A stretch of 64,000 nucleotides of DNA from Candidatus Binataceae bacterium (GTDB taxonomy: Bacteria; Desulfobacterota; Binatia; Binatales; Binataceae): NCBI GenBank assembly GCA_035541875.1, contig DATKML010000034.1, forward strand, positions 56,367 through 120,366. Reading direction: 5' to 3'. The translations under genes and the position numbers were made by a program. Shown piece by piece: positions 1 through 64,000 of the stretch; within the stretch, counting starts at the first letter, position 1; every line of letters begins with the position of its first letter. A model generated the notes under the pieces. It made no database searches, was not told the origin of the DNA, and was given only the letters and a program-made list of their open reading frames with translations.

Positions 1-955
1 CGGCTGTATCAACGATCACGGCGCTGGCCTTGCGGGCGACCGCCGCCTTGACCGCATCGAAAGCCACCGCTGCCGGATCGGAACCCGCCTTCTGCTTGAT
101 AAGCTCGACGCCGGCTCGTTCGCACCAGACCTCGAGTTGCTCAATGGCTGCCGCGCGGAACGTGTCGGCCGCTGCGACGAGCACCGTGCCCTGCTCTTTG
201 AACATCCCGGCGAGCTTGGCCACCGTCGTCGTCTTTCCGACGCCGTTAACTCCCACCATGATGATCACGAGAGGTGCGTCGCCACTGTCGGCAAAGGGAC
301 GTTCGACCGCTAGGAGCATCCGCTCGATCTCTTCCTTAAGCGCCTCGCGAACGAACTCAGGTCGCCCATCATTCTTGAGCCGCGAGCGCACCTGTTCGAC
401 GATCTTGAGGCTCGTCTCAACGCCGACGTCCGCACCGATCAGCGCCTCTTCCAGGCCTTCGTAAATTTCATCGAGCTTGGCACTGCCGGTAATTGCCGCG
501 CGGATACGCGAGAGAAAATTCTCACGCGTGCGCCGCAACCCGAGTCCGATCCGCGACGGCGCCTTGGTCGGCGCAGTCGGGGGAGCTTCCCCAACGACGG
601 GCTCCGCCGCCGCAGGTTCTTCGATAGTTGCTTCAGCCTCAGGGGCCTCGACTTCTACTTCCGGTAGAGGAGCCGTCTCTTCGGCTAAGACCTCGATTGG
701 AGCAGCAAGTTCTTCTGCTTCGATCGATGGAGCTTCAGCAGATTCCGCTGCCAACTCAGGTTGCGCTTCTTCGACGGGCGCAGCCTCTGCGATCGACTCG
801 ACCTGGGGTTGTACTGGAACCTCAGCCCGAGCCGGTTTTGCGGATACGGCCGACGGCTGGGCCTTGCGGCGGCTGAACTGGATCAGCACCGCGACCACGA
901 GCAATGGTATCTGCCCCGCAACGGCGATGATCAGCAATATTTCGAGCGTCGACAC
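1..955 (-). CDS. ftsY: Signal recognition particle receptor FtsY; the C-terminal end runs off the window edge. It has an N-terminal TM helix followed by an acidic A/E-rich domain.
   Basis: The minus-strand translation contains [18 protein letters not shown] (GTPase P-loop) and DTAGR-type downstream motifs. The GTG start at complement 953-955 is followed by a hydrophobic helix [22 protein letters not shown]. The listed plus-strand ORFs 30..464 and 477..1070 are wrong-frame images of this gene. Confidence 0.85.
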
Positions 956-1157
956 GGAAAGTAAGCTTTGCCTCTTATCTCGGGCGTCCTGGAGACGCGC
1001 AATTCCGGCGCTATCGCACGGTCGCGAAGTTCGCGCGCACCAAGAATACCAACATCGACGCGAAAGCTAAAACCGATCGGCGGCGTCGCGAGCCATCCAA
1101 TAAAAAATGACGTGACCTCTTGGCGCTCTTCGGGTTGAGGTTCCTGTGCTCCTCAAA

Positions 1158-3320
1158 TTATTTTTTGCGTAAATCGAACATTCCGGTCAGATCTCCAATC
1201 GCCGGGCTATTGGATGGAATATACGGTAGCGCAGTAGCGCTAATCGGATTGGGCAAATTATCCCGGCTACGCTTGGAGAGAGGTTTAAGTCTCCAGTTCC
1301 ACTCGATGAACTTGAGGATCGATGCGTGATCCGAATAGGTGTGATCGACGAAACCTGCTTTTGCGTAGGGCGAAACCGCAAGCATCACCGTCCGAGGACC
1401 ATCGCCGAAAAAGTCGATCGGCTGGATATACCCGCTGTCGTACTCACCACCGGACTCGTCGAACGTGATCAAGACTGCCGTCGATTGCCAAAGCTTCGGA
1501 TTGTCTTGAAGAGTCTGAACGATGTTCTGAGCGAACGCCTCGAACAAGGACATGGTCGAAGTACCCGGATGTCCGTCGATCAAAACGCTCGGCTTAACAA
1601 ACGACACGGCGGGCAGCTTGTTGCTTCTCGCATCGCTGTAAAAAGAATTTAGGTCCTGGATATTCTTCTTGAGCGAGGTCGTCATGATCGACTTGGCGTA
1701 CTGAAAGCCGTTGCATATCGCACAGTACAAGCCGTTGTCGGGCGCTGATTCGCCGGCCTGATTGTAGCCATCGCCGTAGTATTTCCAGGAGATCTTCTTC
1801 TTCGACAACGCATCACCGATGGTCGGAATCGTCTGCGGGCCGATCGAGAAATGTGAGCCCGCGGGAAACTCGTTGGCCGCAGTCGGAGAAGTTGCGATCG
1901 GATTTCCCAGATGGTCGTACGCAGGATACTCATTGTTTATCTGGTAGTAGGTGCCGGCCGCGCAATTGTTCTGGTTAAAGGTCTTGTAGGGCAACTGGCC
2001 CAGATAATTTACGATCGCTGAAACACCGTGCTGAGATGTGTCGGAGCAGTTCGTCGCACCACCAAAACTGGTGCTTCCGGCATCCGCAGGCGGCAACGTG
2101 TCTTGCGTATAGAAATTATTCGAACCGGGAAGCGGGTCCGGATTATCTATCAAATCCGCGCTGGGAATGACCGGGGCTCCACTACCCGAGGGATCGGCGA
2201 AATAGAAAACATCGCCGGTAAAAATGGCCTGCGAGTTTGGCCCCGTGCCGCCCATTATCGCCTGATGGTAGTTGTCGTTCAGAGCGTATTTCTGGGCGAA
2301 GCTCTGCAGAACCGGCAGCTCACCCGCAGCCATGTTGTAGATTCCCATCGCCACGCCGCCCTGATACGTCCCCTCATCATCGGTAGGTGCTGTGCAATGC
2401 GTGTTCCCGATAGTAGGCACGCACTGTCCAGTAAGCCCCCATCCCTGCGTCGTTGCCACCCATGTCACGAGATCATGCATACAGCCGCTGGGATTCTCAG
2501 CCGTTGCCGTGCTGATATTGCAATCGGCTTGTTGCCACATCTGGTAGAAGCGATGAACTGGGTCCCCGGTATTGTCGGTCACTGCGGTTGCGGTCGGGGG
2601 CGAGTTCGGTTCGCCGAGCTCCGCCAACAAACTACCAATTGGAAGACACTTGGTTGCATCGAACAGCGGCGCACCCGCCAGCGCCGCAAAATAGCGACCG
2701 GGATTAATCAGCGGGTAGGGAGAATTGGGAAGCGGAAACGCCGTACCCGCGTTGTCCGCCAGCAGTTCATATCTGCAATCGGGTTGCGGGCTGAGACCCA
2801 GGGTAGTGTAAAAGAAGGACTGATGAGTTCCGCTCAACGAGATCAGGTACTGATCGTCCGATGCTAACCCCGGGTCACTACAGGTCGGCGCTCCGGCCGT
2901 CAGTCCAAGCGCCAACGTCAAAGATGAGAGCAAGCATGGAGAAGCAGGTAGACCATTGAGACCGGTACTGGGCTGCGGGAGATTCGCGTAGGACCCGGTC
3001 TGTGTTGGGCTGAGCTCGTAGGTCGACGTGTCGGTCGCCTGATTTTGTGACGGTGTCGGTTGGCTGCCGCCGAAGATTCCATTGGGGAATCCGGTTCCGT
3101 TAACGACTCCCTCGGAGAGCAGGTTGTGCACTGATTGAGTCGGATCGGGCGGCGTATAGGTCGCAAAAAGATTATCGAAACTTCGATTCTCCCCGATCAC
3201 GACGATCAGGTGTTTGATTGGGCTTCGGCTCCCGGCGGCAAAGGCCATTCCGATCTGACCCAGCCAGAGACAAACGGCGGCGAGGACGCCGACCACGCTT
3301 TGAATGCGTCTACCAGTCAT
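1158..3320 (-). CDS. Phosphoesterase family protein (phospholipase C / acid phosphatase AcpA-like, PF04185) with an N-terminal Tat-like signal.
   Basis: It contains IKHLIVVIGENRSFDNLFATY and the C-terminal DESGGEYDSGYIQPIDFFGDGPRTVM...SDHASILKFIEWNW, both typical of the phosphoesterase family. The start is trimmed to the internal ATG at 3320, which is preceded by GGAGG. The N-terminus MTGRRIQSVVGVLAAVCLWLG reads as an RR signal peptide. Confidence 0.8.
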   Translation of the reverse strand: MTGRRIQSVVGVLAAVCLWLGQIGMAFAAGSRSPIKHLIVVIGENRSFDNLFATYTPPDPTQSVHNLLSEGVVNGTGFPNGIFGGSQPTPSQNQATDTSTYELSPTQTGSYANLPQPSTGLNGLPASPCLLSSLTLALGLTAGAPTCSDPGLASDDQYLISLSGTHQSFFYTTLGLSPQPDCRYELLADNAGTAFPLPNSPYPLINPGRYFAALAGAPLFDATKCLPIGSLLAELGEPNSPPTATAVTDNTGDPVHRFYQMWQQADCNISTATAENPSGCMHDLVTWVATTQGWGLTGQCVPTIGNTHCTAPTDDEGTYQGGVAMGIYNMAAGELPVLQSFAQKYALNDNYHQAIMGGTGPNSQAIFTGDVFYFADPSGSGAPVIPSADLIDNPDPLPGSNNFYTQDTLPPADAGSTSFGGATNCSDTSQHGVSAIVNYLGQLPYKTFNQNNCAAGTYYQINNEYPAYDHLGNPIATSPTAANEFPAGSHFSIGPQTIPTIGDALSKKKISWKYYGDGYNQAGESAPDNGLYCAICNGFQYAKSIMTTSLKKNIQDLNSFYSDARSNKLPAVSFVKPSVLIDGHPGTSTMSLFEAFAQNIVQTLQDNPKLWQSTAVLITFDESGGEYDSGYIQPIDFFGDGPRTVMLAVSPYAKAGFVDHTYSDHASILKFIEWNWRLKPLSKRSRDNLPNPISATALPYIPSNSPAIGDLTGMFDLRKK

Positions 3321-3458
3321 CAATATCGCTGCCTCCGCCGAGCTTTGCGATCTGCTCGACCGAACCGGCTTATCCGGGGTGGAAAAGGCGCATGCCCGGA
3401 AGCTCCCTACGAGCATGGCTCGATCATTTACGAAACCTCGAAATCCAGCCGGTAGGAC

Positions 3459-6400
3459 TTATGCCGCCTGGGGGATCGTCAGTGAAATCAGACGAGAGAT
3501 TCCGGGACGCTCCATCGTAACGCCATGGATATGATCCGCAGCCTGCATCGTCCGCTGGTTGTGCGTGATGATGATAAATTGCGAACGCGCTTTGAGTTCG
3601 CGCACCAGTGTGGTGAAAGCTGCTAGGCTGAACTCGTCGAGCGGCGCATCGACCTCGTCCATCACACAGAACGGACTCGGATTGAGGAGGAAGAGCGAGA
3701 AGATCAACGCCATCGCGGAAAGGGCCTTCTCGCCACCCGAGAGCAGGCCGATCTCTTTCACTTTCTTGCCGACCGGCTGTACAAGGATATTCACCCCGGC
3801 TTCCAGCACATCGTCGGCTTCCGTTAGTTCGAGACGGCCCTTCCCTCCGCGCATCAGCTTGGGAAATAGCTCTTCAAAGTTGCGGGCCGCACCTTCGAAG
3901 GTCTCGGCAAAGCGGCGACGGGCCTCGCGATTCAACTTTTGAATCGTATGGGCCAAATCGTCGGCGGCCGCTTTCAGATCGGCACGCTCGGCGTTCAGAG
4001 CGCTGCTGCGCTCTTCGAGTTCACGCACTTCCGATTCAGCGGCCAGGTTCACCTCGCCGATACGCTCGGCGCGGGTGCGAAGTTCCGCGAGCCGATTCGC
4101 ATCAGCCTCGGGATCGCGATCGGCGAGTTGCCCGCGCAACTCATGAGCCCGATCGTCGAACATCGCCTTGAACTTCTCAGTGAAACCGCGCTCGTACTCT
4201 TCGATCAATGTCCGCGCGCGCTCCCGCCGAATCTGGCAATGGGTAGCCTCAGTTTCGAGCGCGGTAGACTGCTCGCGTGCGCTTTTCAGTTGCACGCGCG
4301 AGGCTTCGACTTCCTTTTCGGTCTCGCGTACCGCTTGAGTAAGGGTCCCGACCGCGGTTGCGAGTTCCGAAACACGGCTCTGCGCTGCCTCATCCTGAGC
4401 CGCCAAGCCAGCTAACTCCTGTTCGAATTCGGCACGTTCAGTAGCCGCTCGCGCGATCTCCTCATGATGGCGTCGGATCTGCGCCTCCAGACCAGCAGCC
4501 TTGTCACGCTGATGACGCAGTTCCTGCGCGAGCGCTGCCAACGCCGCTTTGCGTGTCTCCACCCGGGCGGCCAGTGCACGAGTCTCTTCGCCAAGCCGCG
4601 TCGCTTCTTCGCGATTCCGGGCGAGATCATTTGCCGCATCCGAGAGCTTCTCGCGCGCCTCTTGCTCCAGCCGCGCCAACTCTTCGAGTCGGTCGTTGGC
4701 GGTCTGCACCAGATTCACAACCTCGGCGGAGCGGCGCTCCAACGAGGCGCGATTAGCTTCCACCAGTGCGAGACGTTGCTCGGCTTTCGCGACCTGACTG
4801 CGGGCTTCATCAAGACGTCGCTCCGCCTCCACGAGATGAGCCTTGGCGCGGCGCACTCCTTCGAGTTCGTCGCGAAGAGCCAAACGTGCCCATCCGCTTT
4901 GCCTTACAATTACCTCGTGATCAGCTTCGGCTTCGGCAACCGCACGCTCCGCTGCTTCGAGCGTCAGCGCCCGTTGGCGCATCCCGAGTTCGGCTTCGTC
5001 TTCCACATGAACACCGCTGCCACCGCTGATCAGATGATCGGGTGAGAGCAGGTCACCATCGCGAGTCACGAAAACCGTTCCGCGTCCGTTCAGGTTCGAG
5101 GCGGCCTGTGCCGAGCGCAGATCGTCGGCGACCATCACGTGGCCCATCAACGCCTCGGCTATCGGAGCGTAGCGCGGCTCGACCTCGACCATGTCGAGCA
5201 AGCGCCCGGCGATACCCGGCGCGTCGATCGCATCGTGCGGAGTTCCGGTCGCTTGAAGCGCTTCGGGAATGAAGCTCATCCGGCCGGCCTGTTGCTGTTT
5301 CAGAATTTCAACCGCGCGCAATGCAAAGTTGGGCGATTGAATGATTACACCGTCGAGCTGTTCACCAAGTACAGCCCGGAGAGCGGGCTCCAACGCGGGC
5401 GGCGCTTTCATCACTTCGAGCAACATTGGCGGACGCGTCGCCGGGCCGTCACCATTGAGCGACTGCAGTACACTGCTCAGACGCTCGCTTGCCCCATTGG
5501 GCATAATCCGCCGCGCATTCACGAGCGCGCGGTCGCGACGCTGGCGCGCAGCCGCCAACGCCTGATTACTCTGCTCAAGCGCCGAGCGGAGCTGGAACTC
5601 GCGCTCGCTGGTTTCGCGCTGTTCGGCCTCACGGGCGGTGATTCCGTCGCGAGCGAGCAGAGTAACTTCGGTCGCCTGCGCGAGAGCGCCACGAGCCGTG
5701 TTAAGTGCCTCTGCCAATCGCGGCAGTTCCTCGGTGACCGTGGCGATCCGCTGTTCATTATCGGCGCGCTCGCCGGACAGATCCCCGAGCCGTCCACGCG
5801 TCACCGCCGCCTGACGAATCAGTTCTGAAAGATTGTCCTTAAGCGCTTCGACCCGCTTTTCAGCCTGGCGCAGAGCGGCCTCAGCCTCGCGCTGACTGTT
5901 GCGAAGCTGGCTGAGTTTGCTCTCGCTCTCGCTGTCATCGGCCCGCTTTTCTCGTGCCAGCTTGGCGCCGGCAAAGGCGCGCCCAGCCCGAGCAGCCGTG
6001 ATTTGCGTCTCCAGGTCATGCAGCCGCGACGCAAGGCTCGGCGCCATCTCATTGAGATTCGAGAGACGGCGTTCCAGAAAACCACGCGTGCGCGCTCGTT
6101 CTTCGAAGGCGGTGCGCAGATTAGCGAGTTCGCGTTCGGTGTTGGCCAACCGATCGCGCAACGAGGCGAGTCTCGCCCCCGATTCGTCGACGGCTCGCTG
6201 CGATGATTCGACTGCCGTGCGAGCCGCTTCGGTCTGCTCGATCAGTTCCGCCTCACGCTCCGATTGAGCAACCAACTCTTCACGCTGTTCAAAGATCCGG
6301 CGCGCGGAGGTTAGCTGTTCCAACTCGCCGAGCTCGGCGCGAATCACCTTGTAGGCTTCAGCCTTCTTGGCCTGCCGGCGAGCGAAGTTGAGCTGTCGTT

Positions 6401-7007
6401 CGATTTCGTTGAGAACATCATCGACGCGAGCGAGATTTTCGCGTACGCGCTCAAGTTTGCGTTCGCTGATTTCGCGCCGCCCTTTGAAGAGCGAGAGCCC
6501 AGCCGCCTCCTCGACCATCGCGCGGAGTTCAATCGGCTTGGCTTGGATAATCTCGTCGATTCGCCCCTGCTCCACCAGCGCATAGCCGCGACTGTGGATC
6601 TGAGCTGCCATAAAGAATTCGGTGATATCTTTAAGGCGACATGGAATCTTGTTGATAAGATATTCGGAGTCACCGTTGCGGTAGACTCGTCGGGTTACGG
6701 CGATTTCGCTAAGTGCAGTGTAGGGTTCGGGAAGTGTGCTACCCGCCTCGGCTTCAAGCAGTAGCGTGACCTCGGCCATGCCGGCTGGGGCGTTCGAATC
6801 GTTACCGGCATAGATAAGGTCTTCGGCGGATTTGCCGCGGAGTCGAGTCGGTGCCTGCTCGCCCAAAACCCAGCGAATCGCGTCGACAACGTTCGATTTC
6901 CCGCAACCGTTCGGACCCACCACGGCGGTGACGCCTGGGCTAAAGCTAATTACCGTAGGATCGAGAAAGGATTTGAAGCCTACAACATCAAGGCTCTTAA
7001 GACGCAT
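3459..7007 (-). CDS. smc: Chromosome segregation protein SMC.
   Basis: The protein is 1182 aa. The N-terminus is [14 protein letters not shown]...[21 protein letters not shown] (Walker A). It has long coiled coils, a hinge, and a C-terminal LSGGEK...DEVDAPLD signature plus Walker B. Confidence 0.95.
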
Positions 7008-7154
7008 ACCGACGCCACCGCCTCCACCTCATTTCGGACCCCTTCAGCATACCCTACCCCGACCGTTGCCGGTCAAGGCTAACCGCTAGGGATAGTATGC
7101 TGATTCACTAACAGGCCCCGCATCTTGAGTCGGGGTCTGTGGATAATACGAGCA

Positions 7155-7787
7155 TCAGTCCTGAATCAATTCAGTATTCCAGTAGGCTGCATCGACGGTC
7201 GTCAGGAATGGCATCCATTCCTGATACCGGCGCAAGCTGAACATCTCGCTACTGAACGGAGTCCACTGGGGGCGCTTAGGCTTGCTAATCAAGACCATTC
7301 GCGCCTCTTCGGGTGTACGACCACCTTTGCGACGGTTACAGATGTGGCAGGAGCAGACCACGTTCTCCCAGGTCGATTGGCCGCCCTGCGAGCGTGGAAC
7401 TACATGGTCCAGGTTCAATTCCGTGCGCGGCAGACGGCGCGCGCAGTATTGGCAGGTATTGTTGTCCCGCGCGTAGATGTTAAAGCGCGAAAAACGCACG
7501 TGTCGCTTGGGGACGCGTTCATACGCCACCAGCAACAAGACGCGCGGAACCCGCACGACCCCGCCGATTACGCCAACGCGCTCATGATGCATCTCGACGG
7601 CGAGATCGCGCCAGCTGTTGAAATCAAAAGTGCGATACTGTTCATCAACGGCGCGCGCTACGCCCTGATATAGGAGCGCGAACGCACGTTTAACCGAAGT
7701 GACATGAACCGGCAGATAGGAGCGGTTAAGCACCAGAACGCGGGTGTTCAGAACCGCGCCCGTCGTCATTAGAGCTGTCGCGGCCAT
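7155..7787 (-). CDS. HNH endonuclease family protein.
   Basis: The HNH motif is LNLDHVVPRSQGGQSTWENVVCSCHICNRRK, and a CQYC zinc-binding pair lies upstream. Confidence 0.7.
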   Translation of the reverse strand: MAATALMTTGAVLNTRVLVLNRSYLPVHVTSVKRAFALLYQGVARAVDEQYRTFDFNSWRDLAVEMHHERVGVIGGVVRVPRVLLLVAYERVPKRHVRFSRFNIYARDNNTCQYCARRLPRTELNLDHVVPRSQGGQSTWENVVCSCHICNRRKGGRTPEEARMVLISKPKRPQWTPFSSEMFSLRRYQEWMPFLTTVDAAYWNTELIQD

Positions 7788-7854
7788 GCACTAGTCGTAG
7801 CCAGCCTAGCCCACCCGAGTCAAGTAGAACGCCATTATCAATGCGTTATGACTG

Positions 7855-8637
7855 CTATGGATTGAAGAACAGCCGCGTGACGTTCGCCTCGGTCTTGGCC
7901 GCGAGATCGCCTACGTCGACACTACGTAAACGGGCCAGAACTTCGAGGGTGCGCAAAACAAAAGATGGTTCATTGCGCTTGCCGCGATACGGCTCAGGAG
8001 CAAGATACGGGGAATCCGTCTCGACCATCAGGCGATTTTCGGGCACCACCGTCGCCGCGGCTTGTAGCGACCGAGAATTGCTAAACGTGAGAATCCCGGA
8101 AAAGGAGATATAGAACCCCGCCTCAACGAAACGGCACGCAGCATCGGCGTCGCCGGTGAAGCAGTGGATAACCCCGCCACGCGGCGGCATCCCGACTTCC
8201 CCAACAATCGCGAAGACGCGCTCCTCCGCGTCGCGACAATGGATCACGATTGGCTTCTTCAGCTCGGCCGCCAATTCCAGATGAACCCGCAAAGCGGCTT
8301 CCTGTGCCTCGCGCGGCGAGTGCATGTAATGAAAATCCAGACCGCTCTCACCAATCGCGATTACACGTTCAGACGCCGCCAGGTCACGTAGTGCGTCGAG
8401 ACGTTGCGCATCGCAATCCTTGGCATCGTGCGGATGGACTCCGATCGATGCGAAGACCGACGAATTGCTCTCCGCGATACTGACCGTCAGCCGATCAGTT
8501 TCGATCGAACCAATCGCTCCGACCGAGATTAAGCGCATCACACCCGCGGCGTGGGCTCGCTCGATCGTCGCATCGGTCTCATCGCGCAGGCGAGGGTCCG
8601 CCAGATGGCAATGGCTGTCGGTGACTGAAAGGCTCAA
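7855..8637 (-). CDS. tatD: TatD-family metal-dependent hydrolase/DNase.
   Basis: The N-terminal DSHCHL metal-binding motif is present. The protein is 260 aa, which matches the family. There is a 4-nt overlap with metG. Confidence 0.85.
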   Translation of the reverse strand: MSLSVTDSHCHLADPRLRDETDATIERAHAAGVMRLISVGAIGSIETDRLTVSIAESNSSVFASIGVHPHDAKDCDAQRLDALRDLAASERVIAIGESGLDFHYMHSPREAQEAALRVHLELAAELKKPIVIHCRDAEERVFAIVGEVGMPPRGGVIHCFTGDADAACRFVEAGFYISFSGILTFSNSRSLQAAATVVPENRLMVETDSPYLAPEPYRGKRNEPSFVLRTLEVLARLRSVDVGDLAAKTEANVTRLFFNP

Positions 8638-10190
8638 TTCTCGGCTTTTTCGATTCGCGGAAAGAGCGCCGTGGGAGCGTTCACCCTATGTCCCGACTTG
8701 AAGCCTGCGCCGTAAGGTGAACGAACTGAGACAGCGTCGAGGTTAAGCATCGCGAGGATCTTTCCGACGGTCACGGGCATGAACGGTTCGAGGTTATCGG
8801 CTATTACGCGCAACCCCTCGATCGCGTTGGTCAAAATCTGCGCCACACGCGGCATCTGTGCGGAATCCTTCGCCAGCGTGAACGGTGCCGTCGCGGCAAC
8901 ATATTTGTTCGCCGCGTCCAGTGCCTGCCAGATCGCTTCGAGCGCCCGATTCATCGCGAGATCGTCGACCAGCGCACCAACGCGAGTATCGAGACCCGCG
9001 AAGGCCTCGGCCAGCTTGCGATCTTCGTCAGCAGAGCCGCCGGGCGCTACCGTCAGTTCGCCGCCCAGATAGCGCTGGGCCATCGTCAGCACGCGACTCG
9101 TGAAATTGCCCAAGTCGTTCGCTAAATCGGCGTTGTAGCGCTCGGTCAAACGCTCTTCGGAAAAATCGCCATCGAGTCCGTACACGACTTCACGCATAAC
9201 GAAGTAGCGGAGGACGTCAGGACCGAAAGACTTCTCGTACGAAACCGGATCGCGCACGTTACCCGAGCTTTTCGACATCCGCGCGCCGCCAAAGTTCAGC
9301 CATCCGTGCACATTCAGATGCTTGAACAAATGTTTAAAGCCGGCAGCAAGGATCATCGGCGGCCAATAAACCGCATGCGTCTTGAGAATATCCTTGCCGA
9401 TAAAGTGCTCGGTATGGGGAAAGACGTCGCGCATGTAGCGATCGACGTCACCGGCATCGGTCGCGGGCTTGCTGACGTAAGTCCAGAAGGCGTCGTACCA
9501 GACGTAAGTGACGTACTTGGTATCGAAGGGAATCTCGATACCCCAGTCCATCCGCGACTTCGGCCGCGAGATACAGAGATCGGCGAGCGGCTCGGCGAGC
9601 ATATTCAGTGCTTCGTTGCGGTAACGTTCCGGCCGGATGAAATCGGGGTTATCCTTGATATGCTGCAGGACCTGCCCGCGGTATTTGTCGATCTTGAGGA
9701 AGTAGTTGCCCTCGCTAATTAGCTCGACCTTGCGATTATGTACGGGACAGACGTTGTCCGGAAGCAGTTCCTTCTCCGTGTAAAAGCGCTCGCAATCGAC
9801 ACAGTAGAGCCCTTCGTAATCGCGGAAGTAGATATCGCCGCGCTGGTAGGTACGAGTGAGCATCTCCTGCACGAACTTTTCGTGCACCGGATCCGTGGTC
9901 CGCACCCAGTAATCGAACTTGATATTGAGCCCGGCAAAGGCCTCGCGAAACAGCTCGCTCATCTGGTCGGTATAAGCCTGGGGCGCGAGATTCTGGGCGA
10001 GCGCGGCGCGGCGAATCTTGTCGCCGTGCTCATCGGTGCCGCTTAGAAACGTGACTTGATCGAGCCCTTGCTTGCGTCGTTGGCAGCGCGCAAAAACGTC
10101 CGCCGCGAGCGCTTCGTAAGCACTGCCGACGTGCGGGCTGCCGTTACAGTAGAAGATAGCAGTAGTGATATGGATACGGTCGCTCATCAA
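8634..10190 (-). CDS. metG: Methionine--tRNA ligase (short form without the C-terminal tRNA-binding domain).
   Basis: It has a class I HIGH-type N-terminus (AIFYCNGSPHVGSAYE) and the KMSKS motif (ARMSKSSGN). Confidence 0.95.
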   Translation of the reverse strand: MMSDRIHITTAIFYCNGSPHVGSAYEALAADVFARCQRRKQGLDQVTFLSGTDEHGDKIRRAALAQNLAPQAYTDQMSELFREAFAGLNIKFDYWVRTTDPVHEKFVQEMLTRTYQRGDIYFRDYEGLYCVDCERFYTEKELLPDNVCPVHNRKVELISEGNYFLKIDKYRGQVLQHIKDNPDFIRPERYRNEALNMLAEPLADLCISRPKSRMDWGIEIPFDTKYVTYVWYDAFWTYVSKPATDAGDVDRYMRDVFPHTEHFIGKDILKTHAVYWPPMILAAGFKHLFKHLNVHGWLNFGGARMSKSSGNVRDPVSYEKSFGPDVLRYFVMREVVYGLDGDFSEERLTERYNADLANDLGNFTSRVLTMAQRYLGGELTVAPGGSADEDRKLAEAFAGLDTRVGALVDDLAMNRALEAIWQALDAANKYVAATAPFTLAKDSAQMPRVAQILTNAIEGLRVIADNLEPFMPVTVGKILAMLNLDAVSVRSPYGAGFKSGHRVNAPTALFPRIEKAEN

Positions 10191-10192
10191 TA

Positions 10193-11092
10193 TCAGGATT
10201 CCGGTGCAGGTTCTTTCGGGTGGCGCGTGTCGACGAGATCCTCGAGCGTCGCTTCGACCAGACCGCCGTCATCTTCGAGCTGAATCGTCACGGTCTGCTT
10301 AAGGATATTCTGGCGGAAGACCTTGCCGTTTCCCTTTACCGACTCGACCCGTTTGCCCTGATTCGGCAGGGCGCGTTTCAGTTCGACATATGTGGCGTAT
10401 TCGTAGCGCAAGCAGCATTTGAGCCGGCCGCACATCCCGGCCAACCGCGACGGGTTCAAAGCGAGCCCCTGATCGCGCGCCATCTTGACCGTAACCGCCT
10501 CGAAATCGCGCAGAAACGAGGTGCAGCAGAGCTCGCGTCCGCACGGCCCGATACCGCCGACGACCTTCGTTTCGTCGCGGGCGCCGATTTGTTTCATCTC
10601 AACGCGGACCCGCAAAGTGTTCGCGAGATCACGGACGAGGTCACGAAAATCGACGCGATTTTCGGCCACGAAGTAAAAGACTGCCTTGCGGCCATCGTAG
10701 GTGTACTCGGCCTTCACCAACTTCATCGGCAGGCCGCGCTCGTGGATTCGACTGACGCAGAGTCGCTCGGCTTGGGCCTCGCGAGTAAGCGCGTCCTCTT
10801 CGGCGCGAAAATCGTGATCGCTGGCGATTCGAAGCACGGGCCGGAGCGTAGCGAGGTCCAGCGTCATCGCCGGCTCATGCGGCTCCATCACCACGGTCGC
10901 GATTCGTTCGCCGGTCTCGGTTTCGACCATTACGCGATCGCCGCGACGCAACGCATGGGCGCCGGCCAGATAAGTGTACAGGCGGCCGGTTGGCTGAAGG
11001 GCTACCGCAACGATCTGAGGTGGTCGTTCGCCACCATCAAATGAGTCGCCTCCATCTGGAGACTGGCCATCGAGTATTTGGGTATCCGGCAC
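10193..11092 (-). CDS. PSP1 C-terminal domain protein (YaaT/RicT-like).
   Basis: It carries a Cys-rich PSP1 core (GPCGRELCCTSFL...CGRLKCCLRYE). Its position immediately downstream of holB is the conserved one, with an ATGA overlap. Confidence 0.8.
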   Translation of the reverse strand: MPDTQILDGQSPDGGDSFDGGERPPQIVAVALQPTGRLYTYLAGAHALRRGDRVMVETETGERIATVVMEPHEPAMTLDLATLRPVLRIASDHDFRAEEDALTREAQAERLCVSRIHERGLPMKLVKAEYTYDGRKAVFYFVAENRVDFRDLVRDLANTLRVRVEMKQIGARDETKVVGGIGPCGRELCCTSFLRDFEAVTVKMARDQGLALNPSRLAGMCGRLKCCLRYEYATYVELKRALPNQGKRVESVKGNGKVFRQNILKQTVTIQLEDDGGLVEATLEDLVDTRHPKEPAPES

Positions 11093-12162
11093 TATTCACC
11101 TCGGAGGGCAGCCCCAGCCGCCATCCACCACTGCTCTGCCTGCAAGCGCGAATTCGCCATCGCATCGATCGCGGCATGCGCCTTCAGCGCCTGCTCTACC
11201 AGACCGGCAATCGCAGCGCTTTCGACTCGTACCGACAGCCGCGTCAGCATCGTAACGACTTCGGCGCTTGAAGAAGCAAATTCAGCGCGCAGCAGCTTGA
11301 AGCATAGCATCTCTTCAAGGACACGGGCGATTAGCTCGAAATTAGCGCTAGCCTGGTCCCGGGTCGCAAAGAATTCCTGCGCCAGCGCCTGCGCGCCGGC
11401 AAAATCCAACTCCCCGGAGCGGCTCAACGCTTCGATCAACTCTCGCTCGGGCGGTTCGTCGCCACTCGCCAATTCCATCGCACGCTGCACACTGCCCCGA
11501 GCCAGCCGAGCAGCGGTCATCGCCTTATCAGCGGCGATGCCTGCGCGATCGCGAAGAACCGACGCCACCTCGTCGGCTGTAAGCGGCGCGAAGCGGACAA
11601 TCCGCAGCCGCGAGCGGATCGTGTCGAGCAGCGCTCGTTCGTTATCGCTGACGAGAAAGAGCATCGTCTCGCCGGGCGGCTCTTCGAGCGTCTTCAGCAA
11701 CGCATTTTGTGCGGGCAGGTTCAGCGTTTCGGCATCGTCGAGAAGCGCGACGCGGCGTGCTCCACGCGAGGGTTTTACCCCGAGATGCGCAATTAGATCG
11801 CGCACCTGTTCGATTAGCACGTCGGACCGATTCGCAGCGCGCGCTACGTAGTTGAAATCCGGATGGACCCCGGTTGCAAGTTGGACGCATCCGGCGCAAC
11901 AGTCGCATCGCGGAGCCCGCGCCGCATTACGGCCACGCCCGGTCGCTGGTGGATTGCGCACCGGGCAATTCTCGACACGGCAACAAAACTCCGGCCCCGG
12001 GGTCCTCTCGCAAAGAATGAAGTGGGCCAGTCCAGTGGCGACGATCGCTTTGCCGACGCCACGCGGCCCGGTCAGCAGGTAGGCGTGCGAAGGACGCTGG
12101 ATGAGCTCGCGGGAGAGCCCAGCGATCAGCTCGCGATTCCCCCGAACGCCCCCGAGGCTCAT
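11092..12162 (-). CDS. holB: DNA polymerase III delta-prime subunit.
   Basis: It has an AAA+ clamp-loader fold with LLTGPRGVGKA Walker A, a CxxC zinc module and the SRLRIVRF sensor. It lies between tmk and yaaT. Confidence 0.85.
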   Translation of the reverse strand: MSLGGVRGNRELIAGLSRELIQRPSHAYLLTGPRGVGKAIVATGLAHFILCERTPGPEFCCRVENCPVRNPPATGRGRNAARAPRCDCCAGCVQLATGVHPDFNYVARAANRSDVLIEQVRDLIAHLGVKPSRGARRVALLDDAETLNLPAQNALLKTLEEPPGETMLFLVSDNERALLDTIRSRLRIVRFAPLTADEVASVLRDRAGIAADKAMTAARLARGSVQRAMELASGDEPPERELIEALSRSGELDFAGAQALAQEFFATRDQASANFELIARVLEEMLCFKLLRAEFASSSAEVVTMLTRLSVRVESAAIAGLVEQALKAHAAIDAMANSRLQAEQWWMAAGAALRGE

Positions 12163-12797
12163 GGCTTACCGGCCAATTTGATAACGGTCGCGAGAATCTC
12201 GGCGCTGATTTCCTCGGCGGGAAGAGTCGCGTCCAACAACCTGACCCGATCGGGCTCCTCGCGCGCCACAGTCAGGAAACCTTCACGCACGCGGCGATGG
12301 AACGCGAGCTGTTCGCCCTCGAAGCGATCAGGCACCTCGGTCGTCGTTTGGCGGGCCTTGGCTCGCGCCAATCCAACTTCAACCGGGCAATCGAGCACGA
12401 AAGTGAGGTTGGGCTTCATCGCGTCGCTCGCGAGATGGTTGAGATCGCGCACGAGCTTGAGATCAAAGCCACGACCGAACCCTTGATAGGCCATGGTCGA
12501 ATCGCAGTAGCGATCAGAGATAACGATCTCTCCAGCAGCTACCGCGGGACGCAACTTCTCGCGCACATGTTGAGCGCGGTCGGCGAGCACCAGTAACAAT
12601 TCAGAGGCCGGCGCCAAAGCAACCGCGGCATCGAGGAATATCGCCCTGATCGCTTCGCCGGCGCGGGTTCCACCCGGCTCGCGGGTTACGCTGGCCCGGT
12701 AACCGCGGGCGATTAGGGCGTCGGCGAGGATTCGCGCCTGGGTGGTTTTTCCCGAGCCCTCGACCCCTTCGAGCGTAATAAACAGTCCCCCTGCCAT
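12159..12797 (-). CDS. tmk: Thymidylate kinase.
   Basis: The P-loop is ITLEGVEGSGKTTQ, and a DRY motif is present. The protein is 212 aa. Confidence 0.9.
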   Translation of the reverse strand: MAGGLFITLEGVEGSGKTTQARILADALIARGYRASVTREPGGTRAGEAIRAIFLDAAVALAPASELLLVLADRAQHVREKLRPAVAAGEIVISDRYCDSTMAYQGFGRGFDLKLVRDLNHLASDAMKPNLTFVLDCPVEVGLARAKARQTTTEVPDRFEGEQLAFHRRVREGFLTVAREEPDRVRLLDATLPAEEISAEILATVIKLAGKP

Positions 12798-12810
12798 CGC
12801 CTTCCCACTG

Positions 12811-13668
12811 TTACCTTGAAAGATACCAGTTGGTCAGTTGAGGCTGAAACAGTGCAAAAATAGCGGCGGCCATCGCGAGAAAGGGCCCGAACGGCACTGC
12901 CGTCTGCAACATCGGTACGTCCTCGATGGGATCGTCGGCATGACGCGCGCCGGTTACTTCCGCGATCGCCTCGGGGATCTCCTCGTCGGGGAGCGGCGGC
13001 GCTCCACCGGCTATCGCAAAGGCGACTCCGCCGACCGCACCCAGAATCGACCCGACGAAGAGCGTGAAAATCACGCCCCACAGACCAAGAAAAGCTCCAG
13101 CCATCCCGAGCAGAAAGACGTCGCCTAGTCCGACCCCCTCCGCACCACGAACCAGCGAATAGAGGACGCCCGTCAGAAAGAGGAATCCCGCTCCTACCCC
13201 AATTCCGGCAAGTGAATCCTTCCAGCCGATCTCGGGCATCAAGAGCGACGCGGCAAGAAAGCCCAGCAGCATCCCCACGAAGGTGATCGCGTTATGGATA
13301 ACGCGCCAGTCGTAATCAATCAGCGCGACGACAAAGAGCGCGGCGCAAAAGCCAAAACGAGCCAGCGCGTCGCCGAGCGGAAAATGCAGATAGAAGTACA
13401 TCGCGGCCGAGGCCAACCCCAGTTCCGCTAGGAAGTAGCGAAAGCCGATGGGTGCGTTGCAGTCGGCGCAATGCCCACGAAGCGCCAGATAGGAGACGAT
13501 CGGAATATTGCGCCACGCCGGTATAGCCTTCTTGCAATGCGGACAGAAGGATCGCGGCTTCACGATCGAAAGCTCGCGCGGCAGACGATATGCGACGACG
13601 CCGACAAAACTGCCGATAGAAGCGCCGAAAATGAAGGCCAGCGCCGCGCCCAGTAAAGTAATAGCCAT
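12811..13668 (-). CDS. pilD: Type IV prepilin leader peptidase (A24 family, PilD-like).
   Basis: It has the tetracysteine N-terminal module CPHCKKAIPAWRNIPIVSYLALRGHCADC and multiple TM helices. The start is trimmed to the internal ATG at 13668, which is preceded by GGAGGGGG. Confidence 0.8.
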   Translation of the reverse strand: MAITLLGAALAFIFGASIGSFVGVVAYRLPRELSIVKPRSFCPHCKKAIPAWRNIPIVSYLALRGHCADCNAPIGFRYFLAELGLASAAMYFYLHFPLGDALARFGFCAALFVVALIDYDWRVIHNAITFVGMLLGFLAASLLMPEIGWKDSLAGIGVGAGFLFLTGVLYSLVRGAEGVGLGDVFLLGMAGAFLGLWGVIFTLFVGSILGAVGGVAFAIAGGAPPLPDEEIPEAIAEVTGARHADDPIEDVPMLQTAVPFGPFLAMAAAIFALFQPQLTNWYLSR

Positions 13669-13687
13669 CCCCCTCCGAAAGCCCCCT

Positions 13688-14086
13688 CTATGCCTCGCGG
13701 ACGATCGTGACACGAACGCTGCGCTCGCGCGGTCCGTCGAACTCCGCGAGCAACACGCCTTGCCATCGCCCGAGCGCGAGCTTGCCATCCTCGATTGGCA
13801 GATTCAGCGATACGCCCAGCATCACGGACAGGATGTGCGCCTGTGAGTTACCCTCGGAGTGCCGATAGTCTCCTTCGCGAGGCACCAACTGCTGAAGATG
13901 CTGCAGCAGGTCGAGGGTGACGTCAGGGTCCCAGTTCTCCGAGACGATCAATGCGGCCGTCGTATGTGGAGTGAACAGATTGCAGAGCCCGTTCGCAACG
14001 CCGCTGCTCGCGACCACCTGATGGACAGTCTGGGTTATATCGACCAGCGCCACGCGCGCCGAGGTTTTAACTTTGAATTCGCGCAC
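13688..14086 (-). CDS. YjbQ/UPF0047 family protein (secondary thiamine-phosphate synthase-like).
   Basis: It is 132 aa and shows the family motifs TTAALIVSENWDPDV and GDYRHSEGNSQAHI. Confidence 0.75.
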   Translation of the reverse strand: MREFKVKTSARVALVDITQTVHQVVASSGVANGLCNLFTPHTTAALIVSENWDPDVTLDLLQHLQQLVPREGDYRHSEGNSQAHILSVMLGVSLNLPIEDGKLALGRWQGVLLAEFDGPRERSVRVTIVREA

Positions 14087-14182
14087 AATTAAGCCCTGCG
14101 CACTTCCGTCCCGCCGGGTCAGTGCGCCGATAAAATAGCTTACGTCCGCAGCCGGAATCGTTCTACCAGCTTTTTTTCGCGG

Positions 14183-15016
14183 CTACTTTTGGCATCGAGG
14201 GCAGTAGAAGCTCGAGCGCTGGCCCACGACGACGGATCTAATCGGCGTCGCGCAGGTAACGCAGGGCTTGCCCTCACGATCGTAGACCTGCAACTGCTGC
14301 GCATAGCGGCCGGGGCGGCCCTGCGAATCGCGATAGTTGCGAAAGGTCGTGCCGCCGGAGCCGATCGCCTCGCGCAGGACCTGCGGAGTGATCGCGGCAA
14401 TCTTTTCCATCTCGGCGCGGGTCACTTTGCCAGCGCGTCGAGTCGGTCTCACCTTGGCGCGAAAGAGAATCTCGGAAGCGTAGATATTGCCGACACCGGC
14501 GACGATCCTCTGATCCATGATGAAATTCTTGATCGCGTTTTTACGACCCCGCGAGAGTTGCCAGAGGTAGTCGGCGTTGAAATCGTCGCCGAATGGCTCA
14601 GGACCGGTCGCAGCGAGCTCGGCGATCGAGTCGAGCTCGCCGGGTTCCAACAGCCTCAACAAACCAAAGCGACGCGGATCGTTGTAGACCAGCCAGGTAC
14701 CATCATCGAGGACGAACGTCACGTGATCGTGCCGCGGATCGAAGCCCTCTGCCTCAGGGGTTTCCCTTCGATGAGTCAGGCTGCCGGTCATCCCCAGATG
14801 GACCATCAGGATGCGATCGTTGTGGAGCTCGATGAGCAAATACTTCGCACGGCGGGAAACGCGCTCGATCCGAGCGCCGCCGATCCGCGTCGGCAAGTCC
14901 GCCTGCACCCGACGGCGCAGTCGCGGCTCCGCAATAGTCGCCTCAACAAAGCTGCGGCCGCTCACGGTGCGCGCCAGGATTTGGCGCAGCGATTCGACTT
15001 CCGGCAGTTCAGGCAT
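14183..15016 (-). CDS. mutM: Formamidopyrimidine-DNA glycosylase.
   Basis: The N-terminus is the canonical MPELPEVE, the family's hallmark N-terminal sequence. The C-terminal zinc finger is CPRCQK. The start is trimmed to the internal ATG at 15016, giving an 8-nt overlap with the rsmA stop. Confidence 0.9.
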   Translation of the reverse strand: MPELPEVESLRQILARTVSGRSFVEATIAEPRLRRRVQADLPTRIGGARIERVSRRAKYLLIELHNDRILMVHLGMTGSLTHRRETPEAEGFDPRHDHVTFVLDDGTWLVYNDPRRFGLLRLLEPGELDSIAELAATGPEPFGDDFNADYLWQLSRGRKNAIKNFIMDQRIVAGVGNIYASEILFRAKVRPTRRAGKVTRAEMEKIAAITPQVLREAIGSGGTTFRNYRDSQGRPGRYAQQLQVYDREGKPCVTCATPIRSVVVGQRSSFYCPRCQK

Positions 15017-15893
15017 CGCAGGAATCCAACAGCAGGCCATTATGCTTGAGCGCGCGGGCGAGCCGAATGAAATCCGCAACGGCAAGCACGCCCGGCCGTA
15101 ACGACGGATCGATCGCCGCTTCGAGCAGTGACGACTCCGCCGCGGCAGTGCTCACGTGCAACCCACCAGCGAGCGAATTACGCATTGTCTTGCGCGGTGC
15201 CGAGAACGAAGCGCGAATCGTCGCGCGGATAGCGTCCTCCTCGGCGTCAGACCAAGCTGGCGCTCGCGGGATGAAGACCAGAACTTCCGCATCGATTTTC
15301 GGCTTCGGGTGGAAATTCCCCGCGGCTACTCGAAAATGCTCGATAACTTCCCAGTAGAGCGCCGTGAAGGCGCTGAGCGCGCCGTAGTCAGAATCGCCGG
15401 GGCGAGCGCGAATCCGATCGGCAACTTCCCGCTGGAACATCAGAACCATCCGCGAGATCTTCCGCGAGAACGCACAGACGCGTTCGAGGATTGCCGCCGC
15501 AACATTAAAGGGGAGATTGCCGATTATTTTGACCGGCGACCGAATAACGTCCTCAAGGTCGATGTGTAGAAAATCCTGATTTATCAGGGTCACGCGCGTG
15601 TCTGATTGAAGGCGTTCGTTAAGTCTCGCCGCCAGGTGGGAATCAAGCTCGACCAAAGTCAGCGATCCGAACCGGCCGGCGACAATCTGGTCAGTCAGGA
15701 TTCCCAACCCGGGACCGATTTCGATAACCGCGTCGTCAGGTTCAATCGAGGCCGCACCGACGATTCGCTCCGCAATGGCGGCTTGCGTCAGAAAGTTCTG
15801 GCCGCGCGATTTGCGAGGCCGTACCCCGACCTCCGCCAGCGCCGATCGCGGGCAGAGTGCGGAGGTTGGCGCATCTGGATGATCAGAGGGCAA
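15009..15893 (-). CDS. rsmA: 16S rRNA (adenine1518/1519-N6)-dimethyltransferase.
   Basis: It shows GQNFL and IEIGPGLG SAM-binding motifs and the NLPFN catalytic motif. Confidence 0.9.
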   Translation of the reverse strand: MPSDHPDAPTSALCPRSALAEVGVRPRKSRGQNFLTQAAIAERIVGAASIEPDDAVIEIGPGLGILTDQIVAGRFGSLTLVELDSHLAARLNERLQSDTRVTLINQDFLHIDLEDVIRSPVKIIGNLPFNVAAAILERVCAFSRKISRMVLMFQREVADRIRARPGDSDYGALSAFTALYWEVIEHFRVAAGNFHPKPKIDAEVLVFIPRAPAWSDAEEDAIRATIRASFSAPRKTMRNSLAGGLHVSTAAAESSLLEAAIDPSLRPGVLAVADFIRLARALKHNGLLLDSCDA

Positions 15894-16887
15894 GGTTGGC
15901 TTCGGCGTCGATCGAGAGCGGATCGCGTTCGCCGCGCAGCAGGCGATAGCTGCCGGCGGCCGCGATCATCGCGGCATTGTCGGTGCAGTACTTGAACGAC
16001 GGGGCGACCAGCCTGCGACCGTCCGCCTCTGCGGCCTCCGCCAGGCGTGTGCGTAAGCGGGAATTCGCTGCGACACCACCCGTGAGTGCAATCGTGTTCG
16101 CGTCGACCTCGCGCGCCGCCACCATCGTTGGACGCACGAGCATCTCGACCACGGCCTCCTGGAAGCTCGCTGCCAGATCAGCGTGAGGCAGTGCCGCGCC
16201 TTCCTCGGTCCGCAGCATCGTCGCAACCGCGGTTTTCACCCCGCTAAAGCTGAAATCGAGCGGCGCGCCTTTGACCCGTGCGCGCGGGATCTTCACTCGC
16301 TTCTGATTACCCTCGCGCGAAAGCTCGTCGATAATCTTGCCGCCCGGATAGCCGAGACCCATCAGCTTCGCGACCTTATCGAAGGCTTCCCCCGCCGCAT
16401 CATCGCGAGTCGATCCAAGCCGCCGATAGCGTCCGAAATCCTCCACGACAAAGAGCGCCGTGTGCCCTCCCGACACGACGAGCGCCAGATACGGCATCGC
16501 GATTTCGTATTCGAGCAGCGGCGCCAGCAGATGCCCCTCGATATGATTTACGCCGACCATCGGGATACCCGTCGCATGGGCGAGCGCCTTGGCATACATC
16601 AGGCCGACCAGCAGCGACCCGACGAGACCCGGACCGCGCGTCACCGCGATACCCTCGACATCCTGCAAGCGCCATCCGGCCGCATCGAGAGCGCGCTCGA
16701 CTACGGGTTGAATCGTGATGACGTGATTGCGCGAGGCGAGCTCTGGCACGATTCCGCCGTACGCGCGATGGATATCGTCCTGATTCGCGACCGCACTGGC
16801 CCGTACGGTCACGATACCGGGCCGGTCAGTCTCAATTGCTGCCGCAGCAGCATCGTCGCATGAAGATTCAATTCCAAGGATTCGCAT
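15883..16887 (-). CDS. tsaD: tRNA N6-adenosine threonylcarbamoyltransferase.
   Basis: The N-terminus is MRILGIESSCDD and the metal-binding pattern is HxxGH. The listed ORF begins 4 codons earlier at a TTG. Confidence 0.9.
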   Translation of the reverse strand: MRILGIESSCDDAAAAAIETDRPGIVTVRASAVANQDDIHRAYGGIVPELASRNHVITIQPVVERALDAAGWRLQDVEGIAVTRGPGLVGSLLVGLMYAKALAHATGIPMVGVNHIEGHLLAPLLEYEIAMPYLALVVSGGHTALFVVEDFGRYRRLGSTRDDAAGEAFDKVAKLMGLGYPGGKIIDELSREGNQKRVKIPRARVKGAPLDFSFSGVKTAVATMLRTEEGAALPHADLAASFQEAVVEMLVRPTMVAAREVDANTIALTGGVAANSRLRTRLAEAAEADGRRLVAPSFKYCTDNAAMIAAAGSYRLLRGERDPLSIDAEANLAL

Positions 16888-16988
16888 ATGCTTAACCAAC
16901 CAGACCGCTTCGCGTTGCTGCCTACACTACGCGCGCAAATTCGCTCAGTTGGGATGACAGCAAGAGCGACGTTACTTCCGCTGTCTTC

Positions 16989-17048
16989 CATTTGTCATCC
17001 TGAGCCGACGAGCGAAGGCGAGTCGTGTCGAAGGATCTACGCGAAGCG
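16989..17048 (+). repeat. Miniature dispersed repeat, copy 1: CATTTGTCATCCTGAGCC, then a variable hairpin of about 24 nt, then AAGGATCTACGCGAAGCG.
   Basis: It is directly alignable to inverted copies at 37538-37596 and 38795-38860. In one frame it translates to CHPEPTSEGES, the hallmark of the widespread CHPERSEGSAF-type repeat family. Confidence 0.75.
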
Positions 17049-17175
17049 ATTCGCCGATGCCACGCAGCGTACATAGTGAGTGGGGGCTGCTGCAATTGTT
17101 GCGCTGGACGTTTGCACAGCTCGTTGACTGTCGACTAATTGATTCCCTCAACTCGACGCGAGTGAGGCGCTATCA

Positions 17176-18144
17176 ATGAAAGCAATCCAGTTTGACCATT
17201 TGGGCGGCCCCGAGGTGATGGAGCTGCGGGAAATACCGAAACCCGAGCTGAAGCCCGGCACGGTAATCGTGAAGAACCACGTTATCGCAATCAACTTCGG
17301 CGATATCTTCTTCACGCGGGGCGAGTACCTGGTCAAACCGGTCTTTCCCGATACGCCCGGGATGGAAGCGGCCGGCGTTATCGAGGAGGTCGCACCCGAC
17401 GTTAAGGGGCTTAAGCCCGGGACGCGCGTCGCCTATATCGGGATGGGTGCCTATGCCGACTACACGCGGATTCGCGGTAATCGCGTGATTCCTATCCCCG
17501 ATGAGCTCAGCTTTGAGCAGGCTGCGGCCTTTCCGATCGCGGTGTTGACCGCATGGCATATGATCCGCACTTCCCATCAGGTAGAGCCGGGTCAGGTCGT
17601 GATCATCCATTCGGCGGCCGGCGGCGTCGGCCTCGCGGCGGTCCAACTCGCCAAGGCTTACGGGGCACGCGTCATTGGCACGGTCTCCAGCGATGCAAAG
17701 ATCCCAATCGTAAAGGAGTACGGCGCCGACGAAGTAATCAACTACGAAACCCAGGACTTCGCCCAGGAGGCGCTGCGCCTGACCAACAATCGCGGCGTCG
17801 ATCTGATCCTCGATGCGGTCGGCAAACCCACCTTCCAAAAGGGTCTGAGCTGCCTTGCGATGTTCGGTCATCTGATCCTGTACGGACGTGCGGGCGGAAT
17901 CCCGGACAAGCTCGATGTGCTGAGCCTGTTTCCCAAGGCGTTGAAGGTCAGCGGATGGGCTATCCCGATGGTCTATCAGTATCACGATATCCATCAGCGC
18001 GGTCTTCAAGATGTCTTCCGCCTCTCGCGCGAGGGCAAGCTGCGCGTTCCGGTGGGGCAGAAGTTTCCGCTGAGCGAGGCTGTCGCGGCCCATCAGCTGA
18101 TGCTCTCGCGGCAATCTGTGGGCAAGCTCCTGCTGATTCCCTAG
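17176..18144 (+). CDS. qor: NADPH:quinone oxidoreductase (zinc-independent MDR family).
   Basis: It has an MDR fold with the AAGGVG nucleotide-binding motif and is 322 aa. Confidence 0.85.
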   Translation: MKAIQFDHLGGPEVMELREIPKPELKPGTVIVKNHVIAINFGDIFFTRGEYLVKPVFPDTPGMEAAGVIEEVAPDVKGLKPGTRVAYIGMGAYADYTRIRGNRVIPIPDELSFEQAAAFPIAVLTAWHMIRTSHQVEPGQVVIIHSAAGGVGLAAVQLAKAYGARVIGTVSSDAKIPIVKEYGADEVINYETQDFAQEALRLTNNRGVDLILDAVGKPTFQKGLSCLAMFGHLILYGRAGGIPDKLDVLSLFPKALKVSGWAIPMVYQYHDIHQRGLQDVFRLSREGKLRVPVGQKFPLSEAVAAHQLMLSRQSVGKLLLIP

Positions 18145-18244
18145 ACCTCTATCAACAGGATGCAGGGGTGTCCTGCTCCGTCACCGCTAACTATTGATAG
18201 CTGGCCTTGCTGGCCGCAGACCGAAGGTGATACTCTTCTCTTCG

Positions 18245-18265
18245 TGGGCTGCGGCCCATTTTTTG
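18245..18265 (+). terminator. Short GC hairpin (TGGGC-TGCG-GCCCA) plus a T6 tract downstream of qor.
   Basis: The stem-loop is directly followed by TTTTTT. Confidence 0.4.
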
Positions 18266-18348
18266 TTGGTTCGCGCGTTTGCTCCCGGGACATCGAGAAT
18301 TTCGCGCTTGCGCTGGGGGCGAACCAGTAAGGATACGGGTGCGACCCG

Positions 18349-18831
18349 GTGATGGTGCTACAGCTTAGTCCGGTGGCGAAAAAGGTGGTCGAATTGATCG
18401 AGCCACATATCGAGCGGCAAGGCTTCGAGCTCGTGAGCGTCGAGTTCCATAAAGGAACGCGCTCATCGCTCCTGCGTTTGCTGATTGATCGCCCTGAGGG
18501 CGGCATCTCGCTGAGCGATCTGGAGAAACTGAGCCCGATCGTCGGCGATCTGCTCGATGTGTACGACCCTGTCGAGGGCCGTTACACGCTGGAGCTCGCC
18601 TCACCTGGAATCAACCGGCCGCTGATGAAGCTGAAGGAGTTTCAGGCGCATATTGGGCGGCGGATCAAAGTCCGTACTCTTGTACCGCGGGCCGGTCGTA
18701 AAAACTTCGAGGGCGTGTTGGCTGCGGTGAAAGCCGACGGGATTGAACTTGACGACGCCCTCAGCGGCGAACGCGCAAGTTTCGGTTTCGCCGAGATCAA
18801 AGGAGCCAACTACGAGCATCAATTTGAATAG
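18349..18831 (+). CDS. rimP: Ribosome maturation factor RimP.
   Basis: It is a 160-aa DUF150-type protein immediately upstream of nusA, which is the conserved operon position. Confidence 0.85.
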   Translation: MMVLQLSPVAKKVVELIEPHIERQGFELVSVEFHKGTRSSLLRLLIDRPEGGISLSDLEKLSPIVGDLLDVYDPVEGRYTLELASPGINRPLMKLKEFQAHIGRRIKVRTLVPRAGRKNFEGVLAAVKADGIELDDALSGERASFGFAEIKGANYEHQFE

Positions 18832-18900
18832 GATGTCGGGAGTTCATCAGTTGAAGACTAACGACAACGCGGCCCGTAGGGTGTCGCCGCGGGAGGCAAT

Positions 18901-20262
18901 ATGGCGGTCGATCTAAACCGCGTGATTGAGCAGGTCTCAAAGGAAAAGGGTATCGACAAGGCAATCGTCGTTAGCGCGGTCGAGGAGATGATGCATTCGG
19001 CGGCCCGCCGGACCTTTGGCGCCGAGCGCAATATCGAATCGCGTTTCAACGCCGATTTGGGCGAAGTCGAACTGTTCGAGATCAAGACCGTCGTCGAGCG
19101 GGTGGCCAACCCGAGTTCCGAAGTTGAACTCGAAGATGCTCACACCAAGTACGATCCCGATGCGCAGGTCGGTGACGAAATCCTTATCAAGCTCGACACC
19201 GCGACGATGGGCCGTATCGCGGCGCAGGCGGCCAAACAGAACCTGATTCAGCATATCCGTGACGCCGAGCGTCGGCAGATCTACAACGAATTCAAGGATC
19301 GCAAGGAAGAGGTCGTCTCCGGTATCGTTCAGCGCTTCGAGCGCAAGAACATGATCGTTAACCTTGGCCGGACCGAGGCGATTCTGCCCGAAAAGGAACA
19401 GATCCCGCACGAGCGCTACCGCCAGGGTGATCGTATCCGCGCGGTTATCCTGGAGGTCGACCTCTCGGAGAAAGGTCTCGCGATCATTCTTTCGCGTACG
19501 GCCAATCTCTTCCTGGTCAAACTGTTCGAGCAGGAAGTACCCGAGATGTACGAGGGTATCGTCGAGATTCGCCAGTGCGCGCGCGAACCGGGTGGTCGCG
19601 CCAAAGTCGCAGTCTATTCAAAGGATAGCGACGTCGATCCGGTCGGCGCCTGCGTCGGGATGAAGGGGACGCGTGTCCAATCCGTCGTGCAGGAATTGCG
19701 CGGCGAGAAAATCGATATCGTGCCCTGGACCGACGATCAGGCCGAACTCGTCTGCCGTGCCCTCGCCCCGGCCAAGGTCTCCAAAGTGATAATCGACGAG
19801 GACGACCATGCGATGGAAGTCATTGTCCCCGACGATCAGCTTTCCCTCGCGATCGGCAAGCGCGGCCAGAACGTTCGGCTGGCCCATCGGCTGTCCGGAT
19901 GGAAGCTCGATGTCCGCAGCGACTCCGAGGCCGAAGAAGAGGCCCGCAATGCCCGCGCGTCGTTGAACGCGATCCCGGGAATCGGCGATATCAACGCCGA
20001 GTTGCTCTATCAGTGGGGTTTCCGCTCGGCCGAGCAGCTGGCTGAGGCGAACGAAGAAACGTTTGAGGTCGAAGGCATCACGCCCGAGCGTGCCAGCCAG
20101 CTAATCCATGCCGCGCGCGAGTGGGTCGTGACCCGCAGGCGGCTTGAAGAGGAAAAGGCGGCCCAAGCGGCCGCGAACGATGAGGCGGCCGAGGGCGATA
20201 CGGCCGAGACTGCGGAAGAAGGAACCGAAGAAGTTGCGTCTGATGCGGGAGCGAAAGCCTAA
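18901..20262 (+). CDS. nusA: Transcription termination/antitermination factor NusA.
   Basis: It has the S1 and KH domains and the C-terminal acidic repeats. The protein is 453 aa. Confidence 0.95.
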   Translation: MAVDLNRVIEQVSKEKGIDKAIVVSAVEEMMHSAARRTFGAERNIESRFNADLGEVELFEIKTVVERVANPSSEVELEDAHTKYDPDAQVGDEILIKLDTATMGRIAAQAAKQNLIQHIRDAERRQIYNEFKDRKEEVVSGIVQRFERKNMIVNLGRTEAILPEKEQIPHERYRQGDRIRAVILEVDLSEKGLAIILSRTANLFLVKLFEQEVPEMYEGIVEIRQCAREPGGRAKVAVYSKDSDVDPVGACVGMKGTRVQSVVQELRGEKIDIVPWTDDQAELVCRALAPAKVSKVIIDEDDHAMEVIVPDDQLSLAIGKRGQNVRLAHRLSGWKLDVRSDSEAEEEARNARASLNAIPGIGDINAELLYQWGFRSAEQLAEANEETFEVEGITPERASQLIHAAREWVVTRRRLEEEKAAQAAANDEAAEGDTAETAEEGTEEVASDAGAKA

Positions 20263-20272
20263 GCCAATCCGC

Positions 20273-20542
20273 ATGTGCATTGGATGTAATCAGCGGGATG
20301 CGCAGGACGCGATGCTCCGGATTGCGATCGCGTACAGCGCCCCCGTGGTTGATAATGAGCGGCGACTTCCGGGACGTGGCGGCTACCTCCATCGCGAGAC
20401 GGCTTGCCTGGAAAAGTTTGCCCGTAGCAAAGTCAGGGAATTTCGCTCGCTTCGGCGTGCGTTAACAGTGAATGAAAGAAGGCAGCTGGTCGATTCAATC
20501 GGCCGTTGCGCTGGTCAGTTTAAGACGGCAGGGATAAGATAA
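20273..20542 (+). CDS. ylxR: YlxR/DUF448 RNA-binding protein.
   Basis: It begins MCIGCNQR, a zinc-ribbon-like start typical of YlxR, and lies between nusA and infB. The listed ORF is N-extended across the nusA 3-prime end. Confidence 0.7.
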
Positions 20543-20547
20543 TAACG

Positions 20548-23500
20548 ATGGCGCGTAAGCGTATAAAAACCCTGGCTCATGAATGGAACGTCTCGGTCGA
20601 CGAAGTGTTGGCCAGTTGCGAGCGGCTGATGCTGCCGAACGCTCACTCGGAATCGGCGCTTCTCTCTCAAGAAGAGATCGATCGCGTTAAAGCCGAGATC
20701 GATGATCGCGTGCGACGCACCGCGATGCTCCGGCGTGAGACGGTGGTGGAGACAAGCTCCGGCACGGCAGTCGAAAAGCGACTGAATCCAAGCATCCTTC
20801 GCCGCCGCCACGCCGAACCCGCACCGGCACCCGTCGCCGCTGAGCCGTTTCATTTCGAAGCCCAACAGGCTGCTGCGCAGGAAGGGCCCTTCGTCGCGCC
20901 GATTTTCGACGAGCCTCTGAAGTTTGAGTCCGAGCCGCCTTCGCTTACGCTACCGGAACCTTCGATTGCTCCGGAACCAGTGTTCGCGCCGGAACCGCCG
21001 CCAGCAACCGTCGCAGCGCCTGCGACGGCAGTGGAGCCCCCGGCAGCACCATCGGCGGTTGAAGTTCAGGCGCCCGTCGCCGCCACGAACGGCGCAGTCG
21101 CTCCCGTATTCGAAGGGCCGGTCGCTCCAGCCCCTGCGGCTGAACAGCCGCCTGCTGCGCCGGTAGCTGCCGCGTCGCAGCCGACTCCGGCTGCCGAAAC
21201 TCGACCCGCGGTTCCATCAAAAGAAACCAAACCCGAGGCACCTCGTCAGGCGCCTACGCGACCTCCCTTCCAGCCGAGTGCAGGGCGCCAGCAGGGTGGT
21301 CCCGGTAGCGGCGTCTCCGTCATTCAACGGCGACCGGTCGAGCCGGGTCGGACCATCAATCTAACTGGTCGTGCTCATCCATCTGCACCCTCGCTTGATG
21401 AGGGCCAGACAGGACCGCGCGTCCTCGGCAAAATCGATCTGCGCAAAGCGGCTACACCGGCTAAGCCGGCGCCACCGACCGGAATCCGACCCGGCGGACC
21501 GCCGCGACCAGGTGTACCGCCCCGTCCGGGTGCACCCGTGCGCCCGGGAGCACCACCGCGACCCGGCGAACGTCGGTTCGGACCTCCTGCGATGCCCGGT
21601 CCAGATGCGTTCGGACCGCCGCCACCGGATTCGGCCAAGCCCGGCGCGCGCACGATCAAGAAGAAGAAGGTCGTTAAGAAGGGTGTTCCCGATGCCGCGA
21701 CTGAGCGCGAGATGCGTGGGCGTATTCCGCGCAAGAAACGCGCCCTGCCCGGCAAAGAGGTTTTCAAAACCGAAATTACGACGCCGAAGGCTTCCAAGCG
21801 CGTCGTCCGGATCTCCGAAGGCGTAACCGTGTCCGACCTCGCGCACAACATGGGCGTGAAGGCGGCTGAAATTATCAAGCAGCTGATGGGGCTCGGCGTG
21901 ATGTCGACGCTCAACCAGGTGCTCGACGTCGATACCGCCACGCTGGTGGCAAGCGAGTTCGGCTACAGCGTCGAGAATGTGGGCTTCGATGAGGAGTCGG
22001 CAATCGAGGAGGCCGAGGAAGTAACCGCCACGGGCGAAGCGGTGACCCGTCCGCCGGTCGTGACCGTGATGGGCCACGTCGACCACGGCAAAACCTCGCT
22101 GCTCGACGCAATCCGTCAGACCAATGTGACGGAGCGCGAGTTTGGCGGAATCACGCAACATATCGGCGCTTACATGGTCGAGATTCACGACCGCAAGATC
22201 AGCTTCGTCGATACGCCGGGCCACGAGGCGTTCACGGCGATGCGTGCGCGCGGCGCCAAGGTCACCGATATCGTCATCCTGGTGGTCGCCGCGGACGAGG
22301 GCGTGATGCCGCAGACGGTCGAAGCGCTCAACCATGCCAAAGCGGCCAACGTTCCAATTATTGTCGCGATCAACAAAATCGACCGGCCCGAGGCCAACGT
22401 CGATCGGGTGAAGCAGCAGCTCACCGAGCATGGCCTAATCGCTGAAGACTACGGCGGTGACGTAATTACCGTTCCTGTTTCGGCGCGCACCCGCGAGGGT
22501 ATCGAGCGGTTGCTCGAAATGATCCTACTGCAGGCCGACGTGATGGATCTCAAGGCCAATCCGAATCGCAGCGCTCGTGGTGCGGTTATCGAATCGCAGA
22601 TCGATCGTGGTCGCGGCCCAGTGGCTACGATCCTGATTCAGGAAGGTACCCTACGCACGGGAGATCCTTTTGTCTGCGGTACGTCGTACGGGCGCGTCCG
22701 CGCGATGCAGAACCATCTGGGCGATCGTGTCAGTGAGGCCACTCCCTCGACCCCGGTCGAAGTTTTCGGTCTCTCCAGCGTGCCTGAACCCGGTACCGCC
22801 TTTACCGCGGTAGCCGAGGAATCGAAGGCGCGTCAGGTCGCGGAGTTCCGTCGCTCGAAACAGCGCGACACTACGCTACAGCGGACCGCTCGCGTATCGC
22901 TCGAAGAGTTGAGCGAGAAGATGGCGGCGGGCGAGGTGAAGGAGTTGCGCGTCATTGTTAAGGGTGACGTGAACGGCTCCGTTGAAGCCTTGGCCGATTC
23001 GCTGCAGCGGCTCTCGACCGGCGAGGTCAAGCTCGAACTGATACACAAATCAGTCGGTGCGATTACCGAAACCGACGTTACGCTGGCCTCAGCCTCGGGC
23101 GCGATTATTATCGGCTTCAACGTACGCCCTGAGCAGAAGGCGACGCAGTTGGCGGAAAAAGAAGGCGTCGACATCCGCCTCTATACGATTATCTACGAGG
23201 TCATCAACGATATCCGCGAGGCGATGGAGGGTCTGCTCGCCCCGACTTATCGCGAGAAGAGCCTTGGCCGCGCGGAGATTCGTCAGACCTTCGTCGTGCA
23301 GGGCAATACGGTCGGCGGTGCGATGGTGCTCGACGGCAAGATCCTGCGCAGCGCCCGCGCGCGGCTGGTCCGCGATGGACGCGTCGTGTGGGAAGGCAAG
23401 ATCGGATCGTTGCGGCGCTTCAAAGACGACGCACGTGAAGTCCAGGCTGGCTACGAGTGCGGTATAGGGCTTGAGAACTTCAACGACCTCAAGCCGGGTG

Positions 23501-23598
23501 ACGTCGTCGAGGACTTCGAGATGGAAGCGGTATTGCGCAAGCTGACGCCGACTCGTCCAGAAGCAGCTCGCGGCGCCGGCGCTCCTGCTCAGCCGTAG
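20548..23598 (+). CDS. infB: Translation initiation factor IF-2.
   Basis: It has a long Pro/Ala-rich N-region and a GTPase domain ([26 protein letters not shown]), followed by the C-terminal beta-barrel domains. Confidence 0.95.
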
Positions 23599-23708
23599 CT
23601 GGTTCGTTTACGAGACCGTGGAAAAGGCAAGCCGTCGCCCCTCGCTTGCTCCAGATGATGGCATCCCTTCCCTTTAGCGAAGGGAACGATGGTTAGGTTC
23701 TCGGATCG

Positions 23709-23996
23709 ATGGTCGTTGGAGTTCTGCGCCTCACGCTTTTTCTGCCGGAGAACCATTCGTTGAAGGGCAAGCGCCATGTGATCCGCGCGATCAAAGATCG
23801 CGTGCGCAATAAGTTCAACGTTTCGATCGCCGAGTCGGCCGACCACGATATGTGGCAGCGCGCCGAACTCGGTATCTGCCAGGTCGGTAGTGATCGAGCC
23901 TTTGTCGATTCGGCGCTGCGCGAGGTCGTGAACTTTATCGATGCCCTCGGCCTTGCCCCTTTGGGTGAGGAATTTCTCGAAATTCTGAATTATTGA
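23709..23996 (+). CDS. DUF503 family protein (YlxP-like).
   Basis: It is a 95-aa protein in the conserved position between infB and rbfA. Confidence 0.7.
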   Translation: MVVGVLRLTLFLPENHSLKGKRHVIRAIKDRVRNKFNVSIAESADHDMWQRAELGICQVGSDRAFVDSALREVVNFIDALGLAPLGEEFLEILNY

Positions 23997-24053
23997 CTAG
24001 CGACGAACCGGCGCGCCCTTCGCACGTTCGCGCGCCAGGACTAAACTCGAATT

Positions 24054-24407
24054 ATGGAAAGCGATGGCAGACGGCCCGAACGGGTCGCTGAGATGGTGCT
24101 GCGGGAACTCTCCCAGATGCTGTTGCATGACCTGCGCGATCCTCGTCTGCGCGGCGTCACTCTGACACGCGTGAAGATGGCCGATGATCTGCGTCATGGC
24201 CGCGTTTTCTTTTCGCATCTGAGCGGAAGTTCACATGCGGCTGAGGCCGTTAAAGGCTTCCGCAGCGCGAGCGGCTTTATCCGTCGCTCGATCGGCCAAG
24301 CGCTCGGCCTGCGCTATACGCCCGACTTTGATTTCGAGTTCGACCCCGGAATCGAGAATGCCGCGCGAATTGATGCTCTGCTGCGCGAATCCCGCCCCAA
24401 AGCATAG
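24054..24407 (+). CDS. rbfA: Ribosome-binding factor A.
   Basis: The N-terminus RPERVAEMVLRELSQ is RbfA-like and the KH-like core is present. Confidence 0.85.
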   Translation: MESDGRRPERVAEMVLRELSQMLLHDLRDPRLRGVTLTRVKMADDLRHGRVFFSHLSGSSHAAEAVKGFRSASGFIRRSIGQALGLRYTPDFDFEFDPGIENAARIDALLRESRPKA

Positions 24408-24578
24408 CGTCGCCGCGCCGCCCTTTCTGCTTAGATTCTTCTCCTACCGGGAGAGGCCGCACGTGGCGGACGCCACGCAGGGGTGAGGGATGTATCTTCT
24501 CACCGGTCTTTTCCTTCAAGGAGGGGTGGGTGCAATGGTTAGGTTCTCCCTCTTTATCCGGTATCCTCGACCCTCCCG

Positions 24579-25466
24579 ATGCACGGCGTAATCATTATCG
24601 ATAAACCCTCCAGCCCCACCTCGGCCGAAATTGTTCGCTTGGTCAAATCGCGGCTCGGTCGCAAAACCCGCGTGGGCCATCTGGGGACGCTTGATCCTTT
24701 CGCGACCGGTGTCCTTCCTATCCTTGTTGGCGAAGGCACCAAGCTCGCGCCATTTATCGATAAAGGCGAGAAGGAATACACCGGAATAATCGTCTTGGGC
24801 TCCGAGACCGACACCCTCGATCGCACGGGCGAAGTAATCCGAACTGCACCGCTCCCACACCTCGATAATGATCGGCTGGATACGGTCGCGGCGCAGTTTG
24901 TTGGTACTATCCAGCAGATACCGCCAATCTTTTCCGCCATCAAGCGTGAAGGAGTACCGCTCTACAAGATGGCCCGACGCGGCGATGATGTGGAACCACC
25001 TGCGCCGCGTACCGTCGAAATCACTCGGCTCGAACTGCGCGCCGAGGGTCCTGATCGTGTCAGCTTCCTTGTGGCCTGTTCCTCGGGGATGTACGTCCGG
25101 TCGCTCGCGCGCGATATCGGAAACGCACTCGAGAGCGCCGGGCATCTGCTTGAATTGCGCCGCACTCGTAATGGCGAATTTGCAATTGCTCAAGCCGTGC
25201 CGCTGGCTGCCGCGTTGGAAGAGTTGGAGCGCAAGGATTACCACTCGATCGTCGGGATGCGAGAAGCTCTCAGCGCGCTACCGGAGGTGCAGATCGATCC
25301 GGCTACGGAACGGCGGCTCCGCAACGGCGATTCGCGCGCACTCGACGGTCTAGCCCCTCCCAATGCGAAATTCTATAAAGTAATCGCACGCGAAAATCTG
25401 GTCGCTGTCGCCGAACCAACCTCGCGCATCACGTCGGCAATCGCTCGCATCTTCAACCTGGATTAG
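24579..25466 (+). CDS. truB: tRNA pseudouridine(55) synthase.
   Basis: The catalytic Asp motif is GHLGTLDPFATGVL and a PUA-like C-terminus is present. Confidence 0.9.
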   Translation: MHGVIIIDKPSSPTSAEIVRLVKSRLGRKTRVGHLGTLDPFATGVLPILVGEGTKLAPFIDKGEKEYTGIIVLGSETDTLDRTGEVIRTAPLPHLDNDRLDTVAAQFVGTIQQIPPIFSAIKREGVPLYKMARRGDDVEPPAPRTVEITRLELRAEGPDRVSFLVACSSGMYVRSLARDIGNALESAGHLLELRRTRNGEFAIAQAVPLAAALEELERKDYHSIVGMREALSALPEVQIDPATERRLRNGDSRALDGLAPPNAKFYKVIARENLVAVAEPTSRITSAIARIFNLD

Positions 25467-25622
25467 GCGCGCTCCATTCCCCTTGCGCGTTTAGGCATCA
25501 ATGTCGTGCCTTTCGACGCGATGAAACATCGTTCACTCGATTGGAACTAATTGGGCATCTCTAGCAACTGGTTGTGATGGTTCCAGTCGGCGGATAGAAT
25601 CGAAAAACTCAAGAATTTTATC

Positions 25623-27998
25623 ATGGCTGCTAATGTAGACCGCCTCGCTCTAATCGAAGATATCTCCGCGATTGGTGGCGACCTTTCGGCTGATCTTCGT
25701 CAGACTCTCGACGCGATCGTAGGCACAATTGCGTCGCGGATGGAGGTCGAGGTCTGCTCGATCTATCTCTTCGATCCGCAGCGCGAGCGGCTGGTGCTAC
25801 GCGCGACGTTAGGTCTCGATCGGGAATCCGTCGGACGGGTCTCGATGCGCGTCAACGAGGGCCTTGTTGGGCTCGCGATCGAGAGCAGCGATGCTGTCGT
25901 CGTGGCGGACGCGATGAGCCATCCGCGGTACAAGTACTTCCCGGAAACTGGCGAGGAGCGCTATCACACCCTGGTCGCAGTGCCGATCGAAGAGGCGCGC
26001 CAGAAGCCCATCGGAGTGCTCACGGTTCAGACGCTGCGCCGCCGCAAATTTTCCAAGACTGAAGTGCGCCTGTTGCGGGCCGCGGCCGCACAGCTCGCCC
26101 AGATCATGTCCCACTTCCACTTGCGGGAAACGCTTGCCACCAAGGAGAAGGAACGCGACGAGTATCGCCGGCGGATGATCGAGGCAAATCGCCAGCTCAA
26201 AGGCTATGAGAAGGTGCGCGGCACTACGCGTGTCGCGACGCCGACCAAGGTGCGCCATCCGCGATTAGTCGGGCTGCCTGCAGCTCCCGGCTTCGCGCGC
26301 GGAATCGCCCACGTCGTGGGCACCTTCATGAGCACTATCGACCGCAACCTGCGTGCGCGCGAGGCAAAAACGGAGCTGAAGCGGCTCGACGATGCGCTGG
26401 TTCGATCACGCAACGAATTGGAAGCGTTGCGCGATCGGATGGAGCCGCTGATGGCCGAGGCGGACCTGAAGATCTTCGACAGCCATCGCTTGATACTCGA
26501 GGACGAAGAATTCGTCGCGCGCGTCCGCGATACGATCGCGGCCGGCTATGCCGCGGAGAGTTCACTCTTTCGCGTAATCGACGAGCTCAGCGCCCAGATG
26601 CTCGCTGTCGCCGACGCCTATCTGCGCGAGCGTGCAACCGATTTCCGCGATATCGGTCATCGCGTGCTGCGCCATCTGCGGCAGGAAGAGGGCAAAGGTG
26701 CCTTCTCCAAAGCCACTATCCTGGTTGCGGAGGAGCTGACGCTCTCACAGATGACGCTGGTATCGCACGAGAATCTCGTGGGTATAGCGCTGCAATCCGG
26801 CGGTGTAACCTCGCATGCTGCCCTACTCGCCCGCGCTTTCGAGTTGCCAACTGTCGTTGGCGTGGAGCATCTGATGGAGGCCGTCGCTGAAGGCGATACG
26901 CTCGTAATTGACGGCAACTCGGGCATCCTCTACGTGAACCCCAGCGCCGAGGTCGAGCGCGAATACCAGCTGCTGCACAAGCGTTACGATGCTTTCAGGA
27001 AAGAGCTGATAGAGGGACAGCCCACTCCAGCCGCCACGCGCGACGGCCATCGGGTGCACATGCTCGCCAATATCGCGCTGCTCCCGGATATCCGCCTCGC
27101 GCTGCGTTACGGTGCTGAGGGGATCGGCCTGATGCGATCGGAGTTTTCGTTTCTCACTTACGAAGACTTCCCCGACGAGCAACAGCAACTAAGTCTCTAC
27201 AACCGGATGCTCGATGAGATCGGCGATCGCCCGGTCACCCTGCGAACTCTCGATATCGGCGCTGACAAGTATCCGCCGTACATGCGCGTACCGCGCGAGG
27301 ATAATCCGTTTCTCGGCTGGCGCTCGATTCGAATCTCCCTGGAAATGCCGGGCATCTTCAAGGTTCAGCTGCGGGCGATTCTGCGGGCGGCGGCGCGGCA
27401 TAAGGTGCGGCTGCTCTTTCCGATGATTTCGAGCATCGAGGAACTCTATCGGGCACGCGAAATTCTGGCGGAAGCCAAGACTGAGCTTTACAACGAAGGG
27501 CTCGAGCACAATCCGTCGATCGAAGTCGGCATCATGATCGAGGTGCCGTCGGCGGTATGGCTGGCACCGCGACTCGTCCGCGAAGTCGATTTTATTTCGC
27601 TCGGCACCAATGACCTGATTCAGTACCTGCTTGCCGCCGATCGCAACAATCCCAAGGTCGCCCATCTGTACGAGCCGCTCCATCCGGCGGTGCTATCGGC
27701 GATCGCTGAGGTTATCAACGTAGCCCGCGGCGCCGGCAAAGAAGTCTGCCTTTGCGGCGAGATGGCCAGTGACCCGATGACCACCTTGTTGCTCGTCGGG
27801 ATGGGCCTCGATCAGCTGAGTTTGAGCCCGCTTTTTATCCCCGTCGTCGGCAAGCTGGTACGCGAAGCGAGCTACCAGACAGCGCGCCACATCGCTCATG
27901 ATGTACTGCAAATGGCGAGCGTAAAGGATATTAAAGGCTACCTAATAGAACGATATCGCGATTTAGGTCTAGTTTCCCTGCTTGAGATGTATCGTTAG
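25623..27998 (+). CDS. ptsP: GAF-domain phosphoenolpyruvate-protein phosphotransferase (Enzyme I-Ntr).
   Basis: It has an N-terminal GAF domain, a PEP-utilizing phospho-His region (GGVTSHAALLARAFELPTVVG) and a C-terminal PEP-binding TIM barrel. Confidence 0.85.
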   Translation: MAANVDRLALIEDISAIGGDLSADLRQTLDAIVGTIASRMEVEVCSIYLFDPQRERLVLRATLGLDRESVGRVSMRVNEGLVGLAIESSDAVVVADAMSHPRYKYFPETGEERYHTLVAVPIEEARQKPIGVLTVQTLRRRKFSKTEVRLLRAAAAQLAQIMSHFHLRETLATKEKERDEYRRRMIEANRQLKGYEKVRGTTRVATPTKVRHPRLVGLPAAPGFARGIAHVVGTFMSTIDRNLRAREAKTELKRLDDALVRSRNELEALRDRMEPLMAEADLKIFDSHRLILEDEEFVARVRDTIAAGYAAESSLFRVIDELSAQMLAVADAYLRERATDFRDIGHRVLRHLRQEEGKGAFSKATILVAEELTLSQMTLVSHENLVGIALQSGGVTSHAALLARAFELPTVVGVEHLMEAVAEGDTLVIDGNSGILYVNPSAEVEREYQLLHKRYDAFRKELIEGQPTPAATRDGHRVHMLANIALLPDIRLALRYGAEGIGLMRSEFSFLTYEDFPDEQQQLSLYNRMLDEIGDRPVTLRTLDIGADKYPPYMRVPREDNPFLGWRSIRISLEMPGIFKVQLRAILRAAARHKVRLLFPMISSIEELYRAREILAEAKTELYNEGLEHNPSIEVGIMIEVPSAVWLAPRLVREVDFISLGTNDLIQYLLAADRNNPKVAHLYEPLHPAVLSAIAEVINVARGAGKEVCLCGEMASDPMTTLLLVGMGLDQLSLSPLFIPVVGKLVREASYQTARHIAHDVLQMASVKDIKGYLIERYRDLGLVSLLEMYR

Positions 27999-28001
27999 GC
28001 C

Positions 28002-28029
28002 AAAACCCTTGTTTATAAAGGGTTTTTTG
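28002..28029 (+). terminator. Rho-independent terminator after ptsP.
   Basis: The hairpin is AAACCCTT-GTTTAT-AAGGGTTT followed by a TTTT tract. Confidence 0.6.
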
Positions 28030-28153
28030 CCCAGTTGATCAAAATTCACTTATTAAGCATTGTTAATGCACGAGGGTACTTAATTTTTTCTGACCGTTCG
28101 GTTAGAGATAGTATTTACCGCATGTCATACTGAGGGGCGGTAGAGGGGTAAAT

Positions 28154-30028
28154 TTGATGATCGTCCTGTTTGCAAGTCTGATCGTTCTGGCGGGAGCCGG
28201 TACACTTCTTTATTACATCATCGGACATCAGCGCTATGGCAAGAACGACCCGGCCGAGCTGTTGCAACTGACTGGTAGCGAGAAGGCTTCCAGCAACGGA
28301 GTTCTGCGACCGGAGCCATGCCGCACGGTCCGCGTCTATTTCATCAAGCCGTCGAAATACGATGAGAACGGCTACGTGCAGTTCTTTCGTTACGGCGTGC
28401 AGCCCAATAACACCCTGACGGTGCTACGGGCGCTGAATGAGACCTTCAATCGCAATAACACGGCTCAACGCAATGTCTATCTCGAAACGATAATTTGGGA
28501 CGAGATCTGTGACGGCGTGGTGAGCCCGCAGACGATCGATGCGATCAAGGAAAAGGCAGCCGAAGACGGCGTCGAACTCCTGATCGGGTTGGCCGGCGTT
28601 CAATCGAATCAGTACCCGCGTGGCCGCGACCTGGCGCTTCAGTTCGTCGCCAAGGGCATGACCACGATGATGGGTGGTTTCCACGTCAGCGGTTACCCTG
28701 AATCGAGGGAGTTTCTCAACGGATGCGGTATCACGACGATCGTCGGTGAAGCTGAAAATCTTTGGCCTCATATCGTTGAGGACTATCTCCGCGGCGAGCT
28801 GCAGAAGAACTATTCAGTGAAGGACGGAATACGGGCGAAGACTGGCCGCGACGACATAATCGTGCCTGTCATCACCGAATCGCAGCTGCCCGTAATCGAC
28901 GATCGGTACCTGACGCGCTTCTTTAGCCCGACGCTCACCACGATCGATACGTCTCGTGGATGCCCCTTCACCTGCTCTTATTGCAGCGTGAAGAACGTGA
29001 TGGGCCGGACGATGCGCTCGCGGGAACCCAACGCCGTCGTGCAGTGGGTCTACGACGCGGTCCGTAACCATGGAATCGAATCGCTCTTCCTGGTCGACGA
29101 CGATTTCTTCCGCAGCCCGCGATGGGAAGAAATTCTGCTCGGACTCGTCGAACTGAAGAAAGAGTTCCCGAAGTTCTGCTTCATGATGCAGGTCGATGTC
29201 GACGCCTCCTGCTACGCGAATATCGCAGAGGGCGAGACCGAGGGCGCTAAGCATCGCCGCAGCCGTCGCTTTGTCGAACTGGCAGCGCGCGCTGGATGCT
29301 ACGAGGCTTTCGTCGGTATCGAATCCCTGAATCCCGATAACTTGAACCACGCGACCAAGTACCAGAACACCGAAGACCGGCAGCATAAGCTGACACTAGA
29401 AGATGCGCGGATACGCGTGCTGAACAAGTATCGCCGCGTGGTCGAGAACTGGCACAAAGTCGGCGTGGCCGTGCATGCCGGATATATGCTGGGCTTCCCG
29501 TTCGACGGCCCGGATTGCGGACGCGTCGCGGCAAAGACCCTCAAGAAGCTCGGTTTCGACATGGCGTCGTTCTTCATCATGACGCCGCTGCCGGGTACTG
29601 AGGATCAGATCCGCTATGCGAAGGAAGGCGAGATTATCGATTGGGATTTCAATAATCTGGACTCCCAACACGTTACCCTCAGCCACCCGAAACTCACCAA
29701 GAATGGCTGGCTCTCAGCCTACGAAGACGCTTACAAGGGCTTCTATTCGTTTGGTCGGCTCCTGCACATGATCTTCACGATCGCAGGGGGTCGTGGCCTT
29801 GCGGCGGAGACCCGTCGCGCGGTGATGCGCCAGTGGACCTACTATTTCTTCAGCTATCGCCAGGGACGCCATCCAATGGTCGGTGGCGTTTGGCAGATCC
29901 TGCGCCGCGATGTCCGCCGTAACGGCGTAGTTACCGATGAAGATGCACACCGCCACTACCTCGGCGGTCGGCGCTTCGACGCCATCCTGCGAGGCGAAGG
30001 CGATCAATTCGCGGCGGCCCCCGCGTAA
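28154..30028 (+). CDS. B12-binding-domain (class B) radical SAM protein with an N-terminal TM helix.
   Basis: The CxxxCxxC motif is RGCPFTCSYC. A Rossmann-like B12-type domain lies upstream (LIGLAGVQSNQYPRGRDLALQFVAKG...GGFHVSG). The N-terminal helix is MMIVLFASLIVLAGAGTLLYYII. Confidence 0.8.
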   Translation: MMIVLFASLIVLAGAGTLLYYIIGHQRYGKNDPAELLQLTGSEKASSNGVLRPEPCRTVRVYFIKPSKYDENGYVQFFRYGVQPNNTLTVLRALNETFNRNNTAQRNVYLETIIWDEICDGVVSPQTIDAIKEKAAEDGVELLIGLAGVQSNQYPRGRDLALQFVAKGMTTMMGGFHVSGYPESREFLNGCGITTIVGEAENLWPHIVEDYLRGELQKNYSVKDGIRAKTGRDDIIVPVITESQLPVIDDRYLTRFFSPTLTTIDTSRGCPFTCSYCSVKNVMGRTMRSREPNAVVQWVYDAVRNHGIESLFLVDDDFFRSPRWEEILLGLVELKKEFPKFCFMMQVDVDASCYANIAEGETEGAKHRRSRRFVELAARAGCYEAFVGIESLNPDNLNHATKYQNTEDRQHKLTLEDARIRVLNKYRRVVENWHKVGVAVHAGYMLGFPFDGPDCGRVAAKTLKKLGFDMASFFIMTPLPGTEDQIRYAKEGEIIDWDFNNLDSQHVTLSHPKLTKNGWLSAYEDAYKGFYSFGRLLHMIFTIAGGRGLAAETRRAVMRQWTYYFFSYRQGRHPMVGGVWQILRRDVRRNGVVTDEDAHRHYLGGRRFDAILRGEGDQFAAAPA

Positions 30029-30054
30029 ACCCGGGGCCACAATGCTTGATTCAA

Positions 30055-30088
30055 AAAGCGTCCTCTACCAAGAGGACGCTTTTTTTTG
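30055..30088 (+). terminator. Strong rho-independent terminator after the radical SAM gene.
   Basis: The hairpin is AGCGTCCTCT-ACCA-AGAGGACGCT followed by TTTTTTT. Confidence 0.8.
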
Positions 30089-30118
30089 GCGAGGATTAAT
30101 TCGCCACAAAGGAGCGGG

Positions 30119-30289
30119 ATGGGAAATCATCCACTGTCGTCAGGAATCATCGGCCTGTTAGTCGTAATTGTGATTTTTCTTCTGATCCGCGAAGTCGTAT
30201 GCTGGTATTGGAAGATCAATCGGATGGTCGAGCTGCTCGAGAGTATCGATAACCGCCTGCGCGAGAACGGAACCCGCAATGGTAACTGA
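30119..30289 (+). CDS. Small single-pass membrane protein (56 aa), hypothetical.
   Basis: The ATG at 30119 is preceded by AAAGGAG. The hydrophobic stretch is GIIGLLVVIVIFLLI. It overlaps the start of the next gene by 11 nt. The listed ORF begins at a TTG inside the terminator T-tract, which is unlikely. Confidence 0.5.
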   Translation: MGNHPLSSGIIGLLVVIVIFLLIREVVCWYWKINRMVELLESIDNRLRENGTRNGN

Positions 30290-30551
30290 AGCCCAAATCG
30301 ACTCCTTGGCGTCGCGACTGGTGCGCGGACTGATCGAGCGCGGCGCTATCAAACCGAAGGCCGACGAAAAAGAACTGGTAGCCTGCGTCGTCGAGCTGAT
30401 GTCGGCGAATTTCGAGGAAGAAGCGCGTATCGACGACGAGGCTGACCGTCAGGCCGAAGTGCTGGCGCGGCAGAATCCGGGTGTCGACGCCGCCAAACTG
30501 CGCGCCGGAATCCGCACCCGGCTCGCCCAAAAGAAGGACTTCCCACTGTAA
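30279..30551 (+). CDS. DUF507 family protein.
   Basis: It is a 90-aa charged helical protein and is paralogous in architecture to the adjacent ORF. Confidence 0.65.
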   Translation: MVTEAQIDSLASRLVRGLIERGAIKPKADEKELVACVVELMSANFEEEARIDDEADRQAEVLARQNPGVDAAKLRAGIRTRLAQKKDFPL

Positions 30552-30556
30552 AGCTT

Positions 30557-30835
30557 ATGCGCCTTAGCGAAGCCCGTATCTTATATCTGGCCCGCGAATC
30601 CCTGGCCCGCCTTCGCGACGAAAAACTTGTAGAAATTCCAAACTTTCAGGTTGCCCTGCGCATCGGCCGTGAGGTGCTTGAAAAGCAAGTCGAGGAAGGC
30701 GATGCCGTCGACGCGATCGTGCGCCGTAAGATCGCATCGTTGAAGCGCGGTGTAGTCGAAGGGGGCTCCGAATGGGCGATCCTGTATCGACGCTATCGCG
30801 ACGAGGAGCTACGTAAAAAAGGACCGGGACGGTAG
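30557..30835 (+). CDS. DUF507 family protein (second copy).
   Basis: It is 92 aa and lies in tandem with the first DUF507 copy with a 5-nt gap. Confidence 0.65.
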   Translation: MRLSEARILYLARESLARLRDEKLVEIPNFQVALRIGREVLEKQVEEGDAVDAIVRRKIASLKRGVVEGGSEWAILYRRYRDEELRKKGPGR

Positions 30836-30855
30836 AGAAGTCTCACTGAGCAGCC

Positions 30856-31341
30856 GTGTTCTTGCTTCAATTGGGGTTGATGTTTCTGATCGGAGTGGCC
30901 GGAGCATTGCGCTTGCCGTGGCACGTCAGTTTCAGACTGATGATTTTCGTAACGCTATTCGGCGAAATTGTTCTTTTTCTTCCTTCCGATACCAAGCTGC
31001 TTTTTGACCCAACTGCTTGGCTCATTTTCGTCATCTTCTTCTTATTCGGCGTAATTTTGGCCGGCATACGAGCCGTCGTTTTGGGAGGCATTGGTTGGCA
31101 AGTCGGCCGCCGTTATTTATTGCCGTATCTCTTGTCGCTCACTCTCTCGAAGCCGCTTATCCGATTGATCGGCACTGGGTTGGATGCCTTGACCGCTGGA
31201 AGCCTCGGTCTACTGGCCCGCTACTTGTGGGCGTTCGAATGGCGAACTATCAGTGCCTTCATAGCTGGCGGGGCAGTTGCAGGCCTCATCGTTGCCAGCG
31301 ACCTAGTCGACTGCAATCCATCTTCACAAGTCGGTATCTAA
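30856..31341 (+). CDS. Hypothetical polytopic membrane protein.
   Basis: It is 161 aa with 4-5 predicted hydrophobic helices and is the last gene of the small-TM/DUF507 cluster. Confidence 0.5.
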   Translation: MFLLQLGLMFLIGVAGALRLPWHVSFRLMIFVTLFGEIVLFLPSDTKLLFDPTAWLIFVIFFLFGVILAGIRAVVLGGIGWQVGRRYLLPYLLSLTLSKPLIRLIGTGLDALTAGSLGLLARYLWAFEWRTISAFIAGGAVAGLIVASDLVDCNPSSQVGI

Positions 31342-31357
31342 GGCTCGTCGAGTCCCG

Positions 31358-31385
31358 TTGCAATCCTAGCCGATCCTGCTAATCT
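31358..31385 (+). promoter_or_regulatory. Putative sigma70-type groESL promoter (-35 TTGCAA, 16-nt spacer, -10 TAATCT) immediately upstream of CIRCE.
   Basis: The hexamer spacing fits, and its position relative to CIRCE matches classical HrcA-controlled promoters. The hexamers themselves are imperfect. Confidence 0.4.
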
Positions 31386-31389
31386 TTCG

Positions 31390-31416
31390 TTGGCACTCGA
31401 CTCTCGCGAGTGCCAA
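31390..31416 (+). promoter_or_regulatory. CIRCE inverted repeat (HrcA operator).
   Basis: The sequence TTGGCACTC-N9-GAGTGCCAA is a perfect 9-bp inverted repeat with a 9-nt spacer. It matches the TTAGCACTC-N9-GAGTGCTAA consensus and lies about 100 nt upstream of groES. Confidence 0.85.
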
Positions 31417-31519
31417 TTGACAAATCCGAAATCGTGATTAACTTACCCGCGGGGAAATTGGTTATCCCCGCAAATTAGACCAAAAACACAAAGAGCAAGT
31501 AGGAGGCTCGGGTCCGCTC

Positions 31520-31810
31520 ATGGACAAAATCAGGCCGTTGGGTGATCGCATCCTGGTGAAGCGAATCAAAGAAGAAGAGAAGACGAAGGGCGGGATCATC
31601 ATCCCGGATACTGCCAAGGAGAAGCCGCAGGAAGGCAAGATCGTTGCGGTTGGCAAAGGCAAGAAGACCGAAGAGGGCAGCGTGATTCCGCTGGAAGTTA
31701 AGGCGGGCGATCGTATCCTGTTCGGTAAGTACTCCGGCAGCGAAATCAAAATCGAAGGCGAAGATCTTCTGATTATGCGCGAGGACGATATCCTCGGCGT
31801 CCTCGAATAA
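31520..31810 (+). CDS. groS: Co-chaperonin GroES.
   Basis: It is 96 aa, begins [15 protein letters not shown] and has the mobile loop. AGGAGG lies upstream. Confidence 0.97.
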
Positions 31811-31835
31811 GCGCCTACCAAGCGTAAATCACTGA

Positions 31836-33497
<1,662 letters not shown>

Positions 33498-33542
33498 CAA
33501 CTGACTGGCAAACTCCCGGCTAAACCGGGAGCGCAACTGACA

Positions 33543-33588
33543 GGCGGGAGTGAGTACTTGAGGTATTCACTCCCGCTTCCTTTTTATC
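33543..33588 (+). terminator. Terminator hairpin after groEL, preceded by a second 7-bp hairpin at 33513-33531.
   Basis: The hairpin is GCGGGAGTGA-loop-TCACTCCCGC followed by TTCCTTTTTAT. Confidence 0.6.
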
Positions 33589-33807
33589 ACCGGTTAGTCG
33601 AATGCCTTCCGGACGGCAGCACCGTTACCAGCTAGCCTAGGATGGCCAACGTCCGTGTTGGGATAACGTTAAGCGTCGATATAACCGAAATCGTGCAGCT
33701 ATCTAGTGAATAATGCCAATTTCTCACCTGATTTTGACGTGTCCGCAGTGGTACGCAACGTGCTCTAAGAATCTATGGACTTATCATCATAAGGCGGAGA
33801 TTTTCGA

Positions 33808-34302
33808 ATGAAACGACTAGCGATATCCTGGCTAACGCTACTCCTAGTAGCATCTGCTATTCCTGCATTAGCGCAGACGCCTAATCCGAGAGCCGAGGCG
33901 GAATGGCAGCACTATCTGACGAAGCATCCGGGGCTGCAGCAACATCCGGAATGGTTGTTGAATCAGAACTTCCTGAACGAACATCCCAACATGACGAAGT
34001 GGCTGCAGGAGCATCCGGCGGTCTACAAGCAAGCACGCCAGCAAGGCATGTGGGACAATCAAGGACGCTGGCACGACGCTCAGTGGTGGCGTCAAAACGA
34101 CCCCAAGGCCGTAGCCCAATATCATCCGAATTGGGCGCATGAACATGAAGCTGAAGCCGAACCTGCGAAGGGAGACGGCGACTGGGACGAGCACCATCAT
34201 TGGCGGGCTCGCGAATGGTGGGTAGAACATCACCACGAGTGGACGGAAAAGCATCATCCTGAGTGGATGCAGTCAAATCAGCCGCCCCCGGCCCAGCACT
34301 AA
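33808..34302 (+). CDS. Secreted His/Trp-rich repeat protein, hypothetical (possible periplasmic metal-binding protein).
   Basis: The signal peptide is MKRLAISWLTLLLVASAIPALA. HPEW/HPNW/HHHEW motifs are repeated. The RBS is AAGGCGGAG. The region reads visibly lower in GC than its neighbours. Confidence 0.55.
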   Translation: MKRLAISWLTLLLVASAIPALAQTPNPRAEAEWQHYLTKHPGLQQHPEWLLNQNFLNEHPNMTKWLQEHPAVYKQARQQGMWDNQGRWHDAQWWRQNDPKAVAQYHPNWAHEHEAEAEPAKGDGDWDEHHHWRAREWWVEHHHEWTEKHHPEWMQSNQPPPAQH

Positions 34303-34317
34303 AGTAGAGCAGTAATG

Positions 34318-34355
34318 GAAGGCGCGCACTGGTCTGAGAACCGGTGCGCGCCTTC
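34318..34355. terminator. Long near-perfect hairpin between convergent genes (candidate bidirectional terminator).
   Basis: GAAGGCGCGCAC pairs with GTGCGCGCCTTC over 12 bp, and inner pairing extends the stem to about 18 bp. It lies between the stop of 33808-34302 (+) and the stop of glpX (-). Confidence 0.55.
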
Positions 34356-34370
34356 GCGTTGCTCAATGGT

Positions 34371-35324
34371 CTAATATTCGGGCTTAAAGTCGAAGTGATG
34401 GATCGATTCGATGAAGCGGACCGTGCGGGTCTTCGAGCGCATCACGACGCTGTTCGTCTGAGCGCCGCCGGAGAAAAAGCGCACGCCGCGCAGGTAGTCA
34501 CCAGTGGTCACGCCCGTCGCCGCGAACATCACATTGTCACCGGCCAATTCTTCGAGCATGAACTTGCGGCGCAGATCGAGGATTCCGGCCGCGAGACAGG
34601 CTTCAACCTCGCGCTCATCGCGGGGAGTGAAGCGGCATTGCATCTCACCACCAGCGGAGCGAATCGCTGCGGCGGCCAGCACGCCCTGATGCGCTCCGCC
34701 CACGCCGATCAATAAATCGATTTCGCTTTCCGGACGGGTCGTCGCGATCGCGGCGGAAAGATCACCAGCGGTCAGCAGCTTGATACCCGCGCCGGCCTGC
34801 CGAATCTCGGCAATCAGCTTGTCGTGGCGCGGACGATCGAGAATCGCGACGCGCAGGTCCTCGACGTAAACCTTCTTGGCCTCGGCCAACGCGCGCAGGT
34901 TATCACTGGGCGATTTATCGAGATCGATCACGCCGCGACCGATAGGTCCGGAGGCGATCTTATCCATATAGGTATCGGGGCAACGGAGAAGCTTGCCGCG
35001 TTCGGCCAGCGCTACGCATGAGAGCGCGTTGGGCCCACCGGTCGCGCAGATAAGCGGACCTTCGAGCGCGTCGAGCGCGAGGTCAACTTCCGGGCCTGCG
35101 CCGGTGCCGACGATCTCTTCGGTATAAAGAAGCTCAGCGCTGCCGCGCGGACCCTCGCCCACGATGATCTTGCCGTCGAAGGCGATTGAGTTGAGCGTAT
35201 TGCGCATCGCTTCGGCGGCGACGCGATCAGCTGCTTGCTCGTCGCCTTTGCCGATAAAACGAGCCGCGGCAAGAGCGGCAGCCTCGGTCGCGCGGACGAC
35301 CTCGAGCGCAAGATTTCGTTCCAT
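34371..35324 (-). CDS. glpX: Fructose-1,6-bisphosphatase class II.
   Basis: The 317-aa GlpX family sequence is alignable along its whole length. Confidence 0.85.
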   Translation of the reverse strand: MERNLALEVVRATEAAALAAARFIGKGDEQAADRVAAEAMRNTLNSIAFDGKIIVGEGPRGSAELLYTEEIVGTGAGPEVDLALDALEGPLICATGGPNALSCVALAERGKLLRCPDTYMDKIASGPIGRGVIDLDKSPSDNLRALAEAKKVYVEDLRVAILDRPRHDKLIAEIRQAGAGIKLLTAGDLSAAIATTRPESEIDLLIGVGGAHQGVLAAAAIRSAGGEMQCRFTPRDEREVEACLAAGILDLRRKFMLEELAGDNVMFAATGVTTGDYLRGVRFFSGGAQTNSVVMRSKTRTVRFIESIHHFDFKPEY

Positions 35325-35335
35325 GATGCGTCCCC

Positions 35336-36559
35336 TTAGCTTTGCGGCAAAGCAGCACCGAAGAGTGCGTCGATTAGACGATAGCCCACCGTCACGACCA
35401 CCTTGGCCTGCTTGGCGTCAGCCTCAGTATAACGCCTCCGGTTTGCAGAGTCGTTACGTAGAGCTTTGCCATCGAGCAGCGCAAAGGGCACCGGCTCAGG
35501 AGCGTGCGTCTTGAGCTTCGACGGCGTCGCATGATCGGGCATCAGCAGGAGGCGGAAATCGCCGAAGGACGGCAACTCTTTCAGCATCGGTCCGAGGATC
35601 AGCTCATCGATCCGCTCAATCGCTTCGGCTTTGAGATCCGCGCGACCCATGTGGCCAGCCTCGTCAGGAGCCTCGACGTGCAGGATCAGAAAATCGCGTT
35701 CCTTCAGAGACGCAAGACCGTAACGCCCCTTGGCGGCGTAATCAGTATCGAGAAATCCGGTCGCACCGGGAACTGTAATGACATTGAGACCAGCCAAGCG
35801 GCCCAGGCCGTTCACCAGATCGACGGCAGAGATAACGGAACCATCAACGCCGAAACGATCCTTAAGCGTCGGCACCTGAGGTTTCTTGCCCTGCCCCCAA
35901 AACCAGGCGGAGGTTGCTTGCGGCTTACCCGCATCGCGGCGAGCGCGATTCACCGGATGGTCACGCAGAATTTCGGCCGCATCGCGGCGGATCTTCTCGA
36001 GACGATCGGCACCCGGACCGGACGGCAGATGCGACTCGATCGATTGCCCGGTGATATCGTGCGGCGGGGTCAGCTTCGCACCGTTGATTCCGCCGCGCCA
36101 TACCATCAGATGGCGATAGCTGACCCCGTTGTGGAACTCAATACCGTTGCCGCTGAGCGCACGGCTGATATCCGCAACAATCTGACCGGATTCTTCGCTC
36201 ATGATATGGCCGGAGGTGAAGTCCCCCATGATCATCGAGCCACTGTCGCCAGGCTTCAACGTCACCAGATTCATCCGAAAGACGACGTCATCGGGACCCA
36301 GTTCGATTCCCATGCTCGCGGCTTCGATCGGCGCGCGGCCGGTATGGTAGCGCGCGGGATCGTAGCCGAGCATCGTCATCGTGCCGACGTCGCTACCGGG
36401 CGGCATCCCTGCCGGAATCGTAGCGACCAACCCAAGCTGCCCGCAGGAAGCAATCCGATCCATGTTGGGTTTGCGCGCGGCTTCGAGCGGAGTCTTGCCG
36501 CCGAGTTCATCGCAGGGCCAATCGGCCATCCCGTCGCCGTGGAGGATGATGTATTTCAT
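35336..36559 (-). CDS. Archaeal-type cofactor-independent phosphoglycerate mutase homolog (ApgM family); a candidate non-orthologous homoserine kinase.
   Basis: It is 407 aa, begins MKYIILHGDGMAD and has alkaline-phosphatase-superfamily metal ligands. It sits about 1 kb downstream of thrC-hom and no thrB is present in the window. Confidence 0.8.
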   Translation of the reverse strand: MKYIILHGDGMADWPCDELGGKTPLEAARKPNMDRIASCGQLGLVATIPAGMPPGSDVGTMTMLGYDPARYHTGRAPIEAASMGIELGPDDVVFRMNLVTLKPGDSGSMIMGDFTSGHIMSEESGQIVADISRALSGNGIEFHNGVSYRHLMVWRGGINGAKLTPPHDITGQSIESHLPSGPGADRLEKIRRDAAEILRDHPVNRARRDAGKPQATSAWFWGQGKKPQVPTLKDRFGVDGSVISAVDLVNGLGRLAGLNVITVPGATGFLDTDYAAKGRYGLASLKERDFLILHVEAPDEAGHMGRADLKAEAIERIDELILGPMLKELPSFGDFRLLLMPDHATPSKLKTHAPEPVPFALLDGKALRNDSANRRRYTEADAKQAKVVVTVGYRLIDALFGAALPQS

Positions 36560-37289
36560 GTCTCCTTAATTTGCCGCGATTTTATTGAGCTTTTCGGCAT
36601 CGTACACCATTTCCGCTCTCTGTTCACACACTTACTAATGGCGTAAGGCCATCTCATTCAAAAGTTGCAGAAACGCGGACGCAGATTTTCCGGTTAGCAA
36701 AAACGTAAATTCTTGCCGCAGATGCTACTCATAGGTAGTATATGCACAAGTTTAGAGATGATTGTTGTAAGAAAATATTGTTTTCGCAACTTAAAGCATC
36801 TCTCACTCGCACTGATATGTGTGGTTGTGCTGTGTCGGCCTTGGCTCATTGCTGTGCAGACGATCACCGATGAGGAACAAGGGCACTCGCTACAATCGAT
36901 TCTTGTTGACTCTCATCTATCGGTGCTCAAAGCGGCGCGGCGGCGGCCGATAGCCTTCGCCGCGACCAAACCCAATACCACGTTAATCGCTATCGCGATT
37001 GCCACGACTAATCGGCGGGTGGCGTCGAGTGTCCGACGCTTTGCGCCCTATCCGATTGTCGGCTTTCCGCTCGCCAGCAAGCTTCCATCAGGCTTTGCCC
37101 CGCGCCCGCCGCCTGTTCTGGCTTAGTCCCAAGCTTAATAAGAACAGTTCGATGTAAGTGCGCTTGGGTTTTGTGCCCTCGCGCCGAGGTGTGAGCGTCT
37201 ACGCTGCTGACCTTTGTCCAGCGCCGGAATTCGCTCAGGGTAATCGTGCACAGTGTCTTACCTGTGGCACGCCTGATGGAGATCTATCG

Positions 37290-37484
37290 ATGAAAGCTAT
37301 TATTGCACTCTATGTGCGAGTTCGAGAATCAATGAAGCGACTGGAAAAGGGCCAGACGATGACTGAGTATGCACTGATTATGGCCGCCGTCGCCGTAGTG
37401 GTGTTCGTGACATATCAGAAGATGGGTCAGAATATTGGATCGCTCGTGAACAAGATCAATACCGATCTGACGACCGCGAGTTAG
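37290..37484 (+). CDS. Flp/Fap family type IVb pilin (prepilin).
   Basis: The leader ends ...MKRLEKG, followed by QTMTEYALIMAAVAVVVFVTY, the Flp processing motif plus a hydrophobic helix. Alternative start ATGs are at 37290 (GGAG upstream) and 37332. It is an orphan, with no tad genes nearby. Confidence 0.6.
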   Translation: MKAIIALYVRVRESMKRLEKGQTMTEYALIMAAVAVVVFVTYQKMGQNIGSLVNKINTDLTTAS

Positions 37485-37537
37485 TATCAGTAGTATATGT
37501 TTGCGAAGAGCCCTCGGTGGAGACGCCGGGGGCTCTT

Positions 37538-37596
37538 CGCTTCGCGTAGATCCTTAGACGCGTCTCGCGATACTCGCTGGCTCAGGATGACAAATG
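37538..37596 (-). repeat. Miniature dispersed repeat, copy 2 (inverted relative to copy 1).
   Basis: The reverse complement reads CATTTGTCATCCTGAGCC...AGACGCGTCT palindrome...AAGGATCTACGCGAAGCG. It fills the convergent gap between flp and thrC. Confidence 0.75.
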
Positions 37597-37605
37597 AGCT
37601 ATCTA

Positions 37606-38706
37606 TCAGCTCTCCAGAATCTTGATGACCTTGTCGATATCCGGTTCGACCACCAGCGTGTTGCTGAGATTCTTGAGTGCCGTATCCGGATCTTTCAGGC
37701 CGTGGCCGGTCAGTGTGCAGACCGCGACCGAGCCAGGCTTCAGTCCGCCTGCCGCACTGTACTTGAGCAGGCCAGCGACCGACGTCGCCGATGCGGGCTC
37801 GGCGAACACCCCCTGCGATGCGATCAATCGATAGGCCGCGAGAATCTCGGCGTCGGTAACCATATCGATAACACCGCCGGACTCGTCGCGCGCGTTGGTC
37901 GCGCCCTTCCAGCTAGCGGGATTGCCGATCTTGATCGCGGTGGCGACGGTATGCGGATCGTCGATCGGATGGCCGAGCACGATCGGAGCTGATTCCGCCG
38001 CCTGATAGCCCATCATCTTGGGCAAACGCTCGGAGAGCTTCTCAGCCTTATATTCCTGGTATCCCGCCCAATAGGCAGTGATATTGCCGGCGTTACCGAC
38101 CGGAAGAAAATGATGCGTCGGGGCGTCGCCGAGCTGATCACAAATCTCGAACGCACCGGTCTTCTGTCCGGCGATACGATCAGGATTAACGCTGTTCACG
38201 AGGCGGATACGCACCGGATCGCGCTCGGCGAGGTCGCGCACGACCTTCAGGCAGATATCGAAGTTGCCGATAATCTCGACCACGCGCGCACCATGCATCA
38301 CGCTCTGAGAGAGCTTGCCCAGCGCGACCGATCCCTTGGGAATCAGCACGTAAGCCTGGAGGCCGGCGCGGGCCGCATAGGCAGCCGCCGAAGCAGCGGT
38401 GTTGCCGGTCGAGGCGCAGATGACCTTCTTGGCGCCCTCGCCCAGCGCCTTGCTCATCGCGACGGTCATCCCGCGATCTTTGAAGGAGCCGGTCGGATTC
38501 GCGCCCTCGAACTTGAGATAGACTTTGACACCGCTACCAACGCGCTCAGCAAGCGCGGGGCTTTCAATAAGGGGCGTGTTGCCTTCGTTGAGAGTGACGA
38601 CCGGAGTCGCCTCGGTGACCGGCAGGAAGCGGCGATAGTGCTCGATCAATCCGGGCCATCGCGTGAGGCGATTATTCGAAGAGGGTTTTTGCGTTTTCGG
38701 CGGCAT
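37606..38706 (-). CDS. thrC: Threonine synthase.
   Basis: It has the PLP-dependent fold-type II core with GNPTGSFKDRG containing the Lys. Confidence 0.9.
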   Translation of the reverse strand: MPPKTQKPSSNNRLTRWPGLIEHYRRFLPVTEATPVVTLNEGNTPLIESPALAERVGSGVKVYLKFEGANPTGSFKDRGMTVAMSKALGEGAKKVICASTGNTAASAAAYAARAGLQAYVLIPKGSVALGKLSQSVMHGARVVEIIGNFDICLKVVRDLAERDPVRIRLVNSVNPDRIAGQKTGAFEICDQLGDAPTHHFLPVGNAGNITAYWAGYQEYKAEKLSERLPKMMGYQAAESAPIVLGHPIDDPHTVATAIKIGNPASWKGATNARDESGGVIDMVTDAEILAAYRLIASQGVFAEPASATSVAGLLKYSAAGGLKPGSVAVCTLTGHGLKDPDTALKNLSNTLVVEPDIDKVIKILES

Positions 38707-38794
38707 TCGTTTTTACGTCCGTAGTATGGAGAGCTTCGCCATTCCGGTAATCGGTACCGGCTGCACTTGCCATCAAGCGCTCACGCGCGTGATG

Positions 38795-38860
38795 GCTCGC
38801 GAAGCAATCCGAGATTCTTCGCTGCGCCCGCGCTGCTCGCTTCGCTCAGAATGACAAAAT
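38795..38860 (-). repeat. Miniature dispersed repeat, copy 3 (more diverged).
   Basis: The reverse complement reads TTTTGTCATTCTGAGCGAAGCGAG...CGAAGAATCTC. It lies in the thrC-hom intergenic spacer. Confidence 0.65.
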
Positions 38861-38874
38861 CGGACCATCCTGCC

Positions 38875-40194
38875 TCATAGGTCCTCTTCGATGCGAATAA
38901 AAGCGGGCGGGCCTTCGATCATCTTGAGCCGGCTGATCGCAGTCAGTGCTCGACGGAGATTCCGCTCACGCGCCTGATGGGTCCGCATAATTACCGGCAC
39001 AGTCTTCTCGACGGCGCGCTCCTGCTGAATCACCGAAGCGATCGAGATCTGGTTGCGGCCGAGAATCGAGGCGATCGTCCCCAGCACGCCCGGCTGATCG
39101 CGCGCGGTGAAGCGCAGATAGTACTCGCATACCACGTCGTCCATCGGCTTTACACGCGCCCGCTTGACCATTGTGGGTGGATAGCCGAGCGGAGGTGCCG
39201 CAGCACTCGATTCAGCGCGGCGGTGACGCGCAATTTCGAGGATATCGGCGACGACAGCAGTTGCCGTCGGCATCATGCCGGCACCACGACCGTAATACAT
39301 ACTCGCGCCCAGCGCCTCGCTATGCACGTAGATCGCGTTGAAAGCACCAACGACGCTAGCCAGCAGATGGCGCGTGCGGATCATCGTCGGATGAACCCGC
39401 GCCTCAATCTTGCCGCTGTCGTCCTTGGCGATCGCGAGCAGCTTAATCGTGTAGCCGAGCTCGCGGGCGTAGTCGATATCGGCACGGCTCACGCGGCTGA
39501 TACCCTCGGTATAAACCTGCGCGGGCTTGAGGCTTACGCCGAAGGCGAGCGTCACGAGCAGACAGAGCTTATGTGCGGCGTCGTGCCCCTCGATATCGAG
39601 CGTCGGATCGGCCTCAGCCAGGCCCGTGCGCTGCGCTTCCTTGAGCGCATCAGCGAACTCCGCACCCGCGTCGCTCATCATGCTGAGAATCGAGTTGCAG
39701 GTGCCGTTGACGATACCGTACACGGCTCGTTGGCGATCGCCGGCGAGTGCCTCACGCAGCGTCCGCATGATCGGAATACCGCCGCCGACGCTCGCTTCGA
39801 AGCCGATCGCGCGACCATGCTTCTGCGCCAGCTTGAACAGCTCCTCACCACATTCAGCGAGTAGTGCTTTGTTGGCGGTGACGACATCCTTGCCCGCATC
39901 CAAGGCCTGTTGAATCAGGCTATAAGCCGGTTCGATACCGCCGAACAGTTCAACCACCAGATCGACATCGTCGCGGGTGACCAGCGCCGCCGCGTCACGC
40001 GTGATTAGCTTAGCGTCGAGACCGATCGATGGATTCGGTTTGAGGCTCCGATCGGCAACCCCGGCAAGCTCGAGCGGCGCACCCAGCTTGCTCGCAAGCA
40101 TCGCCGCATTGCTGCGCAGCAGCCGAACGACTCCCTCGCCGACCGTCCCGCATCCGAGCAGGGCGATCCTGATTGGCTTGATTGTGCTCGCCAC
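38875..40194 (-). CDS. hom: Homoserine dehydrogenase with a C-terminal ACT domain.
   Basis: The NAD-binding N-terminus is IKPIRIALLGCGTVG. The start is set at a GTG that lies 4 nt after the upstream aminotransferase stop, giving a 439-aa protein. In-frame alternative starts at ATG 40239 and TTG 40296 would overlap the upstream gene. Confidence 0.75.
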   Translation of the reverse strand: MASTIKPIRIALLGCGTVGEGVVRLLRSNAAMLASKLGAPLELAGVADRSLKPNPSIGLDAKLITRDAAALVTRDDVDLVVELFGGIEPAYSLIQQALDAGKDVVTANKALLAECGEELFKLAQKHGRAIGFEASVGGGIPIMRTLREALAGDRQRAVYGIVNGTCNSILSMMSDAGAEFADALKEAQRTGLAEADPTLDIEGHDAAHKLCLLVTLAFGVSLKPAQVYTEGISRVSRADIDYARELGYTIKLLAIAKDDSGKIEARVHPTMIRTRHLLASVVGAFNAIYVHSEALGASMYYGRGAGMMPTATAVVADILEIARHRRAESSAAAPPLGYPPTMVKRARVKPMDDVVCEYYLRFTARDQPGVLGTIASILGRNQISIASVIQQERAVEKTVPVIMRTHQARERNLRRALTAISRLKMIEGPPAFIRIEEDL

Positions 40195-40198
40195 GGGA

Positions 40199-41404
40199 TC
40201 AGGAAGAGGCGGCTCGGCGCAGGCGTGGAACTTCGGCATGCGAAAGCGCCTGGCGGATACCGCGTACGGCCTGTCGCGTGCGATGTTCGTTCTCAATCAG
40301 GGCGAAGCGGACGTGGCTATCGCCGTCGGGACCAAAACCGACACCCGGCGAGACCGCGACTTTGGCTTCACTCAGCAGAAACTTTGCGAATTCAAGCGAG
40401 CCCATCGCGCGGAAAGGCTCCGGAATCGGCGCCCACACGAACATCGTCGCCTTCGGCTTTTCGACCGGCCATCCGGCGCGATTGAGGCCATTCACGAGGA
40501 CATCGCGACGCTTGCGATACATATCGACAATCTCGGTGACGCAGTCCTGCGGTCCGTTCAGGGCGGCGATCGCCGCGACCTGAACCGGCGCAAAGGTACC
40601 GTAATCGAAGTATGACTTGATCCGGGTCAGCGCTCCAATCATCTCGCGATTACCAACCGCGAAACCGACGCGCCATCCGGGCATGTTGTAGCTCTTGGAG
40701 AGGGTGAAGAACTCAACCGCCACATCACGCGCGCCGGGGATCTCCATGATCGACGGGGCTTTGTAGCCGTCAAAGCACAGGTCGGCGTACGCGAGATCGT
40801 GCACGACCAGAAGCTGGTTCTCACGAGCGAAATCGACCACCCGCTGCATGAAATTCAGATTCACAGTCGCCGTGGTCGGATTGTGCGGGAAGTTCATGAT
40901 GAGCAGCTTCGGGCGCGGCCAAGAATGGCTCATCGCAGCGGTCATTTCGTCGAAGAATTCCTCGCCACTACGCATCGGAACGCCGACGACCTGCGCCCCC
41001 GCGATAATGCATCCGTACTGATGGATCGGATAAGTCGGTGTCGGCGCAAGCACCACGTCGCCCTGATCGAGGATGGCGAGCGCCAGATGGGCGATACCCT
41101 CTTTCGATCCGATTGTGACGATCGCTTCGGAATCCGGATCGAGTTCAACGCCGTAGCGGCGTTTGTACCAATCGCAAATTGCGAGGCGCAGCTTGTAGAT
41201 ACCGCGCGACACGGAATAGCGATGGTTCGCGCCCTTGGCAGCGGCTTCAATCAGCTTATTAACGATATGGGGAGGAGTCGGCTCGTCAGGATTACCCATC
41301 CCGAAGTCGATAATGTCCTCACCGGCGCGACGGGCCTTGAGACAGAGCTCGCCGATCGCGTTGAAGACATAAGGTGGTAAGCGTTTGATTCGAGGAAATT
41401 CCAT
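40199..41404 (-). CDS. Class I/II PLP-dependent aminotransferase, AlaC-like (glutamate-pyruvate aminotransferase family).
   Basis: The N-terminus [34 protein letters not shown] and the [10 protein letters not shown] Lys motif closely resemble AlaC/YfdZ. Confidence 0.8.
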
Positions 41405-41532
41405 TATTGTGTGCGTTCCGCCCCTGCTGACAGCCCCATAACGTCGCGGCCTACAATCTTAATCGAAGGCTAGAGTTTGCCGCTAGTGGCGAACCCAAGG
41501 AATCGATAGAGCCATCGGAGGAATCAAACTCC

Positions 41533-42828
41533 TTAGGCGACATCCGAAGCCTGGTCCGACGCTATGCCGATCCTTTTGTGCAGTGCCCAGTAGCAGGGCA
41601 GCGTGACGAGTGTCAGGACTCCGGCGAACTGCCACGCCGTCGGGATACCAGCACGGTCCGCGATAATACCGGTGATCAGCAGGCCGATCGAACCGCCCAT
41701 CGTCTCGAAAGTGCTGCGAAACGACAGGAGGGTCGCGCGCTGCTCGGCGCGAATCTCCTCATTAACCCAGCTCTGCACGAAGGGCAGGACTGCTCCCATA
41801 CACGCGTTCAGCATCGAGAAGATGATCAAAGCCAAAGTGGTGTGATTGGCGCTGCTGCCGCCGAGATACATTAGGAGGGCGAGCGCCGAGGCCATCACGA
41901 TTAGCTTCTTCGGGCGCCCCGCCCTCTCGCCGGAGGTCTGGATCATCACCTCTGCGCCGATCATCCGCGTGATCGTGAAAAGCCCGTAAATCCATCCGAC
42001 GACCCAGACACCCGAGCCGTAACTTTGATTGAAGAACTGCGGCCATTCGAGCCAGTACGGCGCCCATGCGGCGAAGAAGATGCCATTGGCGAGACTGAGG
42101 AGGAAAAGCGTCCGCGCCGCGAATCCCTGCCGGAGCCCATCGACCACGCGCCGACGGATAAGCGAGGGCATCGCCGCAAGATTCAGCGCGGAATGTTGAT
42201 GCGGCTTCTCATGCATCAGGCGTGCGATAAAAACCGCGTTGATCAGATAGCCGATCGCGCCGAAGAGCCACGGCCACGCGATATTCCAATCGGCGATGTA
42301 GGAGCCGATCACCGCCGAAATCATGAAGCCGAGGTTCATCAACTGCGAAATACGCCAGAAGAGCCGATCCTTCAGACCCTTGTAGCCGGCGTCATCGAGT
42401 GCATCGACACCCCACGCGTCGATGGAGCCGTTGCAGAAGGTCGTACCGATACCGTCGATAAATTCGCCAAGCAGGAACATCGGGTAGTGATAGGCGAAGA
42501 AGTAAACGAGGAACGCGACCGCCCGCAGGCTGCACCCGAGCATGAAGGATCGGCGGCGACCGAGTGCGTCGGCAAAGGCCCCGGTTGGAACGTCGGTCAG
42601 GAAGGTCACGGCGAAATAGATAGCGAGCACGCTATCCATCTGGAACTGATTCAGCCCCCGCGCGTGCAGGAAGATCGGATAGACGCCGAAGAGGAAGCCG
42701 CTCGCGATCGAGTAGGCGCTCCAGATACCGCAGTAGCGGACGAGCACCTGACGCGGCGTGTGGCCGGAACTCGACAATGCGGCCTCGTCCGATCGTGCCG
42801 CGCCGCCTGCTGTTTGTGCCGTGAACAT
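41533..42828 (-). CDS. MFS transporter.
   Basis: It has 12 predicted TM helices and the MFS motif GAFADALGRRR. Confidence 0.75.
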   Translation of the reverse strand: MFTAQTAGGAARSDEAALSSSGHTPRQVLVRYCGIWSAYSIASGFLFGVYPIFLHARGLNQFQMDSVLAIYFAVTFLTDVPTGAFADALGRRRSFMLGCSLRAVAFLVYFFAYHYPMFLLGEFIDGIGTTFCNGSIDAWGVDALDDAGYKGLKDRLFWRISQLMNLGFMISAVIGSYIADWNIAWPWLFGAIGYLINAVFIARLMHEKPHQHSALNLAAMPSLIRRRVVDGLRQGFAARTLFLLSLANGIFFAAWAPYWLEWPQFFNQSYGSGVWVVGWIYGLFTITRMIGAEVMIQTSGERAGRPKKLIVMASALALLMYLGGSSANHTTLALIIFSMLNACMGAVLPFVQSWVNEEIRAEQRATLLSFRSTFETMGGSIGLLITGIIADRAGIPTAWQFAGVLTLVTLPCYWALHKRIGIASDQASDVA

Positions 42829-42854
42829 CCTCTAAACTGATCCGTTACCGCGTC

Positions 42855-44228
42855 TTGCTCGTGAATCCCAAATTGCAGTTATCAATCGCCTTTTCCCCCA
42901 ACGCTGTCGAGCCGCGATGGTACGTTCGTGGCGCGAGGCTTACCGCCGTTCTCAGCCTCGCCACGCGTATCTACGTGCGTTACAAGGCAATCCAGATTTG
43001 GTCGCGCGTTATCAGCGACCGGCATAAAGAGAGGCGCTATCGGCGCCAGGATCTGCGCGCGGCCCAGGCGGTCTATCGCACCTCGATTCGTCTTGAGGGC
43101 CTGCTAATCAAGGCCAGTCAGTTTATCGCAACGCGCGCCGATATTCTGCCCAGTGAATGGGTCGATACGCTCGCCGCTCTGCACGACCGTGTGCCGCCGC
43201 GTCCCTTTAACGTCATTCGCGAGGTCGTCGAAACGGAATTCAGGCGACCGCTCGATACGGTCTTCGCGGAGTTCGATCAGCAACCGATCGCGGCGGCGTC
43301 GCTAGCGCAGGTTCATCGGGCACGCACTCACGACGGCCGGCGATGCGCCGTCAAAGTGCAGTATCCGAATATCGAGGGATTGGTCCGCGCTGATCTGCGG
43401 AACCTGATGCTCACGCTGCGCATCCTGGCGCGACTTGAACCCGACTTCGATTTCCAGGTGATCGCGGGAGAGATTCTCAAGTACATCCCGATGGAACTCG
43501 ACTTTCTCAACGAGGCGCGCAACTCCGACACGATCCGGAAGAATTTTGCCCAGCGCGCCGACGTGACGGTGCCGAGCGTCTATCACGATCTGTCGACGCG
43601 TCGCGTCCTGACGATGGAACTGGTCGAGGGAGTGAAGGTGACCGACCTCGAAGGACTCGCGCGCGAGGGGATCGACAAGCGCGAGGTCGGGCAGAAGTTA
43701 CTCGAAATTTTCACCGAGATGATCCTGCGCGACGGCTTCTTCCACGCCGACCCGCATCCGGGGAATATCCTCGTACAGCCGGGACCGCGAATCGTGCTCC
43801 TCGATTTCGGCCTAGCTAAGGATTTTCCGCCGGCCTTTCGCGACGGGATGGTGCGACTGACCTTCGCAATCCTGACGAGCAACAAAGAAGCGGTGCTGGC
43901 GGCTTTTCGCGATCTGGGCTTCCGCACCCGCAATGACTCCCCGGAGACCCTGTTGCTGCTCGCCGACCTCTTTCTCGGGAATTCGGTAAAGCGGAACCGG
44001 GCCTTCGCCGATCGTCAGCTGATCGAAGAGTTCTCCGAGCAGCTGCCGCGCGCGATTCGGTCGAACCCGATCGTCGAGGTCCCCGCCGACGTACTGCTGG
44101 TGAATCGCGTGATGGGGCTCCTTAGCGGGATGGGCAAGACGCTCGATACGCAGGTCGACATGTTCGGCACGCTGATGCCCTATGCGAGCAGCCTGATGGC
44201 CGCGCAGGCCGAGAGCGCAGGCAAGTAG
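42855..44228 (+). CDS. ABC1/UbiB family atypical protein kinase.
   Basis: The kinase-like motifs are AAASLAQVHRA, CAVKVQYP and FFHADPHPGNILV. Confidence 0.8.
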   Translation: MLVNPKLQLSIAFSPNAVEPRWYVRGARLTAVLSLATRIYVRYKAIQIWSRVISDRHKERRYRRQDLRAAQAVYRTSIRLEGLLIKASQFIATRADILPSEWVDTLAALHDRVPPRPFNVIREVVETEFRRPLDTVFAEFDQQPIAAASLAQVHRARTHDGRRCAVKVQYPNIEGLVRADLRNLMLTLRILARLEPDFDFQVIAGEILKYIPMELDFLNEARNSDTIRKNFAQRADVTVPSVYHDLSTRRVLTMELVEGVKVTDLEGLAREGIDKREVGQKLLEIFTEMILRDGFFHADPHPGNILVQPGPRIVLLDFGLAKDFPPAFRDGMVRLTFAILTSNKEAVLAAFRDLGFRTRNDSPETLLLLADLFLGNSVKRNRAFADRQLIEEFSEQLPRAIRSNPIVEVPADVLLVNRVMGLLSGMGKTLDTQVDMFGTLMPYASSLMAAQAESAGK

Positions 44229-44332
44229 CTCGCGACCTAACCCTTCCCTGAGGCGATAGGTGGCCGCTAGGGTTCCGTCGTTGTGAATATTTTGACCCGA
44301 GCCTCTGGCATGACGCGCGACGCTGGCATAGC

Positions 44333-45193
44333 TTGTGCGCCGTGCCGGAACACGACGAAATCGAGAAAGTTGCAATTCGCGCGGCCCGCGCGGCCGGGCG
44401 GATTCATCTCAAACGCCTCAACCACATCAATGTGGCGCGCAAGAGCAACGCGATCGATCTGGTGACCGAAGCCGATCGCGAATCCGAGGCAGCCGCGATA
44501 GCGGTGCTGCAGCGCGCCTTTCCCGCACACGCGATCCTCGCCGAGGAGAGCGGCGCGTCGGCCATCACGAGTGAGCATCGATGGATTATCGATCCGCTCG
44601 ACGGCACGACCAATTTCGCGCATGGCTATCCGCAATTCTGCGTCTCGATCGCTTACGAGCGGCGCGGCAAGGTTCAGGTGGGCGTGATTCTCGATTCGCT
44701 GCGACGCGAGTTGTTCGTCGCGCGACGTAACGGCGGTGCTTTCCTCAACGGCAAACCGATCCGCGTGACGCGGACGCCGAAGCTTGAGACGTCGTTGCTG
44801 GTGACCGGCTTCCCCTATGATCGGCGCGAGCGGCGCCGCTTCTATCTGGCGTTCTGGGAGGCCTTCATGGTCCGCACGCACGGCGTGCGTCGTACCGGAT
44901 CAGCCGCGCTTGATCTGGCGTGGGTGGCCTGCGGTCGGAGCGACGGTTTCTGGGAGTTCGGCCTCAAGCCATGGGACGTCGCGGCGGGATCGCTGCTTGT
45001 CGATGAGGCCGGCGGGCGCGTCACCAATATGGATGGAACCTCGCTGGACCTGGCCGGCGCGCAGATTCTCGCGACCAACGGCCGGATTCATCAGGAGATG
45101 GTCGAGACGATAGCTGCGACCCTCCCCGACGCCGAGCGGCGCAATGCCGAAATGCTCGCCGAGGCGAGCACGCACGCGGCAAACGGCCGCTAG
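44333..45193 (+). CDS. suhB: Inositol monophosphatase family protein.
   Basis: The IMPase signatures are WIIDPLDGTTNFAHG and WDVAAG. Confidence 0.85.
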   Translation: MCAVPEHDEIEKVAIRAARAAGRIHLKRLNHINVARKSNAIDLVTEADRESEAAAIAVLQRAFPAHAILAEESGASAITSEHRWIIDPLDGTTNFAHGYPQFCVSIAYERRGKVQVGVILDSLRRELFVARRNGGAFLNGKPIRVTRTPKLETSLLVTGFPYDRRERRRFYLAFWEAFMVRTHGVRRTGSAALDLAWVACGRSDGFWEFGLKPWDVAAGSLLVDEAGGRVTNMDGTSLDLAGAQILATNGRIHQEMVETIAATLPDAERRNAEMLAEASTHAANGR

Positions 45194-45302
45194 CGAGCTG
45201 GCATCGAGTATCGCGGGAGTTTCACAGCCTATCAGGCACGACAGGCAAACTCGTAACTTGTGCCATCGGTAAAGCTGATATATTGATTTCCCCTACCCTT
45301 AC

Positions 45303-45374
45303 GCCCCGGTAGTGAAAAGGACATCACGGAGGTCTCCGGAACCTCAAGTCCGGGTTCGACTCCCGGCCGGGGCA
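45303..45374 (+). tRNA. tRNA-Arg (anticodon CCG).
   Basis: I folded it manually. The acceptor stem GCCCCGG pairs with CCGGGGC. The D-stem is GTGA/TCAC. The anticodon stem is GAGGT/ACCTC with loop CTCCGGA (U33, CCG, G37). The T-arm is CCGGG-TTCGACT-CCCGG with discriminator A. CCA is not encoded. Confidence 0.85.
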
Positions 45375-46087
45375 CTCAAATCAGTGAAATTCCTTGAAAG
45401 TAAAAGACTCTTTCCCGCAACGGCTACGGCGGGCGGCACGGTTTGGCTCAGGTTTGGCAGCGGCTGCAAAGGAACTGCCCGTTTTGGCAGCCGCGTGATG
45501 GCCAAAAAGAACGCATCGAGGTCGAGCGCCTTCGCCTCCGGCGTGCGCGTCCAACGCCCATAAACCTCGTCGATCTTCTTCACGCCGACGTGACCGAGCT
45601 GATGCGCGATCCATTACAGCGGCTTGTCCGCACAGATCATCAAAGTGGTGTAGGTGTGACGCAGGTTGTAGAGCACACGATAATCGACGCCGGCTCGTGC
45701 CACTGCGCGCCGCCACGGATGATCGCCCACGCTGCGCTCCAGCATCGGTCGCCCCTTCGGGCCGCAGAAAACGAACCGACTCCGGAGCCGATTGAGCACG
45801 AGTACGTCGAACAGCGCCAGCCTCACCGGCTCAAACATCTCCACCGTACGCCGTGAACTCTTCGTCTTGAGCCGGAGCGAGACCTCGCCCTTCTCGAGCA
45901 TCTGCTGGCGCACCAGGATCGTGCTCTCAGCGAAGTTGATATGATCAGGCATCAGAGCCAAAGCTTCGGACGGGCGCAGCCCGCTAAGCGCCAGCAGAAG
46001 GTAAAGCGCACGCTGTTGACCCTCACAGACGGCAAAGATCCGATTCCGTAGGATCGCCCTCCATATCGGCGGGCATGCGGTTAGCAC
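45344..46087 (-). pseudogene. Tyrosine recombinase (phage-type integrase) remnant. It is N-terminally truncated and frameshifted.
   Basis: ORF 45614-46087 carries the catalytic-domain LSGLRPSEALAL and LRHTYTTLMI (box II) motifs. The continuation with the catalytic Tyr (KKIDEVYGRW) lies in a different frame, 45344-45583. The 3-prime end overlaps the tRNA-Arg 3-prime half, and the N-terminal core-binding domain is missing. Confidence 0.7.
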
Positions 46088-46343
46088 GGTAAAAGAGCAC
46101 TTCGGCGGAGATTCCGATGATCTGTGCGAGCTGCTCGATCAGGTAGTTGGGTGGTGGACGCCGCCGGTCGTGTTCCACCGCGTTCAAGTAGGGCGCATCA
46201 ACCGGCCTTCCGTCTTCGCGCCGCAGACGTTCGGCAACCTCCTTTTGGGTTAATCCGGCCCGCTTGCGAGCCTCCGTAAGGATCGTCCCGAACGTTCTCA
46301 TACTTTCAGGTTTCTGCATTTCATTCAGGACTTCATCCCTCAA
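46023..46343 (-). CDS. XRE-family helix-turn-helix transcriptional regulator.
   Basis: The HTH is TFGTILTEARKRAGLTQKEVAERL. It is 106 aa and its 3-prime end overlaps the truncated integrase. Confidence 0.6.
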   Translation of the reverse strand: MRDEVLNEMQKPESMRTFGTILTEARKRAGLTQKEVAERLRREDGRPVDAPYLNAVEHDRRRPPPNYLIEQLAQIIGISAEVLFYRANRMPADMEGDPTESDLCRL

Positions 46344-46734
46344 TTACATCATCGACACTCCTTGAATTAAGCGGACGCGGTCTTGGAGCTTGAATTCCAC
46401 AATCTCACAACCAAGTCCAGATCGTCATGACTTCTCGCCGATGCTTAAACTTCGAGCACAGTCGACCCTCGCCTATACCCTCAGCAAACTAAGCGTAATG
46501 GCTTTGGCTTTCGTTTTATTATCTGATCTGCGATATGCGGTGCCCTCGTTGCAGCCACCACAATCAACCGCCGCTTCTCATCGCGCAATTGGTCAGCAAT
46601 CAGCCGCAAAACACGATGCAAAGAAAGCCTGATCGATCTCTCTCGGTTGTGACGCAATCGACGCAACTGAAGTCGTGTCCATAACAGCTTCGGTTGTCGG
46701 CTACAGTTTCGAAGACTCCCAACCAGGTCGATGT

Positions 46735-47649
46735 CTATTTTAGGTTAGGCGTTGGTGATGGAGGCGGATGAATCTGGAGTATCGCGGCCATCCGCGAAAG
46801 CTCTGCCAGCGAATCGCTACCCATTCGTCTTCGCAAACGAGCGCGATGCACCTTGACCGTTTGCTCGGTTATTCCCAACTCCGCAGCAACTTCTTTGTTC
46901 AGAAGGCCAGCAGTAATCAATATGAAGACCTCGCGCTGCCGAGGAGGTAAAGATTTGAAGCGTCGCTCAAGATCGAGGTGCTGAGCACGCGGGATCTTTT
47001 GTGCACGGGAGGGTCGGCTTTCGATTTTGGTCGCTGAGGCGGGTCCGGCGTTGATCTTCTCGCGGAAATCGTGTGTCGATAGCGCGGCGTGCTTGCGCTC
47101 GAGTGCGGCGGCAATTATCCGCCCCGCAATTCGTAGGCGCCGCAAGTCATTAGCCGACCATGCGCATTGGCCGCGAAACTTGCCAAATGTCAGACCACCC
47201 AACACTCGCTTCGCAACGTAAATAGGTAAAACGACCTGTGCCTTAGGGCCGTGAACCTTTAAGAAGTTGCGCAGCTTGACCGCTCTTTTCGGAAGTTCCT
47301 CGGGACTTGCGTAGACGACCGTTCGGCCGTCGAGGATTTGCGCTGTTATCCACGGCGATATTTGCATCGAGCGCATCTTGGGAGGCAACGGTGGAATTTC
47401 CGGCCTCGCCCACCAATAAGTGGCGATGAAGCCGACCTCCGAGCTTGCCCGCTCCCAGACGGCACCTCGGTCCAAATCGAGTGTAATGATCATCTCTCGG
47501 AGCCATCGCTCTATCTCTGGATCGATATCCTCAACTGAGGTGCTCTCGAGGGCACCCGACATTCGGTCAATAAGTTCCTCGAATTCGTTTCCTTCAGTCT
47601 CGGAAGGCTCATCCCGCCTACGCGTAACGATTTTCGCTTCTTCAGGCAT
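46735..47649 (-). CDS. LuxR-family transcriptional regulator with an N-terminal GAF-like sensory domain.
   Basis: The C-terminal HTH_LuxR is REVFILITAGLLNKEVAAELGITEQTVKVHRARLRRRMG. Confidence 0.7.
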   Translation of the reverse strand: MPEEAKIVTRRRDEPSETEGNEFEELIDRMSGALESTSVEDIDPEIERWLREMIITLDLDRGAVWERASSEVGFIATYWWARPEIPPLPPKMRSMQISPWITAQILDGRTVVYASPEELPKRAVKLRNFLKVHGPKAQVVLPIYVAKRVLGGLTFGKFRGQCAWSANDLRRLRIAGRIIAAALERKHAALSTHDFREKINAGPASATKIESRPSRAQKIPRAQHLDLERRFKSLPPRQREVFILITAGLLNKEVAAELGITEQTVKVHRARLRRRMGSDSLAELSRMAAILQIHPPPSPTPNLK

Positions 47650-47952
47650 AAAGATGATTCCGCTGCCGCGCTCCCATTACCGTTCCCAAAGACCTTCAAA
47701 GGCGCTCTTAAACTACTTTCGGCCAGCTCTCGTCAGATCTCAGAGCAACCGGATTAGCAAATTTTAATTACTCCGGGAGTACATCTAAAGTCTAACTAGA
47801 CTCGTGGATCGGGACCTAACGATAATCGCGCAGCGGCGCTGAAGGAGCACGTTTATTAATGCAGCTTGAATCCCTCCAGGAAATTAGTTGAGCGTAGACG
47901 CTCGTCAGCCGCTCTCGGGATGCGAACGAATGGGTCGGGAATAATTACGAAA

Positions 47953-49350
47953 ATGAGTTTGAAAGCGCCGCCGATACGGCCATCGACGGGGGCGTCCGCA
48001 CTAAGGGGCGCCCTTTTTGCAATATTCGCAGTTTTCGGAGTTTTGTCAGGCTGCGCACAAACCACTACACCTACACCGCTTCAGATGCAGCAGAACGCGG
48101 GGGTGAATCCAGCGCCAGCTCCTGCGGCGCCAATAGCGGTTCAGCCGCCGAACATGCCGTCGCCAGCTGCAGCGAAACCGGCAGGCCAGTTCGAACAACC
48201 GCCTGTGATTCCCATCAGCGATCTCCTCGCGGCGAGCATGCAATCCGGGCCGGGCTTTCAGGTTGGACAGCAAGTTGCAACTAACGGCGCGATGGGTGAG
48301 TACACCATAACGGCAAGCGCCGACGTGTTTCATGAAGACGCCGGGACCTATCAAGTCGAAAGCCTCGATTTGTTGAAAATTCGACTTTCTGAGGTTCCTG
48401 CGATCGCGCAACTGGACAATATGAGCAACTCGACGGTATTCGCCAAGGAGTTCGCTGTGAGCGCGGCACGTCCGCTGACAGCTGCCGGGCAGATGGTGAT
48501 TCATCCCATGGATACGATCACCGGATTGCCGAGCGGGATAGGCGAATTTTTCGGTCGCGTCGACCTGGGCGCCAAAAGTCTTGCGGCCAGCTCTTCGGTG
48601 AGCCAAGCGGCCGCTCAGACCGGCGATGTCACGCTCACGGCTTTGGGTTACGACCAAGTCCGGCGGGATCTGGCCCGTAAGCTGCACGTTGATCCGTACA
48701 GCTCCGATCCGATTCTGACCAAGCGACTTAATCATGTCGCTTGGGTGATGTTCTCTGCGCGTATTACCGTCGATGCCGCAATGATGGCGGTGCCCGCATC
48801 GATGATCATCACTGGCACCGAGTTTACCGACGATCTCGTCTATCAAACACCGAAAGCTGACCTGATCCTTCTCGTCGAAAAGAAGCTCACGAGCTTTGGA
48901 TTGTCGAAAACAGAAATCGCTACCTTCACGCACAACAACGCAATCCCCTTGAGCCTACAAGTTGCGGCGGTCCGGCAACTCGATGGTCTTGGAGTCATTC
49001 CGGGACGGCGCACGGCGGCCGTGGCACTGGGCAATGCGCTGACGGAGTATCAGGCGCGGTTTCTCGTGACTTCGCTGAGCATGCTAGGTCAGTGGAGTAC
49101 ACAGAAGAGTCCAATCAACAAAATTCAGGTCACCGGGGTGCTCGTGGCGCGCGATCAAAACGGCACGACGATAATACCCGCGCCCGTCGATTATCTCTCA
49201 TGGACGCCCCGCATCGCCGGTTTCGCGACCAACTCGCAGTTACTCGCAAAACAAAATCGCGTGCTCTGGATCACCGGCAAAATGACCGCGCTCGCGCAGC
49301 AGCAACTGACGGCGAGTGGTTGGACTGTTCAACAAGGGTCGCAACTTTAG
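47953..49350 (+). CDS. Hypothetical lipoprotein with a Pro-rich linker.
   Basis: The lipobox is FGVLSGC after a hydrophobic signal, followed by a PAPAP-rich linker. The start is trimmed to the ATG at 47953. Confidence 0.5.
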   Translation: MSLKAPPIRPSTGASALRGALFAIFAVFGVLSGCAQTTTPTPLQMQQNAGVNPAPAPAAPIAVQPPNMPSPAAAKPAGQFEQPPVIPISDLLAASMQSGPGFQVGQQVATNGAMGEYTITASADVFHEDAGTYQVESLDLLKIRLSEVPAIAQLDNMSNSTVFAKEFAVSAARPLTAAGQMVIHPMDTITGLPSGIGEFFGRVDLGAKSLAASSSVSQAAAQTGDVTLTALGYDQVRRDLARKLHVDPYSSDPILTKRLNHVAWVMFSARITVDAAMMAVPASMIITGTEFTDDLVYQTPKADLILLVEKKLTSFGLSKTEIATFTHNNAIPLSLQVAAVRQLDGLGVIPGRRTAAVALGNALTEYQARFLVTSLSMLGQWSTQKSPINKIQVTGVLVARDQNGTTIIPAPVDYLSWTPRIAGFATNSQLLAKQNRVLWITGKMTALAQQQLTASGWTVQQGSQL

Positions 49351-49493
49351 TTAACCAAAACGCAATAAGCGACCTCTATCACGGCGGCTGTGCTGCCATA
49401 AACTCTAACCAATTGATTGCGGGGCTTCTCTGCATTTCTGGCAAGTGCATGCAAGTAGAGTTAGATCAACCTTATTTTAGAGAGGATGGAATA

Positions 49494-50255
49494 ATGGCTA
49501 ACGAACCGGCGAAACTTCTAACGGGCCTGCTATCCGCGACACTCGCTGGATGGCTGCTCATGGGGTGCTCGCAGACCACGGCGCCCGCGCCCAACATCGT
49601 TCAGCGGGTAGAAGGCGAGACGCCTGCGCCACCGCCACCCAGCGGCTTTCTCGGTAGCGACTATGCGCTATTGAAGCCGCCCGCTGAAGGATCCGACCAG
49701 AAGGCGATGCTCGTCTACACGGACGCGAGCGCGAGCTTCGCTTCCTACAGCAAGATCATGATCGCGCCAGTCACCTTTTGGGGCGATGAGCACTCGAACC
49801 TCTCAGCCGCCGATCAACAGACCCTCTGCGACTATTTCTACAACGTGTTGAAAGAAGAACTGGGCAAGAACTTTACTTTAGTGAATGAACCCGGCCCCGG
49901 TGTTGCCAAGTTGACCGTCGCGTTGACCGACGCCAGCTCAGCGATTCCCGTGCTGCGTACGATCGCGGTAGTGGTGCCTCAAGCTCGTGTGCTCAGCATG
50001 ATCAAGCAGGGGCTGACCGGGACCTATTCATTTGTCGGTTCGGCTACGGGAGAAGCCAAGCTGACCGATTCGGTGAGCGGACAATTGCTGGCGGCCTGGT
50101 CTGATAAGCGATTCGGTAGTGGCGCGCTCAAGAATGTGACGGTCTGGCAATGGGGCGATGCCGACAATGCGATGAACTACTGGGCCGACGGCCTTGATCA
50201 GCGCTTGGCGACATTAGGCATCCAGCATACCGCTACACCAGCGGCGACCAAATGA
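49494..50255 (+). CDS. Hypothetical lipoprotein (DUF3313-like architecture).
   Basis: The ATG at 49494 is preceded by AGAGGA. The lipobox is LLMGCS. The listed N-extended ORF 49092..50255 overlaps the previous gene and is rejected. Confidence 0.5.
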   Translation: MANEPAKLLTGLLSATLAGWLLMGCSQTTAPAPNIVQRVEGETPAPPPPSGFLGSDYALLKPPAEGSDQKAMLVYTDASASFASYSKIMIAPVTFWGDEHSNLSAADQQTLCDYFYNVLKEELGKNFTLVNEPGPGVAKLTVALTDASSAIPVLRTIAVVVPQARVLSMIKQGLTGTYSFVGSATGEAKLTDSVSGQLLAAWSDKRFGSGALKNVTVWQWGDADNAMNYWADGLDQRLATLGIQHTATPAATK

Positions 50256-50286
50256 TATCACCCATCAAAGATCCAAGGAGACAATT

Positions 50287-52017
50287 GTGACCAAGCGAAT
50301 GAAAACCTGGAAGTGGCGGGTTGTCGGCGCCGTCCTGATCGCCACCCTGTCGCTGGCGGGGTTGACGCACCGTCTTTCTGCGCAGGCTTCCTCAGACAAA
50401 CCCAACATTCTGTTCGTCATGACCGATGACGTAGGTTGGATGACGCCGGGAGTCTACCACCAAGGCCTGATGGTGGGTGAAACCCCCAACATCGACCGTA
50501 TCGCTAAGGAAGGCGTGAAGTTCCTGGACGCCTACTCCGAGCAGAGCTGCACAGCCGGGCGTAACGCCTTCATGACCGGCATGAACCCGCTGCGTACGGG
50601 CCTGATCGTTCCGCAATTGCCCGGCAGCCCGAGTTGGCTGCGGTCCGGCACACCTTCGCTTGCCAAAATTCTGCTCGACCTCGGCTATAACACAGGCCAG
50701 TTCGGCAAGAACCATCTGGGCGACAACGTAGAGGCGCTACCGACCGCGCACGGCTTCCAGGAGTACTGGGGTTACCTCTACCACCTAGACGCGATGCAGC
50801 AGGTGAGCTTCCCCGATGTCTACAAAGACAAGGACACGATCGGCGTCGCCCCGCCGTGCAAGGCGACCTCGATCCCCGGCGTCCCCGACGATCCTAATGC
50901 GGTGGACCCGGCGACGACGACCTGTCTAACGCCGCCGCGGCCCGTACTTTGGTGTCACTCCGCGGACGGCACGCAGGCCAAACAGACCTGCAAGGATGAG
51001 GGTCCGGTTACTGACGTTCGCTCAGAAACCCTGGAGGAGGAGGTTTCGGCGAAGGTGATCGACTTCCTGGACCGCAACGACCCCAAAAAGACCGGCAAGC
51101 CGTTCTTTGCGTACTACAACACGGTGCGGATGCACGTCGACACGTTTCTGCCTAAAAAATACCTCGACATGCTGGGCACGCGGGGTGGCAAGGACTGGGG
51201 CATCAACGAAGCTGGCGAGAAGCAGATGGACGACAACCTCGGCTACGTGCTGAAGAAACTCGAGGACATAGGCCAGCTCGACAACACGATCATCATTTGG
51301 ACCTCTGACAACGGCGCCCAGACCCAAACCTATCCGGACGGCGGGATCACCCCCTTCAAAGGCGATAAGCTGACGACTTGGGAAGGCGGGATGCGCGTGC
51401 CGTTGCTTGTGCGTTGGCCAGGACACATCAAGCCTGGTACGGTCACAAACCAGATTTTCTCGATGCTGGATTGGTTGCCTACGCTGGTCAACATTGCGGG
51501 TGGCCCCAAGGGCGACGGTCTAAAGAAAAAGATCGAGGCCGGCCAGTATCCGGGCTTCTTGAAGACCACGCTCGACGGTTTTGACCAGCGTGATTTCCTG
51601 GAAGGCAAGTCCGATTCCGCGCGCGACCACCTCTTCTACTACACGGGCACCATACCGTCAGCAGTGCGGTATAAGAACTGGAAAATGTACTATACGATGG
51701 AAGGCTCGACATCCGCAGGCGCGCTCAAAGGGGCCCAGAGCTATGGCTGGACCCAGATGACCAATCTAATGCGGGATCCGTTTGAGCAGAATGTCGGCGA
51801 TGTTCAAAAGTCGGCCACGTCGATCGGTGGCGCGATTACCTCGCCGAGCACAGCTTACCTCTATGACTGGCAGATGCTGCCCATAGGGCAGTTGCTGTGG
51901 ATGAAGGAACTCGAGACCTACCGGAAGTTCCCACCGTTGCAAGTACCGGCGTCCTACAACCTCGACGAAATCGAAAAGTTGATCGCAGCCCAGGCAAGCC
52001 ACTCGCATAGTGATTAA
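50287..52017 (+). CDS. Arylsulfatase (formylglycine-dependent sulfatase family), secreted.
   Basis: It has a signal peptide. The sulfatase signature is SCTAGRNAFMTG (C-x-A-x-R). The metal ligands are MTDDVGW. Confidence 0.85.
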   Translation: MTKRMKTWKWRVVGAVLIATLSLAGLTHRLSAQASSDKPNILFVMTDDVGWMTPGVYHQGLMVGETPNIDRIAKEGVKFLDAYSEQSCTAGRNAFMTGMNPLRTGLIVPQLPGSPSWLRSGTPSLAKILLDLGYNTGQFGKNHLGDNVEALPTAHGFQEYWGYLYHLDAMQQVSFPDVYKDKDTIGVAPPCKATSIPGVPDDPNAVDPATTTCLTPPRPVLWCHSADGTQAKQTCKDEGPVTDVRSETLEEEVSAKVIDFLDRNDPKKTGKPFFAYYNTVRMHVDTFLPKKYLDMLGTRGGKDWGINEAGEKQMDDNLGYVLKKLEDIGQLDNTIIIWTSDNGAQTQTYPDGGITPFKGDKLTTWEGGMRVPLLVRWPGHIKPGTVTNQIFSMLDWLPTLVNIAGGPKGDGLKKKIEAGQYPGFLKTTLDGFDQRDFLEGKSDSARDHLFYYTGTIPSAVRYKNWKMYYTMEGSTSAGALKGAQSYGWTQMTNLMRDPFEQNVGDVQKSATSIGGAITSPSTAYLYDWQMLPIGQLLWMKELETYRKFPPLQVPASYNLDEIEKLIAAQASHSHSD

Positions 52018-52046
52018 CCGTGCAGCGCGCGCCTGCAGCTAGAAGC

Positions 52047-52075
52047 GGGCGACCCTAAGAGGGTCGCCCTTCGCG
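52047..52075 (+). terminator. Hairpin after the sulfatase gene.
   Basis: GGGCGACCCT-AAG-AGGGTCGCCC is a 10-bp stem. The downstream T-tract is imperfect. Confidence 0.4.
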
Positions 52076-52164
52076 CTTTAGAGAGGACGTACTAGTACCT
52101 AACAACGCACCTCCGGTTGCTCCGGGATCAGCACGGAGGTTAACTCAACACAGGAACTAAGCCA

Positions 52165-53202
52165 ATGATGAGATCACTTACCCGTGCCCGTCCCTCTCAG
52201 ACGGCTACGGTATTAGCGCTCCTGATCACGCTGCTGGCGGCGCGAGCGAACGCTCAGAATGACCCACTGCCGTCCTGGAACGAGGGCCCGGCCAAGCAGT
52301 CAATCATAACCCTCGCGAAGGATGTCACGGATAAGTCGAGCCCCTCGTATGTAGAACCACAAGATCGCATCGCCACCTTCGACCAGGACGGGACTCTCTG
52401 GGTTGAACACCCGATATACACACAGGTGGCCTTCGCGCTTGACCGTGTGGTGGAATTGGCGCCGAAGCATCCGGAGTGGAAAGCCACTGAGCCCTTCAAG
52501 GCGGTTCTCACTGACGACAAAGCCGCCATGGCCAAGTTTACGCTCCGCGACTTCGAAAAGATTATTTTCGCGACCCACACTGGCATGACCGTGGAACAAT
52601 TCAATGCGATCGCCAAGGATTGGATCGCCAAAGCCAGAAATCCGCGATGGAAGAGGCCCTATACTGACCTTGTATATCAGCCGATGCGAGAGGTTCTCGA
52701 CTATCTGCGGGCTAATGGCTTCAAGACCTACATCGTTACGGGGGGTGGTCAGGACTTCGTTCGGTCTTACGCGGTGCAAACCTACGGCATACCGCCCGAG
52801 CAGATTATTGGGTCGGCGCTCGAGACCGATTACACCTATAACAAAGAAGGTCAGGGGATATTGATGCGGCCTCCCAAGGTGTTGCTTAACAACAACTTCT
52901 CGGGCAAGCCGGAAGACATCTATCTGTTCACCGGGCGTCGTCCTCAGGCCACATTCGGCAATTCGACTGGCGACAGGGAGATGCTGGAATACACCCAAAC
53001 TGGCGGCAAGGAGGCGTTGATGATGCTGGTACTTCACGATGATCCGACCCGCGAGTATGCCTACGGCCCGGCTCAAGGGCTGCCGGATACCAAGGTCGGT
53101 ACTTTTTCGAAGGCACTGTATGACGAAGCGAGGACCCGAGGCTGGAACGTCATCAGCATGAAAAAGGATTGGAAACGAATCTTCGCCTTTGACCCCCAAT
53201 AG
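52165..53202 (+). CDS. Secreted HAD-superfamily hydrolase (putative phosphatase).
   Basis: It has a signal peptide. HAD motif I is FDQDGTLW. The later motifs are YIVTGGG and FGNSTGD. Confidence 0.65.
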   Translation: MMRSLTRARPSQTATVLALLITLLAARANAQNDPLPSWNEGPAKQSIITLAKDVTDKSSPSYVEPQDRIATFDQDGTLWVEHPIYTQVAFALDRVVELAPKHPEWKATEPFKAVLTDDKAAMAKFTLRDFEKIIFATHTGMTVEQFNAIAKDWIAKARNPRWKRPYTDLVYQPMREVLDYLRANGFKTYIVTGGGQDFVRSYAVQTYGIPPEQIIGSALETDYTYNKEGQGILMRPPKVLLNNNFSGKPEDIYLFTGRRPQATFGNSTGDREMLEYTQTGGKEALMMLVLHDDPTREYAYGPAQGLPDTKVGTFSKALYDEARTRGWNVISMKKDWKRIFAFDPQ

Positions 53203-53259
53203 ACCAGACTGATATCGCCCTCGGTCCAGCGGGCGACAACACCGACTTCGAGGATACTG

Positions 53260-55341
53260 ATGAATCTGAGTGCCGTTTTTCGCTGTGTCCGAGCAGCAAG
53301 CCGATTGTGCCTTGCGATTTCGGTCGTGATGTTCGCAATCTCAGGGTTTGGCCGGGCTTGCGCGGCCGACAGCATTGAAGGTCGCGTGCTTGGCGGAGGC
53401 GCGCCGATCGTCAAATCAACTGTGACCCTATGGTCCGCGAGTGCCGATGCGCCCAAGCAGTTAGCGCAGACACAGACCGGCGATAACGGTCACTTTACGC
53501 TGAGCGCAGAGGGATCCGCTGATGGCAGCCTTTATCTGGTGGCGACCGGCGGGGAGCCCACTGCCAATAGGGGCGGCGGGAACAACCCGGCGATTGTGCT
53601 CATCGCTGTCCTCGGCAGCAAACCGCCGGCCAAAGTCACGATCAACGAGTTCACGACCGTGGCCTCGGTGTGGACTAACGCCCAGTTTCTGGAAGGCAGC
53701 GTACTCCAGGGTCACGCGCTAGGGTTGCGAATCGCGGCCGGCAATGTGCCCAATTTCGTCGACCTCGGGAGCGGCGGTTACGGGCCGATGATTGAGGACG
53801 CCCTCAACAGCAGCCAGACCCCGACGATGGCGAATTTTGCCACCCTCGCCAACGTATTGGCGGGTTGCGTCACACAGGTGAAGGCTGATGCCTGCAGCAG
53901 CTTATTCGCTGCGGCGACGCCCCCGAGCGGACAGGTTCCGATCGATACGCTGACTGCGGCTGAGTCAATCGCTCGGAATTCTGCGTACCAGCCGAGTAGG
54001 ACGTTCGCATTGCTGAATACCTTTTATCCAGTTCCGAAGGGTAAGCAGCTACGCGTTACGCCGTTTCTGCCCTATCTTAGCTTCGCCCCGAGCGCGTGGG
54101 TCTTGCCTCTTAAGTTCGCGGGCGGTGGTTACATCGGTGGCGCCAAAGTGATGTTCGACAGTGAAGGTAACGCATGGAGCGGCGCCAATTTCATAGTTGG
54201 TTCGCAGGGGCACGATGCCCTCTGGGACGGCAATATGTCGGAGTTCGCTCCGAATGGCCGACCGCTTTCGCCGATGACTACGGGCTTTCATGGCGGCGGT
54301 CTGCAAGGCCCCGGGTTCGGTACCGCGATTGACGCCAACGACCGCGTCTGGATCGACAGCACCAGCGGAAGGACGATCTCGCTGTTCGACCACCAGGGTC
54401 AGCCGCTGTCGCCGCCTGAGGGCTACAACTTCGGCGGGAAGCTCGGCTACATGCAGGGCGTTATCGTTACGCCCAGTGGTGACGTCTGGGCAGTCGATTT
54501 CACCAACGACAGGGTGGTGTTCATGCCCAAGGGCGATCCTGCCAAGGCCAAGTTCTATTGCGAGTCGACGAACGGTAAACCCAACAAGGACAGTCCGTGC
54601 AAGTTGAGCGGCCCGTTCCATCTTGTCATCGACCAGCAAGACCGGATTTGGATCGACAACGCGATCGGCGACACCGTGACCCGCTTCCCCGCGAGCGATC
54701 CCACCAAAGCCGAAGTGTTTCCAACTGGCGGCCACAGCGGCAAGGGTATGGCGGTCGACAGCAAGGGCAATGTCTGGATCACCAATACGTTGGGCGCTGG
54801 GATGACGCTCGCGACAAAACTCAAGCTGCTCGACCTGAAGCTCAGAGGGCGGATGGCAGACGCCGATCAACTGGTCCTCAGGAATCTGTTGGCGAAGCCC
54901 GGTTTAGGCAGCGTGTCGATGCTGCGACCAGACGGCAGCCCCGCACCGGGATCACCGTTCAATCCAGGCAGCATCTGGGGTGCTTGGGCTGTGTCGATAG
55001 ACGGTAACGACCACGTCTGGGTTTCCAATTTTGCGCCCGGCGGCGGCGTCAGCGAGTTGTGCGGTGCACGTACTGAGACCTGTCCGCCCGGCATGAAGAC
55101 CGGTGATCCGATTTCCCCGCCCGGCGGCTACAAGGGCGGTGGAATGCAAATGCTGGTGGATGCCTCGATCGACCCGGCTGGCAATGTCTGGGTGTCTAAT
55201 AACTGGCAGGATCCCGCGTCTTGCTACGGCAAGCCGGATGAGAGTCTTTCCACCCGCTGCGGCGGCCAAGGCATGACGGTCTTCTACGGCATGGCCAAGC
55301 CGGTGCGCTCGCCCCAGATAGGCCCAGCCCGCGGGTTCTAG
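53260..55341 (+). CDS. Secreted protein with an N-terminal carboxypeptidase-regulatory-like domain and a six-bladed NHL/Vgb-lyase-like beta-propeller.
   Basis: It has a signal peptide. An early GRVLGGGAPIVKSTVTLW beta-sandwich motif is present. Blade motifs recur: DRVWIDS, GDVWAVD, DRIWIDN, GNVWITN, DHVWVSN, GNVWVSN. Confidence 0.6.
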   Translation: MNLSAVFRCVRAASRLCLAISVVMFAISGFGRACAADSIEGRVLGGGAPIVKSTVTLWSASADAPKQLAQTQTGDNGHFTLSAEGSADGSLYLVATGGEPTANRGGGNNPAIVLIAVLGSKPPAKVTINEFTTVASVWTNAQFLEGSVLQGHALGLRIAAGNVPNFVDLGSGGYGPMIEDALNSSQTPTMANFATLANVLAGCVTQVKADACSSLFAAATPPSGQVPIDTLTAAESIARNSAYQPSRTFALLNTFYPVPKGKQLRVTPFLPYLSFAPSAWVLPLKFAGGGYIGGAKVMFDSEGNAWSGANFIVGSQGHDALWDGNMSEFAPNGRPLSPMTTGFHGGGLQGPGFGTAIDANDRVWIDSTSGRTISLFDHQGQPLSPPEGYNFGGKLGYMQGVIVTPSGDVWAVDFTNDRVVFMPKGDPAKAKFYCESTNGKPNKDSPCKLSGPFHLVIDQQDRIWIDNAIGDTVTRFPASDPTKAEVFPTGGHSGKGMAVDSKGNVWITNTLGAGMTLATKLKLLDLKLRGRMADADQLVLRNLLAKPGLGSVSMLRPDGSPAPGSPFNPGSIWGAWAVSIDGNDHVWVSNFAPGGGVSELCGARTETCPPGMKTGDPISPPGGYKGGGMQMLVDASIDPAGNVWVSNNWQDPASCYGKPDESLSTRCGGQGMTVFYGMAKPVRSPQIGPARGF

Positions 55342-55451
55342 TTTCTGAACACACCAAAGGTGACCCAGGGCACGGGATCGCAAGCTCGATCAGACTGATC
55401 GAATTGTCGGACGTAACCGGACGTAACTACTATAAGAGCGGAGGCTGTTTT

Positions 55452-56315
55452 TTGAAATTTCGATGCACGAGGGCGATTGTTCTGGTCGGGCTTCTTGGCA
55501 TGGTGCTCGTTGCTCCCGTCTCGGCGCAAGCGAACGACGACAAATCGCTGGACGAAGTCAACAAGCAGCTCTCGAATCCGATTTCGAGCATCTGGGCACT
55601 ACAGCTTCAGGAGAACACCTACTGGCTGAACAACCCCGAGCGTAACGCGGTGAACCTTCAATTTCAGCCGGTGCTACCGTTAGCACTGACTGACGATTGG
55701 AATCTAATCACGCGGCCGGTGTTCCAGGTAATGAACTCTTCGCCGTACGTCAACGAGACCGGTAATCTTCATCGCGTGACCGGCTTCGGTGACACGATCC
55801 TGGCGACGATGCTCTCGCCTAGTCCGAAGCTAGCGGGTCCGTGGCTGCTGGGCGCAGGTCCTAGTTTCATCCTTCCTACCGCGAGTAATTCTCGCCTTGG
55901 GCAGAACAAATGGCAGTTGGGGCCGTCAGGCGTGTTCGGTTACCTGGGCGACAAATGGATCGCCGGCGTATTTCCCCAGCAGTGGTTCTCGGTCGGTGGC
56001 CCAGGTCCTCAGACCGTTAGTCAGATGAACATCCAGTACTTTTTCCAATATTTTCCGGGCAAAGGCTGGGGCATCGGGACGTCACCGAACATGCTCGTTA
56101 ACTGGTATGCCAGCAAGAGCGCGAACGACATTACGTTTCCTATCGGGATGCAAATCAGCAAAGTGATCAGGATTGGCCCGCTTCCTGTGAAATTTGCCGT
56201 TCAAGGCCAGTACATGCCCGTCCATCCGGAGGAATTCGGCCAGAAGTGGAATCTACAGTTCGCGGTGACTCCGGTTATCCCGAAGCTGATCAAAGGGAAT
56301 CTCTTCGGCGATTGA
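55452..56315 (+). CDS. Outer-membrane beta-barrel protein (transporter-like; MetA/phenol-pathway OMP-like).
   Basis: The TTG start at 55452 follows GGAGG. The signal peptide is MKFRCTRAIVLVGLLGMVLVAPVSAQA. It shows an alternating amphipathic strand pattern and a C-terminal aromatic residue. Confidence 0.5.
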   Translation: MKFRCTRAIVLVGLLGMVLVAPVSAQANDDKSLDEVNKQLSNPISSIWALQLQENTYWLNNPERNAVNLQFQPVLPLALTDDWNLITRPVFQVMNSSPYVNETGNLHRVTGFGDTILATMLSPSPKLAGPWLLGAGPSFILPTASNSRLGQNKWQLGPSGVFGYLGDKWIAGVFPQQWFSVGGPGPQTVSQMNIQYFFQYFPGKGWGIGTSPNMLVNWYASKSANDITFPIGMQISKVIRIGPLPVKFAVQGQYMPVHPEEFGQKWNLQFAVTPVIPKLIKGNLFGD

Positions 56316-56383
56316 CGCACGCTGGCAATGTGGCGTTGAAACAAACCGACTTTGACAGCTGTTTCGTCCAAGGACAAAGCAAT

Positions 56384-57169
56384 TTGCACTACTTCAAGCG
56401 AAATCCTTCCCGCGTAATCTCGCTGTTTCTCATCAGCGTTTTGCTGCTCACCACTCGGTCCGCTCGTGCACAGGGGGTTGTGCTCCCACTCCCGGCAGCG
56501 GATCAGCAGATGATCTCTGCTCAGCTTGGTCCGGGTATCGTGGGCGCCGCATTGCCGAGTGTTCCGATCGCGGACGTTTCGACTTACTTTCCACTTCAGG
56601 AGAAAGCTTCGAACTATCAGGTCACAAGTGGTCCGAACGTTGGAAACACGCAAACACTTGGCCTCGCCAAAGTCAGACGTCCGGGCGGGAAGCTGGCTTG
56701 GCGCTTTCAGTTTTCGCCCTCGCTGGCTGGCTTCATCAAGCAGACTGCGCAGGGCGACCTGATTATCCCGGCTGTCGGCGACATGGCGGAGGGCGTGGTG
56801 GTTATCACCACGCCGGCCAATCCCTTTATGCTCAAAGGCATGAAGCCCGGCGAATCCCGGTCTTACACGCAACAGGTCGTGGTTAATGCGCTGGATGACC
56901 CGGCGAACCAAGAATACTCAGGGTCATTAAACGGGATCTACACCTACCTGGGAACGTACCAGGTGAAAGTACCGGCCGGCAGCTATGCGGCCGTGCTTCT
57001 ACGTCTGAAGTGCGAAGGCAAGGTCGGTCCGGCCCAGACCAACGACACAGCTTATTACTTCTTCGCGCCCGGCAAGGGCATGATAGCAATGATCAGCCAG
57101 GAGGATGCGACCGCATTCTGGATAATCCATATCGACACCACATCCGGCAAAGTGCTTACGGCCAACTGA
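56384..57169 (+). CDS. Hypothetical secreted protein.
   Basis: An internal TTG start yields the signal peptide ...RVISLFLISVLLLTTRSARAQG. The listed N-extension overlaps the upstream gene. Confidence 0.45.
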   Translation: MHYFKRNPSRVISLFLISVLLLTTRSARAQGVVLPLPAADQQMISAQLGPGIVGAALPSVPIADVSTYFPLQEKASNYQVTSGPNVGNTQTLGLAKVRRPGGKLAWRFQFSPSLAGFIKQTAQGDLIIPAVGDMAEGVVVITTPANPFMLKGMKPGESRSYTQQVVVNALDDPANQEYSGSLNGIYTYLGTYQVKVPAGSYAAVLLRLKCEGKVGPAQTNDTAYYFFAPGKGMIAMISQEDATAFWIIHIDTTSGKVLTAN

Positions 57170-57266
57170 GTAGCCTCACTAAATAACTCCAGGGTCCCGC
57201 CTTCAGGTTGGTCTTCCTCCAATATTTCCTTTCGATCTGAATCGCGTCAGCAACCGCGGCGACCCT

Positions 57267-57728
57267 ATGGACATACAAATGCAGTCAGCCACCATAGGCG
57301 CCTGGAGTGGCAACTGGGCTTGGAGCCTCCCAATAATCGTTCTCAACGTGATGATTCACGTGACGGTCCTCGCTTTCGTCAACGAAAAGCTCGACGGCGT
57401 AATGAGCGGTGTAGTGGGTCGTCGGGACCGTATGCCGCGATTCGCACTGGTTATGGGCGCGACGACTCTATTGGCGACAATGCTTCATGGGATTGAGGCA
57501 TTCATCTGGGCGGCTGCATACCGCGCTTTGGACTCTTTACCCGACTACAAATCCGCGATGCTTTATTCGCTCAGCGCAATGACGAGTTATGGTCACGCGA
57601 ATCTATATCTCGATCCCCAGTGGCAAATGATGGGTGCTCTAGAAGCGCTGAACGGAATGCTGCTACTCGGATTAACCACCGCCTTTCTGTTCTCGATGAT
57701 CCGGAAGATTTCACAGGCCCCTGGGTAG
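57267..57728 (+). CDS. Small membrane protein with a two-TM pore-domain-like topology (ion-channel-like).
   Basis: It has TM1, then a pore-helix-like LYSLSAMTSYGHANLY (compare K-channel TMTTVGYGD), then TM2. The filter is degenerate. Confidence 0.4.
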   Translation: MDIQMQSATIGAWSGNWAWSLPIIVLNVMIHVTVLAFVNEKLDGVMSGVVGRRDRMPRFALVMGATTLLATMLHGIEAFIWAAAYRALDSLPDYKSAMLYSLSAMTSYGHANLYLDPQWQMMGALEALNGMLLLGLTTAFLFSMIRKISQAPG

Positions 57729-57885
57729 AATTGGACATAGCAATGACTGAGGTTATACGGGCGAGCATTGTGTCGCTGCCTCCGCTGGCAAAATTCGCGG
57801 TCGGAATGTCGATAATTGTGGTCGTGCCGCCGCTTTGTCGTCGCATCAAGCTATCGGCAGGGCACCGAGGCGTTGTTTACTGCTC

Positions 57886-58314
57886 TCATCCAGTATGATG
57901 GAGTGGGTTCACTGAGCTTTGGACGCTGCCTTGAGCCATCAACCAAGGACCGCCCACGGGCTGGTCGGGATCGTAACCGATGATTTCGACTTGCTCCTCG
58001 GCGCCGTCACGCAGCTTCAGGAAGCCCCAACTCAGCATAATCGGCTTCGCCCAGAGTACTTCCGGAAGAGTCGCAACCCTCTTAACACTGGCGTCGTTGA
58101 AGAGCTTGGCGAAATCGACGTTGCGAATGCCCTTTGAGGCGATCCAGATATCGGCTCCTGAAGCGTGGCGGATGAGCGAGGTCGCGTTGCCCATCATCCC
58201 GATGTACAGGCCTACCTCAACGATAGTTAAGAACGGCGATATGACTACTCCGCCCAGCGTGACCGCGAGGCGTAAGCGATTGTAGAGACTCATCCGCAGC
58301 GCCAGCCATAGCAC
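57886..58314 (-). pseudogene. Truncated DevC/FtsX-like ABC transporter permease (N-terminal 142 aa only).
   Basis: The N-terminal TM plus the start of the periplasmic domain (LWLALRMSLYNRLRLAVTLGGVVISPF...GADIWIASKG) resemble DevC/MacB-type permeases of about 390 aa. The ORF ends prematurely and no continuation exists in any frame. Confidence 0.5.
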
Positions 58315-58341
58315 GGATTCGTAACCTTTCTTGCCTGCTAG

Positions 58342-58953
58342 TCAGTGGGCCGATGAGTGCGCCGGAGCATCCCAGGCGACGTGTCCAACTGCCGTCACAT
58401 CGAGGTCGACCTGTTTGGCTACGGAAAGGAAAAGGATGCTCGGATCTTTCATGCCCCACGCCACATAAGGGATCACAAACTGGGTATGAGCCGTGAGTTC
58501 ATTGCCCACTAACTTGCCTTGTAGATCGATACCCTGTGGATGCTCCATACCGTGGATTAGGAGAGTTCCGTCGAGGTGAGCAGAAAAGTAACCGTCCTCG
58601 CCGAGGGAGCCAGTCACATGACGAGCGGTAAAGACGATAGTCGGATACTTGGAGGATTCAAGCACCTCGCGGTTCATGTTTGCGTCGCGCGAGGGCATCT
58701 GGCTGTCGCCGCTGGTTGCATCAATTACTACGGACCCATTCGCTGTGCTTGTTGTGGGATCGGCAGCGATCGTTCCCTGCGTAAGCTTGAACGTACCGTG
58801 AGTATCGTGGAGCGCACCCGGTAAGCTGAACTGGATGATAGTTCGCGCGGGATCGAGCGTGACGGTTCCAGCGCGTGGTTCGGCTGCTAAAGCGTGGCTA
58901 CGCCAACCGAGCGAGGCCGCGACGTAGAGGCAGGCAACGCTCCTATATAACAT
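58342..58953 (-). CDS. YceI-like periplasmic (polyisoprenoid-binding) protein.
   Basis: It has a signal peptide and an 8-strand lipocalin-like YceI pattern. It overlaps the upstream aminotransferase by 11 nt. Confidence 0.7.
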   Translation of the reverse strand: MLYRSVACLYVAASLGWRSHALAAEPRAGTVTLDPARTIIQFSLPGALHDTHGTFKLTQGTIAADPTTSTANGSVVIDATSGDSQMPSRDANMNREVLESSKYPTIVFTARHVTGSLGEDGYFSAHLDGTLLIHGMEHPQGIDLQGKLVGNELTAHTQFVIPYVAWGMKDPSILFLSVAKQVDLDVTAVGHVAWDAPAHSSAH

Positions 58954-60304
58954 TGATTACCCGCCGGGCCGTGTTCAGTGCCTCCGTCCAGAAGCTGGTC
59001 GAACTATGCATCAGATCGACTACACGCTCGAGCGCATCGGCGAACTGCGCCAATTGCGCTTCGGTGATCACGAGCGGTGGTGCAATCTTCAAGACCATGA
59101 AATTGTTGCCGCAAATCTGGCTGAAGATACCTTCGCGAAACAGCCGCATCACAACGACCTGGCCAAACATCGCGGGATGAATCCGGGCAAAGGCTTCGAA
59201 CAGGATACGCAAACGGAGTTTTTTGGGTGCACGAAACTCGATTCCGGAGAGCATCCCGCGACCGCGAATGGCTTTGATCATGTCGTATTTCTGAAAGCGT
59301 GAGGTGAGGTTCTCGCGGAAGCGCTCACTCATACGCTCCGCGCGCGCACCGAGGTCACCGTCCATGAGAACCTCCAGAGTGGCCAATCCCGCACGCATCG
59401 CGAGTCCGTTTTCACCGTAAGTCGATGCATGAATCATTGATCGCTTGAAAGAGGTGAAGACGGAATCGTAGATCGGATCCCTCATCAGCACTGCCGCTGA
59501 CGGCACCAGTCCCCCACTCATCGCCTTGGCCATGATCACCATGTCCGGCTCGACACCGAAATGGTGTGCGGCAAGGAACGGTCCCGTCCGAAACATCCCG
59601 GTCTGAACCTCGTCGAGCACCATCAAAGTGCCATATCGTCGGCAGAGTTCGGAGGCCTTTTGCAGATAGTCTGCCGATGGCACGAGCACACCTGACTCGG
59701 CCTGAATCGGCTCAAGGATAAAAGCGCCAAAGCGGCGCGATGCCAAGCGAGTCTTCAGCGCTTCCAAATCACCGAAGGGGACCGGCTCGGTGTCGGGCAA
59801 CAACGGACCAAAATCGGCCGTCCAGAACGGGTTATCCATCAAAGATAGCGCACCGCAGGTCAAGCCGTGAAAGCCACCCGAGGCATACAGGATGCCGGGA
59901 CGTTTGGTGTGAGCGTGGGCGAACTTGATGACCGTTTCGACCCCTTCACTCCCGGAGCTGCAAAAATAGACTTTGGATAACTTACCGCCGGCATTGGTAC
60001 AAAGTCGCAACGCTAGTTCGCCGGCCAGTTCAGGAACATGACCCTGCAACATCGCGGGGCCGTTGCCGTCAAGTTCCTCCTTTAGGGCGCGAATCACCGC
60101 CGGATGATTGTGGCCGATATTGTGCACGCAGTAACCGGAATTGAAATCGAGGATGCTGCGTCCATCTTCAGTGTAAAGCTCAGCACCGAGACAGCTCTTG
60201 TAGCGCACATTCATATCGAGAACGTCCAGGAACCGCACCCATTGGGGATTAACGTGATTCTCGTAGGGTTCCTGACTATTGGCGGGCAGTTTGGAAGCGA
60301 GCAT
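58943..60304 (-). CDS. Class III PLP-dependent aminotransferase.
   Basis: The PLP-Lys region is DEVQTGMFRTG...MAKAMSGG and the fold-type I class III pattern is present. Confidence 0.85.
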   Translation of the reverse strand: MLASKLPANSQEPYENHVNPQWVRFLDVLDMNVRYKSCLGAELYTEDGRSILDFNSGYCVHNIGHNHPAVIRALKEELDGNGPAMLQGHVPELAGELALRLCTNAGGKLSKVYFCSSGSEGVETVIKFAHAHTKRPGILYASGGFHGLTCGALSLMDNPFWTADFGPLLPDTEPVPFGDLEALKTRLASRRFGAFILEPIQAESGVLVPSADYLQKASELCRRYGTLMVLDEVQTGMFRTGPFLAAHHFGVEPDMVIMAKAMSGGLVPSAAVLMRDPIYDSVFTSFKRSMIHASTYGENGLAMRAGLATLEVLMDGDLGARAERMSERFRENLTSRFQKYDMIKAIRGRGMLSGIEFRAPKKLRLRILFEAFARIHPAMFGQVVVMRLFREGIFSQICGNNFMVLKIAPPLVITEAQLAQFADALERVVDLMHSSTSFWTEALNTARRVINVI

Positions 60305-60347
60305 AAGAAATTTACCTCTTATCGCGAGTGCCGCACTCGGACATTGA

Positions 60348-60806
60348 TCATTGCGGACCAGAACTAATCTGTGTCGCCAGCCACGCGCGCAGAGCCTGTT
60401 TTTCAGCGTTGCTCAGGCGCGCACTATGATCGAGCACTGTGTAGTTTCCGGGCGGCATCGAGCCGTTATTGATCGTCGATTCGATACTCTTCAGTTGGGT
60501 CTGCTGATGATGTGCGTCGTAGGTCGACCAATCTGAAAAATTGAGAGCCTGCCGCGCGGAACCAGCAGCCATGTAAGCTGGAGATAGAGCTGCGTACCAC
60601 GGCGCAGTGCCTGTCGTGCTGTGGCAGGTGTAGCACGATCGTTCGAGAATCTGATGAATGCGCGGATCTGTCGTAACTCCGCCATGCGAGGAGTTCGCGA
60701 GCTTCGTCGGCACCGATGAACTCTCCTGGGGTGTCGAACAAGCAGAGAGAAAAGATGCTCCAGCGACAACAAACAGTAGTCCGCAAAGGGGGCTGCGTTT
60801 GATCAT
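60348..60806 (-). CDS. Haem-binding-domain lipoprotein (CxxCH; Haem_bd-like).
   Basis: The lipobox is FLSACS. The single CYTCH motif is followed by a conserved W/Y-rich stretch. Confidence 0.6.
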   Translation of the reverse strand: MIKRSPLCGLLFVVAGASFLSACSTPQESSSVPTKLANSSHGGVTTDPRIHQILERSCYTCHSTTGTAPWYAALSPAYMAAGSARQALNFSDWSTYDAHHQQTQLKSIESTINNGSMPPGNYTVLDHSARLSNAEKQALRAWLATQISSGPQ

Positions 60807-60865
60807 GATAAATCAGCCATTCCTCATTGTCGGATGGTGTGCGATCGGTGAAGCCTTTCGACTCA

Positions 60866-62038
60866 TCAGCTTGCCGTTGCCATCATCGCCATCGCGATTC
60901 GCGCAATCGTTCCCGTCAGTCGCCGTCTTCGCGAGAGATAATGAATCACTCGTCGTCGCGTACCGGGGCGCCTGGCGAGAAACAGCATTGCCTTGGTCGC
61001 TATGGCATAACCACGGAATAAACGGTGAGCTTCGCGCTCGTACGGCTCAAGACTTTTCTCGCTGCTGTTGGCCTGAAGCAATGCCGAAAGATGGCGACCC
61101 AAGATAAGCGCCGAATTGAACGCGATCGAAAGCCCATCGCCCGCAATCGAATCAACAAAGCCAGCCGCGTCGCCGATTAGAACGAAGCGTTCCGCAACGC
61201 GGCGACTGACGCCGCAAGCCATCGGTCCAGCGCCTTTCGGCATCGATATTGGCTCAGCGTCCTGGAGCCGCGTATTAAGCAGCGGAAAGCGTGTAAGCAA
61301 AGTGGGAATCGTCGGCCGGTAGAACGCGCCATCCTGCCATGTGAAGTTGACCGAGACTGTGTCCGCAGTGACCGGCGTGACTACGGCTTCGCCAAACGCG
61401 TCGACGTAAACCTCAACGGACTCAGACCATGGCGTGGTCAAAAAATGCTGTCGGAGTGCAAAGCGCCGTGGAAGCGAGCTGACACAGTGCAAACCAGCAC
61501 CACGCCGGAAGAGCGAATGAAGACCGTCAGCAGCAACGACGAGGCTTGCGTGCACAGCGGGGCCAGCTGTTCGTAGTATCGCACCGTCCTTTTCGACTTT
61601 AATGTTGGTGACATTGGTCGCGTAACGGACGGCCACTCCAAGCTGCTGAGCTCGCTGCGTCAGCGCTTTCAGCAGGGTTGTGCGCCGGATTCCCAAGCCG
61701 CCTCCTTGAGGGAGGGGAACTTCGACAGACGAACCATCTTCCTGGAAAAAGTGGATGCCCCTGAAGGATCGGACCTCGGTGTCGTCGAGATGCGCCAACA
61801 CCCCCAAGCGCCGTAAAGCTTCGACACCCGGAGGCAGGACGCCCTCGCCACACGCCTTGTCAGCGGCGAACCCACGCCGCTCCAAAACTATAACGCTCCG
61901 CCCCGCCGCGGCCGCGACGATTGCCGTGGCCAGGCCCGCGGGACCGCCACCAATGACGGCAATGTCGTAACGAGATCGATCGGTCGATAGGTCGCCCTGA
62001 TCTAATCGCGCGTCCGCCGTTATTGGGTGGATTACCAT
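60866..62038 (-). CDS. FAD-dependent oxidoreductase / flavoprotein monooxygenase (geranylgeranyl-reductase-like fold).
   Basis: The motifs are YDIAVIGGGPAGLATA (GxGxxG) and GDAAGFVD. There is a 7-nt overlap with the upstream type III PKS stop. Confidence 0.8.
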   Translation of the reverse strand: MVIHPITADARLDQGDLSTDRSRYDIAVIGGGPAGLATAIVAAAAGRSVIVLERRGFAADKACGEGVLPPGVEALRRLGVLAHLDDTEVRSFRGIHFFQEDGSSVEVPLPQGGGLGIRRTTLLKALTQRAQQLGVAVRYATNVTNIKVEKDGAILRTAGPAVHASLVVAADGLHSLFRRGAGLHCVSSLPRRFALRQHFLTTPWSESVEVYVDAFGEAVVTPVTADTVSVNFTWQDGAFYRPTIPTLLTRFPLLNTRLQDAEPISMPKGAGPMACGVSRRVAERFVLIGDAAGFVDSIAGDGLSIAFNSALILGRHLSALLQANSSEKSLEPYEREAHRLFRGYAIATKAMLFLARRPGTRRRVIHYLSRRRRLTGTIARIAMAMMATAS

Positions 62039-63120
62039 TGCAACAGCAGCAACTCGCCGCAGAACCCGGGACCCATCGAGAGGAGCAGGCCATACTCACC
62101 GGAACGCGGTTTGGCTGATTGCATGAAGTCCTCGGCTACGAAGAGCACCGATGCCGACGACAGGTTTCCGATAGCTGCCAGGGACTTCCAAGATCCGGCG
62201 AGGCTGCATCGAGGTAGCTCAAGTGCCTCCTGCATCGCCTGCAAGACCTTGGGGCCCCCAGTGTGCGCAATCCAATGTTTAATCGACTCGCGTGAGAGTT
62301 TGTTTTGTGCAAGAAACTCGTCGGCGACTACACGCAGATTGGTTCGGATTAAGTGGGGAACACCGGGGGCAAGAACGATCTCGAAACCGGTTTCGCGCAT
62401 CCGCCAACCCATCATCTCTTCGGTGTCGGGAAAAAAGACTGACTGCGAACTGACAATCCGTGGGCATCGTGGTCCGGCTGGATTACGCCCGCCGGTTACG
62501 ATCGCAGCTGCAGCCCCGTCAGCAAACAGTCCTGAGGCAATCAGGTTGGCGGTCGATCGATCTTTGAGTTGCAGCGTCAGAGAGCAGAGTTCGACACTGA
62601 CCAAAAGAGCGACCTGATCGGGAAACGCGCGAACATAATCTGCTGCGCGTGCGAGACCAGCAGCTCCGCCTACACAGCCGAGGCCAAAGAGGGGCGTCCG
62701 CTTTATATCGGTGCGCATCCCAAGGCGATTGATCAATTTGGCGTCGATACTCGGTGAGGCGATCCCGGTGACCGTCGTGAAAAAAATATGGTCGATATCT
62801 GCAGGAGCCATTCCGCCCGCGCTTAATGCGTTGCGCACAGCCGCCTCGCCCAGTTCCGCAGCTCGTTCGATCCAACGATCATTGGCCTTACCGAACGAAT
62901 CAATCGCGCGATATTCCTCGATAGGAAGTGCCAAGTGACGCCCTCGAACACCAACGGACTTGTGCAGTCGTTCAAACCGAGTGCGATCCCGGACAGAGCC
63001 GCCCCATTCGTTCCATAGAGCCGATGATAGGACTTCTTGCGAATAATAATTTGCAGGTAGCGCAGTGCCGATCGCGGTTAGCGCCGGTATATTTCCTTCC
63101 GTCTTAGCGAAACCAAGCAT
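62032..63120 (-). CDS. Type III polyketide synthase (chalcone/stilbene synthase superfamily).
   Basis: The active-site Cys lies in LFGLGCVGGAAGL. Downstream His/Asn regions are present (WIAHTGGPKVL, GNLSSASV). The protein is 362 aa. Confidence 0.85.
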   Translation of the reverse strand: MLGFAKTEGNIPALTAIGTALPANYYSQEVLSSALWNEWGGSVRDRTRFERLHKSVGVRGRHLALPIEEYRAIDSFGKANDRWIERAAELGEAAVRNALSAGGMAPADIDHIFFTTVTGIASPSIDAKLINRLGMRTDIKRTPLFGLGCVGGAAGLARAADYVRAFPDQVALLVSVELCSLTLQLKDRSTANLIASGLFADGAAAAIVTGGRNPAGPRCPRIVSSQSVFFPDTEEMMGWRMRETGFEIVLAPGVPHLIRTNLRVVADEFLAQNKLSRESIKHWIAHTGGPKVLQAMQEALELPRCSLAGSWKSLAAIGNLSSASVLFVAEDFMQSAKPRSGEYGLLLSMGPGFCGELLLLQW

Positions 63121-63387
63121 TGAGATCCCTTCATGTCGCCGTGCGCGCCGATCAAAACCAAGGGTGACGCAAGCGAACTGTAACGGTTGGACAAGATTTG
63201 TGCCTTTTCGATTTAGCGAATCGTAATATGACGGAACGACAAGGCGCCGCTCATAGACGACAAGCCAATGCGAAGGGATTCAAAAATTTGAATGATAGGC
63301 ATCTATGACGTACAAGTATTTGAACAATTTTTTTTGCTGCCGATCGAAGCGCACTCAGTAAGCTTCGTCAGAGTTTTATCAGCAAGA

Positions 63388-64000
63388 TGAGCGCCTCAAT
63401 TCCAACGACCCCAATGTTTCTCGAAGGGACGGGTGGCCTTCGGTTTTTCCGGGCACAGGAGCGTGATTTCGCGACTCTCAACCTGATGCTTATCGCGGCA
63501 GTTCTGGTAATGCAGATCCTTTCGCGAATCGAGCAAGGAAAGCCGACGACATCGCATATATTAGTGTTGAGCGTCGGGCTCTTTGCGCAAACGGCACAAT
63601 TGTTTTGGCTCGCGAACGAAGGTCCCGAGTTGTCGCCAGCCAAGCGCCGCTTTCTACCTTTCTGGATCATCGGGCTGAACTCCGCCCTCGCACTGACGCT
63701 GAGTTCACTCGAAATCGGTGGTGACACCGCCTATTACGCTCTGATGCTTCTGCCAATCCTCGAGTCTGCCTTCAGGCTAACGTTGGCCTGGACAGCAGCA
63801 GTGGTCGCGCTCGCAGACCTTATCTGCTTCACGGGAGCCTATGGCCTGAAGTTCGATGAATACCTGGAGGCGAGCGCCTCGACGATAGTATTCACCGTCA
63901 TGGGAGTACTGGTTTGGTTGCTAGTGGATGGTCTCCGCAAAGGCGAAGCCGGTTTCATCAGCAACTTGAAGGAGCTTGAACGCGCCAGAGAACGGCTGCT
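63388..64000 (+). CDS. Membrane sensor protein (probable sensor histidine kinase N-terminus); the 3-prime end runs off the window edge.
   Basis: The frame is open from ATG 63388 to the window edge, with at least 5 hydrophobic helices followed by a coiled-coil linker (LKELERARERL). It is divergent from the PKS operon. The listed minus ORF 63368..63727 is the antisense image. Confidence 0.45.

Follow-up and report, generated by a model that had tools for sequence, protein, structure and literature searches.

In Neisseria, the repeat dRS3 in its orientated form constitutes the NTS (CGTCATTCCCGCGMAVGCGGGAATCYRG), and Ssn-related motifs (SRM) flank the gene ssnA, which encodes a single-domain GIY-YIG protein of 94 amino acids (cd10448; Chenal et al., Nat Commun 2025, PMC11893778). 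SsnA binds the hairpin exclusively as single-stranded DNA and on one strand only; neither double-stranded DNA nor RNA is bound. Cleavage takes place a few nucleotides upstream of the motif. Binding depends most on the C that follows the palindrome and cleavage on the three nucleotides in front of it, and the enzyme tolerates change, extension and even removal of the loop. In N. meningitidis, transformation by NTS-bearing DNA is lowered by SsnA, and the SRM-ssn-SRM layout is similar to that of an insertion sequence (PMC11893778).

A second group of closely similar repeats are the CGTC-tagged REPs. Di Nocera et al. (BMC Genomics 2013, PMC3733652) distinguish the families CGTC-1 to CGTC-4, which include dRS3 of Neisseria as well as RPE-4 and RPE-6 of Rickettsia. 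Each unit consists of an unpaired CGTC tag, which is 'changed to TGTC in many repeats' (CCTC is also allowed), a stem of 8–9 bp starting with A-T and T-A, a loop of 4–5 nt and a tail of three nucleotides that resembles CCA. According to the same paper, the repeats are found in five phyla, mostly as dimers, often heterodimers, and mainly behind ORFs, and no dedicated transposase is assigned to them; many REPs are argued to be transcribed. In addition, atypical 'CnGA-footed' REPs belonging to class-3 TnpA-Y1 enzymes have been reported from Solibacter, Planctomycetes and Legionella (Quentin et al. 2018, PMC6006769), and the mini-hairpin GCGNAGC is exceptionally stable as DNA (PMC13037366).

In the window, i.e. 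the whole stretch of 64 kb analysed here, three copies of a miniature repeat are present. The class of repeat to which they belong is already largely explained by existing work, its partner enzyme having been identified in 2025, and what is new is a variant with G·A mismatches, its very wide host range and its escape from current search strings. The three elements probably represent this G·A-type variant of the CGTC/TGTC-tagged REP/SRM hairpins and, by analogy with SsnA, would be likely targets of Ssn nucleases.

The three copies in the window

An initial annotation of the window had proposed three copies of a REP-like, dispersed miniature palindromic repeat at gene boundaries. All three were recovered at the proposed positions (Table 1), and the loci align beyond chance, with arm matches exceeding those of all 100 shuffles of the window. 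Copies 1 and 2 contain the 5' arm TTTGTCATCCTGAGC without any mismatch, whereas copy 3 deviates from it at one position. Every other match in the window has at least three mismatches, and the match count was reached in 0 of the 100 shuffles. The 3' arm GAAGGATCTACGCGAAGCG is restricted to copies 1 and 2 (0 and 1 mismatch, respectively), two matches again being reached in 0 of 100 shuffles. Copy 3 carries GAAGAATCT and is devoid of the ACGCGAAGCG tail, and is therefore assigned to a different subfamily. In the ranking of the window's inverted repeats, the first and 20th places (I1 and I20) are taken by the arms of these two copies, 1 and 2. A covariance model built from unrelated copies returned copies 1 to 3 as its top three matches in the 64 kb, with copy 3 as the best (20.7 bits, E = 0.004), and yielded no further convincing copy, which leaves a density of about one per 21 kb. 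Two candidates for a fourth copy, at 52252 and 4386, were rejected as chance partial matches within other sequence.

Table 1. Positions of the repeat copies and of their parts in the window.
Feature	Position	Strand	Description
Copy 1, whole repeat	16989-17048	+	
Copy 1, core hairpin unit	16993..17038	+	TGTC tag, stem ATCCT/AGGAT, tandem G·A
Copy 1, core, distal part			stem CGAC/GTCG, second G·A pair module, GAAG loop, end ATCT
Copy 1, covariance-model match	16997-17037		
Copy 1, appended mini-hairpin aCGCGAAGCGa (GCGNAGC type)	17039..17049	+	folds (((...)))
Degenerate half-copy	16943..16959	-	33 nt 5' of copy 1; its reverse complement reads TGTCATCCCAACTGAGC
Copy 2, whole repeat	37538-37596	-	
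Copy 2, core hairpin unit	37548..37592	-	begins 9 nt past thrC stop codon
Copy 2, appended mini-hairpin aCGCGAAGCGa	37537..37547	-	
Copy 3, whole repeat	38795-38860	-	
Copy 3, core hairpin unit, ATTCT/AGAAT subtype	38812..38856	-	within 168-nt hom-thrC spacer

The core of each copy follows the scheme T-GTC-AT-y-CT-GA-GC…GC-GA-AG-r-AT-C-T. The TGTC tag, the A-T/T-A start of the stem and the C behind the palindrome are kept in all three copies, and the arms are separated by 24 nt in each of them. A DNA minimum-energy fold recovered the core architecture of copy 1, which as DNA comprises two nested stem-GA/GA-stem modules and a separate CGC-GAA-GCG mini-hairpin. This second mini-hairpin (CGCGAAGCG) is carried by copies 1 and 2. 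Typical of their subfamily is the tail ATCTnCGCGnAGCG / CGCGNAGCG, and ATCTnCGCGnAGCG can also be observed behind copies in six other contigs (including L006, L039, L108, L140 and L283). The mini-hairpin of copy 2 overlaps with the base of a GC hairpin of 9 bp, itself unrelated, which is located at 37505-37538.

In copy 2, the 3' G·A module is mutated by the loss of one G (TCTAAGG instead of TCGAAGG), due to which only its 5' half is properly placed by the covariance model. The palindrome AGACGCGTCT that had been claimed for copy 2 is indeed present in its centre. The centre of copy 3 is similar to that of a viral copy (L099). Next to copy 1, a degenerate half-copy on the opposite strand, which remained below significance in the covariance-model search, may tentatively be regarded as the leftover of a head-to-head dimer.

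The gene boundaries to which the copies had been assigned were confirmed for all three by Pfam. Copy 1, together with its possible remnant partner, is situated in the divergent spacer between tsaD (-) and the zinc-ADH gene 'qor' (+). Copy 2 follows thrC and faces the flp pilin gene, and copy 3 is located behind hom and upstream of thrC.

A hairpin family with two G·A mismatches

When phage contigs were scanned with a pattern, the matches listed revealed a huge family, to which the window copies belong as members with a long centre. The commonest form of this family comprises 26 nt, GTCATyCTGAGCGnAGCGAAGrATCT. Its stem of nine positions begins with A-T and T-A, continues with three covarying pairs and the two G·A mismatches and ends with two further pairs. 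Among the matches listed, 212 distinct short-form copies were compared. In these, the G, T and C in front of the palindrome are conserved to 100% and the C directly behind it to 99%; neither the G of the tag nor this C was imposed by the search pattern. Position -1 is occupied by T in 81% and by C in 13% of the same copies. Their loop is G-N-A with any N, closed by C-G, and in the short form the distal segment reads GCGNAGC, i.e. the d(GCGNAGC) DNA mini-hairpin described by Hirao and colleagues (review PMC13037366), which is also the same as the appended CGCGAAGCG. However, d(GCGNAGC) is a motif of physical chemistry, whereas the G·A-type repeat is a genetic element, and the presence of GCGNAGC only hints that the structure forms in DNA.

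Compensatory changes are present and define a covarying stem of 5 bp across the family. In a set of 68 distinct sequences, 97.9% of the cells are paired, and both sides are changed in 59 cells as compared with 14 in shuffles. The observed values for pairing and covariation were reached in 0 of 500 shuffles, and slid registers were far off as well. The stem triplets are TCCT/AGGA (112) and TTCT/AGAA (86), followed by TCCC/GGGA (9), TTCC/GGAA (9) and TGCT/AGCA (7). Across the family the distance between the arms varies from 5 to 30 nt, and longer centres build stems of their own, again with compensatory changes.

The conserved arms and the variable centre that had been proposed for the window copies could be verified, but in nearest-neighbour folding the three copies perform no better than shuffled sequence: the z-scores of RNA folding are -1.2, -0.2 and +0.9 for copies 1 to 3, and none of the values obtained for the three copies as RNA or DNA on both strands is better than -1.24. 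Standard energy models give no credit to sheared G·A pairs or GNA loops, and folding energies were therefore dropped as evidence in either direction. Support for the hairpin is provided by the family-wide covariation and not by predicted energy.

NTS/SRM and the G·A type have several features in common: an unpaired (C/T)GTC, a palindrome AT...AT followed by a conserved C, an orientated hairpin with a loop that is free to vary or to extend, and tens to hundreds of intergenic copies. Both flank, on one or both sides, a gene encoding a single-domain GIY-YIG protein of about 94 amino acids. In contrast, the central stem positions of the G·A type read CTGAGC/GCGAAG and include two G·A mismatches, where NTS/SRM have a perfect CCCGC/GCGGG, and the tail reads CTc in the former and CYRG/CCA in the latter. 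The conserved GTC, AT...AT and C in combination with a free centre match the requirements of SsnA position by position, and the G·A type is probably a variant of the SRM class.

The CGTC-REPs (PMC3733652) likewise display the (C/T)GTC tag, the A-T/T-A start of the stem and a short unpaired tail. Inverted dimers are common in both groups and are often heterodimers, most copies are located behind ORFs in unidirectional or convergent spacers with some being intragenic, and no dedicated transposase is known for either. The loop, however, is either a 3-nt GNA or a long extra hairpin in the G·A type as opposed to 4–5 nt in the CGTC-REPs. The tail, CT(c) in the G·A type, differs as well, and the G·A mismatches at two of the nine stem positions may set the variant apart from CGTC-1 to CGTC-4.

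Distribution and association with Ssn genes

A genome scan yielded at least 120 loci. Among the matches listed, almost all bacterial phyla as well as many phage contigs are represented, and no archaeal copy was found. The listed loci belong to Acidobacteriota, Chloroflexota, Nitrospirota, Bacteroidota, Firmicutes, CPR phyla, Omnitrophota, Planctomycetota, Verrucomicrobiota, Campylobacterota, Cyanobacteria, Fibrobacterota, Gemmatimonadota and several proteobacterial classes, those of Bacteroidota including cultured Mucilaginibacter, Hymenobacter and Flavobacterium. Compared with SRM, the host range of the G·A type is wider with respect to Acidobacteriota, Chloroflexota, Nitrospirota, CPR, Firmicutes, Cyanobacteria and phage contigs. 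By BLAST, the motif was also found without annotation on plasmids of Planktothrix, Gloeothece, Nostoc, Hymenobacter, Spirosoma, Phocaeicola and Granulicella. Classic copies (TGTCATTCCCGCGAAAGCGGGAATCCA) share contigs with G·A-type copies. As the initial annotation had suggested, the window copies are REP-like, and they belong to a very large family. Literature matches to the motif strings (GTCATCCTGAGC, HPERSEG, GAGCGAAGCGAAG and similar) were confined to primers.

A local profile search identified GIY-YIG genes (PF01541) adjoining the motif in 2 of the at least 120 genome loci that had been fetched by the motif. In a locus of Gracilibacteria (L161), the gene is positioned next to G·A-type copies, and in a locus of Cyclobacteriaceae (L142) it is framed by a G·A-type dimer on each side. 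The gracilibacterial protein shares 40% identity with the N. gonorrhoeae homologue over 98% of the query, and a profile of five sequences retrieved at least 8000 relatives, one of which is the N. meningitidis protein. On the level of protein sequence, the GIY-YIG proteins beside G·A-type copies are thus homologous to Neisseria SsnA.

For the reverse comparison, nine loci of Ssn homologues were fetched by the protein alone and their flanks of 400 nt were scored. In seven of these loci, 2–14 G·A-type copies each are found within 400 nt, as compared with a background of 0.007 per stretch scored. The seven loci comprise plasmids of Planktothrix (Ssn homologue WP_083616022.1) and Spirosoma, Thermodesulfovibrio thiophilus and four metagenome contigs. 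The remaining two, from N. gonorrhoeae and a prophage-like contig, display perfect-stem SRMs. Tandem partial 5' arms adjoin the ssn genes. Within phage contigs, Ssn homologues are limited to one locus. A clustering of neighbours, based on 532 flanking ORFs, returned only phage structural genes, response regulators and epimerases; the GIY-YIG gene was missed because it is present as a single copy per genome. PADLOC holds no model of an Ssn protein.

The published SRM string, HGTCWYN(0-2)YYVSBRHN(0-5)WNVSBRGN(0-2)RNCYNB, matches the classic NTS, but it matches 0 of 618 G·A-type copies and 0 of the 3 copies in the window. Hence, the variant flanks most of the Ssn-homologue genes sampled and is nevertheless missed by the published string. 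In combination with its wider occurrence in phyla and phages, this indicates that the Ssn system is probably far more widespread than present counts imply.

The same neighbourhood bears on the assignment of the family to classical REP/REPIN sequences mobilized by a RAYT (HUH Y1) transposase. Both kinds of repeat are short imperfect palindromes with an unpaired 5' tag that form inverted doublets and prefer intergenic positions at the 3' ends of genes, and both presumably act as ssDNA hairpins for an enzyme that is present as a single copy and has its gene flanked by the repeats. Moreover, class-3 Y1 REPs of Acidobacteria and Planctomycetes also hold tandem G·A modules: the CnGA-footed REPs resemble the G·A type in the order stem - GA/GA - 2-bp stem - loop and in their high copy number in Acidobacteria. 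Their sequence (CAGAGCCGCGACCGTNAGGGAGCG), however, is unrelated, has no GTCAT tag and is partnered by a Y1 transposase (PMC6006769). REP/REPIN sequences combine a GT[AG]G tag with an HUH-Y1 transposase and are usually lineage-specific, whereas the G·A type combines (T/C)GTC with a GIY-YIG nuclease and is near-identical across phyla. A regular-expression search detected no HUH...Y ORF in 2.7 Mb of motif-bearing loci, the motif is absent from the REPs that have been tabulated in the literature for the flanks of all TnpA-Y1 genes, and the recurrent neighbour is the GIY-YIG gene instead. Mobilization by a RAYT is therefore very improbable.

Based on the analogy with Neisseria SsnA, recognition of the G·A type by an Ssn nuclease would proceed as follows. 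Once the DNA becomes single-stranded, its top strand would fold into a hairpin composed of the unpaired (T/C)GTC, the A-T/T-A start, three covarying pairs, two sheared G·A pairs, a distal stem-loop and the invariant C. A cognate small single-domain GIY-YIG nuclease (Ssn, cd10448) would bind this hairpin as ssDNA on one strand only and would cut a few nucleotides 5' of the tag, which makes G·A-type hairpins candidate substrates of Ssn. In Neisseria, the outcome is a restricted recombination of incoming single-stranded DNA bearing the motif. The same enzyme may also spread the repeats, given that SRM-ssn-SRM resembles an insertion sequence. The copies, their signature and covariation, the distribution over phyla, the insertion polymorphism and the association with Ssn-homologue genes in other genomes are observations, whereas the biological role of the G·A-type copies, their means of spread and the acceptance of the G·A stem by a cognate Ssn are inferred. 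A search for ssn genes in the 64-kb window and in about 0.6 Mb of contigs of relatives found none. The cognate enzyme is therefore only putative here, and the home genome may encode one. With its tandem sheared G·A pairs and GNA mini-hairpin, the variant represents a candidate second recognition class for site-specific ssDNA nucleases, which are tools in development.

A further-reaching interpretation, which is possible but doubtful, is that G·A hairpins and Ssn-like genes form a distinct, near-pan-bacterial and phage-borne mobile system in which the nuclease, besides restricting incoming ssDNA, moves or copies the hairpins. Here, SRM-ssn-SRM would be the autonomous element and single hairpins its miniature derivatives, and a single-domain GIY-YIG ssDNA nuclease would drive transposition or homing, with phages as carriers between phyla. 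Insertion polymorphisms, the tandem partial 5' arms and the near-identity across phyla fit this interpretation.

Insertion history and placement relative to genes

The window stems from a soil metagenome, and its copies are identical in four population contigs (99.8–100% identity). In order to follow their history, the orthologous hom-thrC-apgM locus was compared among about 40 relatives with 82–91% identical ThrC. In most of these, the stop codon of hom and the start codon of thrC are only 2–10 nt apart, and an apgM-like gene follows within about 100 nt after thrC. Copies 2 and 3 are missing from the hom-thrC-apgM loci of all of the about 40 relatives and therefore have to be regarded as insertions into a formerly compact operon. 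They are lineage-specific insertions and not conserved operon signals. For this genome it follows that the hom-thrC spacer and the 3' region of thrC should be read as recent insertions and not as conserved regulatory signals. Copy 1 may correspondingly be a lineage-specific insertion into the tsaD/qor spacer. Pairs of filled and empty sites were also observed between related phage contigs. At five filled/empty sites no clear target-site duplication was detected, with boundaries blurred by divergence.

About half of the copies are arranged as inverted pairs, in many cases with a spacer of 10–50 nt. Such pairs, together with the presence/absence polymorphism, resemble ordinary MITEs, in which the 26-nt arms would be terminal inverted repeats recognised as dsDNA by a DDE transposase. 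However, the arms of a pair often differ from each other while each is still self-complementary (e.g. in L133 and L157), which identifies the single hairpin as the unit, and the covariation is found inside each arm even in such unequal pairs. Single arms are common and include all three window copies, and neither a visible target-site duplication at the five filled/empty sites with their blurred boundaries nor a recurrent transposase among the neighbours accompanies the repeats. An origin as MITEs is thus scarcely credible. The defining features of RAYT-driven mobility are lacking, and those of DDE-driven mobility are not evident at the sites compared.

Close relatives contain 4 G·A-type copies in 627 kb, and at this low density the copies may be relics. 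According to this explanation, they would be inert remainders of past spread or of imported DNA which no longer have a cognate enzyme and merely serve as spacer DNA. The absence of an ssn gene from the window, the half-copy remnant beside copy 1, the mutation of copy 2 at a conserved G·A position and the divergence of copy 3 from copies 1 and 2 are in line with such decay. On the other hand, the GTC tag, the A-T/T-A start and the C behind the palindrome are kept in all three copies, and copies 1 and 2 are near-identical in arms and tail, which suggests recent spread. Furthermore, the copies are identical in the four population contigs, and three of them in 64 kb are denser than in the relatives. 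We consider inert relics unlikely.

With respect to transcription, the single copies are not randomly orientated. Between co-directional genes, 63 single copies are in sense and 33 in antisense orientation (p = 0.003). A position within 50 nt past the stop codon of a long ORF is shared by 70 of 188 copies in sense orientation, but by only 26 of 140 in antisense orientation. The crowding 0–50 nt after stop codons is limited to sense copies, divergent spacers are depleted of copies, and inverted pairs show no strand bias. In the window, copies 2 and 3 are placed behind ORFs, and copy 1 is placed in a divergent spacer. The GC skew of the window is too weak to indicate a link with the replication strand. 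The sense bias and the crowding behind stop codons are not obviously predicted by a role confined to ssDNA.

This bias is the main argument for a function that is exerted mainly by RNA, as had been put forward in the initial annotation: a hairpin behind the stop codon could shield the 3' end of the mRNA from exonucleases, serve as a terminator or form a regulatory structure. Copies 2 and 3 are in sense orientation 9 and 14 nt past the respective stop codons, and many REPs are transcribed according to the argument of Di Nocera et al. (PMC3733652). Nevertheless, the evidence for RNA as the primary level of action is unfavourable. No match to Rfam 15 at the gathering threshold was obtained in the window and in 15 motif-rich loci, nor was there any match at E<=10 around copy 1. 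T is not enriched downstream of the hairpin, and terminator scans call nothing on the elements; a promoter scan likewise made no call on them. In 837 pairs of the outer stem, G·T was counted 4 times and A·C 5 times, so that wobble pairs are no commoner than A·C mismatches, and the folding z-scores reported above are inconspicuous. A G-N-A triloop closed by two G-C pairs is a motif of DNA and not of RNA (PMC13037366), and the RNA form is not bound by SsnA (PMC11893778). Moreover, about half of the copies are inverted dimers without strand bias, and copies 2 and 3 are recent insertions splitting a compact operon. A mainly RNA-based role is accordingly quite improbable. Given the sense bias near stop codons, the copies may have a secondary effect at the RNA level, and the bias itself may be a side effect or may reflect the positions at which insertions are tolerated.

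The G·A variant finally explains spurious ORFs of the CHPERSEG and SFRAKRGI type in soil and metagenome assemblies. The relationship of the window copies to CHPERSEG-type ORFs that had been proposed is substantiated by the 26-nt consensus of the family, which translates to CHPERSEGSAF, and the corresponding translation of copy 1 reads CHPEPTSEG...

Surroundings of the window copies

The hom-thrC-apgM region is compact in relatives, where the hom stop and the thrC start are separated by 2–10 nt in most cases and apgM mostly follows within about 100 nt of thrC. In the window genome, the hom-thrC spacer, which holds copy 3 of the hairpin repeat, measures 168 nt, and the thrC/apgM interval contains about 1 kb of additional DNA compared with relatives, including the flp pilin gene and an unassigned ORF (Table); the region as a whole spans 36560–38880.

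Between thrC and flp, a perfect 9-bp GC hairpin lacking a T-run overlaps the tail of copy 2. This hairpin does not belong to the repeat; it may represent the true bidirectional transcript end. Situated 33 nt 5' of copy 1 and in opposite orientation to it is a degenerate half-copy, which looks like the leftover of a head-to-head dimer. The sole Rfam match in the window, a tRNA gene, is unrelated to the hairpin repeats.

Table: Coordinates of features in the window and at comparison loci (L-numbers)
Feature	Location	Coordinates	Strand or sequence
Degenerate half-copy	window	16943–16959	GCTCAGTTGGGATGACA
Unassigned ORF	window	36713–37126	
flp pilin gene	window	37158–37484	+
GC hairpin	window	37505–37538	GAAGAGCCC...GGGCTCTTC
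tRNA gene	window	45303–45374	
Locus with Ssn-like GIY-YIG gene	L326, Planktothrix agardhii plasmid NZ_LR882964.1	17656–20313	
Ssn homologue, 146 aa	L332, JGI 3300048851 contig	1001–1441	
GIY-YIG gene between G·A-type dimers	L142	3413–3736	
Tandem partial 5' arms	L326	1–1190; 1477–1800	
Tandem partial 5' arms	L329; L333		
Tandem partial 5' arms	L120	11989–12064	
Four-copy motif array	L031	7496–7704	
Four-copy motif array	L115	9725–9933	
Second conserved block	L135, L153, L158, L242, L229 (Acidobacteriota)		CAGGCTGCGGAAAAAC

Genes of the ssn family

The Ssn-like gene of the Planktothrix plasmid, the protein of which has no model in PADLOC, lies in a defence island, flanked by an MmeI-type restriction-modification gene on one side and by DISARM drmA on the other. 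The Ssn homologue of L332 carries perfect-stem motifs at its flanks and is located amid phage head-tail connector and GP7 genes; some ssn genes are therefore phage-borne. The GIY-YIG gene of L142 displays an apparent frameshift near its N-terminus: either the gene is a pseudogene or the long-read assembly is in error at this point.

Tandem, mosaic and intragenic arrangements

Partial 5' arms, consisting of GTCATTCTGAGC and 8–12 further nucleotides, precede complete copies as 2–4 tandem repeats, above all beside ssn genes, and could be a footprint of the process generating the repeats. At L031 and L115, four motif copies are aligned head-to-tail with a 57-bp period. Variable spacers are missing, and the copies form a tandem array rather than a CRISPR.

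In several Acidobacteria, a second conserved block recurs about 30 nt 5' of the hairpin motif, suggesting that both belong to larger mosaic units, comparable to the intergenic mosaic elements of Neisseria.

In a Fibrobacter MAG (L239, about 7150–7300), the motif is located within the initial codons of what looks like a lipoprotein signal peptide, MKNSFPSVILSVAKNLAMLSIAAVMFVACGG. Here either the start has been set wrongly, or the copy is intragenic and in frame.

Follow-up and report, generated by a model that had tools for sequence, protein, structure and literature searches.

How does this member of the Binataceae make O-phosphohomoserine, the compound consumed by threonine synthase (ThrC)? 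An earlier note on this DNA had observed that hom and thrC are adjacent and that no GHMP-type thrB accompanies them, and it had put forward as candidate homoserine kinase a 407-residue homolog of the archaeal-type cofactor-independent phosphoglycerate mutases (iPGM), encoded about 1 kb downstream of thrC and next to glpX. The locus was analyzed within a stretch of 64,000 nucleotides, hereafter the window. As outlined below, the 407-residue protein is very probably HomK, also designated ThrB2 (TIGR02535), which would supply O-phospho-L-homoserine to ThrC in place of the GHMP kinase ThrB. The TIGR02535, ThrB2 and HomK designations refer to one family whose role has already been published, and the Binataceae protein adds an uncultured lineage to it. 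A literature search revealed no paper on threonine synthesis for the Binataceae (Binatota) lineage.

The genes run along the minus strand in the order alaC-like aminotransferase, hom, thrC, a 1,046-nt gap, the 407-residue ApgM-like gene (homK) and glpX, and both the coordinates and the gene content given earlier were borne out. The first gene of the alaC-hom-thrC unit (40199..41404) encodes an alaC-like class I/II aminotransferase (PF00155) that scores 682 bits against the alanine transaminase model NF006033 (cutoff 647), and 18 of the 80 related loci have a homolog upstream in the same orientation. According to the junction sequence, 4 nt separate its stop codon from the GTG start of hom (38875..40194), which codes for a homoserine dehydrogenase with a C-terminal ACT domain (NF004976, 531.8 bits; PF03447, NAD_binding_3; PF00742, Homoserine_dh; PF01842, ACT). 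The start at 40194 was assigned from this junction and from the point at which the HMM match begins. The hom product presumably makes the substrate of HomK. The threonine synthase gene, thrC (37606..38706; TIGR00260, 301.7 bits versus a cutoff of 167.1; PF00291), lies 168 nt downstream of hom. Next on this strand comes homK (35336..36559), at distances of 1.0 kb from thrC and 2.3 kb from hom and beyond a single gene of opposite orientation; its ATG is preceded at 5 nt by an AAGGAGA ribosome-binding site. The gene for a class II fructose-1,6-bisphosphatase, glpX (34371..35324; TIGR00330, 323.6 bits; PF03320), starts 12 nt beyond the homK stop codon by the junction sequence, and this close spacing suggests that the two genes are translationally coupled.

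Scans with Pfam and NCBIfam models detected no GHMP_kinases, TIGR00191 or APH-type kinase match among ∼55 open reading frames of the window, nor a second phosphoglycerate mutase. When E. coli ThrB, a query confirmed as a TIGR00191 member (406.8 bits), was compared with the window by six-frame tblastn, the best match had an E-value of 6.5. The reported lack of a GHMP-type thrB is thus established for the 64 kb of the window, an extent that the earlier note had not specified. The sole HAD protein encoded there (52165-53202; HAD-IB 28 bits, below the cutoff) showed no match to ThrH, and neither cobD nor any other cobalamin biosynthesis gene was found in the 64 kb. Published surveys place thrB and thrB2 in complementary genome sets, with 278 of 300 thrB2-containing gut genomes lacking thrB and 22 carrying both (PMC9026213). 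These 22 genomes, together with one locus in our set (L083) that carries both homoserine kinase types, indicate that the complementary occurrence is not absolute.

The protein matches TIGR02535, "proposed homoserine kinase," over residues 1-399 of 407 with a score of 492.9 bits against a trusted cutoff of 446.3, and it fails the archaeal iPGM equivalog models by wide margins (NF003104, 276.8 versus 489; NF003160, 167.5 versus 468). Counted against the HomK assignment are its scores above the cutoffs of NF003242, "cofactor-independent phosphoglycerate mutase" (513.8 versus 426), and of TIGR00306 (485.5 versus 320), as well as the public records, in which it bears that same mutase name. An AlphaFold2 model (pLDDT 96.3) has as its best match in the PDB the archaeal mutase ApgM (2zkt; TM 0.80-0.85). 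The ApgM fold and the Pfam domains PF10143 and PF01676 (182 and 128 bits) are common to HomK and iPGM and are without discriminating value between them.

The active site is more informative. The residues of note are D9, S56, Y148, W219, W221, E296, D299, H303, D342, H343 and H352. The nucleophile, Ser56, and all seven metal ligands (D9, S56, D299, H303, D342, H343 and H352) are retained; 2zkt and 3kd8 have the same residues at the aligned positions, and conservation exceeds 90% across 150 representatives at 36-53% identity. Glu296, however, aligns with a lysine in both of these solved archaeal iPGMs. This position is occupied by glutamate in 113 of 124 full-length HomK-like representatives versus lysine in 116 of 117 homologs of the P. 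horikoshii iPGM, and every one of the 116 homologs with lysine has an arginine where HomK has Trp221. Tyr148 (His in the mutases), Trp219 (Leu) and Trp221 (Arg) likewise split the HomK-like group from the iPGM group, and the Binataceae protein displays all four HomK states. In one representative (P0222) with D9, S56, E299, D346 and H347, the glutamate lies three residues ahead of a D302-x3-H306 motif. Glu299 of the Bacteroides thetaiotaomicron protein BT2402 has independently been named as the specificity determinant (10.1101/2024.10.14.618325), and it probably corresponds to Glu296, as judged from numbering offsets and the iPGM lysine rather than from a direct alignment. Note that other ligand numbers in that preprint (D274, H278 and H325) clash with the motif order.

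A possible mechanism can be envisioned from the fold, which is that of the archaeal-type iPGMs in the alkaline-phosphatase superfamily. D9, S56, D342 and H343 would form one site of a binuclear metal center and D299, H303 and H352 the other, and the metal center would activate Ser56. A donor substrate would then phosphorylate Ser56, and the phosphoryl group would pass to the γ-hydroxyl of homoserine in a ping-pong scheme resembling the phosphoserine intermediate of iPGM. The α-amino group of homoserine would be bound by Glu296, positioned three residues before the ligand D299 and replacing the iPGM lysine. With Trp, Trp and Tyr at positions 221, 219 and 148, where iPGM has Arg, Leu and His, the cationic phosphoglycerate pocket would be lost. 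ATP is probably not the phosphate donor; the candidates put forward are phosphoserine, phosphoglycerate and PEP. The proposal that this family serves as a non-orthologous homoserine kinase has since gained published genetics and complementation for the role, but "kinase" is probably the wrong word, since the enzyme is expected to be a phosphotransferase that works through a phosphoserine intermediate and uses a donor other than ATP. An assay with homoserine and ATP could for that reason be falsely negative.

The family assignment, the residues, the fold and the gene context were determined directly in this analysis, and from the following work on homologs we infer HomK activity. Mutants of B. 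thetaiotaomicron in BT2402 require threonine and are rescued by it (PMC7311316). Both BT2402 and DET_RS08350 of Dehalococcoides mccartyi rescued an E. coli thrB::kan strain (bioRxiv 10.1101/2024.10.14.618325), although the rescue was weak (a gain in OD600 of 0.14-0.25 over 47 h) and BT2402 had failed in a previous attempt (10.1101/2024.10.14.618325; PMC7311316). Binataceae HomK resembles the HomK/ThrB2 family, of which these two proteins are examples, in its score above the TIGR02535 trusted cutoff, in the ApgM fold, Ser56, seven metal ligands and specificity glutamate, and in the lack of a ThrB nearby; the position behind hom-thrC is likewise found in the Binataceae relatives. The gene arrangements differ: Bacteroides has a thrA-thrB2-thrC operon, whereas in the present locus an insert separates thrC from homK, which is coupled to glpX. 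The ApgM enzymes (P. horikoshii PH0037, 2zkt; T. acidophilum, 3kd8 and 3idd) share with it the two-domain architecture, the serine nucleophile and the binuclear metal site at 25-30% identity in Foldseek structural alignments, but they differ at the four positions described above and HomK lies in a context of aspartate-family amino-acid synthesis. The GHMP enzyme ThrB (TIGR00191) carries out the same step, homoserine to O-phosphohomoserine feeding ThrC, but its fold is unrelated to that of HomK and it is ATP-dependent without a phosphoenzyme intermediate. A precedent for a non-ATP donor, and for the chemistry suspected for HomK, is provided by ThrH, the phosphoserine:homoserine phosphotransferase of Pseudomonas aeruginosa (10.1101/2024.10.14.618325), although ThrH displays an unrelated HAD fold and employs an aspartyl-phosphate intermediate.

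The gene context in relatives further supports the candidate. In other Binataceae the order hom-thrC-homK-glpX runs along a single strand, the spacers being 15-195 nt, and homK directly adjoins hom-thrC in relatives L002 and L004-L007. A set of 80 genomes covered many phyla of bacteria and also methanogenic archaea (Desulfobacterota, Nitrospirota, Omnitrophota, Bacillota, Planctomycetes, Methanosarcinales and others). In 37 of them homK has hom or thrC within 5 kb on its own strand, a number that rises to 45 when aspartate kinase is included. The homK-glpX adjacency is limited to the closest clade (directly in L002-L009 and L011, and at 4.7 kb in L058). Most lineages are without the glpX linkage, and aspartate kinase occupies the downstream position; in many Desulfobacterota and Nitrospirota homK is followed by aspartate kinase and cimA.

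The gap between thrC and homK, also counted against the assignment, contains a gene that the earlier note had not mentioned, namely an orphan Flp/Fap pilin gene on the plus strand (flp, 37290..37484; PF04964). Its score of 31.8 bits (E 1.2e-7) falls just below the Pfam gathering cutoff of 32.2 bits, and in a near-identical contig (L001) a 64-residue gene is publicly called, with the Flp/Fap family on record. The flp gene sits within a lineage-specific insert of ∼850 nt that is missing from L002, in which 195 nt separate thrC from homK. As read from these arrangements, the ancestral order is hom-thrC-homK-glpX on one strand, which the flp-bearing insert appears to have split into alaC-hom-thrC and homK-glpX. 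With an opposite-strand gene inside the gap, thrC and homK do not form one transcript here. The non-coding stretch at 36560..37289, from which flp (+) and homK (-) diverge, presumably holds the homK-glpX promoter; it contains no credible open reading frame, no Rfam match and no promoter-like match. The region where thrC and flp converge (37500..37612) contains a terminator-like hairpin (37612-37596) followed by a T-run, such matches being no commoner in the region than in shuffled sequence, together with a second intergenic repeat copy (37580-37591) and a GC-rich hairpin formed by the inverted repeat AAGAGCCC..GGGCTCTT. Another copy of this short repeat (TTTGTCATYCTGAGC...GAAGRATCT), delineated from aligned copies, lies in the hom-thrC spacer (38800..38860, minus strand). 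The repeat motif GTCATYCTGAGC occurs four times in the window versus 0.01 expected.

The coupling of homK to the gluconeogenic glpX is a further point counted against the HomK assignment. A bifunctional enzyme that transfers phosphate to homoserine from 2- or 3-phosphoglycerate, or from another glycolytic or gluconeogenic phosphoester, is unlikely. Given the homology to iPGM, phosphoglycerate is the donor that most readily suggests itself (10.1101/2024.10.14.618325), and the homK-glpX pair is tight and conserved in the Binataceae clade. If correct, threonine synthesis would be linked to the lower glycolytic pool, a possible reason for the coupling to glpX. Binataceae HomK has, however, lost the cationic residues that would be expected to bind phosphoglycerate, most lineages have aspartate kinase rather than glpX downstream, and glycerate kinases show no co-occurrence with HomK (53% of HomK genomes versus 67% of ThrB genomes; 10.1101/2024.10.14.618325). 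It is a similarly slim prospect that the pairing of homK with glpX, the product of which is a class II FBPase/SBPase, means a donor from the gluconeogenic phosphoester pool, such as a sugar bisphosphate or phosphoglycerate, and not phosphoserine; were that so, the Binataceae locus would offer a natural way to approach the question of the donor. A separate and equally speculative idea is that Tyr148, Trp219, Trp221 and Glu296, in place of His, Leu, Arg and Lys, describe the substrate switch more completely than does the published glutamate alone.

That the protein is instead a genuine iPGM, interconverting 3- and 2-phosphoglycerate for glycolysis and gluconeogenesis and co-transcribed with glpX, its proximity to thrC being incidental, is very unlikely. 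Such an enzyme would be consistent with the complete catalytic center on an ApgM fold, the two mutase models passed, the 12-nt junction with glpX conserved in the closest clade, and a window devoid of any other phosphoglycerate mutase. Yet the near-invariant Lys, Arg and His of the 116-117 archaeal iPGM homologs are replaced by Glu296, Trp221 and Tyr148, a charge reversal in the substrate pocket, and the equivalog models NF003104 and NF003160 are failed. Furthermore, the gene lies directly behind hom-thrC in relatives and with aspartate-family genes in 45 of 80 diverse genomes, the glpX linkage is confined to one clade, and homologs with the same signature complement thrB (10.1101/2024.10.14.618325). 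A same-family phosphotransferase acting on another hydroxy-amino acid, either converting L-threonine to L-threonine-O-3-phosphate for cobalamin ("CbiU," cobD-linked) or catalyzing a phosphoserine-related reaction, is highly improbable: phosphorylation of threonine has been suggested for members encoded beside cobalamin genes or cobD (PMC4285132; 10.1101/2024.10.14.618325), and these members also have the glutamate, which then marks an amino-acid substrate and not homoserine specifically, but the cobD-linked proteins are nearer to TIGR00306 than to TIGR02535 (10.1101/2024.10.14.618325), the trusted cutoff of which is passed here, the window lacks cobalamin genes, the neighboring aminotransferase is AlaC-type rather than CobD, and the partners that relatives conserve are hom, thrC and aspartate kinase.

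The earlier choice of an ApgM-type candidate is accordingly supported by the TIGR02535 match, the HomK-specific glutamate and the placement behind hom-thrC in relatives. With homK misnamed as an iPGM, automated pathway reconstruction would score these Binataceae as lacking homoserine kinase and hence as threonine auxotrophs, and it might also assign to them a glycolytic enzyme that they may not have. Recognition of the protein as HomK closes the gap in the threonine pathway. The identity of the donor and the sufficiency of the Glu/Trp/Trp/Tyr substitutions are family-wide questions already under study by others, to which the Binataceae locus brings one more lineage, the conserved pairing of homK with glpX and three additional residues as candidates for specificity.

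The genes of the threonine locus lie on the minus strand, and both their coordinates and their description in the earlier note were borne out by ORF, Pfam, and NCBIfam evidence. An AlaC-type aminotransferase gene (40199-41404; NF006033, 682 bits, cutoff 647) is followed, 4 nt after its stop codon, by the GTG start of hom (38875-40194; NF004976, 531.8 bits), the product of which carries an ACT domain. A spacer of 168 nt separates hom from its same-strand neighbor, thrC (37606-38706; TIGR00260, 301.7 bits). Downstream of thrC by 1,046 nt lies homK (35336-36559), which encodes a 407-residue ApgM-like protein. Its ATG is preceded by an AAGGAGA ribosome-binding site, and its stop codon is positioned 12 nt from the ATG of glpX (34371-35324; TIGR00330, 323.6 bits). 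Converging on glpX from the plus strand is an open reading frame (33808-34302) for a 164-residue protein with a signal peptide, which is rich in His, Trp, Gln, and Glu, contains many HH, EW, and WW motifs, and has no Pfam or NCBIfam match. The G+C content of the window is 54-63%.

The ApgM-like protein passed the cutoffs of TIGR02535, "proposed homoserine kinase" (492.9 bits, cutoff 446.3), NF003242, cofactor-independent phosphoglycerate mutase or iPGM (513.8 bits, cutoff 426), and the apgM subfamily TIGR00306 (485.5 bits, cutoff 320). It failed those of the archaeal iPGM equivalogs NF003104 (276.8 bits, cutoff 489) and NF003160 (167.5 bits, cutoff 468). A sequence search of the PDB returned only archaeal ApgM structures (2zkt, 3kd8, and 3idd). 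The AlphaFold2 model, with a pLDDT of 96.3, most closely matches 2zkt (TM score 0.80-0.85), and there were no close structural matches beyond the archaeal iPGM group. The protein is 100% identical to P0001, from a metagenome-assembled genome labeled "Candidatus Binataceae bacterium", which is publicly annotated as a cofactor-independent phosphoglycerate mutase. The 120 closest homologs listed are all Binataceae-like.

TIGR02535 was put forward as a replacement for ThrB by the TIGRFAMs curators, and GapMind 2020 noted that mutants of the Bacteroides thetaiotaomicron member, BT2402, require threonine (PMC7311316). The family was named ThrB2 by Ashniev et al. in 2022, who detected it in 300 gut genomes, 278 of them without thrB (PMC9026213). 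The name HomK comes from the GapMind 2026 preprint, in which an E. coli thrB::kan strain was rescued, weakly, by BT2402 and by the divergent DET_RS08350 from Dehalococcoides mccartyi. There the specificity residue is given as Glu 299 of BT2402, versus Lys in iPGMs, and a case is made against ATP as the donor, with phosphoglycerate considered improbable and phosphoserine offered as speculation; for some members located beside cobalamin genes, threonine is the proposed acceptor instead (10.1101/2024.10.14.618325). No cobalamin genes are present at the window locus. A literature search on Binatota and threonine yielded nothing relevant.

The Binataceae protein retains the catalytic Ser 56 and the metal ligands Asp 9, Asp 299, His 303, Asp 342, His 343, and His 352, and displays the motif H-V-E296-A-P-D299-E-A-G-H303. 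The position of Glu 296 is occupied by Lys in both solved iPGMs. Indeed, Glu is found there in 134 of the 150 best representatives (50% clustering, 36-53% identity) versus Lys in 116 of 117 full-length homologs of the P. horikoshii iPGM. The two groups differ at four positions that are conserved to at least 85% in each, namely (HomK-like/iPGM-like) Tyr 148/His, Trp 219/Leu, Trp 221/Arg, and Glu 296/Lys. The window protein has the HomK state at all four, and thus one acidic and two aromatic residues take the place of Lys, Arg, and His. Such a swap is what would be expected upon exchange of an anionic substrate (phosphoglycerate) for an amino acid. Judging from their positions in the sequence, Glu 296, Trp 219, and Trp 221 probably lie near Ser 56.

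Glu 299 of BT2402 presumably corresponds to Glu 296 on the basis of the numbering offsets (Ser 56 in both proteins; Asp 346/His 347 of BT2402 for Asp 342/His 343), the Lys of the iPGMs, and the representative P0222. The latter, which was chosen for its BT2402-like numbering and groups with archaeal E-type proteins (Bathyarchaeota, Methanosarcina, and ANME-2), equals BT2402 at Asp 9, Ser 56, Glu 299, Asp 346, and His 347, and its Glu 299 is situated three residues before a D302-x3-H306 motif. The BT2402 metal ligands provided in Appendix 3 of the preprint, Asp 274, His 278, and His 325 (10.1101/2024.10.14.618325), appear to be at odds with the family order of Glu-x2-Asp-x3-His, followed by Asp-His and then His.

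Within the HomK-like group, P0164, P0177, P0246, and P0265 (36-44% identity) are without the catalytic Ser, the Asp 9 ligand, or other metal ligands, and P0164 has Lys at position 296 as well; these may be inactive or repurposed paralogs. Eight others (P0135, P0138, P0144, P0154, P0160, P0174, P0196, and P0231), one of them from a Clostridia metagenome-assembled genome, are ~1,000-1,100 residues long with an N-terminal HomK-like domain. None of the eight C-terminal tails has a Pfam match, and in P0135, P0138, and P0160 the tail is composed of an acidic linker, a predicted transmembrane helix, and ~500 residues of repeat-rich sequence. A "Rosetta stone" fusion to threonine enzymes was rejected given that the tails lack Pfam matches and resemble an extracellular repeat domain attached to a membrane anchor, a layout unusual in a biosynthetic enzyme.

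That a GHMP-type thrB is missing from the 64-kb window, as first read from the sequence, was confirmed. Pfam and NCBIfam scans of its ~55 ORFs revealed no GHMP kinase, APH-type kinase, or second phosphoglycerate mutase, and a six-frame tblastn search with E. coli ThrB (a query confirmed as TIGR00191 at 406.8 bits) gave no match, the best E-value being 6.5. As homoserine-phosphorylating enzymes, the ABC1/UbiB kinase (42855-44228) was dismissed for belonging to the wrong family and the HAD-IB-like ORF (52165-53202) for a score below cutoff and no ThrH match. In L083, a locus from a Bacillota metagenome-assembled genome, hom and a GHMP ThrB-like gene (28% identity to E. coli ThrB, 116 bits) accompany a Glu-type HomK-like gene, the ThrB-like gene lying 1.4-2.3 kb downstream on the opposite strand; the two enzyme types are thus not strictly exclusive.

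The gap of ~1 kb between thrC and homK is not empty DNA and contains a gene for a 64-residue Flp/Fap pilin (37290-37484, plus strand; PF04964, E = 1.2e-7), which at 31.8 bits scores slightly below the Pfam gathering cutoff of 32.2. The same family is assigned in the public gene call on the near-identical locus L001. This flp gene is an orphan with no tad genes nearby. In relatives at 70-75% identity (L002, L004-L007), thrC and homK are separated by 15-195 nt or by one same-strand hydrolase gene; by alignment the window has ~850 additional nucleotides, and the insert (within 36600-37500) is present in L001 and absent from these relatives. Given their close spacing and the insert here, the ancestral unit is taken to be (alaC)-hom-thrC-homK-glpX, divided in this lineage into alaC-hom-thrC and homK-glpX. 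Promoter and terminator scans gave matches no commoner than in shuffled sequence, and thus the transcription units are assigned solely by strand, gene spacing, and the presence of the inserted gene. No regulatory RNA emerged when 33.4-41.7 kb was scanned against Rfam (E ≤ 1), the single match being a chance-level snoRNA.

Flanking thrC are two copies of a short intergenic repeat that starts with TTTGTCATYCTGAGC, ends near GAAGRATCT(AC)GCGAAGCGA, and resembles a REP or MITE. Copies are located at 16994-17050 (plus) and at 37535-37591, 38800-38855, and 52252-52263 (minus); the 12-mer core occurs four times in the window versus 0.01 expected. Elsewhere, a tRNA-Arg(CCG) gene (45303-45375) precedes genes for a truncated phage-type integrase (45614-46087) and an HTH protein (46023-46343). 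Beyond these, the G+C dips (0.54 at 46-48 kb) and a run of ORFs mostly without family match extends to ~57700, the whole having the appearance of a genomic island inserted at the tRNA gene. At the window edge (60866-63120, minus strand), a type III polyketide synthase (DpgA-like, 190.6 bits, below cutoff) beside a geranylgeranyl-reductase-family flavoprotein may form a small alkylresorcinol- or pigment-type cluster.

For comparison of gene neighborhoods, contigs were scanned with the pattern H[VIL][EA][AG][PA]DE[ACS][GS]H, which came from the Glu/Ala-type motif, so that the 80 loci obtained (Binatota, Desulfobacterota, Nitrospirota, Omnitrophota, Bacillota, Planctomycetes, Methanosarcinales, and others) are HomK-type by construction. 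Neighboring ORFs were clustered, and a gene was counted when on the same strand within 5 kb of homK. Upstream were hom (32 loci), thrC (28, at a median of ~120 nt), an alaC-like aminotransferase (18), and a MoaD-like protein (11). Aspartate kinase (NF005155) lay immediately downstream in 24, and citramalate synthase and glpX were downstream in 16 and 7, respectively, the glpX linkage being limited to the closest clade. Either hom or thrC was near homK in 37 of the 80 loci, and hom, thrC, or aspartate kinase in 45; many of the rest are on short contigs or from Geobacterales and Clostridia. In four Nitrospirota/Thermodesulfovibrionales loci (L025, L033, L045, and L053) the order is a ThrC paralog (410-415 residues, 31-33% identical to ThrC), a MoaD-like protein of ~94 residues, thrC, homK, and aspartate kinase, with thrC missing from L033 and cimA next after the kinase in L053.

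The proposal that the ApgM-like protein substitutes for homoserine kinase is supported by the TIGR02535 match, Glu 296, and the aspartate-family context, which on sequence grounds place the gene in the HomK/ThrB2 family. The main alternative, in keeping with the public annotation, is a true iPGM working with GlpX, a reading disfavored by the reversed charge of the pocket, the scores below cutoff on the archaeal iPGM models, and the conserved neighbors from the aspartate family. The HomK protein is quite probably a Ser 56-phosphoenzyme phosphotransferase, predicted to make O-phosphohomoserine for ThrC. The family and its role are already known, and what is new is the Binataceae member. The ThrC paralog and MoaD-like pair of the four Nitrospirota loci is similar to MetM/MetO, a thiocarboxylate homocysteine synthase for which O-phosphohomoserine is likewise a substrate. 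If of that type, the pair would lend further indirect support to the product proposed for HomK.

Follow-up and report, generated by a model that had tools for sequence, protein, structure and literature searches.

A probable decayed genomic island of about 24 kb at the 3' end of tRNA-Arg(CCG) in an uncultured Candidatus Binataceae bacterium

Genomic islands integrated at tRNA genes by P4-like or ICE-type tyrosine integrases include the pathogenicity islands found at tRNA loci of Enterobacteria and ICEclc, which resides at tRNA-Gly. Their att cores cover the 3' part of the tRNA. A second kind of described element, the CIMEs, known from the ICESt-type elements of streptococci, are cis-mobilisable: they are flanked by att sites and carry no recombination genes. 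Within the 64,000-nt stretch of Binataceae DNA that we have analyzed (the window), a locus next to a tRNA-Arg(CCG) gene resembles the tRNA-integrated islands in its insertion at the 3' end of the tRNA, its direct repeat of the tRNA end as attL and attR, its integrase gene abutting the tRNA, its atypical composition and its mosaic cargo. It also shows a decayed integrase, which is frequent among them. It differs from them in its host, an uncultured Candidatus Binataceae soil bacterium (Binatota), in its target, in the integrase facing the tRNA with its 3' end rather than its 5' end, and in its cargo, which is metabolic, secreted and regulatory instead of virulence-related. With CIMEs it shares intact att repeats without a working integrase, and tandem att arrays are found in relatives (L042 and L171). 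Unlike CIMEs, it still holds a recognisable integrase pseudogene, and mobilisation in trans is here only a candidate reading. The locus is very likely a decayed genomic island of ~24.1 kb, the remnant of an ICE/IME-type integrative element, a reading supported by the flanking repeats, the lesions of the pseudogene, homologous intact elements and a shift in composition. As such, it is an ordinary case of a well-known kind of element, with its boundaries corrected.

The target, tRNA-Arg(CCG) (45303..45375, plus strand), is the sole tRNA gene in the window and is intact according to ARAGORN and Rfam (62.1 bits), its 3' end having presumably been rebuilt by the element. Its last 29 nt, AGTCCGGGTTCGACTCCCGGCCGGGGCAC (45347..45375, plus strand), form the attL core. 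A perfect direct copy of this core occurs on the parent contig at window-equivalent positions 69,495-69,523, past the end of the window; it is assigned as attR, and no tRNA gene was found there. Identity between the parent contig and the window is 99.95-99.99% (about 12 SNPs in 30 kb), and the attR junction was also recovered at 100% identity in an independent JGI contig (L083). Even when allowing 8 mismatches, these are the only two copies of the core in 72.9 kb. Since attL and attR are 24.1 kb apart, the island spans from 45,376 to about 69,494 (window-equivalent), and its right end falls 5.5 kb past the window. The original prediction had given it ~12.5 kb and had proposed that a direct repeat of the tRNA end be sought at 46-60 kb, where none was found. 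In the window there was neither a second copy of the 22-nt tRNA end with up to 3 mismatches nor an exact direct repeat of at least 13 nt from the tRNA and the following 45 nt, and no degenerate internal att site was detected in the island (up to 8 mismatches in 29 nt; 17-nt sub-cores were also tried). Because attR is outside the window, a repeat search confined to it gives a false negative and, taken alone, would wrongly refute the island.

As predicted, a tyrosine integrase gene follows the tRNA directly on the opposite strand (ARAGORN, Rfam and Pfam). It is a pseudogene (45381..46042, minus strand), delimited by Pfam, by its translation, by alignment with the integrases of two related loci (L032 and L055) and by tblastn. 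The catalytic domain is present (Phage_integrase, E=8e-11, profile positions 10-141 of 172), and the N-terminal ~215 aa that hold the arm-binding and core-binding domains of intact homologues are gone. An in-frame TAA at 45614-45616, between the LRH and LGH...Y boxes, replaces a conserved Gln. A complete tyrosine recombinase of the arm-binding type would have both N-terminal domains and a catalytic domain uninterrupted up to the Tyr nucleophile, and the remnant has neither. Of the two defects predicted earlier, the N-terminal loss is real and the frameshift is not: the remnant is colinear with its homologues in one frame, with this single in-frame TAA. The stop codon is fixed in 6/6 contigs of the same population, and SNPs are clustered in the remnant. 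The XRE-family HTH regulator that had been said to overlap it does so by 65 nt (46023..46343, minus strand; Pfam HTH_31/HTH_3), and its C-terminus is fused through a deletion to integrase-derived sequence, with the junction at about 46038. In three of the six population contigs, a 1-nt deletion at 46142 puts this XRE gene out of frame.

Intact homologues of the integrase are encoded in L032 and L055 (447 and 474 aa; 58-59% identical over the catalytic domain), with Arm-DNA-bind_2 and Phage_integrase domains and in the same position and orientation beside tRNA-Arg(CCG). The L032 element (Deltaproteobacteria/Binataceae MAG, JAKAVN010000098.1) also encodes a TrwC relaxase, a TrwB-type coupling protein, an XRE regulator 50% identical to ours and a Peptidase_M78 (ImmA-like) protein, whose gene stands between the XRE and integrase genes. 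No tRNA-derived repeat that could represent attR was found for these two elements on their short contigs. Our island shares with them the target, the integrase family, the XRE homologue and an 11-nt doublet repeat about 70-95 nt from the core; unlike L032, it has no full Arm-DNA-bind_2 integrase, Peptidase_M78, TrwC or TrwB, and its cargo is unrelated. By Pfam, no relaxase, coupling protein or type IV secretion component was detected among the island genes, and no phage structural, packaging or lysis domain in any of them. No excisionase was found in the island either.

The doublet, ACGGTTTGGCTCAGGTTTGGCAGCGGCTG (45438..45466, plus strand), consists of two 11-nt-spaced units. A second copy, matching at 27/29 positions, is found at window-equivalent 69,357-69,385, 109 nt inside attR; with up to 6 mismatches permitted, 72.9 kb of sequence gave no further match. 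The same doublet recurs at the same distance from the core (66/77 nt) in both L170 and L171, and other integrase types have doublets of their own. The motif looks like a pair of arm-type integrase sites (P' arm), and its match at both ends suggests that they belong to one integrase specificity. The attL-side motif is within the 3' coding region of the integrase, so its conservation could partly reflect coding constraint.

We then compared the locus with its relatives. Scanning the GTDB species representatives with the inositol monophosphatase of the left flank returned 80 loci. In about 40 loci from Binataceae this gene still adjoins tRNA-Arg. Synteny of the left flank is seen in about 35-45 Binataceae loci, none of which carries the island genes downstream of the tRNA, and the content found there differs in every clade scanned. 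In the closest relative (L169, 87%), homology ends 6 nt past the tRNA. In the comparison with related genomes proposed originally, the island genes are absent from this position in about 40 relatives, but a precise empty site, in which the p51/luciferase right flank would come directly after the tRNA, was not found by any of four search routes. All six contigs of the same population, retrieved by protein search with the inositol monophosphatase, carry the island, and the nearest other species (L169, L084 and L039) are rearranged at the island site. With the right-flank luciferase as query, a metagenome scan returned L083, which holds the attR junction of the same strain, and relatives that lack the tRNA (L084). 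By blastn, the intergenic part of the right flank (214 nt) matched the same strain only, and no circular junction was seen.

The composition of the island is shifted, to a modest extent. Its GC content is 57.1%, compared with 59.6% and 60.0% in the left and right flanks (the core had been put at ~65%), and it is uniform among sub-blocks (56.6-57.4%). GC3 is 0.657 vs 0.715 in the core (p=5.6e-4), codon-usage distance also separates island from core (p=1.3e-4), and the tetranucleotide distance is about twice that of the core, with the strongest deviation at 48-60 kb. The non-uniform GC and codon usage anticipated earlier extends across all 24 kb: the genes at 58-69 kb deviate as well, and both GC3 and codon usage are back at the core level directly after attR. 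As to the low-GC stretches pointed out at first, the 1-kb values of 0.53-0.57 at 46-49.5 kb are not distinctive, since several stretches of the core reach the same level. The att pair, the integrase pseudogene, the intact homologues and the GC3 and codon shift together support the prediction of a tRNA-integrated island without mobility of its own.

From these observations a history can be proposed. The element would have entered the 3' end of tRNA-Arg(CCG) by site-specific recombination, catalysed by a tyrosine integrase whose N-terminus held an arm-binding domain. The element itself would have supplied a copy of the tRNA's last 29 nt; hence the tRNA is intact at attL, and a partial 29-nt copy marks attR. 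Mobility may then have been lost in two steps, whose order we infer: a deletion of ~1.7 kb that would have taken the N-terminal half of the integrase, fused the remainder to the XRE gene and probably removed an ImmA-like gene as well, and a Gln-to-stop mutation in the catalytic domain. What remains is a mosaic cargo made up of a secreted-protein cluster under LuxR control, a type III PKS operon, a sigma-54 system, a PLD-type nuclease and BrnTA, a toxin-antitoxin pair at the attR end that may help to retain the island. In keeping with this account, BrnTA homologues adjoin repeated tRNA-end sequence in L042 and in L044.

The cargo begins with a GAF-LuxR (GerE) transcription regulator (46735..47649, minus strand; Pfam; GC3 0.584), divergent from a plus-strand run of eight genes (47953..57728; Pfam and called genes). 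These encode an unknown lipoprotein, a DUF3313 protein, a sulfatase, a HAD hydrolase, a 693-aa NHL/beta-propeller-like protein, an outer-membrane-like protein of 287 aa, an unknown protein of 261 aa and a membrane protein of 149 aa. Signal-peptide, lipoprotein and outer-membrane-like products are all represented, so the regulators and secreted or outer-membrane proteins predicted downstream of the integrase are indeed there. The tetranucleotide distance of this block is about 2x the core value. It is followed by a truncated MacB/DevC-type permease (57886..58314, minus strand), of which the N-terminal 142 aa are left (MacB_PCD positions 2-109 of 207, E=2.9e-4), with no FtsX domain by Pfam. Next comes an operon for a type III polyketide synthase, a FAD monooxygenase, a haem-binding protein, a class-III aminotransferase and YceI (58342..62934, minus strand; Pfam), with GC3 of 0.59-0.66 vs a core mean of 0.715. 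A histidine kinase gene (63414..64000, plus strand; called genes on L081 and L082) runs past the window end, and beyond it the parent contig carries a sigma-54 response regulator, a 682-aa PLD/NgoFVII-like nuclease, BrnA, BrnT and attR. The sigma-54 two-component system is divergent from the type III PKS operon. When the 682-aa nuclease was checked for a role in defence, PADLOC returned just a weak ZacB match (E=3.6e-5).

Since the cargo is a mosaic that includes a truncated permease, not all of it need have come in one event. One could argue that the island is a composite, formed by accretion of successive elements or cargo blocks at the same tRNA with later loss of the internal att sites, in which case the integrase/XRE end and the BrnTA/attR end may come from different original elements. 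We consider this a possibility of some weight, though the less probable account. In its favour, relatives show tandem arrays at the same tRNA: in L042 there are three att copies, two of which enclose nothing but BrnTA, L171 shows the order tRNA, islet, att, integrase fragment, and L172 has two integrases in tandem. In addition, the truncated permease would mark an internal junction, and the gene for the 693-aa protein is elsewhere accompanied by mobile genes, with IS91 and integrase genes on its flanks in Rhodoblastus. Against accretion stand the lack of any internal att remnant, the near-identity of the arm-like motif at both ends and the uniform GC of the sub-blocks.

A further reading is that the island is not dead but CIME-like. 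Its att cores match perfectly (29/29) and it has kept the arm motifs (27/29), so that a putative cognate integrase encoded elsewhere in the genome or in the community could mobilise it in trans, and the island may still be a cis-mobilisable cassette. Related integrases with up to 86% identity are present in metagenomes. However, the site was occupied in 6/6 population contigs with no empty site or circular junction seen, the island has no excisionase, and we regard such mobility, which we deduce from sequence features, as unlikely. An equally doubtful extension would make tRNA-Arg(CCG) a Binataceae-wide accretion hotspot served by one integrase family, with arm-site doublets co-varying with integrase type, and the 24-kb island a cassette still mobilised in trans by intact relatives, spreading the type III PKS operon and the secreted-enzyme cluster among uncultured Binatota.

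The extent originally proposed, 12.5 kb starting at the tRNA, with the right boundary at the truncated permease (57,885) and native chromosome beyond it, is very improbable. The permease is truly truncated and the tetranucleotide deviation does peak at 48-60 kb, but no att-like sequence exists near 57.9 kb with 8 mismatches in 29 nt allowed, the genes at 58-69 kb share the low GC3 of the left part of the island (0.59-0.66), none of them is near the tRNA in relatives, and a perfect attR is found at 69.5 kb. The truncated permease is instead the scar of a rearrangement inside the island, at the point where the PKS operon has its 3' end. Least credible of all is that there is no island, the 29-nt copy being a tRNA duplication leftover or a chance match, the integrase an unrelated relic and the genes ordinary variable chromosome: the missing empty site and the generally non-conserved content downstream of this tRNA across Binataceae would agree with it, but a perfect 29-mer is expected by chance about 1e-13 times in 73 kb and this one covers exactly the 3' part of the tRNA, the arm-like motif is common to both ends, the compositional shift coincides with the repeat boundaries, and homologous elements are integrated likewise in relatives.

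The chief value of these results is a corrected annotation, with an island of 2x the reported size and a boundary visible only beyond the window; they leave the current understanding of genomic islands unchanged. A literature search on Binatota and "genomic island" returned nothing relevant. The locus would document horizontal acquisition at a tRNA hotspot in this phylum, which is known only from metagenomes, of a sigma-54-regulated type III PKS operon, a LuxR-regulated secreted-hydrolase cluster, a PLD-type nuclease and a BrnTA module. A small integrase family with recognisable att cores and candidate arm sites could also help to delimit islands in other Binataceae MAGs. Among the cargo, the 693-aa protein has homologues with 72-87% identity across phyla.

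The only tRNA gene in the window, tRNA-Arg(CCG) (45303-45375, forward strand), is directly followed on the opposite strand by the remnant of a tyrosine integrase, as originally predicted; the remnant matches the Phage_integrase catalytic domain on the minus strand (Pfam, E=8e-11, profile positions 10-141 of 172). The original prediction also ended the island at 57,885 and proposed looking for a repeat of the tRNA end between 46 and 60 kb. That search fails: within the window there is neither a second copy of the 22-nt tRNA end, at up to 3 mismatches, nor any exact direct repeat that reaches 13 nt. The copy lies only beyond the window end, on the parent contig, which was identified by exact protein matching (ENA ERZ27256510 k141_1969905, 244 kb, whose overlaps with the window are 99.95-99.99% identical). 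There, the final 29 nt of the tRNA, AGTCCGGGTTCGACTCCCGGCCGGGGCAC, recur as a perfect direct copy at window-equivalent positions 69,495-69,523, 5.5 kb past the window end, with no tRNA gene at this site of the parent contig. We define this copy as attR and the 29-nt end of the tRNA itself (45347-45375) as attL. With this pair of sites, and no degenerate att site detected internally, the island measures about 24.1 kb. The truncated permease (MacB/DevC) taken as the boundary is present (57886-58314), but it is a scar within the island, at the 3' end of an operon on the minus strand. The attR junction is identical in an independent JGI metagenome contig (L083), in the order luciferase, right-flank ORFs p192 and p51, attR, BrnT and BrnA. 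From these sites, attB is predicted to join the tRNA body, the 29-nt core and CAATCGTCCGAGG, and attP to join GACTGCCGCG, the core and TCAAATCAGTG.

Both ends of the island carry a candidate arm-site doublet, GGTTTGGCnnnGGTTTGGCA. At 63 nt inside attL we found the 29-nt motif ACGGTTTGGCTCAGGTTTGGCAGCGGCTG, made up of two GGTTTGGC units spaced 11 nt, in a position that overlaps the 3' coding region of the integrase. A copy matching at 27 of 29 positions lies 109 nt inside attR, and no further match occurs in 72.9 kb. The same doublet is present 66 and 77 nt from the core in two related loci (L170 and L171), and the more distantly related integrase types carry 11-nt doublets of their own, at comparable distances. 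Given the paired motif and the presence of Arm-DNA-bind_2 in the intact homologues, the doublets fit putative P and P' arm-type sites. At this tRNA, each integrase type shows its own tandem repeat of 11-nt period, some 60-95 nt away from the end of the tRNA: AAATTCTTGGC three times in L016 (4560-4700), ACTTGGGCAGA twice in L032 (4184-4320) and in L172, and ATTTGTGGCAG twice in the first islet of L171.

The composition of the island differs from that of its surroundings, with a GC content of 57.1% vs 59.6% in the left flank and 60.0% in the right flank, a tetranucleotide distance about twice the core value, a GC3 of 0.657 vs 0.715 (Mann-Whitney p=5.6e-4) and a distinct codon usage (distance from the core, p=1.3e-4). 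This deviation covers the genes at 58-69 kb and vanishes immediately to the right of attR. The expected shift in GC and codon usage does exist over the correctly delimited island, but low GC is not peculiar to the stretches first singled out: the window averages about 59% GC, not the 65% assumed for the core, and several core stretches fall as low. Among these, 27500-32000 and 36500-37500 have a GC of 0.51-0.55, as low as any part of the island, with a raised tetranucleotide distance; the core genes around them encode a radical SAM protein, GroEL and a small Flp/Fap pilin (about 37290-37484).

Regarding the integrase, translation of the three minus-strand frames gave one single frame running from '...RIFAVCEGQQRALY...' to the C-terminus, broken by one in-frame TAA (45614-45616, 'KPL*WIAHQLGHVGVKKIDEVYGRW') at a position where both intact homologues have Gln. 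The lesion is therefore a nonsense mutation, and the frameshift proposed earlier is ruled out. The N-terminal loss described in the same proposal is borne out, since the remnant begins at about residue 218 of the homologues and lacks the arm-binding and core-binding parts. The XRE regulator gene (46023-46343) does overlap the remnant ORF. Homology to the XRE of L032 (MAG contig JAKAVN010000098.1) extends almost to the end of the gene and integrase homology starts at about 46039-46042, which places a deletion junction at about 46038. In L032, a Peptidase_M78 (ImmA-like) gene lies between the integrase and the XRE, so an ancestor laid out in this way would have lost an estimated 1.7 kb. The remnant frame has no stop ahead of the tRNA; in L032, the intact integrase ORF enters the opposite-strand tRNA gene and its stop codon lies 34 nt inside it (L032:4150-4183).

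Six contigs from different samples of one study, with identical inositol monophosphatase genes, all carry the left end of the island. The TAA stop is present in all six, and in three of them the XRE is frameshifted by a 1-nt deletion at 46142. SNPs among the six contigs (45400-46142) cluster in the integrase remnant, with 5-7 per ~330 nt vs 1 per ~1300 nt in the left flank. This pattern is consistent with a module that is fixed and decaying under relaxed selection.

The DNA comes from a MAG population of Candidatus Binataceae (Binatota). Left of the tRNA, the window contains a housekeeping core (SMC, IF-2, PtsP, GroEL, FBPase and homoserine dehydrogenase), and this flank, with the inositol monophosphatase/tRNA-Arg(CCG) adjacency, is kept in dozens of relatives. 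None of them has the genes of 46.7-69.4 kb downstream of the tRNA, where content varies by clade and several contigs end at the tRNA. At two loci (L032 and L055), an intact integrase that is 58-59% identical and combines Arm-DNA-bind_2 and Phage_integrase domains occupies the same position, in the same orientation. Since the L032 element also encodes a relaxase (TrwC) and a coupling protein of the TrwB type, it is an ICE or an IME. Nearer integrase relatives (74-86% identical) are often fragments adjoining the same tRNA, as in L170 and L171. Besides, in L042 (7464-11060) the 3' end of the tRNA occurs three times, and BrnA/BrnT alone separate the second copy from the third; L171 (2955-5649) shows the order tRNA, 2.6-kb islet, att and integrase fragment; and L172 (1-3671) has two tandem integrases, the second frameshifted. 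These intact integrases, fragments and tandem att arrays identify tRNA-Arg(CCG) as a site of recurrent integration and decay in the family. In L169, from the closest other species, the place directly downstream of the tRNA is taken by a type III polyketide synthase that shares 52-55% identity with that of the island, with no integrase (5890-7005).

A precise empty site was not found among relatives or contigs of the same population. L169 (inositol monophosphatase 87% identical) has different genes after the tRNA, L084 (luciferase 94% identical) has the right flank with no adjacent tRNA, and in L039 the right-flank genes lie 6-8 kb from the tRNA and inverted. The evidence for the boundary is consequently the att pair, together with the arm motif and the step in composition, and not a presence/absence polymorphism. 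The core of the original prediction stands, corrected in extent, type of integrase lesion and GC baseline: this is an island inserted at a tRNA gene whose integrase is dead, an element of a well-known kind, here in an under-studied phylum.

Between attL and attR lie, in this order, the integrase pseudogene, the XRE, a GAF-LuxR regulator, eight forward-strand genes for exported proteins (a lipoprotein of unknown function, a DUF3313 protein, a sulfatase, a HAD protein, a 693-aa beta-propeller-like protein, an outer-membrane-like protein and two unknowns), the permease fragment, five minus-strand genes (YceI, class-III aminotransferase, haem-binding protein, FAD monooxygenase and type III PKS), a divergent histidine kinase and sigma-54 response regulator, a 682-aa PLD/NgoFVII-like protein and, at the attR end, BrnA and BrnT. 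No conjugation, excision or phage genes were found among them. Mobilisation of the island in trans, which would make it a CIME in an accretion hotspot shared by the whole lineage, is possible but unlikely. Homologues of the 693-aa protein number more than 3000 across phyla, at 72-87% identity, and in Rhodoblastus its gene is flanked on both sides by pairs of IS91 transposase and integrase; at least this part of the cargo therefore moves horizontally. The gene (53260-55341) has no Pfam domain, its product is named 'streptogramin lyase' by some sources, homologues occur in Binataceae, Accumulibacter, Rhodoblastus and Rhodopila, and it tends to be accompanied by a homologue of the outer-membrane-like gene (55452-56315). 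Finally, the luciferase-like monooxygenase of the right flank (window-equivalent 69,897-71,222; L082:1713-3038 on the parent contig) is split by an in-frame stop into ORFs of 243 and 192 aa, and its L084 orthologue is one intact protein of 442 aa.

Follow-up and report, generated by a model that had tools for sequence, protein, structure and literature searches.

A hybrid array of two recurrent envelope gene blocks with a formylglycine-type sulfatase in an uncultured Binataceae bacterium

FadL and MetA-type barrels are uptake channels, and in the Bacteroidota PULs that contain S1 sulfatases, binding proteins, an outer-membrane transporter and periplasmic sulfatases are encoded together under a dedicated sensor. 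Sulfate esters make up a large share of soil sulfur, and the sulfur pool of aerobic soils is dominated by organic sulfur (PMC3596284). In Pseudomonas, the use of soil sulfate esters is served by the atsACBR-sftR-atsK-sftP cluster, in which a regulator, an arylsulfatase and an outer-membrane uptake protein are co-encoded and which has a TonB-dependent receptor, an ABC importer, a LysR regulator and a dioxygenase-type alkylsulfatase (PMC3596284). Binatia are abundant uncultured soil and peat bacteria without described sulfatase biology; sulfatases go unmentioned in the main genomic survey of the phylum. For organosulfur turnover in Binatia, a concrete candidate would be a conserved and regulated envelope cluster with an atypical sulfatase clade at its core.

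The window, a 64-kb stretch of DNA (64,000 nucleotides), comes from the MAG of an uncultured soil bacterium (Candidatus Binataceae). The first-pass annotation described seven same-strand exported genes, two of them for lipoproteins, downstream of a GAF-LuxR regulator. The ORFs and translations bear this out: seven consecutive plus-strand genes (47953-57169) have products with export signals, each with a signal peptide or lipobox at its start (read by eye from the translations), and Pfam GAF and GerE matches identify the regulator. An eighth same-strand gene, g8, lies 3' of the seven. The features are as follows.

45303..45375, + strand, tRNA-Arg(CCG), a possible integration site to the left of the region (ARAGORN)
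45614..46087, - strand, phage-integrase fragment of 157 aa (Pfam Phage_integrase, E=8e-11, partial)
46023-46343, small HTH_31 gene adjoining the integrase fragment (precomputed calls)
46735..47649, - strand, one-component GAF-LuxR regulator, divergent from g1 (Pfam GAF and GerE)
47953..49350, + strand, g1, lipoprotein, anchor of block A (lipobox VLSGC)
49494..50255, + strand, g2, DUF3313 lipoprotein (Pfam E=1.2e-41, lipobox LLMGC)
50287..52017, + strand, g3, secreted Cys-type S1 sulfatase (Pfam PF00884, CTAGR motif)
52045..52071, + strand, GC-rich hairpin 3' of the sulfatase gene (sequence and RNA fold of 52030-52095)
52165..53202, + strand, g4, secreted HAD-IB-like hydrolase (Pfam PF12710/PF00702, motif DQDGT)
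53260..55341, + strand, g5, secreted protein with a beta-sandwich, a helical domain and a 7-bladed propeller
55452..56315, + strand, g6 (OMP6), probable outer-membrane beta-barrel, distantly MetA-like (sub-threshold PF13557)
56384..57169, + strand, g7, secreted protein of a DUF3108-like family (alignment; PF21347 matches of relatives)
57279..57728, + strand, g8, small membrane protein, possible eighth member (ORF)

As in the Pseudomonas cluster, a regulator, a sulfatase and a probable outer-membrane protein are co-encoded here, and as in the Bacteroidota PULs, secreted or lipoprotein candidate binding proteins and a putative outer-membrane transporter accompany a periplasmic sulfatase and a sensor. 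However, neither the receptor, importer and LysR regulator nor the dioxygenase-type alkylsulfatase of ats/sft is present; in their place are a small MetA-like barrel (accompanied by FadL in related loci), regulation of the GAF type and lipoproteins from uncharacterised families. In contrast to the PULs, this locus has no SusC/SusD pair and no glycoside hydrolase, belongs to another phylum and has barrels of the hydrophobic-solute type. Pfam and NCBIfam searches of the nine products revealed no TonB-dependent receptor (SftP/SusC), ABC importer or SusD domain, and the array was therefore rejected as an ats/sft locus or PUL.

The g3 product scored 153 bits against PF00884 (E=1.5e-44; cut-off, 25) and contains an intact formylglycine motif, CTAGRNAFMTG, at residues 88-98, in which Ala replaces Pro. 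Its best solved relative is PsFucS1 (PDB 7AJ0; E=8.5e-50), a member of SulfAtlas subfamily S1_13 (PMC8484680), which likewise has an FGly motif without proline (CTSSR) and keeps the catalytic residues; this relationship is indirect evidence for placing g3 in S1_13. When the translation was aligned to 7AJ0, the metal and catalytic residues were found in MTDDVGW, GKNHLG, SDNG and GDKLTTWEGGMRVP, with DD, KNH, SDNG and K...EGG retained. These data confirm the earlier call of a formylglycine-type sulfatase. PsFucS1 is a marine enzyme that acts on fucoidan oligosaccharides (PMC8484680), whereas g3 lies in a context without carbohydrate-active enzymes. That the nearest solved sulfatase is a polysaccharide (fucoidan) enzyme and not a hydrophobic-ester one counts against an amphiphilic ester as the substrate. 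A crude six-frame search of the 64-kb window, by which anSME is not reliably detectable, found no FGE-type maturase motif.

The g6 product is probably an outer-membrane beta-barrel, as judged from sub-threshold Pfam matches. It scored 16.4-16.6 bits against Phenol_MetA_deg (PF13557), just under the cut-off of 22, and has no hydrophobic helix past the signal peptide; 10 of 42 diverse OMP6 relatives match PF13557, the best at E=1.3e-5. The FadL half of the original FadL/MetA-like label was rejected, since g6 does not match PF03349 (Toluene_X). Compared with FadL/TodX and MetA-pathway (PF13557) channels, OMP6 relatives match the latter weakly, and no aromatic or fatty-acid catabolic genes lie beside the window OMP6. 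The OMP6 family has more than 4,600 cluster representatives.

The g4 product has HAD motif I (FDQDGTLW) and scored above the cut-off for both PF12710 (39.5 versus 27) and PF00702 (35.5 versus 26.4), in agreement with its annotation as a secreted HAD hydrolase. PDB 4OVY, a "haloacid dehalogenase domain protein hydrolase," is a close homologue over the whole mature length (E=2e-89); since that entry names the fold alone and no mention of it was found in the literature searched, it assigns no function to g4. The g5 product has the 7-bladed propeller fold previously proposed, but its NHL/Vgb-lyase-like label did not survive. It scored 16.9 bits against the NHL repeat (PF01436), under the cut-off of 20, and a few homologues carry a precomputed PF01436 match. 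It was rejected as a Vgb (streptogramin B) lyase because the conserved catalytic histidines are absent, with no invariant His among 45 full-length homologues, and because identity is 10-13%. The propellers of virginiamycin B lyase (Vgb), YncE and CylK are at 10-12% identity to g5, whereas g5 adds an N-terminal beta-sandwich, a helical domain and conserved cysteines (some invariant, most nearly so). By sequence, the g5 propeller is a family distinct from these three. It has more than 3,400 homologues and is 55-87% identical across at least five phyla. A cultured Mesorhizobium carries one homologue and so opens the family to genetics.

For g1, conservation of the lipobox Cys among family members favors the start at 47953 over 48085, the one set by the gene caller. 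Neither Pfam nor PDB nor a fold comparison gave a match for g1; it has 539 homologues, every source-named one from Binataceae, and its family is uncharacterised and specific to Binataceae-like genomes. The g2 product combines its lipobox with a DUF3313 domain at 143 bits (cut-off, 26.1). The window's own g7 has no Pfam match, and PF21347 (DUF3108_like) is matched at E<=1 by 14 of 15 g7 relatives with 60-76% identity (best, 3.8e-5). Relatives of g8 occur near L128 (65%), L023 and L034. G1, OMP6 and the cross-phylum propeller are flagged here as families that lack both a Pfam model above threshold and any characterised member or relative.

Gene neighbourhoods showed the array to be a hybrid, made up of two envelope gene blocks that each recur elsewhere. 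Block A runs in the order GAF-type regulator, G1, DUF3313 lipoprotein, CTAGR S1 sulfatase, (small lipoprotein), DUF3108-like G7 and OMP6, often followed by FadL/TodX, an order conserved across ~80 Binataceae-like metagenome contigs. The neighbourhoods of 80 g1 homologues were examined, and the following fractions cover loci with enough flank. A g2 gene lies directly 3' of g1 in 39/67 loci, a sulfatase downstream in 27/42 and OMP6 in 10/23; g7 is found <=8 kb downstream in 15/24, and a GAF regulator upstream in 35/53. Genuine FadL genes, confirmed by Pfam, follow OMP6 in 13 block A loci. HAD and propeller genes were absent near g1 in all 23 loci with enough flank (23/23).

Block B consists of a CTAGR sulfatase, a secreted HAD hydrolase, the 7-bladed propeller and OMP6. 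In Acidobacteriota the block is found again in this order, and it is partly so in Proteobacteria and other Binataceae; the order of the window is kept in L039 and L062 and partially in L057, L043, L002, L149 and L017. Around 62 propeller homologues in species-representative genomes, OMP6-like genes were found in 14 loci, all on the same strand and 7 within 150 nt, together with a sulfatase in 13/62 and a HAD gene in 8/62; g1 was never present and g7 once. Of the 44 block A sulfatases examined, 36 have the CTAGR motif, as do 8 of the 19 from block B, where 2 more have CTSGR. The window OMP6 shares 76-84% identity with the copies of block A and 80% with the one beside the propeller in L002. A CTAGR sulfatase clade and the OMP6 family are common to both blocks.

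In the population studied here, the HAD-propeller-OMP6 segment has the block A sulfatase on one side and G7 on the other. The fused seven-gene arrangement was found in this one population only (three assemblies, 99.8% DNA identity), so that the conserved seven-gene module proposed at first pass fell and a fixed seven-gene system is not supported. Neighbourhood conservation does hold for the two sub-blocks, each of which keeps its order and strand. Independent mixtures of the blocks occur in L035 (DUF3313-propeller-G7-OMP), L002, L005 and L116 (HAD beside g1). Since order and strand are kept within the sub-blocks, A across contigs and B across phyla, with a shared sulfatase clade and outer-membrane family, a functional link between an envelope sulfatase, an outer-membrane protein and accessory secreted proteins is supported. 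The restriction of the fusion to one population counts against the uptake reading given below, as does the finding that ~40% of propeller genes stand alone, so that the propeller can do without its partners.

The hairpin after g3 also bears on this point. The RNA fold of 52030-52095 reached -29.3 kcal/mol (z=-2.8), a strength that argues for an at least partial transcriptional boundary there; it is a possible partial terminator at the block junction and may split the array into separate transcription units, which counts against the same reading. The description of the array as part of an acquired island is weakly supported. The tRNA-Arg gene, the integrase fragment and a slightly lower GC (0.54-0.59 versus ~0.61 upstream, with downstream GC similar to that of the region) favor it, whereas the integrase is not intact and no att repeat was found, the 3' end of the tRNA-Arg gene having no repeat elsewhere in the 64-kb window.

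We infer that the most likely function is the capture and desulfation of amphiphilic organosulfates. The core would be a periplasmic sulfatase and OMP6, assisted by binding partners that are lipoproteins or secreted proteins. Organic sulfate esters of amphiphilic character would cross the outer membrane via a MetA-like or FadL-type barrel and would then lose their sulfate in the periplasm, so that soil organic matter would supply sulfur and/or carbon. Optional further activities, on these or related substrates, may come from the HAD hydrolase and propeller, and a GAF-sensed ligand would control expression. The gene content is compatible with the broader function first suggested, in which a hydrophobic or sulfated substrate is captured and then desulfated or dephosphorylated. 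The FadL, DUF2092 and DUF3108-like genes of relatives were counted as hydrophobic-ligand components, and the SNPs that separate two assemblies of 99.77% identity, 13 of them synonymous and 10 non-synonymous, were counted for the uptake and desulfation reading as evidence on selection. Taken as a whole, a two-block hybrid with an organosulfate uptake and desulfation core is the best explanation, which we favor tentatively and would not yet call probable. A bolder version, doubtful as it stands, would make the CTAGR sulfatase, OMP6 (with FadL) and the G1, DUF3313 and DUF3108-like partners an undescribed TonB-independent envelope system for amphiphilic organosulfates, widespread in uncultured soil Binatia, and the propeller family a new secreted enzyme on the same substrate class.

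Blocks A and B contain no inner-membrane transporter, sulfur-assimilation gene or catabolic enzyme, which counts against uptake, and the lack of an inner-membrane importer in the cluster also suits a role in maintaining or remodelling the envelope. Under GAF-sensed stress, the targets of the lipoproteins, barrels and sulfatase-fold enzyme would then be outer-membrane lipids or surface polymers of the cell itself and not an external nutrient. Every product is envelope-located, and LolA-like DUF2092, glycine-zipper outer-membrane lipoprotein, OmpA and MlaD/MlaE genes lie near relatives. However, EptA, LtaS and YejM, the superfamily members known to modify the envelope, are membrane-anchored and without an FGly motif, whereas g3 is soluble with an intact CTAGR and scores negligibly against YejM and LtaS; this and the known role of FadL and MetA-type barrels in uptake make remodelling unlikely. 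Phosphorus scavenging is quite unlikely. In this case, g3 would act mainly as a phosphodiesterase or phosphonate-monoester hydrolase, given the promiscuity of the alkaline-phosphatase superfamily, and with the HAD and propeller hydrolases would free phosphate from organic esters. The intact DxDGT motif of the secreted HAD-IB hydrolase, a weak PehA-like NCBIfam match for g3 and faint Phosphodiest matches in sulfatases of related loci are consistent with this, as is a propeller-OMP6 pair 2 kb from phoR-phoB-phoU-pstBAC in L151. That Pho link is, however, a single locus, set against a SulP sulfate permease near the propeller in 3 loci; HAD is missing from the 23 informative block A loci, and the S1 formylglycine signature of g3 is complete, its nearest relatives being true sulfatases.

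A set of genes for exported proteins with no common function, brought together by chance in a variable region beside a tRNA gene, would explain why the seven genes meet in one population only, near a tRNA and an integrase remnant, and why propeller neighbourhoods are highly variable. This is very improbable and already largely refuted, since sub-block order and strand are kept across many contigs and across phyla, neighbours are packed tightly beside the anchor gene and not spread over the 10-kb flanks, and the two blocks have their sulfatase clade and OMP6 family in common.

The regulator differs between the window and its relatives, which have a two-component pair (GAF kinase and LuxR regulator) where this locus has a one-component GAF-LuxR protein. 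In a comparison with locus L128, residues 23-219 share 51% identity with the GAF part of its kinase, and residues 214-302 share 75% with the HTH of its response regulator. The protein therefore looks like a fusion of a histidine-kinase GAF sensor with a response-regulator LuxR output domain, and the change from a two-component to a one-component form would be a clean example of regulator domain fusion.

Seven consecutive plus-strand genes (g1 to g7) occupy window positions 47953-57169, as the first-pass annotation had reported, and both the ORFs and their translations bear this out. Signal peptides, claimed there (as signal peptides or lipoboxes) for all seven products, were read directly from the translations, and the proposed upstream GAF-LuxR regulator was found divergent from g1. 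Conservation of the lipobox cysteine across the g1 lipoprotein family (G1) makes the g1 start given in that annotation (47953) preferable to the 48085 of the gene caller. The MAG that is the source of the window is Candidatus Binataceae (244-kb contig; ENA ERZ27256510; NCBI proteins HVN90390-HVN90398). The genes are as follows.

Genes of the array and its flanks, in window coordinates
46735-47649, minus strand: GAF-LuxR regulator, divergent from g1
47953-49350, plus strand: g1, lipoprotein with lipobox VLSGC, without a Pfam family
49494-50255, plus strand: g2, DUF3313 lipoprotein (E=1e-41)
50287-52017, plus strand: g3, S1 sulfatase (E=1.5e-44)
52165-53202, plus strand: g4, HAD hydrolase (above threshold; PDB 4OVY match, E=2e-89)
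53260-55341, plus strand: g5, 693 aa, with a beta-sandwich, a helical domain and a propeller
55452-56315, plus strand: g6 (family OMP6), probable outer-membrane barrel
56384-57169, plus strand: g7 (family G7), secreted, DUF3108-like family
57279-57728, plus strand: g8, small membrane protein, eighth same-strand gene

The g8 product is a multi-pass protein without a Pfam match. Ion_trans_2-type channel genes recur near G1 and propeller clusters elsewhere (loci L068, L079, L130, L132, and L149).

Formylglycine motifs of the C-x-A-x-R kind are recognised by anaerobic sulfatase-maturing enzymes (anSME) and not by classical FGE. No FGE-type maturase was found in the 64-kb window by a crude motif search, which does not reliably detect anSME. 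The S1 catalytic residues of g3 are intact, and its best solved relative is PsFucS1 (PDB 7AJ0), which was the first member of SulfAtlas subfamily S1_13 to be characterised and supplies all that is known of the subfamily's specificity (PMC8484680). Across 45 full-length copies of g5, each of the seven propeller blades contains one invariant aspartate, whereas histidine is invariant at no position. Several g5 cysteines are conserved, some being invariant in a 42-sequence alignment and most others nearly so. By the criterion of no invariant histidine, and with about 11% identity, g5 is not a Vgb-type lyase, to which its propeller had been likened; the propeller may be either an enzyme or a binding protein. 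The OMP6 family comprises 1,162 close homologues and 4,618 cluster representatives at E<=1e-3. Among 42 diverse members, 10 matched PF13557 (Phenol_MetA_deg, best E=1.3e-5) and one matched MipA, with no other recurring family. Past its signal peptide, OMP6 contains no hydrophobic helix, and a simple hydrophobic-alternation analysis of the barrel gave no decisive pattern. OMP6 is probably an outer-membrane barrel that is distantly MetA-like; the earlier FadL-like assignment of g6 was rejected, there being no PF03349 match. DUF3108_like was matched by 14 of 15 g7 relatives. G1 had no Pfam, PDB-sequence, or fold match, its AF2 model was of low quality (pLDDT 62), and PDB sequence searches with the G1, G7, and OMP6 profiles returned nothing meaningful.

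Neighbourhoods of g1 defined the first of two gene blocks. There are 539 g1 homologues, and all those with a named source are Binataceae. G1 loci were taken from a metagenome scan (80) and from exact look-ups (four), and counts are expressed over the loci with enough flank. DUF3313 lay directly downstream of g1 in 39/67 loci, a sulfatase within 2.5 kb in 27/42, g7 within 8 kb in 15/24, and OMP6 within 10 kb in 10/23; a GAF-containing regulator gene was upstream in 35/53. Neither the HAD hydrolase nor the propeller was near g1 in any of the 23 loci with enough flank. In gene maps, the order of this cluster (block A) begins with a LuxR-type response regulator, a GAF histidine kinase, and a receiver protein, followed by G1, DUF3313, and the sulfatase. 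It continues with a small lipoprotein (~105 aa), G7, one or often two copies of OMP6, a FadL/TodX gene confirmed by Pfam, and a 300-aa protein without a family. A multihaem-cytochrome/TPR protein of about 810 aa is conserved upstream of the block A two-component genes in 16 loci (L065, L066, L068, and L101 among them). In L128, the closest block A relative, a different propeller of 397 aa (Pfam Lactonase/NHL/SGL) is encoded nearby on the opposite strand (L128:3589-4782, minus), and the propeller component there may come from a different family.

Homologues of the propeller number more than 3,400; a scan limited to a single genome for each species yielded 63 loci, with neighbour counts given over 62. 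These loci were analysed by tblastn of all window proteins, ORF clustering, and distance analysis. The hosts are Binataceae, Alpha-, Beta-, and Gammaproteobacteria, Acidobacteriota, Verrucomicrobiota, Planctomycetota, and one Actinomycetes-labelled bin, and identity to the window protein is 55-82% among the 45 full-length copies and up to 87% among metagenome proteins. OMP6-like genes occurred in 14/62 loci, all on the propeller strand, 13 of them downstream and 7 within 150 nt. A sulfatase was present in 13/62 (11 on the same strand), the HAD hydrolase in 8/62, DUF1254/DUF1214 proteins in 8, and LuxR-type response regulators in 10. For about 40% of propeller genes, the nearest gene on the same strand is more than 250 nt away. 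G1 was beside the propeller in 0 of 62 loci, and g7 was beside it in a single one, L035. The window order sulfatase-HAD-propeller-OMP6 (block B) was repeated in a Thermoanaerobaculia MAG (L039; identities 41/59/57/51%) and an Acidobacteriota MAG (L062; 69/62/64/~40%). Partial versions occur in L057, L043, L002, L017 (Accumulibacter), and L023 and L034 (Rhodopila). The nearest propeller relatives stand in a sulfatase-propeller-(OMP6 remnant) arrangement (L149), between a T2SS operon and OMP6 (L150), and in a bare propeller-OMP6 pair (L151).

The window combines the two blocks: G1-DUF3313-sulfatase from block A, then HAD-propeller-OMP6 from block B, then G7 from block A. Relative to block A, the OMP6-G7 order is inverted, and the propeller and OMP6 remain adjacent, as is typical of block B. 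A 10-bp GC-rich hairpin (z=-2.8) lies exactly at the sulfatase/HAD junction. Blocks A and B are not unrelated, since an unusual formylglycine motif, CTAGR (36/44 block A sulfatases; 8/19 in block B, plus two CTSGR), and the OMP6 family are common to both. Block A copies of OMP6 share 76-84% identity with the window protein, and the copy next to the propeller in L002 shares 80%. Mixtures also arose independently: L035 has DUF3313-propeller-G7-OMP, L002 and L005 have DUF3313 next to the propeller, and L116 has HAD next to G1. All seven genes fused into one array were seen in this population alone, which includes a locus from another sample (L153). Along 10.7 kb, L153 is 99.77% identical to the window; 13 of the differences are synonymous, 10 are non-synonymous, and 2 are intergenic. 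The proposed seven-gene module stands as two linked, recombining blocks but not as a fixed seven-gene system.

The window regulator is tied to block A by its composition. At 51% identity, residues 23-219 align with the GAF part of the L128 histidine kinase that is encoded beside G1, and residues 214-302 are 75% identical to the HTH of the L128 response regulator; these are two separate genes there (L128:7477-9033). Other loci gave 31-35% in the GAF region and 57-59% in the HTH region. Because the protein aligns in two pieces and lacks kinase and receiver domains by Pfam, it appears to have arisen by fusion of the sensor and output modules from an ancestral two-component system into a one-component protein.

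The proposal that the island was acquired is weakly supported. Just upstream of the array are a tRNA-Arg (45303-45375), a 157-aa integrase fragment, and an HTH gene, and GC falls from about 0.61 to 0.54-0.59 at the region. However, GC to the right is similar, no direct repeat of the tRNA-Arg 3' end (att site) was found in the window, and block A is a lineage-typical cluster, normally beside the multihaem-cytochrome/TPR gene. The array may plausibly have been relocated or duplicated next to a degraded integrative element. An adjoining operon (57886-63120, minus) encodes a type III polyketide synthase, an FAD monooxygenase, a Haem_bd protein, a class-III aminotransferase, YceI, and a 142-aa fragment resembling the MacB periplasmic domain, and it resembles phenolic-lipid biosynthesis operons. 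A link between this operon and the cluster was dropped because the operon is absent from all related loci.

Scans of the sequence for sigma-70 promoter and terminator consensus were no richer in sites than shuffled sequence. A direct repeat of 27 nt, TTTAGAGAGGA...CTAAC, is found immediately upstream of both g2 (49476-49502) and g4 (52077-52103), and an 18-nt sequence between the regulator and g1 (47736-47753) recurs inverted upstream of g4 (52112-52129). These could be shared regulatory sites, but chance alone would be expected to give matches of this size in 15 kb; short direct and inverted intergenic repeats were about as numerous as expected by chance.

All seven products carry export signals, the relatives encode channels for hydrophobic solutes as well as carrier-like proteins (FadL, DUF2092, and DUF3108-like), and regulation is GAF-type. 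From these features, and from the two conserved blocks with their common sulfatase clade and outer-membrane protein family, we infer a system for the entry and desulfation of amphiphilic organosulfates. An amphiphilic organic sulfate ester would be admitted through the small OMP6 barrel and its sulfate would then be removed in the periplasm, with the HAD hydrolase and propeller as putative optional add-ons to the core. Phosphorus scavenging, envelope remodelling, and chance juxtaposition of the genes are rival explanations. Consistent with the first-pass annotation, no description of the array's composition was found in the searchable literature, and nothing useful turned up there on DUF3313, on DUF1254/DUF1214 or Binatota in connection with sulfatase, or on 4OVY. 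Among described systems, the Pseudomonas atsACBR-sftR-atsK-sftP cluster comes nearest; it likewise brings together sulfatases, a regulator, and an outer-membrane protein, in that case a receptor for soil sulfate esters (PMC3596284). It differs in its TonB-dependent and ABC transport and in accessory proteins unrelated to those here.

Several propeller loci have further neighbours. In L151 (7945-18428), the propeller-OMP6 pair is about 2 kb from phoR-phoB-phoU-pstBAC, with a Phosphodiest-domain gene upstream, a hint of a phosphate link at one locus. In the Binataceae contig L150 (777-12100), a T2SS E, F, G, J, K, L operon is directly 5' of the propeller and OMP6 is 3', a hint of possible secretion of the propeller out of the cell. 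In three genomes (L037, L040, and L051; e.g., L051:13577-15367), a SulP-family sulfate permease carrying a STAS domain is encoded no more than 10 kb from the propeller. Some genomes (L017:19575-21533 and L056:2133-4132) have a further propeller paralogue, more divergent at 42-56% identity, less than 10 kb from the first. The cultured isolate Mesorhizobium ventifaucium STM4922 (L009; NZ_CAKXZS010000030.1) encodes a propeller homologue with 76% identity and no other array genes, and is a possible organism for genetic tests of the propeller.
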